NCBI GenBank assembly: GCA_964593535.1
Contig: CAZQHF010000002.1
Span: 1-36,921, forward strand
From: an uncultured Candidatus Saccharibacteria bacterium
Lineage (GTDB): Bacteria; Patescibacteriota; Dojkabacteria; SC72
Reading direction: 5' to 3'
DNA length: 36,921 bases
In this document: positions 1-36,921 of the stretch, piece after piece
How the letters are laid out: the number at the start of each line of letters is the position of its first letter
Position numbering within the stretch: the stretch's first letter is position 1
Program-made: the position numbers and the translations under genes
Notes under the pieces: model-generated
Database searches by the model: none
What the model was told of the DNA's origin: nothing
What the model saw: the letters and a program-made list of their open reading frames with translations, nothing else

Positions 1-2293
1 AGCCATTTGCTCTAATCTTTGAGAATTGTTTTAAATCAGTTTTTTTAATAATTCCTCCCTTTGTTACCATTAAGAAATACTTAAAATCTGCCTTTTTTAT
101 TACACCTTTTTCATCTTGCTGCTCTTGTATCTCTTCAGAACCCATTACTCCTCCCTTAGGATCTCTTGTAAGAATAGAAGTTATTATTTCATTTTGATCT
201 AATTGAACAAGGTTAATTAATGGAATACCCTTTGCAGTTCTCCCATATTCAGGTATTTCAAATATTCTTGTACTAAATACACGACCCTTATTTGTAAATA
301 GCAGTAGTTCATCGTGTGTGTTGCAAAGCAATACATGCTCAATGAAGTCACCTTCTTTTGTTTCACCACCAGATATTCCCTTTCCTCCTCTCTTCTGTGT
401 CTGATATGTAGAAGGCGGGACTCTCTTTACATATCCAGTATGGGTTATTGTTATTAGTGTTTCCTCCTGTGCAATTAAATCTTCATCTGAAATTTCGTTT
501 ATTTTTCCTTTTACAATCTTTGTTCTTCTCTTATCTCCATATGTTTCTTTCATTACTTCTAGATCATTACTAATTACCTCAAGAATTTTATCAGGGCTAT
601 CTAGAACTTCATTGTACTGAATAATCTTTTCTTTTGTTTCTTTATAATCATTTTGCAGTTTCATTCTCTCAAGAGCAGCAAGTCTTCTAAGCTGCATATC
701 CAAAATTGCTTGTGCTTGTACATCAGTAAACTTAAACTTATCCATTAAGTTTGTTTTTGCACTCTCTTGAGTCTTAGATCCCCTTATAGTAGCAATTACC
801 TCATCTAAAAGGTCTAATGCTCTAAGTAATCCTTCTAGTATATGTGCATGATATCTTGCTTCTGCTAAATCATATTCATACCTTCTTACAGTTACAGTAA
901 TTCTAAAAGAAAGGAATAATTCAAGCATTCTTTTTAGTGAAAGAGTAATTGGTTCTTGGTCTACTAATGCAATCATATTTGCATTAAAGGTCTTTTGCAT
1001 TTCTGTATATTTATATAGTTTGTTTAATACAGTTTTTGGCTGTGCATCTTTCTTAAGAGCAACAACTACCCTTATTCCATCTTTATTTGATTCATCTCTA
1101 ATATCTGCAATTCCTGTAATTTTTTTCTCTCTCACTAAGTCTGCAATTTTCTCTATCATGTAAGCTTTATTTACTTGATATGGAATTTCTGTAATTACTA
1201 TCTGATATCTTCCATTTTTCCCCTCAACTATTGATGCCTGTGCTCTTTGAAGTATTTTTCCTCTTCCTGTTGCATATGCATTAAGTATTTCAGCTCTATC
1301 ATATATTATTCCTCCAGTAGGGAAATCTGGTCCTGGAATTATTTCAATTAACTCTTCTGGAGATATATCTGACTTGAAATCAGGATATATTGTTTCCTTT
1401 GTTTCTTTAATTCTTTCAACTATTTTTTCAATCTCTTTACTGTAATCGAGAGATTTTGTATCTACATAGTTTTCTAAGTAATTTTCAGGTTTTGCATTAA
1501 GTGTTTGTGGTACTTTTTCTCTACTCTCTCTTGCTTTTCTAAGTTCATTGTAAATTGCTACTCCCTGCCATTTGTTCCCTCTTTTAATCATTTCTCGGAG
1601 TGCATCAACAAGCTCTGTAAGATTATGAGGAGGTATTTGTGTTGCCATTCCTACTGCAATACCTTGACTTCCATTTGCTAAAAGGTTAGGGAAAAGTGTG
1701 GGAAGTACTGTTGGTTCAAATCTTGTTCCATCATAGTTAGGTATAAATGTAACAGTTCCTTTATTTAAATCACGAAGCATTTCTGGAGTAATCTTTCCCA
1801 ATCTTGCTTCTGTGTATCTCATTGCAGCTGCAGGATCTCCATCAATAGAACCAAAATTCCCTTGTCCTTCAACTAAAATATATCTGGTTGAAAACTCTTG
1901 AGCCATTTTTACAAGAGTGGGATATACTACACTTTCACCATGTGGATGGTAGTTACCTGAGGTATCACCAGCAATTTTTGCACACTTTCTAAAATGAGAA
2001 GTTGGTGTTAGACCTAAGTCATTCATTGCAACTAGTACTCTTCTTTGAGATGGTTTTAATCCATCTCTTACATCTGGAAGTGCACGAGAGACTATAACGG
2101 ACATAGAGTAGTCAATGTAGTTTGATTTCATCTCATCAACAATTGATCTTTCTTTTATCTCTCCAGGTTTAAATGACAAACTAAAATCAATTTCTGAATT
2201 GTTTTGTTCTGTATCAGTTAAGTCTTGTTGTTCCTGATTTTCAACAGTAATATTTTCTTGTGCACTTTTTATTAAATCTTCTTTATCTGCCAT
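1..2293 (-). CDS. gyrA: DNA gyrase subunit A; N-terminal ~764 codons present, C-terminus runs off the window edge
   Basis: Not in the ORF track because it is open at the edge. Hand translation from ATG at 2293 gives MADKEDLIK...SRALPDVRDGLKPSQRRVLVAM...GDTSGNYHPHGESVVYPTLVKMAQEF...GNFGSIDGDPAAAMRYTEARL (catalytic Tyr motif)...PGPDFPTGG...EIPYQVNKA. It starts 4 nt downstream of the gyrB stop. Confidence 0.93.
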   Translation of the reverse strand, partial: MADKEDLIKSAQENITVENQEQQDLTDTEQNNSEIDFSLSFKPGEIKERSIVDEMKSNYIDYSMSVIVSRALPDVRDGLKPSQRRVLVAMNDLGLTPTSHFRKCAKIAGDTSGNYHPHGESVVYPTLVKMAQEFSTRYILVEGQGNFGSIDGDPAAAMRYTEARLGKITPEMLRDLNKGTVTFIPNYDGTRFEPTVLPTLFPNLLANGSQGIAVGMATQIPPHNLTELVDALREMIKRGNKWQGVAIYNELRKARESREKVPQTLNAKPENYLENYVDTKSLDYSKEIEKIVERIKETKETIYPDFKSDISPEELIEIIPGPDFPTGGIIYDRAEILNAYATGRGKILQRAQASIVEGKNGRYQIVITEIPYQVNKAYMIEKIADLVREKKITGIADIRDESNKDGIRVVVALKKDAQPKTVLNKLYKYTEMQKTFNANMIALVDQEPITLSLKRMLELFLSFRITVTVRRYEYDLAEARYHAHILEGLLRALDLLDEVIATIRGSKTQESAKTNLMDKFKFTDVQAQAILDMQLRRLAALERMKLQNDYKETKEKIIQYNEVLDSPDKILEVISNDLEVMKETYGDKRRTKIVKGKINEISDEDLIAQEETLITITHTGYVKRVPPSTYQTQKRGGKGISGGETKEGDFIEHVLLCNTHDELLLFTNKGRVFSTRIFEIPEYGRTAKGIPLINLVQLDQNEIITSILTRDPKGGVMGSEEIQEQQDEKGVIKKADFKYFLMVTKGGIIKKTDLKQFSKIRANG

Positions 2294-2297
2294 GTCT

Positions 2298-4220
2298 TTA
2301 TATATCTAAATTAGCTTTTTTAGCATATCTTTGAATAAATCTTCTCCTTGGAGGAACTTCTGTTCCCATTAACATCTCAAATGTTTTTTCAGCTTCTTGA
2401 GCATCTTCTATTTGGACTCTTTTGAGTACTCTTGTTTCTGGATTCATAGTTGTTTCCCAAAGCTGATCAGGATTCATTTCTCCTAGACCTTTAAATCTGT
2501 TTGCTACGGGAGTCTTTCCTGCTGTCTTAGCCTTTCTTACAAATGCATCTTTTTCTTCATCATTTAGAAAGTAGTATTTCTTTTTACCAATTTCTACCTT
2601 ATGTAGAGGAGGTTGTGCAACATACACATATCCTTGCTCAATTAATGGTTTAAAAAATCTGTAAAGAAGGGTAAGCACTAAAGTTGTAATATGTAATCCA
2701 TCAACATCTGCATCACTCATTATAATTATTTTATGATATCTTAATTTGCTTACATCTAAAGATGTCCCTATTCCTACTCCCAGGGCCGTTGTAATATCCT
2801 TAAACTCATTATTGCCTAAAACTCTATCCACTCTGTATTTATTAGTGTTAATAATCTTTCCTCTTAGTGGAAGTACAGCCTGTGTATGTCTGTCTCTTCC
2901 TTGTTTTGCACTTCCTCCTGCAGAATCTCCTTCTACTATGTAGAGTTCACATTCTTTAGGATCATTACTTATACAATCTGCGAGTTTGCCTGGTAAAGTT
3001 GTACTTTCTAAGGCATTCTTTCTGATGACTGCATCTCTTGCTGCTTTTGCTGCAGCTTTTGCTTTGTATGAAAGTACTGCTTTATCAATAATTGCTTTTG
3101 CTTCTTTAGGATGTTCATCAAGATATGTTAAAAGTTCATCTCTAATTACTTTTGCAACAGCAGTTTTAACTTCTGGATTGTTTAATTTTATTTTTGTTTG
3201 ACCTTCAAACTGAGGATTGGTTACTTTTACTGATATTACAGCGGTGAGTCCCTCTCTTACATCATCTCCACTTAAAGAATCAGTTAACCCTTTTAGTAGT
3301 TCTGCTTTTTGTGCATATGTGTTTATTGCACTAGTAAGTGCAGTTCTAAAACCTGACAAATGAGTTCCACCTTCTGGATTGATAATATTGTTAGTGTAAC
3401 ATTTAACATCTTCATCCATACTGTCGGTGTACTGAATTGCTGCTTCTACAATTATTCCATCACAATCTTTTTTTACATAAAAGGGTTTTTCGTTTATAGG
3501 TTTCTCATCTAAGTTCATAAAAAGAACATATGACTTAATTCCATCTTCAAAGTACAGATTAAAGATTTTTGGAGGATTTCCCTCTTCTACTCTTTCATCC
3601 TTTATTGAGATTTTAAGACCTGCTGTTAAGTATGCATGCTGTCTACAATTTTTAACAATCTCTTTAAAATCAAAATCAGTTTCTGTAAATATCTCTTTGT
3701 CAGGTAGGAATCTATGCTCAGTACCTGTTTCATTGTCTGGAGCAGTTCCTACTTTTTGAACAGGGGCTACAGGAATCCCTCTTTTATACTCTTGTTGATA
3801 TATTCCGCCATCTCTTTTTACTGTAGTTATCATCCATTCTGACAAAGCATTAGTACATTTCATACCAACACCATGAAGACCTCCTGATACCTTGTATGCT
3901 CCTTCCTCAAACTTTCCTCCTGCATGTAAGTTTGTCATAACTGTTTCAAGTGTAGATACTTTTGTTTGTGGATGCTCTTCAACAGGTATTCCTCTTCCAT
4001 TATCTCTTACAGATATTGAACCGTCTTTGTAAAGAGTTACCCATATGTTTGTACAATATCCTGCAATTGCTTCATCTACAGAGTTATCAAGAATTTCTGT
4101 AAATATATGTTGGAGACCATTTCTATCTGTAGATCCAATATACATTGCTGGTCTTTTTCTTATAGCTTCAAGCCCCTGCAATACTTGAATATTTGATGCT
4201 TTATAATTGTTTTCTGACAT
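2298..4220 (-). CDS. gyrB: DNA gyrase subunit B
   Basis: 640 aa. GHKL ATPase motifs (EILDNSVDEA, GGLHGVG), Toprim motifs (ELYIVEGDSAGGSAKQGRDR, IMSDADVDGLHI) and the C-terminal GLGEMNPDQLWETTM motif. Confidence 0.97.
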   Translation of the reverse strand: MSENNYKASNIQVLQGLEAIRKRPAMYIGSTDRNGLQHIFTEILDNSVDEAIAGYCTNIWVTLYKDGSISVRDNGRGIPVEEHPQTKVSTLETVMTNLHAGGKFEEGAYKVSGGLHGVGMKCTNALSEWMITTVKRDGGIYQQEYKRGIPVAPVQKVGTAPDNETGTEHRFLPDKEIFTETDFDFKEIVKNCRQHAYLTAGLKISIKDERVEEGNPPKIFNLYFEDGIKSYVLFMNLDEKPINEKPFYVKKDCDGIIVEAAIQYTDSMDEDVKCYTNNIINPEGGTHLSGFRTALTSAINTYAQKAELLKGLTDSLSGDDVREGLTAVISVKVTNPQFEGQTKIKLNNPEVKTAVAKVIRDELLTYLDEHPKEAKAIIDKAVLSYKAKAAAKAARDAVIRKNALESTTLPGKLADCISNDPKECELYIVEGDSAGGSAKQGRDRHTQAVLPLRGKIINTNKYRVDRVLGNNEFKDITTALGVGIGTSLDVSKLRYHKIIIMSDADVDGLHITTLVLTLLYRFFKPLIEQGYVYVAQPPLHKVEIGKKKYYFLNDEEKDAFVRKAKTAGKTPVANRFKGLGEMNPDQLWETTMNPETRVLKRVQIEDAQEAEKTFEMLMGTEVPPRRRFIQRYAKKANLDI

Positions 4221-4284
4221 TGCCTGGTTAATTTAAGTTATTTTTCAAAGTGATTTCCATTCTAATATATTTTAGAAAGAAATG

Positions 4285-4977
4285 TTAAGAGAAAGAGTGA
4301 CCTCTTAAGACAAGAAAAAGATTTTCCAAAAGAAGTCTTTTGTTGCCATTCGCATTTATTCTTCTTCTTGTTTTTTCTACACATTGGATATTATCATAAA
4401 TTTGTTTTAATTGCTCTTTATCTTTTAAATTTTGTTTTAGAAGAGCTTGATAGTAAAACTCTACTTCGTTTAAGAAGTTATCTGTACTATCTTTATCTTT
4501 AGCAATCTTCTCTATATCTTTAAAGGCCTCTATTAAATTTTTTGTTAAAGTCTCTGGGGATTTTTCTTCATGCACTTTTTTTTCTACTTCTTTTGTGTAA
4601 ATCTTTAAGGATCTTGAAATAATTGTAGGGAGGAGTTTTTCCTCATTAGATACTGTAAGAATATATGCAGTACGATTACTACTTTCTTCTAATGTTTTAA
4701 GAAATGAATTTTGTGCTTCTACTGTTAATTTGTCTGCATCAAATATTAATGCTATCTGTACATTTTCTGAATATGGGGTATAAATCATTTCTTTTTGAAG
4801 TCTTTTTACATCTTCAATTCCTATGCTATTAATATTGTTTGTTTCAATTGTATGAATATCTGGAGATGTAAATTCAAAGAAGTTGTTTTTGAGATTTTTA
4901 TTCCAGAGTTTTGAGATTAATGTACTAATTTCTCTTTTTATATTTTCACTGTCATTTCCAATAATTAGGTATGTCAT
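4285..4977 (-). CDS. holB: DNA polymerase III delta-prime-like clamp-loader subunit (short form, no obvious Walker A)
   Basis: 230 aa. Contains EAQNSFLKTLEE and LLPTIISRS, which resemble the delta-prime AANALLKTLEEP and LPTIRSRC boxes. Sits immediately upstream of gyrB on the same strand. Confidence 0.6.
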   Translation of the reverse strand: MTYLIIGNDSENIKREISTLISKLWNKNLKNNFFEFTSPDIHTIETNNINSIGIEDVKRLQKEMIYTPYSENVQIALIFDADKLTVEAQNSFLKTLEESSNRTAYILTVSNEEKLLPTIISRSLKIYTKEVEKKVHEEKSPETLTKNLIEAFKDIEKIAKDKDSTDNFLNEVEFYYQALLKQNLKDKEQLKQIYDNIQCVEKTRRRINANGNKRLLLENLFLVLRGHSFS

Positions 4978-5144
4978 ATATCAATATTTTATCATGTTTT
5001 CGAGTAAAAAGCTTGTGTTTGAGTGCTTAAATTGCTTGATTCTACAGTATTTTATGCGATTTTAGCTTTAATTACATTATAGGTCGTGAAATTACTCTCT
5101 TCTCTTGCTATTATTACATAATATTAATTTTACTGCCTATATTT

Positions 5145-6947
5145 GTGGTTCAGGAAACACTACTTTCATATTTACAAAGACAGGGAATAATTAGTGAAGC
5201 TGATGCTGTTAAGGTTCAGGTCGAAAGAAGTCGTTCACCTAAAAATGAAGAGACAATAATAAGGGAGATGAAGCTTGCTGATGATGAACAGATAGCTAAA
5301 GCTAAGTCTACAATCTTTAATATTCCTTATGTTGATTTAATGGAAAATGATGTTCCAGAAGGTGTTATTGCTGAAGTGCCAATTGATAGTTTAAAGAGAT
5401 ATAAGGCTGTTCCTTTTGAAAGGGGAGATGATTATGTAAAAATAGCAATGCTTGATCCCTTTGATATACAGGCTATCCAGGCATTACAAAGGAAGTATCC
5501 ACCTAATACAAAGGTAATTGTATATATTACAGCAGAGAATGGATTGAACTATATCCTTGATAGAAGGATGGGAGACCTTATGAGCTCTGAGGTTACAGCG
5601 GCTCTAGAAGATGTTAATGTACCTGTACAGGAGATTGATGAAGATCCTAATTTAATTAGTAGTATTGATTTAAAGAATGCTCCTGTTGCGAGAATTGTTA
5701 ACTCGATTTTACAGTATGCTGTTGTATCAAAGTCATCAGATATACATGTAGAGCCAATGGAGACAAGACTAAGAGTGAGATTTAGAATCCATGGTGTTAT
5801 GACAGAGAGACTTTCCCTTCCTAAAGCACTTGGACCTGCTACCGTCTCTCGTATTAAGATTATGTCTAATTTAAAGATTGATGAGAAGAGAGTTCCACAA
5901 GATGGAAGATTTCAAGTTAAAGTGAAGAATTCTAAGATAGATATTCGTGTCTCTGTTATGCCAACAATCCATGGAGAGAAAGTGGTTATGCGTTTACTTG
6001 AATCTGATACAGAAGGGCTAACTTTAGAGGGTACTGGTCTAAGAGGAAACGCCTACAAACTTTTTATGGATGCACTATCTGTTACGAATGGAATAATACT
6101 TGTTACTGGTCCAACAGGAAGTGGTAAAACTAGAACACTTGCATGTGCACTAGTGAAAGTTAATGATCCTTCCGTTAATGTTATCTCTTTGGAGGATCCT
6201 GTTGAAATTAGAGTACCAGGAGTTACGCAGGTGCAGATTAATCCTGATGTTGGTCTTACTTTTGCTACAGGTTTGCGATCAGTATTAAGACAGGACCCTG
6301 ATATAGTGATGGTAGGTGAGATTAGAGACCAAGAAACTGCAGAGCTAGCTATACAAGCATCGCTTACAGGACATTTAGTTTTATCTACTTTGCATACAAA
6401 CAGTGCTGCTGCTGCAATACCAAGACTACTGGATATGGGAATGGAGCCATATCTTTTAGCATCTACTATGCGTCTTTTAGTTGCTCAGCGTTTACCAAGA
6501 AGGGTATGTCAAAGGTGTATGAAAGCTGTACCTGCAACACCAGCAGAAATGGAGGCACTTAAGGAAATATTATCAGGGATTGAAGGTTTTGATTTGTTTA
6601 AGTATACAACTCAGGTTATTAATGCTAAAAAGGCAAAAGGAGAAGAAGGATCTGCTGCACTTAAAGCTCCTGAAATAGGGTCAGATGGAGAACCAATTAT
6701 TTATCTTTATAAAGGAAGTGGATGTGACAGATGCGGAGGTTCTGGCTATGTTGGCCGTATTGGTATTTTTGAGGTATTGGATGTTAACGAAAAAATTAGT
6801 AGAATGGTTATGGAAAATATTACAGCTCAGGATATAGATAAAGAGGCAAGGGCAAATGGTATGATTACAATGACGCAAGATGGATTTTTAAAGGCACTAG
6901 AAGGTATTACCTCCATTGAAGAGGTCATGAGAGTGTCAAAAGAATAA
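5145..6947 (+). CDS. pilB: Type IV pilus assembly (extension) ATPase, PilB/GspE family
   Basis: 600 aa with a GTG start. Walker A GPTGSGKT, Walker B DPDIVMVGEIRD, His box TGHLVLSTLHTN, and a tetracysteine motif (CQRC...CDRCGGSGY). The N-terminal region resembles the GspE N-domain. Confidence 0.92.
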   Translation: MVQETLLSYLQRQGIISEADAVKVQVERSRSPKNEETIIREMKLADDEQIAKAKSTIFNIPYVDLMENDVPEGVIAEVPIDSLKRYKAVPFERGDDYVKIAMLDPFDIQAIQALQRKYPPNTKVIVYITAENGLNYILDRRMGDLMSSEVTAALEDVNVPVQEIDEDPNLISSIDLKNAPVARIVNSILQYAVVSKSSDIHVEPMETRLRVRFRIHGVMTERLSLPKALGPATVSRIKIMSNLKIDEKRVPQDGRFQVKVKNSKIDIRVSVMPTIHGEKVVMRLLESDTEGLTLEGTGLRGNAYKLFMDALSVTNGIILVTGPTGSGKTRTLACALVKVNDPSVNVISLEDPVEIRVPGVTQVQINPDVGLTFATGLRSVLRQDPDIVMVGEIRDQETAELAIQASLTGHLVLSTLHTNSAAAAIPRLLDMGMEPYLLASTMRLLVAQRLPRRVCQRCMKAVPATPAEMEALKEILSGIEGFDLFKYTTQVINAKKAKGEEGSAALKAPEIGSDGEPIIYLYKGSGCDRCGGSGYVGRIGIFEVLDVNEKISRMVMENITAQDIDKEARANGMITMTQDGFLKALEGITSIEEVMRVSKE

Positions 6948-6959
6948 ATTTAAGATATA

Positions 6960-8405
6960 ATGAAAAAGATGGAAGATAATACTGCCCAAAACAACACAGT
7001 TCGGTATCCTAATATACCTCAGGATAATTCTCAGATTATAAATTCTAATATTTCTACTACCCCTACTCCAACAACATCTACTAATGATGTACAACCATCT
7101 GTCCAAACACAATCAGGAGTTTCTCCTACTGCTGAAGTTAAAGCTGATACTCAAGGTATTAACCTAGCTCCCAGTCCAAGTGACGGGGGTGTTTTGAAAG
7201 GTATTGTAAGTAATTCTCTTGAAGAGATTATTCCAGGTGAAAAAGTACCAAAAGCACTAAAAAGAGAGCCAAAAGAAGTTAATCTTGCTCAGCCTATTTT
7301 TGTTAAGGAACCAGAATCACCAGTAATCCAGAAATTAAATGAACCAAAGGGAATAGATGAGCTTCTTCTTTATGCTATTCGGCACAATGCATCAGACCTT
7401 CATATTTCTGTTGGTTATCCCCCTATTGTAAGAATAGATGGAACACTGATGGAAGTAAGTGATAAAGTTATAACAGCAGAAGAAGCAGAAGAACTTATAT
7501 TCTCGGTACTATCTGATGAGAAAAAAGAGCTGTTAGAGGTAAATAGGGAAATAGATTTAGCATATTTTTATGAAGGAGATATTCCCGCAAGATTTAGAAT
7601 TAATGCATACTATACAAAAAAGAATTTAGCTGCTGCATTTAGAATTATTCCTTCAAGAATAAGAACAATTGATAAACTTTTTCTTCCAAGTATTTATCAT
7701 CAGTTTGCTCAGTTAAAACAGGGTTTTATACTGGTAACAGGACCTACTGGACATGGTAAGAGTACATCTCTTGCTGCAATATTAGAAGAGATAAATATGA
7801 CAAGATTTGCTCATATATTAACTATTGAAGATCCAATTGAATTTGTTTTTGAAGGAAAGAAGTCTTTGATTGATCAGAGAGAAATGAATGATGATACACA
7901 TTCGTGGCCGATTGCACTAAGAAGTGCACTTAGACAGGATCCTGATGTCATTCTTGTCGGTGAGATGAGAGATTATGAAACAATCGCTTCAGCAATAACA
8001 CTAGCTGAAACAGGACATTTGGTGTTTGCAACTTTGCATACTAACAGTGCAGCTCAAACAATAGATAGAATAATAGATGTATTCCCACATAATCAGCAAC
8101 AGCAGATAAGAATGCAGTTATCAAACATACTTGAAGCAGTAGTTGCTCAAAGATTAATTCCTCTTGATAAGGGAGGAAGAAGAGTTGTGTGTGAAATAAT
8201 GATTGCAAATGCAGCAATCAGAAATATGATTAGAGAGTCAAAGACTCATCAAATTGATAATGTAATAAGAACAAGCTCTGATATAGGGATGGTATCATTA
8301 GAAAGATCTCTTGTTAATCTTGTTCGTGAGGGAATTATATCTGTACAAAAAGCTCAGGAGTATGCTGTATATCCTGAGGAAGTCTTAAGGTTACTTAAGA
8401 GTTAA
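6960..8405 (+). CDS. pilT: Twitching-motility (retraction) ATPase PilT with a ~130-aa N-terminal low-complexity extension
   Basis: 481 aa. GPTGHGKST, DPDVILVGEMRD, TGHLVFATLHTNSA, and the PilT-specific AIRNMIRE motif. Residues 1-130 are N/Q/T/P/S-rich and are not part of canonical PilT. Confidence 0.9.
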   Translation: MKKMEDNTAQNNTVRYPNIPQDNSQIINSNISTTPTPTTSTNDVQPSVQTQSGVSPTAEVKADTQGINLAPSPSDGGVLKGIVSNSLEEIIPGEKVPKALKREPKEVNLAQPIFVKEPESPVIQKLNEPKGIDELLLYAIRHNASDLHISVGYPPIVRIDGTLMEVSDKVITAEEAEELIFSVLSDEKKELLEVNREIDLAYFYEGDIPARFRINAYYTKKNLAAAFRIIPSRIRTIDKLFLPSIYHQFAQLKQGFILVTGPTGHGKSTSLAAILEEINMTRFAHILTIEDPIEFVFEGKKSLIDQREMNDDTHSWPIALRSALRQDPDVILVGEMRDYETIASAITLAETGHLVFATLHTNSAAQTIDRIIDVFPHNQQQQIRMQLSNILEAVVAQRLIPLDKGGRRVVCEIMIANAAIRNMIRESKTHQIDNVIRTSSDIGMVSLERSLVNLVREGIISVQKAQEYAVYPEEVLRLLKS

Positions 8406-8409
8406 AAAT

Positions 8410-9651
8410 ATGCCTAATTTTACATATTCTGCAAGAGACAACAAGGGTAAAGTAATAGAAGGTAAACTAGAAGCAAGAGATGCTCAGGCTGTTGCTGAAA
8501 TTCTCCAAGACAGAGGCTTGATTGTAGTAAACATAAAAGAAAAAAAGAGTTTAGATTTAGAAGAGCTATCTCAGATAAACATTGGTGGAGTACCAATGAA
8601 GGATAAAGTTGTCTTTATGAGACAGCTTGCAACCATGGTAAATTCAGGTCTTCCTCTTACAAGAGGATTGCAGATAATGGAACGGCAAATTACTAATCCC
8701 TTGTTTAAGAAAACAATCTCAGATGTAAAAGTGTCCGTTGAAGCAGGAAAAACTTTGGCTGACTCTTTTAGAAATACAGAAGAGATTTTTGATGATATTA
8801 CCGTTAACCTTATTGAAGCAGGTGAGTCTAGTGGTAATTTAGGAGAGATATTAAATAAATTAGCTACAGAGTTGGAGAATAAAAATAAGCTTCAAGGAAA
8901 GATTAAAGGAGCACTTACCTACCCTATTATTTTACTAGTTATAATAGCAGCAGTTGTTGTTTTAATGATGCTTGTTCTTGTTCCTGCAATGAGTGATATT
9001 TATACAGAATTTGGAGGGGAACTTCCTGCTATTACAAAAATAATGGTCTCTTTAAGTAACTTCTTTATTAATTATTGGTGGGTACTACTGATTGCAATTT
9101 TGAGTATTGTAATAGGAATAAAAGTGTGGATTGATACTCCGAATGGGAAAAGAAGCAGTGATAAGATTGTACTTAAAATTCCTATTATTGGTGGAATAAT
9201 AAGTAAGATGCAAATTGCCCAATTTACAAGAATTTTAGCATTACTTTTGAGTAGTGGTCTTTCAATAAGCAGAGCATTGGAGCTGACTGCAATGTCACTT
9301 AGCAATATTATGTTTAGAGAGGTTATTTTGGAAGCAAAGGATGAAGTTGAAAAAGGTAATTCATTAGCACTTCCTATCGCAAGGAGTGATTATTACCCTC
9401 TTCTTGTTAGCAGTATGATTGCTGTAGGTGAGGAAACTGGAGAATTGGATAATGTTCTTAAAAAAGTTGCTCAGTATTATAATGAAGAGGTTGATCAGGC
9501 TACTGAGAATATGTCTTCTGTACTGGAGCCTGTTTTTCTTGTTATCATGGGTCTTGTAATAGCCTTTATTTCTCTTGGTGTTTATACTCCTATGTTCCAA
9601 CTGTCAGAGGTAATGGGAATGGTGCTTGACATTGTTACTTTAATTGTATAA
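8410..9651 (+). CDS. pilC: Type IV pilus platform protein PilC/GspF
   Basis: 413 aa. Duplicated GspF-type domains (FMRQLATMVNSGLPL and FTRILALLLSSGLSI) with three hydrophobic spans. Confidence 0.9.
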   Translation: MPNFTYSARDNKGKVIEGKLEARDAQAVAEILQDRGLIVVNIKEKKSLDLEELSQINIGGVPMKDKVVFMRQLATMVNSGLPLTRGLQIMERQITNPLFKKTISDVKVSVEAGKTLADSFRNTEEIFDDITVNLIEAGESSGNLGEILNKLATELENKNKLQGKIKGALTYPIILLVIIAAVVVLMMLVLVPAMSDIYTEFGGELPAITKIMVSLSNFFINYWWVLLIAILSIVIGIKVWIDTPNGKRSSDKIVLKIPIIGGIISKMQIAQFTRILALLLSSGLSISRALELTAMSLSNIMFREVILEAKDEVEKGNSLALPIARSDYYPLLVSSMIAVGEETGELDNVLKKVAQYYNEEVDQATENMSSVLEPVFLVIMGLVIAFISLGVYTPMFQLSEVMGMVLDIVTLIV

Positions 9652-9702
9652 GTTATACATAGAAACATATAAATTAAATAATTTTTTAATATATATATAA
9701 GA

Positions 9703-10305
9703 ATGAATAAGAAATATTCAGGTTTTACCCTAGTAGAGATGCTTATAGTAATGGGTATTATCATTATCCTTACTGTAGTAGGTATTACTGCTGGGAGATT
9801 TGCTATTAATAGAGCAAATGATGTAGCACACAGAAATGCTGTAGATCAAGTATATACATCTCTGCAGGCATATTATACTGATAATAGAAAGTATCCCGCA
9901 CATAATGATCCAGTCATGTGTAATTCGGGTACATGTTCTGTGGAAATATTAGTCGGAACACCGCAAGGGGGAGCGGGTACTCTGGTTCCATATATAGATA
10001 AAGATTCTTTTGATGGTGGTAGTACCGCAACATATTTTTATGGAGTTGGTGGTGATGCTGGAGACCAGGCGGTATTAGTATGTGTTACTTTAAGAGGTGA
10101 TGCTGCTGAGAATACTATTCATCCAGATGGGGCTGTGTATTGTGCAGGTAATGGTATTGGTGTTGACATAGCATTTGATGGTGCTACTGCTGGTAGTGTA
10201 CTAGTTCCAGTAAAAGAAATGACATATAGTGGAAATAATACAGACCCTGTTTGGGCAACATTTGCTAGTGGTGGTTCAACATGGGATGGTGATACTTGGG
10301 AGTAA
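9703..10305 (+). CDS. pilA: Type IV (major) pilin
   Basis: Class III signal MNKKYSG|FTLVEMLIVMGIIIIL with Glu at +5. Four Cys in the globular part. Followed by a hairpin terminator. Confidence 0.85.
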   Translation: MNKKYSGFTLVEMLIVMGIIIILTVVGITAGRFAINRANDVAHRNAVDQVYTSLQAYYTDNRKYPAHNDPVMCNSGTCSVEILVGTPQGGAGTLVPYIDKDSFDGGSTATYFYGVGGDAGDQAVLVCVTLRGDAAENTIHPDGAVYCAGNGIGVDIAFDGATAGSVLVPVKEMTYSGNNTDPVWATFASGGSTWDGDTWE

Positions 10306-10329
10306 AGATAGCTATATTTTTGATTTATT

Positions 10330-10366
10330 GAATCCTCTTGTATAAGGGGATTCTTCTTTTATATTT
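10330..10366 (+). terminator. Rho-independent terminator after the pilin gene
   Basis: GAATCCTC (10330-10337) pairs with GGGGATTC (10346-10353). This is an 8-bp stem with one G-U pair and an 8-nt loop, followed by TTCTTTTATATTT. Confidence 0.55.
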
Positions 10367-10390
10367 CCTTAAAACATATATAATAAAGAT

Positions 10391-11155
10391 ATGCATATGT
10401 ATCTTACATTTATGATATTTCTACTTGGTCTTGTATTAGCAAGCTTTTTAAATGCACTACTATATAGAATAGATAATGAATATAAATATCCTGAAATATT
10501 TGTAAAAGGATCTCATTGTGAAAAGTGTGGGAAAATGCTTAAAGTATATGAACTTATACCAGTACTCTCGTATATAATATTTAAGGGGAGGTGTAGTAAA
10601 TGTGGTTATAGAATCCCAAAATATTATCCTATTTCAGAATTAGCATTAGGTATAGGAATGGGGAGTATATACTATTATTCACTCTCCACTATTCTGTATG
10701 TAGTGTTAGTATTCTTTTTTTGTTTTTCATATTTTGATCATATGTACAAAGAAATACCTAAAGAATTAGTAGATACATTCTTAATATTTTCAGTCATCTA
10801 TTTCTTTATGTCTACACTTTTAAATCATTCTATACCTGAAAATGCAGTAATTGGTGGAATTGTAATGTGTGTTTTTATACTTCTTATAGCTAAGGTGATG
10901 AAGAAACCCTTTGGAATGGGAGATATACTTGTACTATTAGGACTTAGCATGGTAGTTAATCTTGAATTATATTTAGGATACATATATATTTTTCTAATAT
11001 CTTCCGGCTTATATTCCATGTACATTGTTTTATTTAAAAAAGAAAAAAGAAAATCATCACTAGCATTACTTCCCTTTATGTTTCTTTCATTATCTATTAC
11101 TTTCCTCTTTTATCCATATCTTCTTGAATTTATTTCTAAAGTCTTTTACTTTTAA
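10391..11155 (+). CDS. pilD: Prepilin peptidase (A24 family), PilD
   Basis: 254 aa polytopic membrane protein. N-terminal CxxC...CxxC (CEKCGK...CSKCGY) and a GxGD-type active-site box (FGMGDILVL). The start could also be the third codon (ATG at 10397). Confidence 0.85.
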   Translation: MHMYLTFMIFLLGLVLASFLNALLYRIDNEYKYPEIFVKGSHCEKCGKMLKVYELIPVLSYIIFKGRCSKCGYRIPKYYPISELALGIGMGSIYYYSLSTILYVVLVFFFCFSYFDHMYKEIPKELVDTFLIFSVIYFFMSTLLNHSIPENAVIGGIVMCVFILLIAKVMKKPFGMGDILVLLGLSMVVNLELYLGYIYIFLISSGLYSMYIVLFKKEKRKSSLALLPFMFLSLSITFLFYPYLLEFISKVFYF

Positions 11156-11214
11156 TATTGAGTACTTCTTAAAATTCTGATAAATTATACATAGATACTT
11201 GTTTTAAAACTGCC

Positions 11215-12156
11215 ATGAGAAATACAGCTAAAAAACTTCAAGGATTTACTTTAATGGAGATGTTAATAGTTTTGTCTATAATTATAATCTTGTCAGCTGT
11301 TGGAATTAGTGGCTTTAATTCAATAAATGAAACATTTACTGCGAATGAAAATGCAGAATTAGTGAAACAGGATATAGAATCGGCAAGGCTTAAAGCGATG
11401 AATATGGGAAAAGAGAGTGAAGAAACTTGGGTGTATGGATTTGGTATAGATTTTAGAAATGCGGATTCAAGTAATGGAAGAAATGAAAATTATAGAATGT
11501 ATAAATGGTGTTCTCCTGTTAAGAATTTTGGGGACACTCTTACTTTGGGTGGAATCCCTTATGATCTTACAAGGGCTAAACTTCCTAATCTGTATTCTGG
11601 GTTTGATGTTAATGGAGATATTTCAAATGTAAATTTGTGTGGTACTTTTAATCAATATAAAAACGGAAGTATACCTGCATCATGTGGAAGTGAAAGCGAT
11701 GGGTATGTTGATAGGTGTTCAGAAAACAGTACAAATCTCTCTCTTATAAAAGGAGAGAATCTTTCACTTCTTAATAGATTTGATGGTCAAGTTGTTCTTC
11801 TCGATTTAAACGAAGAGAAGAATCCCCCTAGTTTCGTATTTTTTGAATCTCTTACTGGAAAAGCAATAATTTATGCGAGAGATGGGCAGGTCTTAAATTA
11901 TAAAAATGATGGGAGCTTTGATGCAGAGAATTTCTTGCCATTAGATATTATTCTTAGAAGAAAAAATAATAGTGATACATTTGATATGATAAGTGTATAT
12001 CCACTATCAGGTGAAATTATACATCATGTGTATGGATCTAGAGATAAAAAAGAGGATTCATCAGAATGTGGAGAGAATTTAAGCTGTTTTACTTTTGGTG
12101 GGAATACATATGAGAGATATGGAATAGATGATGAGATAAAATCGTACAGGGATTAA
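11215..12156 (+). CDS. Minor pilin / pseudopilin
   Basis: Prepilin signal KKLQG|FTLMEMLIVLSIIIIL with Glu at +5. 313 aa. Confidence 0.75.
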   Translation: MRNTAKKLQGFTLMEMLIVLSIIIILSAVGISGFNSINETFTANENAELVKQDIESARLKAMNMGKESEETWVYGFGIDFRNADSSNGRNENYRMYKWCSPVKNFGDTLTLGGIPYDLTRAKLPNLYSGFDVNGDISNVNLCGTFNQYKNGSIPASCGSESDGYVDRCSENSTNLSLIKGENLSLLNRFDGQVVLLDLNEEKNPPSFVFFESLTGKAIIYARDGQVLNYKNDGSFDAENFLPLDIILRRKNNSDTFDMISVYPLSGEIIHHVYGSRDKKEDSSECGENLSCFTFGGNTYERYGIDDEIKSYRD

Positions 12157-12164
12157 AGATATAA

Positions 12165-12731
12165 ATGAATAAAGATTTAAACAAAAAGTATAAAGGACTG
12201 GGGTTTGCGGAGACGCTTATTGCTATGATGATAGTTGGTATTGTAGGAATAGTATTAATGCAGATAGCATCAGATACACTTAGGGAATTGGCACAATTAG
12301 ATATAAAAGATGCGATTGCTAAACATGCAGTATCAACAGCTGTTGATTTACAAAGGATTGCGATAGAGGATATGAGTAGGGAAGGAGATGAGAAGGAATT
12401 CGAAAAACTTATTGCTAGTACAGTTATTTGCTATGGTATAAGTAGAGATGGGGCATCATTTGATGATAGATTATTTGATTGTCCATCAGAAAATAACAAT
12501 AATGGAGAAGGTTACAGACAGAATTATACAAGAATATATGAAGATAAAAATGGGGATGGATCTTTCGATGAGGATGAGAAGACACAGTATTTTAGAATAA
12601 TAAATGTTAAAGAAATAACTGACAGAAGAGCTGTTGTTGAAATAATTACAGGTGTTGCTAATATGAAAGGTTTAAATACTACAAATAAAGATATAAAAGA
12701 TTATAGATATTTAGCTGTTATTGCAAGATGA
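12165..12731 (+). CDS. Minor pilin-like protein
   Basis: N-terminus KKYKG|LGFAETLIAMMIVGIV has Glu at +5 if cleaved after KG. Its stop overlaps the next gene by 4 nt. Confidence 0.6.
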   Translation: MNKDLNKKYKGLGFAETLIAMMIVGIVGIVLMQIASDTLRELAQLDIKDAIAKHAVSTAVDLQRIAIEDMSREGDEKEFEKLIASTVICYGISRDGASFDDRLFDCPSENNNNGEGYRQNYTRIYEDKNGDGSFDEDEKTQYFRIINVKEITDRRAVVEIITGVANMKGLNTTNKDIKDYRYLAVIAR

Positions 12732-13435
12732 AAAAGGATAGAAGAACATATGAAGGATTTAGCTTAGTGGAAACACTATTTACCATAGTAATACTATCTA
12801 TGGTTATGCTTTTTGTTGCAAGTATGCTTAATACTGTTATTAAAACATCACATACAGCAAATAGTAAAAATATGGCAAGAAGCGATATTAATTATGTTAT
12901 GGATGTATATGATAGAACTCTAAGTAATGCTAAACTAGAAGATGTTAGAATGTATGATTCTTCTAATGTTAGAGAGTTTGGTTTTAATAGTGATGGGATT
13001 CCAGTTATACAACTAGCAGGAGGTTTATTGGGAAATACTTATGCAGAGGGAAATCCTGTCCCTGAAAATATTAATGAGATTCATGTTAGATTATATGGAT
13101 ATGATACATGGACATGTTTAGGTTATTTTAAGTATATAACTGGAGGAAATGAATATGGATTTATTGTTAAAGCTACATCAAATGATTTAAATGTTGATAA
13201 TCATGATACTTGCTTTGCCGAAGACTCCCCTATTACAATACTTCATTCCTATTCTGTTGATGTTTCAAAGTTTTCTATGCAGTTTATCGATATTGGTGAT
13301 GGTGTAAATAGTATATTTGTTATAGGTAGTGAGTTTACTCCATTGTATTGGCCTATGTCTAATTCTTTTAATCTTGTGGCTAAAGGTGTATCTAGGAAGG
13401 TGATAGTTTCTACGAGAGCATTGACAAGATACTAA
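12728..13435 (+). CDS. Minor pilin-like protein
   Basis: Prepilin signal RRTYEG|FSLVETLFTIVILSMV with Glu at +5. Confidence 0.7.
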   Translation: MKKDRRTYEGFSLVETLFTIVILSMVMLFVASMLNTVIKTSHTANSKNMARSDINYVMDVYDRTLSNAKLEDVRMYDSSNVREFGFNSDGIPVIQLAGGLLGNTYAEGNPVPENINEIHVRLYGYDTWTCLGYFKYITGGNEYGFIVKATSNDLNVDNHDTCFAEDSPITILHSYSVDVSKFSMQFIDIGDGVNSIFVIGSEFTPLYWPMSNSFNLVAKGVSRKVIVSTRALTRY

Positions 13436-13476
13436 AGAATTGTTAAGTTATAATGATATCTTATTATTAAAACATT

Positions 13477-14400
13477 ATGAAAAAATACTCAGGGCAAGCT
13501 ATAGCTATCATAATGGTTGTACTTGTTGTAGCTGCTGTGATTGGAGCATCTCTTTACTCTAGAATGATGAGAAATAAAGGGGAAGTTGTTGATACAAGAG
13601 AATCACAAAAGGCTTTAGAACAGGCAGGTAATGTTTTAGATGCTTTTACAACATCTGATCTTCCTTCTTTGCAGAAATTACTTAGTAAAGAATTAAGTGA
13701 GGATGATGATGGAGAAATAGTTTTAAGCAACATAGAAGTGATAAGGAATTTTTTGCAAAGCTTAAATGGTGATCAAATGGATTTAGGCTTACTAGGGCTG
13801 GGAGAAGGCGGTTCATGTTCTGAACCTGTTGTAACTATAGCATATGCTCAGGCTTCTGATGGGATAGAGTATGGTGTTGGTGATGTGATGGCAATTAATG
13901 TGGATGGTGTAAGTATTCCTGCTGGTTGTGTAGCAACTCTCACCTTCTATACTGCAGGGAGCGGAGATCATTTGTTTACAACAAAGTATGTGTATATGGA
14001 TAACGATGGGAATGTACAACCTTATAAACTTGAAGATATGGAGTTGTACTGTCTAAATAGCACTGGTGGTAATTGTGGAGAAGGAAGTGTAGCTCCAATA
14101 GAATCTATTGAAGGAACATTAGCCTCAGGAGGTAGTATTACTTTAAATTTTGCAGATTATTCTAATTTGTATGAATTTAGAATTCTTCCCTCGAAAGAAA
14201 AGATAAAGATTGGGTTACAGGGAAATGAGGCATGTAATCATCTTCTTGATAACTATTTTATAAAATCTACAGTTATATGTACTGGTCAGGAAAGAACTAT
14301 GCAGGTTGTAATACCAAATGCGATGAATATGGGGTATCCATCCCTTTTTGATTATACAATTTATAACTCTTCAGGGACTTTAACACCATATCATCACTAA
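13477..14400 (+). CDS. PilX-like pilus-associated protein with an N-terminal hydrophobic anchor and no Glu at +5
   Basis: MKKYSGQAIAIIMVVLVVAAVIGASLY is a pilin-like leader that lacks Glu at +5. Position is last in the minor-pilin run. Confidence 0.45.
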   Translation: MKKYSGQAIAIIMVVLVVAAVIGASLYSRMMRNKGEVVDTRESQKALEQAGNVLDAFTTSDLPSLQKLLSKELSEDDDGEIVLSNIEVIRNFLQSLNGDQMDLGLLGLGEGGSCSEPVVTIAYAQASDGIEYGVGDVMAINVDGVSIPAGCVATLTFYTAGSGDHLFTTKYVYMDNDGNVQPYKLEDMELYCLNSTGGNCGEGSVAPIESIEGTLASGGSITLNFADYSNLYEFRILPSKEKIKIGLQGNEACNHLLDNYFIKSTVICTGQERTMQVVIPNAMNMGYPSLFDYTIYNSSGTLTPYHH

Positions 14401-14424
14401 CCTTAATTTTTAATTTTAAAATAT

Positions 14425-14808
14425 ATGGCAGATGTAAAAAAAATATTGATAGTAGAAGATGAAATACCTCTTTTAGATTCATATGCAGAATTAGTTGAAA
14501 CTGCAGGATATATTCCTTTAAAAGCTTCTGATGGATATCAGGCATTGGATACTTTGTCAAATAATTTTGATCAGATAGATCTTGTTCTTCTTGATTTAAT
14601 GATGCCAGGTGTAGATGGATTGGAAGTGCTTAAAACAATTAGAAATAATGAAGACAAGTATGGGAAAATGCCTATTGTTGTTCTAACCAATATGACAAGT
14701 GAGTCAGTTGTTAAAGAGGCTTTTGATTTAGGGGCTATATCATATCTTGTTAAAACAGATTTAGACTATGATGGATTAGTTAAGGAATTGTCTAAGTTTT
14801 TTGGATAG
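14425..14808 (+). CDS. Stand-alone response-regulator receiver domain (CheY/PilH-like)
   Basis: 127 aa. Acidic pocket EDE, phospho-acceptor context LVLLDLMMPGVDG, VVLTNMTS, YLVK. No output domain and no histidine kinase in the window. Confidence 0.85.
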   Translation: MADVKKILIVEDEIPLLDSYAELVETAGYIPLKASDGYQALDTLSNNFDQIDLVLLDLMMPGVDGLEVLKTIRNNEDKYGKMPIVVLTNMTSESVVKEAFDLGAISYLVKTDLDYDGLVKELSKFFG

Positions 14809-14928
14809 AATGTAAATTTGTTAACTGCTCTTAAGTGGGAAAAATACTGTATTATCAAAGAGTAAGCTTAGTCTTTATTTGGTTGGGATATCATATTACA
14901 ATCTATAGAGATGGGAGTTAAACCTTAA
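14809..14928 (+). pseudogene. Decayed 3'-terminal relic of a third paralog of the two large Cys-rich proteins
   Basis: In-frame translation gives NVNLLTALKWEKYCIIKE*A*SLFGWDIILQSIEMGVKP*. This aligns with the C-termini of the two paralogs: LLAIDLHPKYGILGEEFFGSKYIIQTVELGVKP* and VLVIDYHPKYGVIAEKFFGRQSTVKAVEIGVKP*. Two internal stop codons and no upstream body. Confidence 0.6.
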
Positions 14929-14953
14929 TATATAAATTAATATTAAAAGTGAT

Positions 14954-15967
14954 TTGAAGGAAACAGTCAGTAAAAAAAAAATTAATATTACCCTACTTGT
15001 TTTTCTGATTGTAATAATACTTTTCCTCTTTTCAGCTTTGTTTTATTTTGTAAAATTTCCGGAGAAAGAGAGTACTCTATCGACAAACCCATTCGGGGAA
15101 TTTGGCTTGGAGTATGATCAAACACCTTTGTTAGCTTGTTTTATTGGGATAGAAGGTTATAAAAACTTCTGTTTAAAGCCTGAAAACAAGGGTTTCTATC
15201 CTATGGATTTACTTGATGAACATCCTGAAATACAAGGATATCCTTCGGGTTTGTATATTCTAGAGTTGAAGGAGGACTCATTAAGGAGTTCTAAGGTAAA
15301 TGCAGATATCATTTTAGAGAAGTGGTATAAATATATTCTGTTAAACGAAGGTTCTTTCATAAGAGAAGTAGGAGAAAAAAAGACAATTGATTTGTATAAC
15401 CTGACACAACTAAGAATGATTCAGATGAAGAAAGGTGTTTATAGTGAAAGTGATATGATTGAGGAATTTACGAATTATTCTGAAGGAGAATATATACCCA
15501 CAAGCCCAATGAGATATTCTGATTTCTCATTCCTGTGTAGTATTGCACCAAAAATGTGTGTGTCCTTTAGCAATTTATACAAAATTCCGTTTCTTCATCT
15601 GAGAGAAATTAATCAAAATCCAGATTCTGACATTACTGATTTAGAATTAGTGTGGTCTAATTTAAAGATGCTAAATCTAGGGATAAATTCTTTAAATAAT
15701 AATTCCTTACAAAGTGAAGAGACATCTATAGAGTATGAGAAGTTTTTATCTAATGTTTTGAAAAATAATCAAGGTTTAACTAAAGAAGAAGCTCTTTTTA
15801 TTGGGGAGTATCTTCCCATTTGGCTTTTAGATTATGTGGATGTTTTGTATAAGAGTTGGGTTGGAGAATCTAAGGATTATTATATTGTTCTTCTAGATTC
15901 AGTTTGCAAAGAGTCACAATGTTTAGAGATTAAGTTAAATGTTCTTTATAATGAATTTAAGAATTAG
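14954..15967 (+). CDS. Hypothetical N-terminally membrane-anchored protein, first gene of the insert
   Basis: 337 aa with a TTG start. One TM span (ITLLVFLIVIILFLFSALFYFV) followed by a soluble domain. I recognise no family. Its 3' end overlaps the start of the next gene. Confidence 0.55.
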   Translation: MKETVSKKKINITLLVFLIVIILFLFSALFYFVKFPEKESTLSTNPFGEFGLEYDQTPLLACFIGIEGYKNFCLKPENKGFYPMDLLDEHPEIQGYPSGLYILELKEDSLRSSKVNADIILEKWYKYILLNEGSFIREVGEKKTIDLYNLTQLRMIQMKKGVYSESDMIEEFTNYSEGEYIPTSPMRYSDFSFLCSIAPKMCVSFSNLYKIPFLHLREINQNPDSDITDLELVWSNLKMLNLGINSLNNNSLQSEETSIEYEKFLSNVLKNNQGLTKEEALFIGEYLPIWLLDYVDVLYKSWVGESKDYYIVLLDSVCKESQCLEIKLNVLYNEFKN

Positions 15968-18773
15968 ATTATTAATTTTAATAACAGGTTTTTCAACTAT
16001 TATTTTATGTCTATCGATGACACAGATTAAGGCGGCATTACCGTATTGCGATACGGCTGTTAAAAAGTGTGTCATAGATTCTGGATGTTACCCTGAGGGG
16101 TGTATGGAGGCTTGTGTACAGGATTGTTTTGATACTGGACACTGTTCATATAACTTATCTCAATGCAGTACATCACCAGATAAATATTACCAAGATGGAA
16201 GTTGTTGCTGGGCTAAATATGGAGGCTCTTGTACGGAAGATTGTGATTGTACAGGTACTTGTTGTAATCCTGGTTGTACTCCTCCTGCTTGTTGGAATGG
16301 GACATCAACTTCCGATACGGGTGATTATTATGGTGCACAACAGTGTACTGATGATTGTGGCGATAAGGAGTATCGGAATTGTTATTGTAATATTTGTACT
16401 CCACCCTCTTGTTTAAGCAGTGGGTATAGTGATACAAATTTAGGATATGGGCAAGTTCCTCTTGCAAAGACTCCTTCCTGTAGAAATGGTTATAATGCTC
16501 CTGACTATATATCACAATGTGATATGACATACCGTACATGTTACTGTCCAAGCTGTTTAAAGCAATGTCCTTCACCATTAGCTAATACAGGGAGTGCTAA
16601 TTTAATATTAAATGATTTTAGAGAATGTACAAATGATTGTGATGTTAAACCACCAGAGGATCAGGATGATTGTTATGAGACAGAATCTTCTCAACCAACA
16701 GAAGTGCTTACAATAGTCAAAAATCCACTTGATTACACAAACCTTTATGGCTTTAGTAGTATTACTCATACAGGTGATAGACAAGTAGAGACTGCTAGGC
16801 TTGGAACATTAAATGATCCGTTTAATCCTCCAGTCAAAATGAAGGCCGAATATACAGATACAAACGGTTCAAGTGATATAGAGGGGCTGTTTGTATGGTT
16901 TAGAGAAAGTCAGTATACAGGAGAGCTAGGTACACCATTATATATCTCAGACATAGCAGAACCTACAGCATCAGCAAATGATAGTTGGGGATTTATGTTA
17001 AGAAGAATGGGGAGTGCCTGGCAACCATATGTACCTAGTTATAATGGGGGAAATGTATTTTGGACAAGAGAAGATACTAGCGGTAACATATTTTCAATAG
17101 ATGGGCCAAATGGGGGAAAGATGGTAGAGGTTACAATAATAGGAGATATTATAGAGACAGGTAATACAGTATCAATGGAATTTAGTTTAAGATTTTCTAA
17201 TAGTGATGGTGTGCTTTATGATGATCCTGTTGCAGAAGGTGAATATAACATATATTTAATGGGTTTAGACAAGTTTAGTTTTACACCATATGATAACTAT
17301 AATATAAACTATGGGGATTATTGGACACCTCAGTTTAAATATTCAGGATATACAGATTTATCTCCATTCTGGCAACCCAATCAGTTAAGATACAAGCCTG
17401 AACAGGGACAGACTTATGTAAGGAATTGGACTAATACTGGAAAAACATGGACAATTGATAGGAAATCTCCTACTTTAAATACAAATGTAACTGTCTCAGG
17501 GAATAGTATTACATTATCATGGGATGCTTCTGATGATAGGAACTTATATGCAATCGTTGGAAATATCTTTACATCTGGTGATGATGTAAAGACTATTACT
17601 GTAAGCACGGGAACAATAGGTGTTTCTCTTCATGACCCTACTACTTTCTCACTAAATTCAAAGGATAATGGGGTTGATGAAGATAAAATAGGAATACTGA
17701 ATAGAATGGATGTTTCTCTTTTTCAAGTTAATCCAAACATTAATGGGACAGAACATAGTGGAAGTGTAACATTAAATATAAATCATGAGGCACAGAACTC
17801 TCTCTACTTCTTTATTACCGTATTTGATGATGCAGGGAATATAGCTCAAAGTGAGGAAATAAAACAGGATCTTAATGATTGGATGGTAACATCGGGAGGA
17901 TTAGCTTACTCAGCAGGTGGTACATCTTTTACAGCAAAAGATGTAGCTGAGGGAATATGGAGTGGTACTCTTCCTCCAAGTAGTTATGGAAATAATCCAG
18001 GTTTAATTCCTCCTTATGTTAATTTTACAAGTGAGATGTGGGGAGAGACGGGTGGATTGATAAACTTTAAACCTAGTAGTCCTTTACATAGTTATAGCTT
18101 AATATTTAAGGGCATAAAGTCGGTAGAAGAAAATGGTTACTACACCCTACTTCTGGATTCATATGAGAAGAATAAAAAGAATTTAGGGGATAGTGTACAA
18201 GAGATAATGGATGTTATGACATTTTCTACTGCAGTTAGTAATTATTGTTCGAAGGAATATTGTGTTTTTAAGAGTACTGCTGATGTTCGTATAGATTCTA
18301 ACTTCGCATGTAATAAAAAGACATTAATGTTTATAGATCGAAGTTTGGAAATAAATCCACCATTAAAGAATTCAACAGGTACAGATACATTAAGTAGCAA
18401 GAATGGTTGTATATTTGTTGTGAGTGGTAATGTTAATATTACAGAAGGAAGTGATGCTGTAAATAGTGGTTTTGGATATGACAAAATGAATGGATACATA
18501 TTTGCAGATGGGCAGATTATTATAGAAGACGAATCTGATAAAAGAGCTCCTAATACAGATCCAATCATAGATGGTGTATATGTAAATGGAGGATTGCAAT
18601 CTTCAAAAAATGATGATAAGAGTATATTGTTTAATAGGTATTTAAGGTTAGAAGATAGGTTAAAGTTCCCATTGTTGGCAATAGATTTACATCCTAAATA
18701 TGGTATATTAGGAGAGGAGTTCTTTGGAAGTAAATATATAATACAAACAGTAGAATTAGGAGTTAAACCGTAA
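15939..18773 (+). CDS. Large secreted Cys-rich modular protein, paralog A
   Basis: 944 aa (940 if the start is ATG at 15951). Signal-peptide-like N-terminus ending IKA|ALPYC. Cys-rich region of roughly 200 aa, then a body of roughly 700 aa that is homologous along its length to the next gene. Ends ELGVKP*. Confidence 0.8.
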   Translation: MFFIMNLRIRLLILITGFSTIILCLSMTQIKAALPYCDTAVKKCVIDSGCYPEGCMEACVQDCFDTGHCSYNLSQCSTSPDKYYQDGSCCWAKYGGSCTEDCDCTGTCCNPGCTPPACWNGTSTSDTGDYYGAQQCTDDCGDKEYRNCYCNICTPPSCLSSGYSDTNLGYGQVPLAKTPSCRNGYNAPDYISQCDMTYRTCYCPSCLKQCPSPLANTGSANLILNDFRECTNDCDVKPPEDQDDCYETESSQPTEVLTIVKNPLDYTNLYGFSSITHTGDRQVETARLGTLNDPFNPPVKMKAEYTDTNGSSDIEGLFVWFRESQYTGELGTPLYISDIAEPTASANDSWGFMLRRMGSAWQPYVPSYNGGNVFWTREDTSGNIFSIDGPNGGKMVEVTIIGDIIETGNTVSMEFSLRFSNSDGVLYDDPVAEGEYNIYLMGLDKFSFTPYDNYNINYGDYWTPQFKYSGYTDLSPFWQPNQLRYKPEQGQTYVRNWTNTGKTWTIDRKSPTLNTNVTVSGNSITLSWDASDDRNLYAIVGNIFTSGDDVKTITVSTGTIGVSLHDPTTFSLNSKDNGVDEDKIGILNRMDVSLFQVNPNINGTEHSGSVTLNINHEAQNSLYFFITVFDDAGNIAQSEEIKQDLNDWMVTSGGLAYSAGGTSFTAKDVAEGIWSGTLPPSSYGNNPGLIPPYVNFTSEMWGETGGLINFKPSSPLHSYSLIFKGIKSVEENGYYTLLLDSYEKNKKNLGDSVQEIMDVMTFSTAVSNYCSKEYCVFKSTADVRIDSNFACNKKTLMFIDRSLEINPPLKNSTGTDTLSSKNGCIFVVSGNVNITEGSDAVNSGFGYDKMNGYIFADGQIIIEDESDKRAPNTDPIIDGVYVNGGLQSSKNDDKSILFNRYLRLEDRLKFPLLAIDLHPKYGILGEEFFGSKYIIQTVELGVKP
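16524..16680 (+). repeat. Near-identical 157-nt patch shared with 19609-19765 (copy in paralog A)
   Basis: By eye there are 4 mismatches in 157 nt, all at synonymous third-codon positions. Encodes MTYRTCYCPSCLKQCPSPLANTGSANLILNDFRECTNDCDVKPPEDQDDCYE. Confidence 0.85.
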
Positions 18774-18801
18774 TAGTAATTTTATTATAAATAATAAAAT
18801 A

Positions 18802-21800
18802 ATGAAAAGTTTAAAAGGATTTAAATTGCTTACTATTGTTACAATATTATTTTTTCTTTTTAGTTTTTTTAAATCTAATTTGTTTGCACAATATTGTACT
18901 TGTGATGGCGATGAGAGCATTTGTTATTCATCTTGTGAAGCATATACTAATTTGTCTGAATGTTCTGGATGTACAGGAATAGGCTATCCTTTCTGCTTTG
19001 GTAAAAATCCTAATGGTGTAGGTGTTTTGTGTTGTGATGAAAAAATGCAATACTCTTGTACCTGCGGTTGTAGTAATGGAATATGTAAGAGTTGTTCTTG
19101 TACACCTGCAACAAGTTGTAAGTGTGAACCACCATTTACAAATACCTATACTCCTCAATATGGTCAACCTAGAATAATTGATTGTAGTGACGGATGTGGT
19201 GGTACAATAAGTAGTCAATGTTGGTGTACTAGGGATTGTACTCTTCCTAGTTGTCCTGCTGGTACATCTTCAGATGGTACACATGGTACATATGGAGTAT
19301 ATGGATGTGCTAATGAGTGTGGGAAGTATTTAAATAGATCTTGTTATTGTGTCTCTGCATGTACACCAACCAGCTGTCCAACTGGAACAACAGAGACAAA
19401 CACAGGAGATTATTATTCTTCATATGATTGTACAAATGCTTGTAGTGAATCTCAAAGTAGAAACTGTTATTGTAGTATTTGTACTCCAGCCTCTTGTTCA
19501 AGTAGTGGGTATAGTGATACAGATTTAGGATATGGGCAAGTTCCTCCTGAAAAGGCTCCTTCATGTAGAAATGGAGAAGGAGCACCTGAACAGCTATCAA
19601 AATGTAACATGACATACCGTACATGTTACTGTCCAAGCTGTTTAAAGCAATGTCCTTCACCATTAGCTAATACAGGAAGTGCCAATTTAATATTAAATGA
19701 TTTTAGAGAATGTACAAATGATTGTGATGTTAAGCCCCCAGAGGATCAGGATGATTGTTATGAGATACCATCAGATCAACCAACAGAAAGTTTAGTTATA
19801 AATGGGGAAGAAGCAAATCCTAATGACTTTGGATTTTTAAGTCTAACACATACTGGAGATAATAAGAATATACCAATGCAAGGAGATTTAAATGATCCAT
19901 TATCTCCGATAAGAATGGAGGCAGAATACCGAGATGAAAATGGTGTAGGTGATATTGAAGGGTTGTTTGTATGGTTTAGGGAGCAAAAATATTCAGGAGA
20001 ATTAGAAACACCAGTATACCTTTTAGAAAAGGCTTTGTCAAAAGCATCAGCCAATGATGCTTGGGGATTTATGTTAAGGCGTGATGGGTCAGGATGGGAG
20101 GCTTATGTTCCAAGTTACGAAGGTACAAGTATGTATTGGACAAAGGTTACATCACTTAATACTCCGGATATATATATGACATTCTTTATATTAGGCCCTA
20201 ATGGAAAAGAAATGATACAAGTTATAATTCCAACAAAACCAGAGGAAGCAAGTACTGATGGAAAAAGTTTAATAATGGTGTTTGATTTGCGTTTTTCTGA
20301 TGAAGAAGGTAATTTGTTTGAAGATCCTGTCGCAGAGGGGAAATATAATATATATTTAATGGGGTTAGACAAGTTTAGTTTTACACCGTACGACAACTAT
20401 AATATAGATTATCTAAATTTCTGGAGTGAGAATTTTAAGTATTATGGATATGTTAATTTCTCTTCATATTGGGAACGTAATCAACTTAGATATAAAGAGG
20501 GAATACAAAATTATGCAAGAGATTGGAGTTATACAGGACAGACGTGGACTATTGATAGAACAGGACCATATATAGAAACATTTGCATTCGGGACTCCTAA
20601 TGATAACAAATTAGAAGTACACTGGGATGTTAGGGATGATAGAAATTTGTATGCAGTTGTAGGAAATATATATACAACGGGAGGAGCATTCTCTAGACCT
20701 ATAGAGTTGCTTTCTAATGATTCTGTCAATCAAATAGCATTACTTGACCCAGGGTCGGTTTTGACATTTCATAATCCTAACCCATTTATTCCAAACTCCG
20801 TTACAGAAGCTCATGATATAGGAAAAATTAATGGGGATTGGGCTTTTAAAATTGGTCCTGATTCATTAGTCTCATCAAGCAGCCATTCTATATATATAGA
20901 TGTGGGGGAAAATACAACTGGTTTGTTTGATATCCATCTTACTGTATTTGATGATGCAGGTAATTTTTCTACATCGAAGATAAGTGTAAATATAGCAGAT
21001 TGGTTTGCAACTGCAGGAGGATTAGCCTACTCTGCAGAGGGAACATATTTTTCTACGAAAAATTTTGTAAATACAACAGAAGAACCATCATTGCCATATC
21101 CTTCAGAGAATCCTGGGTTACAGTTTGGAAATTCTGATTATTCAAGTGAGCTATGGGCAGAAAAAAATAATGAAAGCCCTGCTCCTTTGGAGAGGAGTAA
21201 TGAAACAAAGAGCTATAACATTACTAGATATCTTGGTTGTAAATTAACAGAAGGGTATTATGATTACTTGAAGAAGGAATATGAGATGAACAAAAAGAAT
21301 ATTGATAATTTAGAAGAGGTATCGCCTGAATCACCAGATCTTTCTGGTTCTCTTAGTAGTATATGTAATAGCCAGCCGTATTGTATGTTTGAATATACTG
21401 GAGATCTTAATGTAAGAGGTGATGTAATTTGTGATAACAGATCCTTAATATTTGTTGGACGGGATCTAACCATTGAAACACCATTAAAGAATACAAATGA
21501 TAATCAATTAAGTAATAAAAACGGATGTATATTTGTTGTTAGACGTGATGTAACTGTACAGAAGGGGAAAAATATGTCTTCTACAGATTTCGGGTATGAT
21601 ATAGTTCATGGATATATACTGGCTGATGGAGTAATAACTATAGATGATGAAAGACCTAAAGATGGGATTATTGATGGTGTATATATTAATGGAGGATTAA
21701 GTTCTTCATATAAAGAGGGTGTTGGTATTGTAATTAATAGATATTTAAGAGTTGAAGAAAAGCTTACATATCCAGTATTAGTAATAGATTATCATCCTAA

Positions 21801-21876
21801 ATATGGAGTAATAGCAGAAAAATTCTTTGGAAGACAAAGTACAGTAAAAGCAGTTGAAATTGGTGTTAAGCCATAA
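18802..21876 (+). CDS. Large secreted Cys-rich modular protein, paralog B
   Basis: 1024 aa. Signal peptide MKSLKGFKLLTIVTILFFLFSFFKSNLFA|Q. Longer Cys-rich region with five recognisable modules. Shares blocks with A: GLFVWFRE, WGFMLRR, DPVAEGxYNIYLMGLDKFSFTPYDNYNI, TWTIDR, DDRNLYAxVGNI, TVFDDAGN, GGLAYSA, KNGCIFVV, IDGVYxNGGL, HPKYG, GVKP*. Confidence 0.8.
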   Translation: MKSLKGFKLLTIVTILFFLFSFFKSNLFAQYCTCDGDESICYSSCEAYTNLSECSGCTGIGYPFCFGKNPNGVGVLCCDEKMQYSCTCGCSNGICKSCSCTPATSCKCEPPFTNTYTPQYGQPRIIDCSDGCGGTISSQCWCTRDCTLPSCPAGTSSDGTHGTYGVYGCANECGKYLNRSCYCVSACTPTSCPTGTTETNTGDYYSSYDCTNACSESQSRNCYCSICTPASCSSSGYSDTDLGYGQVPPEKAPSCRNGEGAPEQLSKCNMTYRTCYCPSCLKQCPSPLANTGSANLILNDFRECTNDCDVKPPEDQDDCYEIPSDQPTESLVINGEEANPNDFGFLSLTHTGDNKNIPMQGDLNDPLSPIRMEAEYRDENGVGDIEGLFVWFREQKYSGELETPVYLLEKALSKASANDAWGFMLRRDGSGWEAYVPSYEGTSMYWTKVTSLNTPDIYMTFFILGPNGKEMIQVIIPTKPEEASTDGKSLIMVFDLRFSDEEGNLFEDPVAEGKYNIYLMGLDKFSFTPYDNYNIDYLNFWSENFKYYGYVNFSSYWERNQLRYKEGIQNYARDWSYTGQTWTIDRTGPYIETFAFGTPNDNKLEVHWDVRDDRNLYAVVGNIYTTGGAFSRPIELLSNDSVNQIALLDPGSVLTFHNPNPFIPNSVTEAHDIGKINGDWAFKIGPDSLVSSSSHSIYIDVGENTTGLFDIHLTVFDDAGNFSTSKISVNIADWFATAGGLAYSAEGTYFSTKNFVNTTEEPSLPYPSENPGLQFGNSDYSSELWAEKNNESPAPLERSNETKSYNITRYLGCKLTEGYYDYLKKEYEMNKKNIDNLEEVSPESPDLSGSLSSICNSQPYCMFEYTGDLNVRGDVICDNRSLIFVGRDLTIETPLKNTNDNQLSNKNGCIFVVRRDVTVQKGKNMSSTDFGYDIVHGYILADGVITIDDERPKDGIIDGVYINGGLSSSYKEGVGIVINRYLRVEEKLTYPVLVIDYHPKYGVIAEKFFGRQSTVKAVEIGVKP
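19609..19765 (+). repeat. Near-identical 157-nt patch shared with 16524-16680 (copy in paralog B)
   Basis: Same alignment as the copy in A. Flanking sequence on both sides is much more diverged. Confidence 0.85.
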
Positions 21877-21946
21877 TAAATAGGATTTTGAACATTATCC
21901 AATTTCTGCTATTATATATTAGTGATAATTTAAACTGTCCAAAGCA

Positions 21947-22975
21947 ATGGCAAAGTTACCAGATCATGTGGGTGTAGATTTCGGAACACATACTGTAAAA
22001 GCTGTAGAATTAAAGAATATTCTCTCAACGCCTGAGCTTGTAAATCTTGGGATGCAGATTACACCAAAAGGAGTCATTAACAGTGAAGAAAGACAAGACC
22101 AGAAAAAATTGGCAGAAGCATTAAAAAAGCTTTACGATAGTGCTAAGATTAAAAATCCATATGTGGTAATGGCATTACCAGAATTTTCTGTATTTACAAG
22201 ATTTTTAGAATTTCCAGGAGTAAAGGAAGAGGAATTAAAAAATGCTGTATATTATGAAGCTAAACAGTATCTTCCTGTATCTGTTGATGAAGTTCAGATG
22301 AGTTATGTAACTATTGGTTTTAATGAGGAGAAGAATGCCCCAAGGGTTCTACTTGTTGCAGCTCCAAAGAAAATAATTAGTATATATATGAATGTAGCCA
22401 GTTTTGCTAATCTTGATCTTATTGCAATTGAAACAGAGTCTGTTGCTATGGGAAGAGCAATGTATAGGGCTATGAAGAAGAAAGATTGTGTTACATTAGA
22501 TTTTGGTGCAAATAGTACTGATATGTGTATTATGACAAACGGAGCACTGGTCTTTTCTCAAAGTATTCCCATTGGATCTGATTCACTAACTCAAGCAATT
22601 GTAAATAAATTCAATTTTGATTATAACAGGGCGGAAGAATTTAAAAGAGCATATGGTCTTATACCTAATGCTTTAGAAGGGAAAATATATAGTGCATTAC
22701 TCCCTATTGTTGAATCTATAATGATTGAAGTTAGAAGAGGTATTGAATTTTATAAAAATAAAACAATGAGTCCTGCACCTATGGAGTATCTTCTTAATGG
22801 AGATGGTGCTCTTCTTCCAGGATTAACGGAGTATGTATCGAAATCACTAGGAGTTAGTGCACAGATAGCAAATCCATGGTTAAATATATCAATAGATAAT
22901 AGATTTAAAAATATAATTTCAAAAACAGGAGGTTCCTACTCTATTGCAGTAGGTTTGGCACTAAAAGATGAATAA
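21947..22975 (+). CDS. pilM: Type IV pilus assembly protein PilM (actin-like ATPase fold)
   Basis: 342 aa. N-terminal VGVDFGTHTVKAVEL phosphate-1-like motif. Directly followed by pilN, which overlaps it by 8 nt. Confidence 0.85.
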   Translation: MAKLPDHVGVDFGTHTVKAVELKNILSTPELVNLGMQITPKGVINSEERQDQKKLAEALKKLYDSAKIKNPYVVMALPEFSVFTRFLEFPGVKEEELKNAVYYEAKQYLPVSVDEVQMSYVTIGFNEEKNAPRVLLVAAPKKIISIYMNVASFANLDLIAIETESVAMGRAMYRAMKKKDCVTLDFGANSTDMCIMTNGALVFSQSIPIGSDSLTQAIVNKFNFDYNRAEEFKRAYGLIPNALEGKIYSALLPIVESIMIEVRRGIEFYKNKTMSPAPMEYLLNGDGALLPGLTEYVSKSLGVSAQIANPWLNISIDNRFKNIISKTGGSYSIAVGLALKDE

Positions 22976-23678
22976 TAATTTACAAAATCAAACAGTTAGT
23001 GATATTAACAATAATAGTATTCCTAATCAACAGGTACCTCCATCAGCTGGTCAAGTTAATATGCAACCACCAGTACAAGGCTCTCCAACACTAGCAGAAC
23101 CTATTGTTGCACAAATCAAAGAAGGGAAAGAAGGTGTTAATCTTATTCCCTCTCGTACAAAAGAAGAAGAAGTTCAAGTTAAGAAAAAAACAACATTAAG
23201 TATTGGCTCTCTTTTAGCAATAATTGTTTTAGTATTAGTTTCTATTGGTATAGTAGGATTTAACATTATTACTAAAAATCAACTTAGTGATAAAAAGAAA
23301 GAACTTACCGATATGGAGTATATTGTTAATCAAAAAGCTGATAAGATAGTTGCGAATAATGTTATTTTGGATAGAATTAATCTGTATAAAGATGTTAAAG
23401 CTAATAGTTTTTCACACAAAAAAGTTATTACTTTTCTAAGGGAAATGGCAGGTAAAATACAGGGTATTACATATGATAGTATGGAGATATCAGAAGATTT
23501 ATCTTTTAAAATATCTGGAGATGCACCCAATTTAGAGCAGCTTTCTCGTATGTGGTATCTTTGGGGTGTAAATGAAAATATAGAGACAATAAAACTAAAG
23601 TCATTTTCTAAAACAGAAACAGGAGCGACTTTTTCTTTTGATGGTAAATTAGTTTTAGATAACTTTAAAGCTGATTAA
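22968..23678 (+). CDS. pilN: PilN-like bitopic pilus alignment protein with an N-terminal Q/N/P-rich extension
   Basis: The VNLIPS motif (compare the PilN INLLP PilM-binding peptide) is followed by one TM span (LSIGSLLAIIVLVLVSIGIVGF). The motif is preceded by about 55 low-complexity residues. Confidence 0.65.
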   Translation: MNNNLQNQTVSDINNNSIPNQQVPPSAGQVNMQPPVQGSPTLAEPIVAQIKEGKEGVNLIPSRTKEEEVQVKKKTTLSIGSLLAIIVLVLVSIGIVGFNIITKNQLSDKKKELTDMEYIVNQKADKIVANNVILDRINLYKDVKANSFSHKKVITFLREMAGKIQGITYDSMEISEDLSFKISGDAPNLEQLSRMWYLWGVNENIETIKLKSFSKTETGATFSFDGKLVLDNFKAD

Positions 23679-23680
23679 TT

Positions 23681-24370
23681 ATGGCACTTGTTACTTCACA
23701 AACTGAAAAAAAGAAAAAAGCAGAGTTACAAAAAGTAGTTGAAAAGAGAGGGAGCAAGAAGTTAACTATCTCTGACCTTATAATCCCAATTGCATCTTCA
23801 ATAGTACTTCTTGTCCTTTGTTTTGCAGTATTTATCCCAATGGTAAGATCAGCCTTTGAATATATGGATGAAATGAAAGAGATTGATCAAAAGATTGAAC
23901 AGTTGGATAAACTAAATAAGCAGCTTGATCAATTAGATGAGAGTCAATTAAGTGATGATGTACTGACTTCAAGAACTGTTGTTCCTAACACTTTGCTTGT
24001 TTCAGACTTAGTATATTACATAGATAATTTAGCAAAATCTTTAAATCTCCAGATTTCTAAGCTCTCTTCTGCAGATTCTTTAAATTCAGTATCAGGTCCT
24101 CTTGGATATGAAGGAGAATATACTAATGTAATAGATTTTTTGGATAAAGCACAAAATGTATCTCCATATATGATAAGACTAGAAAATGTAAAGTTATCAA
24201 GAAAAAATAAAAACGATGGAAAAGATAATTGGTCTATTGATATGATAGTAAGTGGTTATTATATATCTGATACTAAAGAAGAACCAAGTATTTACAGCGA
24301 TTTCCAGCCATATACAGAGCAGAGCGATGTTCTTGAAATATTTAGAGAAAAAGCAAAGAGTACTCTTTAA
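23681..24370 (+). CDS. pilO: PilO-like bitopic pilus alignment protein
   Basis: One TM span (IIPIASSIVLLVLCFAVFIPMV), a coiled-coil-like segment (MKEIDQKIEQLDKLNKQLDQLDE), and position after pilN. Confidence 0.5.
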   Translation: MALVTSQTEKKKKAELQKVVEKRGSKKLTISDLIIPIASSIVLLVLCFAVFIPMVRSAFEYMDEMKEIDQKIEQLDKLNKQLDQLDESQLSDDVLTSRTVVPNTLLVSDLVYYIDNLAKSLNLQISKLSSADSLNSVSGPLGYEGEYTNVIDFLDKAQNVSPYMIRLENVKLSRKNKNDGKDNWSIDMIVSGYYISDTKEEPSIYSDFQPYTEQSDVLEIFREKAKSTL

Positions 24371-24664
24371 TTAGACTTCGTCGTTAAGCATATCTTCCTG
24401 ATTTTCTTCTCTGTTCGGTTTATTATCGTCCTTGAGTATTACTCTTCCCCTTTTGTTATTCCTTATTGCACTAATTGTGATAATATCTCTGATTGAATTA
24501 ATTGTTCTTCCTTTTCTTCCTATTATTACACCTTTGTCTTCCTCATTTACATTTATTGTTAATATTGTTAAGCCAGGAAAGTCTACACTATCTTTCTCCT
24601 CTATGGAAACATCTTCTGGATGATTAACTATAGATTTAACAATATGTTCTAGTAATTCTTTCAT
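24371..24664 (-). CDS. KH-domain RNA-binding protein (YlqC/UPF0109-like)
   Basis: 97 aa with the GxxG KH motif context VIIGRKGRTINSIRDI. Located downstream of rpsP, as in many bacteria. Confidence 0.8.
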   Translation of the reverse strand: MKELLEHIVKSIVNHPEDVSIEEKDSVDFPGLTILTINVNEEDKGVIIGRKGRTINSIRDIITISAIRNNKRGRVILKDDNKPNREENQEDMLNDEV

Positions 24665-24751
24665 CTTAATATATGCTAAACTAATATATTGCTGGGTAAA
24701 TTATACCCCTATTGAAATAATATTACCAGAAAATCTAGTGTAAAGTGAAGT

Positions 24752-25051
24752 CTATTCTTTTTTCTTTTCCTTCTTTGTTGTATTAGGCTTAACAGAACCT
24801 TTCTTAGTAGGTTTAATTAAACCAAGTTTTACAAAATATTGAGCTATAGTATCTGAAGGTTGTGCTCCAGAAGAAAGCCATTTAATAGCAGCATCTTTAT
24901 CTATTTCAAATGTAGCAGGCTGTGTTCTTGGGTTATAAAATCCAATTTCTTCTATACTTCTTCCATCTCTGGGAGACTTATTTTCCATAACAACTATTCT
25001 GTAGTATGGTTGTCCTCTTCTTCCTATTCTTTTTAATCTTATTTTTAACAT
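24752..25051 (-). CDS. rpsP: 30S ribosomal protein S16
   Basis: MLKIRLKRIGRRGQPYYRIVV...GFYNP is the canonical bS16 N-terminus. Confidence 0.95.
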   Translation of the reverse strand: MLKIRLKRIGRRGQPYYRIVVMENKSPRDGRSIEEIGFYNPRTQPATFEIDKDAAIKWLSSGAQPSDTIAQYFVKLGLIKPTKKGSVKPNTTKKEKKKE

Positions 25052-25092
25052 AGCAGAATATTTTAACAGAAGATATATTAATATTCAAGTAA

Positions 25093-25785
25093 TCAATTTT
25101 CCTTTTCAAGATATTCAATGCCACTAAGAGCTGCTTGCTCTTGTGCTTTTTGTTTACTCTTCCCTACTCCTTTACCTATTACTTTGTTATTAATCTTAAC
25201 TACAATAGTAAATTTTTTATTATGATCAGGTCCCTCTTCGTGGATTACTTCATACACAGGTGTAACCTTATACTTAGCTTGGGTAATTTCTTGAATTCTA
25301 GTTTTATTATCAATATCAGACCTGCTCTTAATAATATCATTAAGTTTAGGTATCAGATGTGTATATACAAACTCTTTACATTTCTCATACCCTTGATCAA
25401 TATATATTGCTCCAATAATTGCTTCAAAAGTATTAGCTAATAGATAGTCTTTTGTTCTTCCTCCTGTATCCTCTTCTCCCCTAGAGAGCAAAAGGCTTTC
25501 TCCTACTCCCAGCTTTTTAGCTGTATCTGCTAAACTTTCTGTTTTAACTAATGCGGATCTAAAACTTGTAAGATCACCCTCTGGTCTATCAGGGAATTTA
25601 TTAAACAGATAATCAGAAACAATTAGCTCTAATACAGCATCTCCAAGAAACTCTAATCTTTCATTATGTACTTTAATATCTTTATGCTCATTTAAGTATG
25701 ATCTATGTGTAAGAGCGTTTATTAAATACTCTTTGTTTTTAAATACTATACCTAAATTGTTTTCTAGTTTATTAATCTTCTTCAT
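25093..25785 (-). CDS. rnc: Ribonuclease III
   Basis: Signature NERLEFLGDAVLEL and a C-terminal dsRBD (GEGVGKSKQKAQEQAA-like). I place the start at ATG 25785 (MKKINKLE...), which overlaps the nusB stop by 14 nt. The track ORF extends to 25821. Confidence 0.9.
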   Translation of the reverse strand: MKKINKLENNLGIVFKNKEYLINALTHRSYLNEHKDIKVHNERLEFLGDAVLELIVSDYLFNKFPDRPEGDLTSFRSALVKTESLADTAKKLGVGESLLLSRGEEDTGGRTKDYLLANTFEAIIGAIYIDQGYEKCKEFVYTHLIPKLNDIIKSRSDIDNKTRIQEITQAKYKVTPVYEVIHEEGPDHNKKFTIVVKINNKVIGKGVGKSKQKAQEQAALSGIEYLEKEN

Positions 25786-26209
25786 CTTTATATTCTTCAT
25801 ATATAGCACCAAGTACACCATTTACAAATTTCCTGCTTGTTTCTCCTCCAAACTCTTTTGCAAGTTCAATTGCCTCATCAATAGCTACTTTAGGAGGTGT
25901 AATCTGAGATAAGAAACCTTCAAATATAGACATTCTAAGTATTTGAAGATCAACCAGCTTCATCTGAGGTATGGGCCATTGAGGTGCAAACTTAGTTATT
26001 ATTTCATCTATCTTTTCTATATTATCTCTTACTCCTGAAACTAACTCCTTATACAGTTCTTTGTTGTATTCAGTTATTTCATCAAGTACTGAAAGCTCAG
26101 AAAGACCATATTCAATTACATTATCTCTATCTTTGTTAAAATCTTTTGAAAAAAGACTTTGTAATGCTAATTCTCTTGATAAATGTCTAGGGTCAGTTGA
26201 TTTTTTCAT
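25772..26209 (-). CDS. nusB: Transcription antitermination factor NusB
   Basis: 145 aa. RHLSRELALQSLF at the N-terminus and a NusB-like helical repeat (AIELAKEFGGETSRKFVNGVLG). Confidence 0.85.
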   Translation of the reverse strand: MKKSTDPRHLSRELALQSLFSKDFNKDRDNVIEYGLSELSVLDEITEYNKELYKELVSGVRDNIEKIDEIITKFAPQWPIPQMKLVDLQILRMSIFEGFLSQITPPKVAIDEAIELAKEFGGETSRKFVNGVLGAIYEEYKDEED

Positions 26210-26221
26210 TTTAAAGAGTAA

Positions 26222-26404
26222 CTATTTATTGCTTTTAAGGTCTTTTCCATCACCATAATAGCCACAGAATTCACAAACAAAATGAGGTCTCTTTGTTTTT
26301 CCACACTTTGGACATTTAGAAAGTGCAGGCTTATCTAAAAAATCCTGAGCTCTTCTTCTGTTCTTTCTTCCTTTTGATATTCTTCTTTTAGGTAGTGCTC
26401 CCAT
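26222..26404 (-). CDS. rpmF: 50S ribosomal protein L32
   Basis: MGALPKRRISKGRKNRRRA followed by the CxxC...CxxC zinc ribbon (CPKCGK...CEFCGYY). Confidence 0.9.
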   Translation of the reverse strand: MGALPKRRISKGRKNRRRAQDFLDKPALSKCPKCGKTKRPHFVCEFCGYYGDGKDLKSNK

Positions 26405-26474
26405 TTTTTAATTCTAATCTATATTAAACCTTGTATTATATTTTAATATTGCCTATCTTGCAACTTTATATTAT

Positions 26475-29192
26475 CTATATTATCCAGCTCTCTTTTATAT
26501 CTATTTCTTCTCCAGCTTTTAATCTCCCTTCTACAATTTCTTTAGCAATATTTCCCTCTATATGATCCTGTATATATCTTTTTATTGGTCTTGCACCAAG
26601 TCCAGGATCATTTGCTTTACTAGCGATTAATTGTGGAATAACATTACTCCATGTAAGCTTAATACCTTTCTCAGATAGTCTTTGAGCTAATTCTGTCAGT
26701 AAAAGCTCAGATATTTTAGAAAGATTTTCAATATCATGAGGATGGAATACTAAAATTTTATCAAATCTATTTAGTAGTTCTGGTTTAATTGATTGTCTAA
26801 GCTCAATTAAGGACCTATCTTTTGCTTCCTGCCATGTTGTATTACGATTTGAAAGGCTTTCAAGAAGAATATTACTTGCTATATTGCTTGTACAAATTAT
26901 TATGCTGTGTGTAAAGTCTACAGTTTCTCCTAATGTACTTGTCAGCCTACCCTCATCAAAAATTTGAAGAAAAAGGTCTAGTATTTGAGGATGGGCTTTT
27001 TCTATCTCATCAAAAAGAACGACAGTATATGGATTACTCTTTATTCTATCAACAAGAGAGGTTGATGACTTACTTAGTAAATTGTTATCACCACTACTTC
27101 CAAGGAATTTTTCAACACTATCAATTGTTTTGTACTCGGACATATCAACTCTTATCATATCTGATGTACTCCCAAAGTATTCTTGTGCGAGTACTTTAGA
27201 AATATGTGTTTTACCGACACCAGTTGGTCCCATGAAGAGGAATGTTCCTATTGGTCTGTTTGGATCTCGTATATCTATCTGTGCTCTTGTAAGGGCTTCT
27301 GCTAACGATTTTACAGCCTCATCTTGTCCTATTATCTGCTTTCTCATATTTTCTTCTAGCTTCATCAGCTTGGTTGTCTCTTGTGGATTTATACTCCCAA
27401 TTGGAATACCTTTCTGATTTGAAAGAACTTTTGATACATGTTCTCCTGTTATTACCTCAATTCCATTTGCCTGTGCCCATGAGCATGTTTCTTCAAGAAG
27501 TTGAACGGCACTGCTTGGGAGCTTTCTTTCTCTGTTATATCTTTGTGATAATTCTACAGCACTAATTAAAGCAGGAAATGTAAGATATATTCCAAAGTTT
27601 CTTTCTAGTTGTGATACCTTTGTTTCAAGAATGAGTAGTGCATCAACAGCAGAGATTTCTTTAATCTCAATATTAGTAAAGGATTGCCTAAGGGATTCCA
27701 TGCTGTAAAAGTATTTTTTGTAGTCTGCATAATTTACTGTACCTACAACAGGAAACTTACTGTTTAATATATATGGAAGAAGTATACCTGCGATAGAATG
27801 GCCGCTTTCACTTGCTTTTGAAGGAATTAATTCCTGCATTTCATCAATGTAAAGTATTACATCTCCTGCATTCTCAAGTTCCCTCATTGCCTTAGAGATT
27901 AATGACTCCATGTTCTGTTCTTTAGATGACAGGGCTATTAGTCCATTTACATCAAGCTGTAGGATTCTTTTATCCTTTATTTGTGGCGGAACATCTCCAG
28001 AGTTTATTCTTTGAGCAATTCCTAGTACTATGCTGGACTTCCCTACTCCAGGCTCCCCAATTAACAGTGCATTCCTATTTGATACTTTTCCAATAACAGA
28101 GATTAAGCTCTCTATTTCTTCATCATGTCCTATTCCGTATATATCTCTTTCTTCTGCTGCTTTTTCATTTAGATTCTTTGCGAAATGACTTAATATGTAT
28201 GTATATCCATATATCCACTCTCTTGCGACCCCTCCTCTTCTAAAATATGGGTTATTGGGATTAAAGATATTTGCCTTTTTCTTTTTATCTTCTTCATATG
28301 ACTGATATCTTACAACCTCCCTTAAAATATCTATTGATGAGCTCTGAGACTGCAGTACTTGTCCTAATGCTGGGAATACATTAAAAAGAGCAAGTGCTAA
28401 ATGCCTTGGTTCTATCTCTGTAGATGATGTAAGGAGGGCCTCATTTAAAGCATAAAGGATTAAACTTCTAATTGCCGTATAGGAATATTTTGGTAAAGTT
28501 TCCTTTGTTACATTATTTTGTTTAAATACTTCTTCATTAAGAAGTATATTTGCTCTTTGGAAAATTTCTTGTATCTGAGGTTGTACAAGTAGATCTGTAA
28601 ATACAAGAGAGATATCTATTTCATTGTTTATTGTATTAGTACATATAATATCGAGTGTGGATTCATTTACAAAGTTTATAGCTTCAAAATGGGCATATCT
28701 TCCCAATTTAAATCCGCTTATTCTTATCTCTTCAAGGTCATTAAGAGGTATTCTTTCTGCTTTTGGCAGTCTCACAGGATGACTTTTATCTTTAAAATAA
28801 TCATACCAGAGAAAGTAGACATTAAACATTGATATTCCAAAGAGAGTATTTGATATGTTGCTCGAAAGAAAATCGTTAATAATTTCAGGTATATTAATTA
28901 TTCCAAGATATCTTACAATGTAACCTAGGGCTATAAAGAGACCAGGGAAGAGAAGAATATTTGCAATTACCCTAATCTGGTTGTTTACATTTTTGTATTT
29001 AAGATAATTTGAGAGTACATTTGATATTTGAGGTGTAGATATTGTAAAAAATTGATCTCTTGTTACTAAGAAAAGAGCATCAGTTTCTTTTGTAAGTATA
29101 GGGTACTTCTTTTCTATAATCTCAAGCTTGTTTGTATCCTTTTCATGATGTCCGATAATTGTTCTGTTCTGCCATCCATAATCTATAGCCAT
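26475..29192 (-). CDS. Two-ring Clp/Hsp100-type AAA+ ATPase with an N-terminal transmembrane segment
   Basis: 905 aa. D1 has GEPGVGKSS and ILYIDEMQ. D2 has GPTGVGKTH and VVLFDEIEKAHP. GARPIKRYIQ sensor-2 region. Two hydrophobic spans lie near residues 75-130, ahead of a Clp_N-like region. No long ClpB-type middle coiled coil is evident between D1 and D2. Confidence 0.85.
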   Translation of the reverse strand: MAIDYGWQNRTIIGHHEKDTNKLEIIEKKYPILTKETDALFLVTRDQFFTISTPQISNVLSNYLKYKNVNNQIRVIANILLFPGLFIALGYIVRYLGIINIPEIINDFLSSNISNTLFGISMFNVYFLWYDYFKDKSHPVRLPKAERIPLNDLEEIRISGFKLGRYAHFEAINFVNESTLDIICTNTINNEIDISLVFTDLLVQPQIQEIFQRANILLNEEVFKQNNVTKETLPKYSYTAIRSLILYALNEALLTSSTEIEPRHLALALFNVFPALGQVLQSQSSSIDILREVVRYQSYEEDKKKKANIFNPNNPYFRRGGVAREWIYGYTYILSHFAKNLNEKAAEERDIYGIGHDEEIESLISVIGKVSNRNALLIGEPGVGKSSIVLGIAQRINSGDVPPQIKDKRILQLDVNGLIALSSKEQNMESLISKAMRELENAGDVILYIDEMQELIPSKASESGHSIAGILLPYILNSKFPVVGTVNYADYKKYFYSMESLRQSFTNIEIKEISAVDALLILETKVSQLERNFGIYLTFPALISAVELSQRYNRERKLPSSAVQLLEETCSWAQANGIEVITGEHVSKVLSNQKGIPIGSINPQETTKLMKLEENMRKQIIGQDEAVKSLAEALTRAQIDIRDPNRPIGTFLFMGPTGVGKTHISKVLAQEYFGSTSDMIRVDMSEYKTIDSVEKFLGSSGDNNLLSKSSTSLVDRIKSNPYTVVLFDEIEKAHPQILDLFLQIFDEGRLTSTLGETVDFTHSIIICTSNIASNILLESLSNRNTTWQEAKDRSLIELRQSIKPELLNRFDKILVFHPHDIENLSKISELLLTELAQRLSEKGIKLTWSNVIPQLIASKANDPGLGARPIKRYIQDHIEGNIAKEIVEGRLKAGEEIDIKESWII

Positions 29193-29194
29193 AG

Positions 29195-29599
29195 TTATAT
29201 TCCTAATAATGATTTAAAGATAAAGAGAAGAGTTACAGGAGGAAGTAAAAACCAGACAAGTATTAAAGCAGTATACATTGTACAAAAAAGTAGATATATA
29301 CCAACTGCTATTGGGAGATAGAGAATCTTTATTAGAATTCCAAATACATAACCTATAAATGAGAAATCTCTATGCCATGGCAGAAAGAAATTCTTTAAAA
29401 GAAGAGTTATTGACAGATTATCATCAAGAAATACTGATATTCTTCCAAGCATTTTAAGATGCCACATACTCATTTTTGTATACCACCACCTTATAAATTG
29501 CTTAAAGGTATACCCTATTATCTCAATATTGCTATCTACGTCACTTTCATTTAATAGCTGTTGACCGCTGCTGTTTGTTAAAATATTTTGTTGTACCAT
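29195..29599 (-). CDS. Small polytopic membrane protein, probably co-transcribed with the Clp-type ATPase
   Basis: 134 aa with a C-terminal half made of hydrophobic helices. Its stop lies 2 nt before the ATPase start codon. Confidence 0.5.
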   Translation of the reverse strand: MVQQNILTNSSGQQLLNESDVDSNIEIIGYTFKQFIRWWYTKMSMWHLKMLGRISVFLDDNLSITLLLKNFFLPWHRDFSFIGYVFGILIKILYLPIAVGIYLLFCTMYTALILVWFLLPPVTLLFIFKSLLGI

Positions 29600-29652
29600 T
29601 TTTATGCCTTTTCTGCCTCCAGTTTATTGTAATTTAGATATTTTTTCAAGGA

Positions 29653-30624
29653 TTGGATATGATAGAATTAACAGCTATGAATATATATGACACTCTTAGA
29701 AAACCAATTATCTCTCTTGCTCCCATGGAAGATGTTACAGATACAGTATTTAGACAGATTGTTGCATCTGTATGTAGACCAGATCTCTTTTATACTGAAT
29801 TTGTTAATGTAGAAGGATTGAACTCAAAAGGAAGAAATAAAGTGATTCATAGATTAAAATATGATAAGAGTGAGAAGCCAATAATAGCACAGCTGTGGGG
29901 TATTAAATCAGAGAATTTCTACAAAGCTTCTGTTATAGTTCGAGAGTTAGGTTTTGATGGTATAGACATTAATATGGGCTGTGCTGTAAAAAAGGTTTCT
30001 TTAAAAAATGCAGGAATTGGAATGATTAATGCAGACAGGGATCTGGTTAAAGATATAATACAAAGTGTAAAGGATGGTGCTAAGAATTTACCTGTTTCTG
30101 TTAAAACAAGAATTGGCTGGAAAGAGTATGATCAAAGCTGGATTGAATTTTTGCTTAAGCAAAACCTAAATGTTCTTACAGTACATGGGAGGTCTGCCAT
30201 TGGGGAGAATGCACAGAGTGCTGATTGGGAGAAGATTTCACTGTGTGTGAAATTAAGGGATGGAATAAATAAAGGGACTTTAATATTTGGCAATGGTGAT
30301 GTTAAATCCGTTAAACAGGCAAATGAATATTACAAAAGATTTAATGTTGATGGTGTGATGATTGGGAGAGCTGCTATTACTAGTCCATGGATATTTAGTG
30401 GTAAAGAGGCATTAACTCAAAATGAGAAAATTGAACTTTTTAAAAAGCATATTCTTCTTTTTAAAGATACATGGGGTGATTCAAAAGATTTTAGTGTATT
30501 AAAGAAATTTGTTAAGTCGTATATCTCTGGTTTTCCCGAAGCACAAAATATTAGAGAAGAAATGATGAAAACAAAGAGTGTTGATGAGTTATTAAGGATA
30601 ATAGATGGTATAATATTACATTAA
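29653..30624 (+). CDS. tRNA-dihydrouridine synthase (Dus family)
   Basis: LAPMEDVTDTVFRQI, DINMGC, and TVHGR...GNGD...DGVMIGRAA. The real start may be ATG at 29659. Confidence 0.85.
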   Translation: MDMIELTAMNIYDTLRKPIISLAPMEDVTDTVFRQIVASVCRPDLFYTEFVNVEGLNSKGRNKVIHRLKYDKSEKPIIAQLWGIKSENFYKASVIVRELGFDGIDINMGCAVKKVSLKNAGIGMINADRDLVKDIIQSVKDGAKNLPVSVKTRIGWKEYDQSWIEFLLKQNLNVLTVHGRSAIGENAQSADWEKISLCVKLRDGINKGTLIFGNGDVKSVKQANEYYKRFNVDGVMIGRAAITSPWIFSGKEALTQNEKIELFKKHILLFKDTWGDSKDFSVLKKFVKSYISGFPEAQNIREEMMKTKSVDELLRIIDGIILH

Positions 30625-30641
30625 TTTATTGATATAAATGT

Positions 30642-31169
30642 ATGCCTATTCCACCATGGTGTGAGAGTAAGGAGTTTAATCAAGAACCTTTAGATTCTTT
30701 ACTCACCTCTATTAACTCTGCCCTAGAGAGTGATGAAGATGAACTACCTTTGGACCATATTATGAATGACTTAACATTGAAGGATATTGATAATCATATA
30801 AGAAAGATTGAATTAGATGGGGATTTACCTTTTAAATTAGTTAGGATTACAGATTCCCAGATTAAAGATGAAAAGACATTTTTAGATATTTGTGAGCATT
30901 GTTTTATTTCAGGTGTTAGATATAATCCTAAATTGGAAAATAAAGTATATTTTATTGAAACAGCGGACAATGCAGTAGTAGTTATTCCAATTCAATTAGA
31001 AAAAGGTTTAATTAATATACATATAGATTTGTTAGATAAAGAACATATACCTCAATCGGTGTATGATATGTATATAGAGTCGGGGAAAAAGACATTAGAG
31101 CAACTTAAAGGACAAAGTGTTTTTTTAAAACCAAATGAATTAAGATCTAAGCCACGGAAATACAAGTAA
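30642..31169 (+). CDS. Hypothetical protein
   Basis: 175-aa ORF. No motif recognised. Confidence 0.45.
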   Translation: MPIPPWCESKEFNQEPLDSLLTSINSALESDEDELPLDHIMNDLTLKDIDNHIRKIELDGDLPFKLVRITDSQIKDEKTFLDICEHCFISGVRYNPKLENKVYFIETADNAVVVIPIQLEKGLINIHIDLLDKEHIPQSVYDMYIESGKKTLEQLKGQSVFLKPNELRSKPRKYK

Positions 31170-31297
31170 CTTTTTGTGGTGGGAAGTGTCTTGCAAAATA
31201 TGTACAACCATATCCTGAGTACCTTGATAGCTTCTTTGAGAATGATAATGATTTTAAACAAAAGTAAGTAATGATATAACTAAATGGATTGAAGAGT

Positions 31298-31948
31298 ATG
31301 AATAAGAAGTTTCTTTCACAGTTAAAAGATGATGGATATATACCTGTTGATAGAGCATTCTTTAAAAGAGATTCAATTACTGTATCTCAAGATTTATTAG
31401 GTTGTATACTTGTTTCTGAAAAAGACAATATACTTACTGGAGGAAAGATTGTTGAAACTGAGGCATATCCTAATACTGATGCAGGTTCTCATGTTTTTAA
31501 AAGAAATATAACAGAGAGAACTAAATATCAGTTATTAGAGGGTGGTCATCTTTATCTATACCTTATATACGGTATGTATATTATGACTTCAATTGTTACA
31601 AATGATAAAGATATTCCAGATGTATCATTTATTCGTTCTATAGAGCCAATTTATGGCAAAGAAGAGATGTTTAAGAGAAGAGGTATAAACAATGAAAGGA
31701 ACTTATCAAACGGTCCAGGTAGAGTGTCCGAATGTCTTCGCATCACCATTAAAGATCAAGGAAAAGATCTTGTTGACACACATTCGGACATTTATGTAGT
31801 TAAGCCTATTTTACGTCAAAATATAGATATTTGTACTGGTAAAAGAATTAATCTTGGAATGCATGGTAAAACAGAGAAAGATGCATTAGATGCTATCAAT
31901 AGAAATTGGAGATTTTATATTAAAGGAAGTAAATTTTTAAGTAAATAA
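31298..31948 (+). CDS. DNA-3-methyladenine glycosylase, Mpg/AAG family
   Basis: GGKIVETEAYPNTDAGSHVF...GGHLYLYLIYGMYIMTSIV...IRSIEP...NGPGRVSECL matches the conserved AAG-family blocks. Start placed at the first ATG; the track uses an upstream TTG at 31289. Confidence 0.8.
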   Translation: MNKKFLSQLKDDGYIPVDRAFFKRDSITVSQDLLGCILVSEKDNILTGGKIVETEAYPNTDAGSHVFKRNITERTKYQLLEGGHLYLYLIYGMYIMTSIVTNDKDIPDVSFIRSIEPIYGKEEMFKRRGINNERNLSNGPGRVSECLRITIKDQGKDLVDTHSDIYVVKPILRQNIDICTGKRINLGMHGKTEKDALDAINRNWRFYIKGSKFLSK

Positions 31949-31991
31949 TATTTGGAGATTGTTTCTTTAATGTATTTTATATGTATTTTCA

Positions 31992-32213
31992 CTATTTTCT
32001 TTCTTCTTCTGGCAAGTAATATATTAGTTTCTCTATTCCCCAGTACTCTTGTTCTTCCTCGGGGATATTAGTTACTCTTTCTGAGGTTATAAGTGTAATA
32101 CCATTTGTATCATCAAAAAATGGAATAGATAAAGAGCTTACGTTTTTAGGTAAAATCTCAAGAATTTTATCTGTTATAGTCTTTATTTCATCTTTATCAG
32201 TGGTATTTGCCAA
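31992..32213 (-). CDS. Small acidic hypothetical protein
   Basis: 73-aa ORF. Only a TTG start is available and there is no RBS. Weak support. Confidence 0.3.
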   Translation of the reverse strand: MANTTDKDEIKTITDKILEILPKNVSSLSIPFFDDTNGITLITSERVTNIPEEEQEYWGIEKLIYYLPEEERK

Positions 32214-32306
32214 ATCATTAATATATTCTATTAAAGGATTATTGTTTGTATTGTTTTCTATGATTACTTCTCTGTTTCCCGTATATTATTATATATTAAG
32301 TTGAAT

Positions 32307-32341
32307 ATTGTGGGCTACACTTTCAGGCATGGAACTTAAAA
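32307..32341 (+). repeat. 35-nt bipartite intergenic repeat, copy 1
   Basis: ATTGTGGGCTACACTTTCAGGCATGGAACTTAAAA. It shares a 5' box ATnGTGGG and an exact 13-nt 3' box ATGGAACTTAAAA with copies 2 and 3, at identical spacing. Confidence 0.75.
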
Positions 32342-32378
32342 TTCTATATTTTCTCTTTCTAATGATATAATTAAAATT

Positions 32379-33167
32379 ATGATTCAAAAGGAAGAACTAA
32401 ACAAAAAGGTTAGAGAAAACATTGAAAGATATCTTAACTTGAACATATTAAATCAAAAAATATCATGTCCGTATGCTATAAACTTCGTAGAGCAAGAATT
32501 TCTTTCCTTAATGAAACAATCTTCTATTGAGGAAGAGAAGATTGAAGAAGTACACAAATTATACAAAGGAAACAAAACCAAATACGGTTGGTTTAGAGGT
32601 AAAGGAACACCTGAGGAATTAGAGTTTGCATTTTTAGAAATATCCAAAGCTAGAAATTTCAATATACAGAATGCTTCTCCTGAAGGCATCCGAGAAACCA
32701 TGAAGCTGTTTGGACTTGGTATAGATTGCTCTGGGTATATATACAATGTTTTACTAGCAGGTTTTAAATCTTTCAGTATGGAGAATCAATTTATACAATC
32801 TTTAGCATGGAAAGAAAAAGATAAAACGGGAGTCTCTAAAGCATCTGTAGATGTCTTCTCTGAGACTGCTAGTACTATTCTTACGGATTTAAGTTCTCTT
32901 TCTGATTTAGACTTATTGCTTTTAAAAGACGAAAATGGCTCATATACTCATATAGCTATGATGTTGAAAGATGAAGGTCAATTTAAAATAACTCAATCGG
33001 TCTTTAATATTATTCCAAATGGAGTAAGGATTGATGGTATGAAGATAGAAGAAAATATCCCGAAATTTGAATTCAAAGTAGATATTGGAACTGATTGGGA
33101 TATATTGTATGCAAATAACCAAATAGAATTCAGAAGATTAAATATCATGATGAGTTGTGTTAAATAG
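32379..33167 (+). CDS. Hypothetical protein with an NlpC/P60-like Cys/His signature and no signal peptide
   Basis: GLGIDCSGYIYNVL resembles the G-x-DCSG-[FL]-[VI] catalytic box of C40 peptidases. A later YTHIAMML could supply the His. The N-terminus is hydrophilic. Confidence 0.4.
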   Translation: MIQKEELNKKVRENIERYLNLNILNQKISCPYAINFVEQEFLSLMKQSSIEEEKIEEVHKLYKGNKTKYGWFRGKGTPEELEFAFLEISKARNFNIQNASPEGIRETMKLFGLGIDCSGYIYNVLLAGFKSFSMENQFIQSLAWKEKDKTGVSKASVDVFSETASTILTDLSSLSDLDLLLLKDENGSYTHIAMMLKDEGQFKITQSVFNIIPNGVRIDGMKIEENIPKFEFKVDIGTDWDILYANNQIEFRRLNIMMSCVK

Positions 33168-33217
33168 CTTGGACTTAAGAAAAATGTATACTTAATAGCT
33201 AATATAGTTTTAGATAA

Positions 33218-33991
33218 ATGGATAATAAAGCAAAAATAAAAGAAATATATAACAGAAATGCAAGAATCTGGACAAAGAAGTATTCATTAAGAAATTATAC
33301 CCATACAAATATTGAGAAACCAGCAATTTTAAATCTCCTAGGAGATATAGAAGGCAAGGAAATACTATGTATAGGTTGTGGAGATGGAGAAGAAGCAAAT
33401 ATGTTTTATCAGAGAGGATCAAAGGTTGTAGGTTTTGATATATCAGAAGAACAAATAAAAATTGCGAAGGCAAAGTATCCTGATATAGATTTTTATGTTG
33501 GTGATATGGAAACTTTTTCTATTAACAAGAAATTTGATATAGCATATGCAGGTTTTGTAGCACATTATTTACCTAATTATAAGAGATTTCTATCCAATAC
33601 TAGTACTTTATTAAAAGTAAATGGAGAATTAATTTTCTCAATAATTCACCCAATCAAAAGAGCCCTAGATATTAAAATATTTAATGGTAGAAGATATAAG
33701 ATTTTGGGTAGCTCTAAATTGGAAGATGGTAGTAATCAGGAAGTTTATGGAGATTATCTCAATTCGAGAAAGGTCAAAATTAAATTTGGAGAAGATTTTG
33801 AAACCATTAATTATCATACAACTATTGGGGAACAGATACGAGATATTTTAAATTCTGATTTTGAACTTATTGATTTTGTTGAACCAAAACCAATAGCAAG
33901 TTCAAAAGAAGAATATCCCGATAAATATGTAACAGATTGTAAGATACCAGAAGTATTAATATACCATTTGAGAAAAGTAAAAGGTAGGTAA
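33218..33991 (+). CDS. Class I SAM-dependent methyltransferase
   Basis: Motif I ILCIGCGDGEE, then an acidic residue at the end of beta-2 (VVGFDIS), then DIAYAGFVAHYL. Confidence 0.8.
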   Translation: MDNKAKIKEIYNRNARIWTKKYSLRNYTHTNIEKPAILNLLGDIEGKEILCIGCGDGEEANMFYQRGSKVVGFDISEEQIKIAKAKYPDIDFYVGDMETFSINKKFDIAYAGFVAHYLPNYKRFLSNTSTLLKVNGELIFSIIHPIKRALDIKIFNGRRYKILGSSKLEDGSNQEVYGDYLNSRKVKIKFGEDFETINYHTTIGEQIRDILNSDFELIDFVEPKPIASSKEEYPDKYVTDCKIPEVLIYHLRKVKGR

Positions 33992-33993
33992 TA

Positions 33994-34028
33994 ATGGTGG
34001 GAGATACAAAATAGTATGGAACTTAAAA
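33994..34028 (+). repeat. 35-nt bipartite intergenic repeat, copy 2
   Basis: ATGGTGGGAGATACAAAATAGTATGGAACTTAAAA. Begins 2 nt after the methyltransferase stop. Confidence 0.75.
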
Positions 34029-34101
34029 CTCAACTAACCATTATTCTTGGTTTAAATTCATAGTCTTATCCTCAACTTAAAGATAGTATATAATAACTTA
34101 A

Positions 34102-35241
34102 ATGAGAACACTATCTAAACAAGCAATACAACAAGATATAAAAGAACTTCAAAAAAAGTTGGAAGAAATTCATCCTAATCTATATAAATATATTTCCAAA
34201 AAAGATTTCAGTACCTTGTTAACTAAAGATACGAAGAGAATTAATAATATACAGGATTTAGGTCTTGCAATTATGACTATTCTTGCAAAACTGGATGATG
34301 GACATACATACTTAGATCTTTCTTATGAAGTTTTTGGAACAAATAGTTTTATGTTCAAATTTAGATTCCTGAACGATGGATACTACCTAATAAAATCTTC
34401 AGAAACCTTATCTGATTATTTAGGTTCAAAATTAATTGGTATAAATAATCATACAATCCATGATATAGAAACTTCGTTTTCCACTTTAATACCCAAAGAG
34501 AATGAGACCTCTTTAAGGTATTACTTACCGTCCAAACTTATGGAGCCTGTTATTCTTGAATCTTTAAATATAAAAGATGGTAAAAGTATCAAAATCAAGT
34601 TAGAAAAAGATGGAAGACTAGTATCTGTAGACATAGAACCTGAAGATTGTAAAAACAAAATGGTCTCTATCTTTGAAAAGATTCCGAATATAGACAAGAC
34701 CCTTATTGTACAAGACCCTTACTGGTTTGAAGAAATAGCCAATTTAAATGCTTTCTACTTTCAATTTAATGAATGTATTGAAAAGGAAGACTTAACTATA
34801 ATTGAAGTAGTAGAAGCCTTTAAAAAATCCAATTTACCTAACCTAATTATTGACTTAAGAAATAATAAGGGAGGCGATTCTGAAGTTTTAAATCCCTTAA
34901 AGAGATTCCTGAAAAAACATAAAAATAAATATAAGGTGATTGCCATAACAGGTGCCGACACTTATTCCTCTGCGATTATAAATTTACTAGAACTTTCTAA
35001 TCTTCCTAATACCATTTCAGTTGGAGAAGTACCTCATGGTAATCCAACTCACTATGGGGAAATTGAAAGCTTCGTACTCCCTAATTCTCAATTAAAAATC
35101 TTTACCTCTTCAAAGATCTTTAAGTTCAAAGGTTACAAATTAGGAGAAACTTTTAAACCTACATATATTGTTCCTACACGAATTCAAGATCTGATACAGG
35201 GGAAAGACACTCAAATGGAATACTTATCAAAGATTTTATAG
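34102..35241 (+). CDS. S41-family serine peptidase-like protein with no signal peptide
   Basis: LIIDLRNNKGGD (S41 DLRxNxGG box), TGADTYSSAIINLLE (Ser region), and an N-terminal ...LEEIHPNLYKY segment typical of this family. Confidence 0.7.
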   Translation: MRTLSKQAIQQDIKELQKKLEEIHPNLYKYISKKDFSTLLTKDTKRINNIQDLGLAIMTILAKLDDGHTYLDLSYEVFGTNSFMFKFRFLNDGYYLIKSSETLSDYLGSKLIGINNHTIHDIETSFSTLIPKENETSLRYYLPSKLMEPVILESLNIKDGKSIKIKLEKDGRLVSVDIEPEDCKNKMVSIFEKIPNIDKTLIVQDPYWFEEIANLNAFYFQFNECIEKEDLTIIEVVEAFKKSNLPNLIIDLRNNKGGDSEVLNPLKRFLKKHKNKYKVIAITGADTYSSAIINLLELSNLPNTISVGEVPHGNPTHYGEIESFVLPNSQLKIFTSSKIFKFKGYKLGETFKPTYIVPTRIQDLIQGKDTQMEYLSKIL

Positions 35242-35251
35242 AAGAGACCAA

Positions 35252-35306
35252 GCTGGAGATGATTGACAATGTTATGTTGCAAATAAAGCAACCATCCCCA
35301 GCTTTT
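35252..35306 (+). terminator. Compound hairpin and T-run in the convergent spacer
   Basis: GCTGGAGATG (35252-35261) pairs with CATCCCCAGC (35293-35302) with one mismatch. It encloses an inner GTTGC-aaataaa-GCAAC hairpin and is followed by TTTT. Confidence 0.4.
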
Positions 35307-35330
35307 GTGATTACAAAAGGACTTCAAGCA

Positions 35331-35420
35331 TCAAGCACTACCTTTGCATGCGCATTCTTTGTCACCTTTGCAAGCACAGGCGTTCGTCTGAACCTTAATG
35401 GTTACAGTTTTACCGAACAT
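35331..35420 (-). CDS. 29-aa Cys-rich peptide, candidate RiPP precursor (not in the ORF track)
   Basis: Minus strand reads AAAGGAGGTGTGCC-ATG and encodes MFGKTVTIKVQTNACACKGDKECACKGSA*. Strong SD with a 5-nt spacer. Starts 59 nt downstream of the radical SAM/SPASM gene on the same strand. Contains a tandem CACKG motif. Confidence 0.65.
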   Translation of the reverse strand: MFGKTVTIKVQTNACACKGDKECACKGSA

Positions 35421-35448
35421 GGCACACCTCCTTTCTAAAAGGTTACAC

Positions 35449-35477
35449 ATTATAAGGGTTTATTAATCAAACTACAA
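35449..35477 (-). promoter_or_regulatory. Possible sigma-70-type promoter for the small peptide gene
   Basis: Minus strand has TTGTAG (35477-35472), a 17-nt spacer, then TATAAT (35454-35449), lying directly after the rSAM stop codon. The AT-rich context makes chance matches likely. Confidence 0.25.
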
Positions 35478-35479
35478 GA

Positions 35480-36778
35480 TTATGCTTTTAAAGCAGCATT
35501 CTTCAGTGTGTCCCAGACGACAGCACGCATAATCTTACAATATGAAGCTGGTTGATGACCTCCATTTAGTAATCTAGTATGGTGACAACCACCCGAGCAA
35601 GTATATTTTACAAAACAATCTTGGCATTCTGGGTAATTAAGTAAATTCAATTCCTTAAGTTTTTCAACTTGGGTTTGATTAATTTCTACACCATCCTTGG
35701 TTACTTGTCCGATTACAAACACATCAACCAATGGATCAGATTTCTTCGTAACACGGGTGCAACAAGAGATAATTCCCTCTGGCATCACAGCCATGGATTC
35801 ACCATCAGCATTACAATAACGCAAACTTATGTTATTTAAACAGTCTGAAGGTGTAATAAAGGTCATCCCAAGCTCGGTGGCTCGTTTCTTGGCTAAGAGA
35901 TAGTTTTTGACGAAGATTTCTGGATCAACATCATCGACACCATCTTTTCCTCTTCCTGTTGCAGAGAAAGGCGCTGCACTAATTTCTTTACATCCATGAG
36001 ATGCACAGAGTTCCAAGAATTCAAGCATAGTATCTTGATTCAAACCAGTGACTGTGGTCCGAACCGCAAAAGACACTTCATTTTCAACCAAAGCTTTCAT
36101 TCCAGCCAACACATCATTGAAAGAGCCAGTTCCATCGGCTTTTGGACGAAGCACATTCTGGATCTCCTCAATTCCATCCATTGATAAAACAACGGAGAAA
36201 TTGTGTTCCTTTAAGAATTTGGCTTTTTCATCATCTATAAGAGTTCCGTTTGTCACTAACGAAAAACTAATAGTCCAACCCTCCGGCAAGAGTTCCATGG
36301 CATAGTTCACAGCCTTAACCATAACTTGCCATCGCACAAGGGTCTCTCCTGTTCCATGGAAACTTAATTCAACATCCGTATCATTACGCTCGTTGGCATA
36401 TACATACAATTGCTGAATAGATTTCTCAACCAATTCCCAAGGAAGATTACAGAAGTTAATACCTGCACAGGCATAACAATAAATACACCGTAGATTACAG
36501 GCAGAAGTCAAAGAAATAGTAACCTCTCTACTGTTAAACGGTCCATCCTTCGCTATGCGGGGCATCGCAGCTTCTTCAAAGAAGCCCTCTGATACAAGGT
36601 GTTGATGGAAATAGTGTGTTTCTGGTTTACCTGAATCCAAGTAATTCCAAACTATTCCCATAGCTTCTGCTGGCACTGAAAAGAATTTACCAAGCAAGGG
36701 AGCATGTACAACACCAAACCCATCTTGATATACAAAAAAGATGTTTGGGTGAATCTGTTTCCATTGCAAGTTGCTCAT
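35480..36778 (-). CDS. Radical SAM enzyme with a C-terminal SPASM domain (peptide-modifying maturase type)
   Basis: 432 aa. CNLRCIYCYA (CxxxCxxC), a GTGETL GGE-like motif, and a full SPASM Cys pattern (C-x13-G-x4-C ... CQDCFVKYTCSGGC = Cx2Cx5Cx3C ... YCKIM). About 90 aa precede the cluster motif. SD sequence AAGGAG lies upstream of the ATG. Confidence 0.9.
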   Translation of the reverse strand: MSNLQWKQIHPNIFFVYQDGFGVVHAPLLGKFFSVPAEAMGIVWNYLDSGKPETHYFHQHLVSEGFFEEAAMPRIAKDGPFNSREVTISLTSACNLRCIYCYACAGINFCNLPWELVEKSIQQLYVYANERNDTDVELSFHGTGETLVRWQVMVKAVNYAMELLPEGWTISFSLVTNGTLIDDEKAKFLKEHNFSVVLSMDGIEEIQNVLRPKADGTGSFNDVLAGMKALVENEVSFAVRTTVTGLNQDTMLEFLELCASHGCKEISAAPFSATGRGKDGVDDVDPEIFVKNYLLAKKRATELGMTFITPSDCLNNISLRYCNADGESMAVMPEGIISCCTRVTKKSDPLVDVFVIGQVTKDGVEINQTQVEKLKELNLLNYPECQDCFVKYTCSGGCHHTRLLNGGHQPASYCKIMRAVVWDTLKNAALKA

Positions 36779-36865
36779 GAGTTTTACTCCTTATTTTGTG
36801 TTTTTAAAAGAGCTACATAACACCATATTTTAATATACACAAAGAAAGAAGTAAATACTATAAAG

Positions 36866-36900
36866 ATGGTGGGCGATATTAAAACGCATGGAACTTAAAA
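36866..36900 (+). repeat. 35-nt bipartite intergenic repeat, copy 3
   Basis: ATGGTGGGCGATATTAAAACGCATGGAACTTAAAA. Lies about 90 nt upstream of the rSAM start, on the other strand. Confidence 0.75.
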
Positions 36901-36921
36901 ATGAAATTGTATTGTATACAA

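What the first reader, a model, noticed from the sequence alone, without database searches (positions are those of the whole stretch)
14809..21876. A ~7-kb module of Cys-rich giant secreted paralogs splits a secretin-less type IV pilus locus
The pilus genes are otherwise contiguous: pilB-pilT-pilC-pilin-pilD-minor pilins, then pilM-pilN-pilO.

Between the minor pilins with their CheY-like gene and pilM lie four elements:
- a gene relic (14809-14928);
- a membrane-anchored protein of unknown family (14954-15967);
- two tandem paralogs of 944 and 1024 aa, each with a signal peptide.

Each paralog has an extremely Cys-rich modular N-terminus, a long body with no motif I recognise, and a conserved C-terminal block: KNGCIFVV...IDGVYxNGGL...NRYLRxE...HPKYG...GVKP*.

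The membrane protein's 3' end overlaps the start of paralog A, and the A-to-B spacer is 28 nt. This suggests a single transcription unit.

In proteobacterial pilus loci, the large gene next to the minor pilins is the tip adhesin PilY1. By position and size these proteins could be a non-homologous functional analog, such as pilus-presented or pilus-dependent adhesins or host-contact factors. If the organism is an episymbiont, that role would be central to its lifestyle.
Basis: partly seen in the sequence, partly recalled or inferred. Interest (0 to 1): 0.85.

Follow-up and report, generated by a model that had tools for sequence, protein, structure and literature searches.

The report
Fast-evolving secreted adhesin-like genes in pilus operon
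Inside the type IV pilus operon of an uncultured ultra-small bacterium (Candidatus Dojkabacteria) sit two large, fast-evolving secreted proteins of an undescribed family with variable cysteine-rich tips, which are the best candidates so far for how these bacteria grip a partner cell or surface.

Summary
Window 14809-21876 holds a deletion scar, a membrane-anchored 337-aa protein ("M"), and two tandem paralogs, A (944 aa) and B (1024 aa). They lie between the minor pilins/CheY-like gene and pilMNO.

- **No known family.** A and B match nothing in Pfam, NCBIfam, PADLOC or PDB sequences.
- **Predicted architecture.** Signal peptide, a length-variable Cys-rich head, beta-sandwich/Ig-like stalk domains, a flexible linker, then a conserved C-terminal beta-solenoid with a flanking helix. 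The tail is conserved to the last residue (...E-x-G-x-K-P).
- **Synteny.** The family is detected almost only in Dojkabacteria. All 32 close-subfamily loci with an informative flank place it in the pilus locus, 18 of them with both REC and pilM in view. One distant relative (PilM 56% identical) does too.
- **Divergent members.** Some sit elsewhere, one beside only a copy of the fourth, GspK/PilX-like minor pilin.
- **Turnover.** Copy number is 1-3. The "relic" is the scar of a ~3.3-kb deletion. Heads and M are swapped between strains whose PilM is 98.5% identical. Longer relatives carry vWA, lectin, CBM60 or InlB-repeat modules in the variable part.

Best reading: modular adhesins tied to the pilus, analogous to PilY1 but not homologous. 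Tip location is unproven.

The parts
13477..14400 (+). Fourth pilin-like protein (mp4). It has an N-terminal hydrophobic segment (SGQAIAIIMVVL) with no Glu5 and no N_methyl match, so it looks GspK/PilX-like. It is the pilus gene most consistently found beside family members.
   Evidence: One search found no PF07963 hit. One search found 42-52% identity to the gene at the same position in other loci. Searches found mp4 homologs next to divergent family members in L039, L040 and L050 (jackhmmer E 5e-79), outside the main pil locus.
14425..14808 (+). Stand-alone CheY-like receiver (REC) gene that always precedes the module.
   Evidence: PF00072 E 4.4e-22. 72-90% identity at the same position in the Dojkabacteria loci that show it, and 48% in the distant L049.
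14835..14870 (+). Deletion scar, left half. These are the first 12 codons (GTG; VGKNTVLSKSKL) of the lost small membrane-protein gene 'S'.
   Evidence: Window 14714-14870 aligns to L008 1-158 at 94% nt identity. The L008 S protein starts VEKNTVSSKSKL.
14871..14928 (+). Deletion scar, right half. These are the last ~19 codons and the stop of a lost third paralog ('big1'), out of frame with the S remnant.
   Evidence: Window 14871-15030 aligns to L009 3064-3221 at 88%, and 14871-14988 to L008 3447-3562. The translation ends ...LFGWDIILQSIEMGVKP*. About 3.3 kb (L008 159-3446) is missing.
14954..15967 (+). Partner protein M, sequence type a. It has an N-terminal membrane anchor and a ~300-aa outside domain with 5-6 conserved Cys. 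Its 3' end overlaps the start of A.
   Evidence: ORF. Homologs at the same position in L005, L012, L015 and L016 (31-39% identity). No Pfam, NCBIfam, PADLOC or PDB match.
15030..16376 (+). Strain-variable block, comprising the body of M plus residues 1-146 of A. It has no nucleotide similarity to the closest strain although both flanks are 84-91% identical.
   Evidence: blastn against L009. tblastn by segment.
15939..18773 (+). Paralog A, 944 aa. Residues 1-28 form the signal peptide (15939-16022). Residues 29-250 form the Cys-rich head (16023-16688). Residues 251-660 form the beta-sandwich/Ig-like stalk (16689-17918). Residues 661-724 form a low-confidence linker, below pLDDT 50 at 697-728 (17919-18110). 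Residues 725-935 form the helix plus beta-solenoid (18111-18743). Residues 936-944 form the conserved tail (18744-18770).
   Evidence: AF2 model, mean pLDDT 76.9. C-terminal domain modelled alone, pLDDT 83.2 and pTM 0.84. Foldseek searches. Conservation by domain.
16377..16676 (+). Likely gene-conversion tract shared with B (19462-19761). It covers the last Cys-rich module.
   Evidence: 91% nt identity against ~70% or less elsewhere. Synonymous third-position identity is 0.83-0.96 against mostly 0.5-0.7 elsewhere, with a few small-sample outliers. Mismatches are not adenine-specific.
18802..21876 (+). Paralog B, 1024 aa. Same architecture as A, with a longer Cys-rich head (324 aa, 44 Cys) and no partner gene of its own.
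   Evidence: The third paralog of L008 is 70-80% identical to B outside the N-terminal 100 residues (44%).
21947..24370 (+). pilM, pilN-like and pilO, which follow B after a 70-nt spacer.
   Evidence: PilM_2 E 3.8e-49. PilO E 1.2e-3 (19.5 bits, below the 22-bit cut-off). pilN is assigned by position only. No terminator-like site lies between REC and pilM.

Best explanation
A and B are Sec-exported, extracellular, modular adhesin-like proteins that form an integral, ancestral part of the Dojkabacteria type IV pilus operon.

**Proposed mechanism**
- The variable Cys-rich N-terminal head recognises a target, probably a glycan or protein on a partner cell or surface.
- The beta-sandwich/Ig-like domains act as a stalk.
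- The conserved C-terminal beta-solenoid docks the protein to a conserved partner. Its tail is predicted disordered yet is conserved to the last residue.
- That partner is most likely the minor-pilin priming complex, and in particular the GspK/PilX-like fourth minor pilin. Docking there would present the protein on or with the pilus. This is what PilY1 does in proteobacteria, achieved here with a different fold.
- The upstream membrane-anchored partner genes (M here, S for the lost paralog) are probably cognate chaperones or holders for particular head types.

**Shown**
- The gene content and the predicted domain layout.
- The synteny.
- The rapid turnover: deletion, conversion, head/M swapping and copy number 1-3.
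- Adhesion modules in relatives.

**Inferred**
- Export and extracellular location.
- The adhesin function.
- Docking to mp4 or the pilus.
- The role of M.
For: **1. Operon embedding**
- The genes share one strand, with a 29-nt overlap, a 28-nt spacer and a 70-nt spacer. No terminator-like site lies between REC and pilM.

**2. Synteny**
- 18 loci show the family between REC and pilM with both flanks visible. Another 14 show the one visible flank as expected. The close subfamily has no exception.
- The order is kept in L049, where PilM is only 56% identical.

**3. Specific link to mp4**
- In L050 a partner-plus-family-member cassette lies beside an mp4 homolog, with no other pil gene within 10 kb.
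- mp4 homologs also flank members in L039 and L040.

**4. Adhesin-like architecture**
- The body gives Ig-like/adhesin Foldseek matches: integrin legs, SiiE, Als, ClfA and AgI/II.
- The variable part of 37 long relatives carries Flg_new/InlB repeats, vWA, ConA-like lectin/pentraxin, CBM60 and a GH130-like domain.

**5. Variable head, conserved C-terminus**
- The head ranges from 172 to 521 aa with 19-52 Cys. The body is a constant ~700 aa.
- Many of the 598 remote representatives share only the C-terminal ~440 aa, always at the protein's end.
- The tail Q..E.G.KP* is conserved but has pLDDT below 50. That is typical of a docking peptide.

**6. Diversifying turnover, window against L009/L008**

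| Protein or region | Identity |
|---|---|
| PilM | 98.5% |
| PilO | 96% |
| PilN | 89% |
| A/B bodies and C-terminal domains | 47-92% (the low values from L009, whose big genes are fragmented) |
| Heads | 36-45%, or no hit |
| M | unalignable |

- The ~3.3-kb deletion scar and the conversion tract add to this picture.
Against: - There is no experimental or structural evidence that the proteins contact pilins. No multimer prediction could be run.
- Six of ten divergent family members examined have no pil gene within 10 kb. The family can therefore work without pilus-gene linkage.
- The partner proteins S and M are membrane-anchored. They could themselves tether the big proteins to the cell surface, making the pilus unnecessary.
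- The C-terminal fold match to ice-binding-type solenoids is weak (TM 0.35-0.42, E 0.04 or higher). The match to the Thermus tip pilin ComZ is not significant (probability 0.2).
- A and B themselves carry no recognised binding module.
- Adjacency of M and the A head means their co-variation may be simple linkage. One locus (L001) has a type-a-like head without M.
Confidence: 0.5

Rival explanations
1. A and B are pilus-independent surface adhesins or envelope proteins. They are held on the cell by the membrane-anchored partner proteins (S/M) or by the wall. They share the operon only so that they are co-expressed with pili, for example as close-range adhesins that engage after pilus retraction.
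For: - Partner genes with N-terminal anchors immediately precede most copies, often with overlapping start and stop.
- Divergent cassettes made of small membrane proteins plus a big protein exist away from pil genes.
- A multistep model with separate close-range adhesins has been proposed for Saccharibacteria (PMC11623550).
Against: - B, and the A-like and B-like genes of L008, have no partner gene of their own.
- M co-varies with the N-terminal head, not with the conserved C-terminal domain that would be expected to be the anchor.
- The position between REC and pilM is strictly retained down to 56% PilM identity.
- The stand-alone pairing with an mp4 homolog in L050 is hard to explain by co-regulation alone.
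Confidence: 0.27
2. The proteins are structural parts of the pilus machine in a single-membrane cell with an S-layer. They might form an envelope conduit or collar that stands in for the missing secretin.
For: - They sit directly upstream of pilMNO in a secretin-less system.
- They have a conserved C-terminal ~440 aa.
Against: - Copy number varies from 1 to 3, and one paralog is deleted here with no sign of other decay in the operon.
- Heads are hypervariable and carry lectin, vWA or CBM insertions.
- Some members lie outside pil loci.
- No oligomeric ring-type fold was predicted.
Confidence: 0.07
3. The variable head plus the adjacent co-varying partner gene form a polymorphic effector and cognate-protector pair, with the head as a delivered toxin or effector and M as its immunity or inhibitor.
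For: - The partner gene type co-varies with the head type: M-a 5/5, M-b 6/6.
- The block has been exchanged between near-identical strains.
- Both features are hallmarks of polymorphic toxin loci.
Against: - The polarity is reversed relative to known polymorphic toxins, because the variable end is N-terminal and the partner is upstream.
- No toxin or immunity family hit was found in Pfam, NCBIfam or PADLOC.
- M is a 330-aa extracytoplasmic membrane protein.
- B and many other copies lack a partner gene.
- Heads in relatives are binding modules, not enzymes.
Confidence: 0.05

Closest known systems
PilY1 / PilC tip-associated adhesins of type IVa pili (Pseudomonas, Neisseria, Myxococcus; Pfam PF05567)
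   Same: - A large (~1000 aa) non-pilin protein with an ordinary signal peptide.
- Encoded with the four core minor pilins.
- A variable N-terminal adhesion region and a conserved C-terminal domain. Two relatives here (P0141, P0145) carry a vWA domain in that region; P. aeruginosa PilY1 is described as having an N-terminal vWA domain (own knowledge).
- Often present in several paralogs.
   Different: - No sequence similarity, and no PF05567 hit.
- The C-terminal domain is predicted as a beta-solenoid with a flanking helix, not a seven-bladed propeller.
- The heads are disulfide-rich modules.
- Dedicated membrane-anchored partner genes (S/M) accompany the copies.
- The host has one membrane and no secretin.
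Large accessory-domain minor pilins of Saccharibacteria (TM7x PilX1 with a jelly-roll domain, PilX2 with a beta-propeller; PMC11623550 / PMC12206443)
   Same: - Also Patescibacteria.
- Large proteins in the pilus locus, without a canonical prepilin signal, proposed as tip adhesins.
- Deletion of pilX2 reduces host binding.
   Different: - Those are described as pilin-like lollipop proteins with an added C-terminal domain.
- A and B have no pilin N-terminus, and their variable part is N-terminal.
- No homology was detected.
Modular type IV pilins of Streptococcus sanguinis (PilB with a vWA module, PilC with a lectin module; PMC8179133)
   Same: A single-membrane bacterium whose pilus presents grafted adhesion modules (vWA, lectin).
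   Different: There the module is fused to a true pilin that polymerises into the filament. Here the adhesin is a separate, non-pilin secreted protein.
Thermus thermophilus ComZ (PDB 6qvi), a tip-located competence pilin with a large beta-solenoid
   Same: A beta-solenoid domain associated with a pilus tip. It appears in the Foldseek list for the C-terminal domain (rank 16).
   Different: The match is not significant (probability 0.2, TM 0.27). ComZ is a pilin with the solenoid inserted into it.
DUF3494 / type-1 ice-binding-protein fold (PDB 9lhs, 5uyt, 5b5h, 6bg8)
   Same: The best structural match of the conserved C-terminal domain. Both are a beta-solenoid packed against one long helix (probability up to 0.99).
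   Different: - E 0.04 or higher, and TM 0.35-0.42.
- No sequence-profile match.
- The helix is N-terminal here.
- No reason to expect ice binding.

Membership tests
PilY1/PilC (PF05567) | C-terminal PilY1/PilC beta-propeller domain detectable by sequence profile | tested here: not met
   No Pfam hit for A, B or any of 40 family members. No PDB sequence hit.
PilY1/PilC (PF05567) | Seven-bladed propeller fold of the conserved C-terminal domain | tested here: not met
   The AF2 model of the C-terminal 223 aa (pLDDT 83.2) is a helix plus beta-solenoid. The best Foldseek hits are ice-binding-type solenoids, and no propeller appears in the list.
PilY1/PilC (PF05567) | Non-pilin protein with a Sec signal peptide, encoded next to the core minor pilins | tested here: met
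   Gene order mp1-mp4, REC, module. The N-terminal hydrophobic helix has no N_methyl motif. Signal-peptide cleavage is inferred only.
PilY1/PilC (PF05567) | Physical association with the minor-pilin tip complex, and a requirement for it in pilus function | not testable with these tools
   This needs multimer prediction or experiments.
Type IV pilins, including modular pilins | Class III signal peptide (G|F-x-x-x-E) followed by a hydrophobic N-terminal helix (PF07963/TIGR02532) | tested here: not met
   A and B have no PF07963 or TIGR02532 hit, while the neighbouring pilins do. The N-termini are not conserved across the family.
DUF3494 ice-binding-like domain | Sequence-profile match to the family | tested here: not met
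   No Pfam hit at E of 0.01 or lower in 40 members.
DUF3494 ice-binding-like domain | Beta-solenoid with a flanking long helix (fold level) | tested here: inconclusive
   Foldseek E 0.04-0.3, probability up to 0.99, but TM only 0.35-0.42.
Sortase-anchored Gram-positive adhesins (MSCRAMM type) | C-terminal LPXTG-like motif followed by a hydrophobic segment and a basic tail | tested here: not met
   The proteins end ...VELGVKP and ...VEIGVKP with no hydrophobic segment. The Ig-like stalk resemblance is at fold level only.
Polymorphic toxin / immunity cassettes | Variable C-terminal toxin domain with a cognate immunity gene immediately downstream | tested here: not met
   The variable end is N-terminal and the partner is upstream. 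No toxin, immunity or defence family hit was found.
Diversity-generating retroelement targets | Template/variable repeat pair differing at adenines, with a nearby reverse transcriptase | tested here: not met
   The 28 mismatches of the 300-nt A/B repeat are spread over all base classes. No RT was found among the window ORFs scanned.

The most novel reading that the evidence does not exclude
The family, together with its cognate membrane partners, is a previously unrecognised host-recognition system of Dojkabacteria. In this reading the conserved C-terminal solenoid and tail plug into the GspK/PilX-like minor pilin to place the protein at the pilus tip. The head-plus-partner cassettes are exchanged between strains as specificity alleles that set which host or surface the cell can attach to. 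That would make this a non-homologous reinvention of PilY1 with a built-in allele-swapping mechanism.
Probability: 0.25. Interest if true: 0.8.

Novelty: new variant of a known kind. Interest (0 to 1): 0.62.

Why it matters
All cultivated Patescibacteria live attached to other microbes. Their type IV pili are implicated in host binding, but the molecules that set specificity are mostly unknown. Dojkabacteria have no cultured member that I know of (own knowledge, not checked here).

- **Candidates for experiment.** This locus offers concrete specificity determinants. They are an undescribed protein family fixed in the pilus operon, with a conserved docking end and a fast-changing, recombining, Cys-rich binding end. 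Relatives replace or extend that end with vWA, lectin and carbohydrate-binding modules.
- **A second solution to a known problem.** If the pilus link holds, it shows another way to hang a large adhesin on a type IV pilus.
- **A marker for metagenomics.** Head and partner type could be followed in metagenomes as a marker of strain-level host range.
- **A practical caution.** The module is a hot spot of deletion, conversion and paralog collapse. It is therefore likely to be mis-assembled or fragmented in MAGs, as in L009.

Tried and rejected
- **Family searches.** Pfam, NCBIfam and PADLOC scans of A, B and M gave no significant family, nor did a Pfam scan of 40 family members.
- **PDB sequence-profile searches.** The C-terminal domain gave nothing. 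The M-a family gave only a marginal hemolysin hit at E 0.015.
- **Foldseek on the full-length model.** Both PDB and viral libraries returned only generic Ig/FN3-like hits, with TM about 0.1.
- **Word-indexed homolog searches.** The search with M returned only M itself. The search with the C-terminal profile returned mainly fragments, plus one marginal Daviesbacteria hit. Neither was informative about range.
- **Taxonomy of remote representatives.** Cluster look-up returned no names.
- **DGR hypothesis for the A/B repeat.** Rejected, because the mismatches are not adenine-specific and no RT is present.
- **Prepilin signal in B.** The 'KGF' near B's N-terminus has no Glu5, is not conserved in the family and gives no N_methyl hit. 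It was rejected as a prepilin signal.
- **Promoter and terminator scan.** Counts equal the shuffled expectation. The scan supports only the absence of an obvious terminator inside the module.

Full report
**1. What is in the window**

The window is low-GC (~32%). On the + strand it carries, in order:

| Gene | Coordinates | Family support |
|---|---|---|
| pilB | 5145-6947 | Pfam above cut-off |
| pilT | 6960-8405 | Pfam above cut-off |
| pilC | 8410-9651 | Pfam above cut-off |
| major pilin | 9703-10305 | N_methyl above cut-off |
| pilD | 10391-11155 | Pfam above cut-off |
| minor pilins 1 and 3 | 11215-12156, 12728-13435 | N_methyl above cut-off |
| minor pilin 2 | 12165-12731 | N_methyl below cut-off (15.5 vs 21.2 bits) |
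| fourth pilin-like protein (mp4) | 13477-14400 | none; no Glu5 |
| CheY-like receiver (REC) | 14425-14808 | Pfam above cut-off |
| reported module | 14809-21876 | none |
| pilM | 21947-22975 | Pfam above cut-off |
| pilN-like | 22968-23678 | none; assigned by position |
| pilO | 23681-24370 | below cut-off (19.5 vs 22 bits) |

No secretin domain was found in any window ORF scanned. The nearest public sequences are MAGs labelled Candidatus Dojkabacteria (WS6). PilM is 98.5% identical to L008 and L009.

**2. Check of the observation**

- All coordinates hold. M is 14954-15967 (337 aa), A is 15939-18773 (944 aa) and B is 18802-21876 (1024 aa).
- M overlaps A by 29 nt. A and B are 28 nt apart, and B and pilM are 70 nt apart.
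- A and B are 49% identical over 871 aa.
- The Cys-rich part is confined to the N-terminal 250 residues of A and 324 residues of B. Those parts hold 33 and 44 Cys, against 4-5 in the remaining ~700 residues.
- The head contains tandem ~41-residue six-Cys modules of the form C-T-P-x-S-C...G-x-Y...C-x3-C...R-x-C-Y-C. Their number differs between A and B (direct reading).

**3. The relic is a deletion scar**

- Window 14714-14870 aligns at 94% to the end of REC plus the first codons of a small membrane-protein gene (S) in L008.
- From 14871 the window jumps to the last ~58 nt of the paralog that follows S in L008 and L009. Identity there is 76% to L008 and 88% to L009.
- About 3.3 kb has therefore been lost. 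That span held S and almost all of a third paralog, big1.
- What remains is 12 S codons (14835-14870) fused out of frame to the last 19 codons of big1 (14871-14928...IEMGVKP*).

**4. Canonical module and its variation**

- Across 50 fetched loci the usual order is REC, S, big1, M, big2, pilM. S is a membrane-anchored protein of ~180 aa, or 490-570 aa in some lineages. big1 is ~30% identical to A and B. M is a membrane-anchored protein of ~330 aa that overlaps the next start. big2 is 37-46% identical to A and B.
- Copy number is 1 in L007 and 2 in most loci. It is 3 in L008, L009 and L029.
- In the window's clade the ancestral set was S-big1-(M)-A-B. The window lost S-big1.

**5.

- I searched one genome per species (GTDB) with the C-terminal profile. 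This gave 40 loci. Nearly all are titled Dojkabacteria/WS6 or are loosely labelled TPA bins.
- 18 loci show both REC upstream and pilM downstream of the family. Another 14 show the one flank that the contig end allows. The close subfamily has no counter-example.
- A much more distant genome, L049 (PilM 56% and REC 48% identical), keeps the order REC, 388-aa membrane partner (overlapping), 1028-aa member, pilMNO.
- Members whose C-terminal domain is 30% identical or less behave differently. Six of ten have no pil gene within 10 kb. They occur as cassettes of two small membrane proteins plus an ~830-aa protein, sometimes in tandem, or as giants of 1683-1978 aa.
- Two further divergent members lie next to an inverted pilMNO (L044, L045). 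Two follow an mp4 homolog (L039, L040).
- In L050 a partner-plus-member cassette is followed directly by an mp4 homolog (jackhmmer E 5e-79), with no other pil gene nearby.
- The recurring companion is thus the GspK/PilX-like minor pilin, not the motor genes.

**6. Structure**

- AF2 on a 40-sequence alignment gave mean pLDDT 76.9. Predicted elements along A:

| Residues | Element | Confidence |
|---|---|---|
| 4-28 | N-terminal helix (signal peptide) | - |
| 29-109 | first head segment | low (pLDDT below 50 for 28-109) |
| 110-250 | Cys-rich modules | pLDDT ~80-90 |
| 250-460 and 495-660 | beta-sandwich / Ig-like domains | pLDDT mostly 85-95 |
| 661-724 | linker | low, below 50 at 697-728 |
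| 725-752 plus 753-935 | long helix packed on a beta-solenoid | pLDDT mostly 75-95 |

- Foldseek on the whole model returned only generic Ig-like adhesin or stalk matches. These include integrin alpha legs, SiiE, Als, ClfA and AgI/II C123, with TM about 0.1. Viral FN3/Ig proteins matched similarly.
- The C-terminal domain modelled alone (pLDDT 83.2, pTM 0.84) best matches DUF3494-type ice-binding solenoids. The figures are E 0.04-0.3, probability up to 0.99 and TM 0.35-0.42. Thermus ComZ is far down the list. I treat the fold assignment as inconclusive.
- The last nine residues are predicted disordered (pLDDT below 50). Yet they are among the best-conserved positions of the family, with E939 invariant and G941, K943 and P944 nearly so. 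That pattern suggests a docking peptide.

**7. Family range and head repertoire**

- A full HMM scan of 1.84 billion representative proteins found 598 clusters at E of 1e-3 or lower, and 213 at 1e-30 or lower. Many match only profile positions ~527-970, and that stretch always lies at the protein's C-terminal end.
- Among 37 long members the variable part carries the following:

| Module | Members |
|---|---|
| Flg_new (InlB-type repeats) | 6 |
| Flg_new_2 (divergent InlB B-repeat) | 4 |
| Gly_rich_2 | 4 |
| vWA (P0141, P0145) | 2 |
| GH130-like | 2 |
| ConA-like lectin / pentraxin | 1 |
| CBM60 | 1 |
| DUF2341 | 1 |
| polysaccharide-lyase-like | 1 |

- This is the signature of a modular adhesin with a constant attachment end.

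**8. Evolutionary dynamics**

- Against L008 and L009, PilM, PilO and PilN are 98.5%, 96% and 89% identical.
- A and B bodies and C-terminal domains are mostly 62-92% identical. The lower values (46-47%) come from L009, whose big genes are fragmented.
- The heads are 36-45% identical or undetectable.
- M is unalignable beyond its membrane anchor.
- At nucleotide level the window and L009 are 84-91% identical on both sides of a block (~15030-16376) that shows no similarity.
- M proteins fall into at least three unrelated sequence types. Type a always precedes heads starting A-[YL]-P-Y-C (5/5). Type b precedes heads of the form Y-x-C-x2-G-x-Y-C...G-x-W (6/6). Type c precedes a third kind of head.
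- This pairing cuts across relatedness of the rest of the protein. The window's C-terminal domain is closest to that of L007, which has M-b.
- It could reflect a functional pair or merely physical linkage. L001 has a type-a-like head without M.
- Within the window, A 16377-16676 and B 19462-19761 are 91% identical. Synonymous third-position identity there is 0.83-0.96, against mostly 0.5-0.7 elsewhere with a few small-sample outliers. This indicates gene conversion. The mismatch spectrum excludes a DGR.

**9. Interpretation**

- The evidence supports exported, rapidly diversifying, adhesin-like proteins that are an ancestral component of the Dojkabacteria pilus operon.
- The most economical mechanism is PilY1-like. 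A conserved C-terminal domain and tail dock onto the minor-pilin priming complex, and the variable head binds the target. The recurrent neighbour mp4 is the likely docking point.
- Membership in the PilY1 family is excluded on both sequence and fold, so this is analogy only.
- The main rival is surface anchoring through S/M, independent of the pilus. It is not excluded and I give it about 0.27.
- A structural conduit role and an effector/immunity role are unlikely.

**10. Literature**

- Full-text searches found no description of this family.
- The closest published concept is the accessory-domain minor pilins PilX1 and PilX2 of Saccharibacteria TM7x, proposed as tip adhesins (PMC11623550).
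- A second is the modular pilins of S. sanguinis (PMC8179133, seen only in the search listing).
- The absence of PilQ in CPR and the enrichment of disulfide-forming enzymes there are noted in PMC6744442. The latter fits extracellular Cys-rich heads.

**11. Verdict**

I classify the finding as a new, non-homologous variant of the pilus-associated large-adhesin theme, with an unusual partner-gene and head cassette dynamic. Confidence is about 0.5 in the pilus-linked adhesin mechanism and about 0.3 for true tip location.

Noticed in passing
window 14425-14808: A stand-alone CheY-like receiver gene sits at a fixed position between the fourth pilin-like gene and the module. It is 72-90% identical in the Dojkabacteria loci that show it and 48% in the distant L049. 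No kinase is seen in the window.
   Followed up: partly
window 6960-8405 and 22968-23678: PilT (481 aa) has a ~120-residue low-complexity N-terminal extension rich in Q, P, T, S and N before the ATPase domain (Pfam match starts at residue 132). The PilN-like protein has a similar ~60-residue Q/P/N-rich N-terminus.
   Followed up: no
window 10330-10353: A strong terminator-like hairpin (10-bp stem plus a T-run) lies directly after the major pilin gene. It is the only convincing one in the pilus operon.
   Followed up: no
L041 3948-10645, L042 3665-10465, L043 6959-10513, L044 7067-10474: Divergent relatives form cassettes of two small membrane proteins (~150 and ~140 aa) plus an ~800-860-aa Cys-rich protein ending ...REFGL. 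Some are duplicated in tandem. In L041-L043 no pil gene lies within 10 kb, while the L044 cassette lies near an inverted pilMNO.
   Followed up: partly
L046 4529-10465, L047 4532-10465, L048 269-5320: Giant relatives of 1683-1978 aa carry the same C-terminal domain. At least one (L047) is preceded by a ~150-aa membrane protein.
   Followed up: no
L050 8400-15005: In a 760-kb contig, a 534-aa membrane partner, a 1325-aa family member and an mp4-like minor-pilin homolog form an isolated trio among housekeeping genes.
   Followed up: partly
L009 364-10873: In the closest MAG (PilM 98.5% identical) all three big genes appear broken into several ORFs. They are either pseudogenes or assembly and frameshift errors in the paralogous repeats.
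   Followed up: no
L014 (JBPOHM010000203.1, 3.3 kb): A contig labelled 'Bacillota bacterium' carries family members 70-83% identical to A and B. It is probably a mis-binned Dojkabacteria fragment.
   Followed up: no
L016, L021, L022, L024, L025, L029, L032 (S genes of 488-573 aa): In some lineages the small S protein is extended by ~400 residues of unknown function.
   Followed up: no
window 29195-29599, 30642-31169, 32379-33167: Three ORFs downstream of the pilus locus have no Pfam match. The first (134 aa, next to clpB) is conserved in position in related loci.
   Followed up: no
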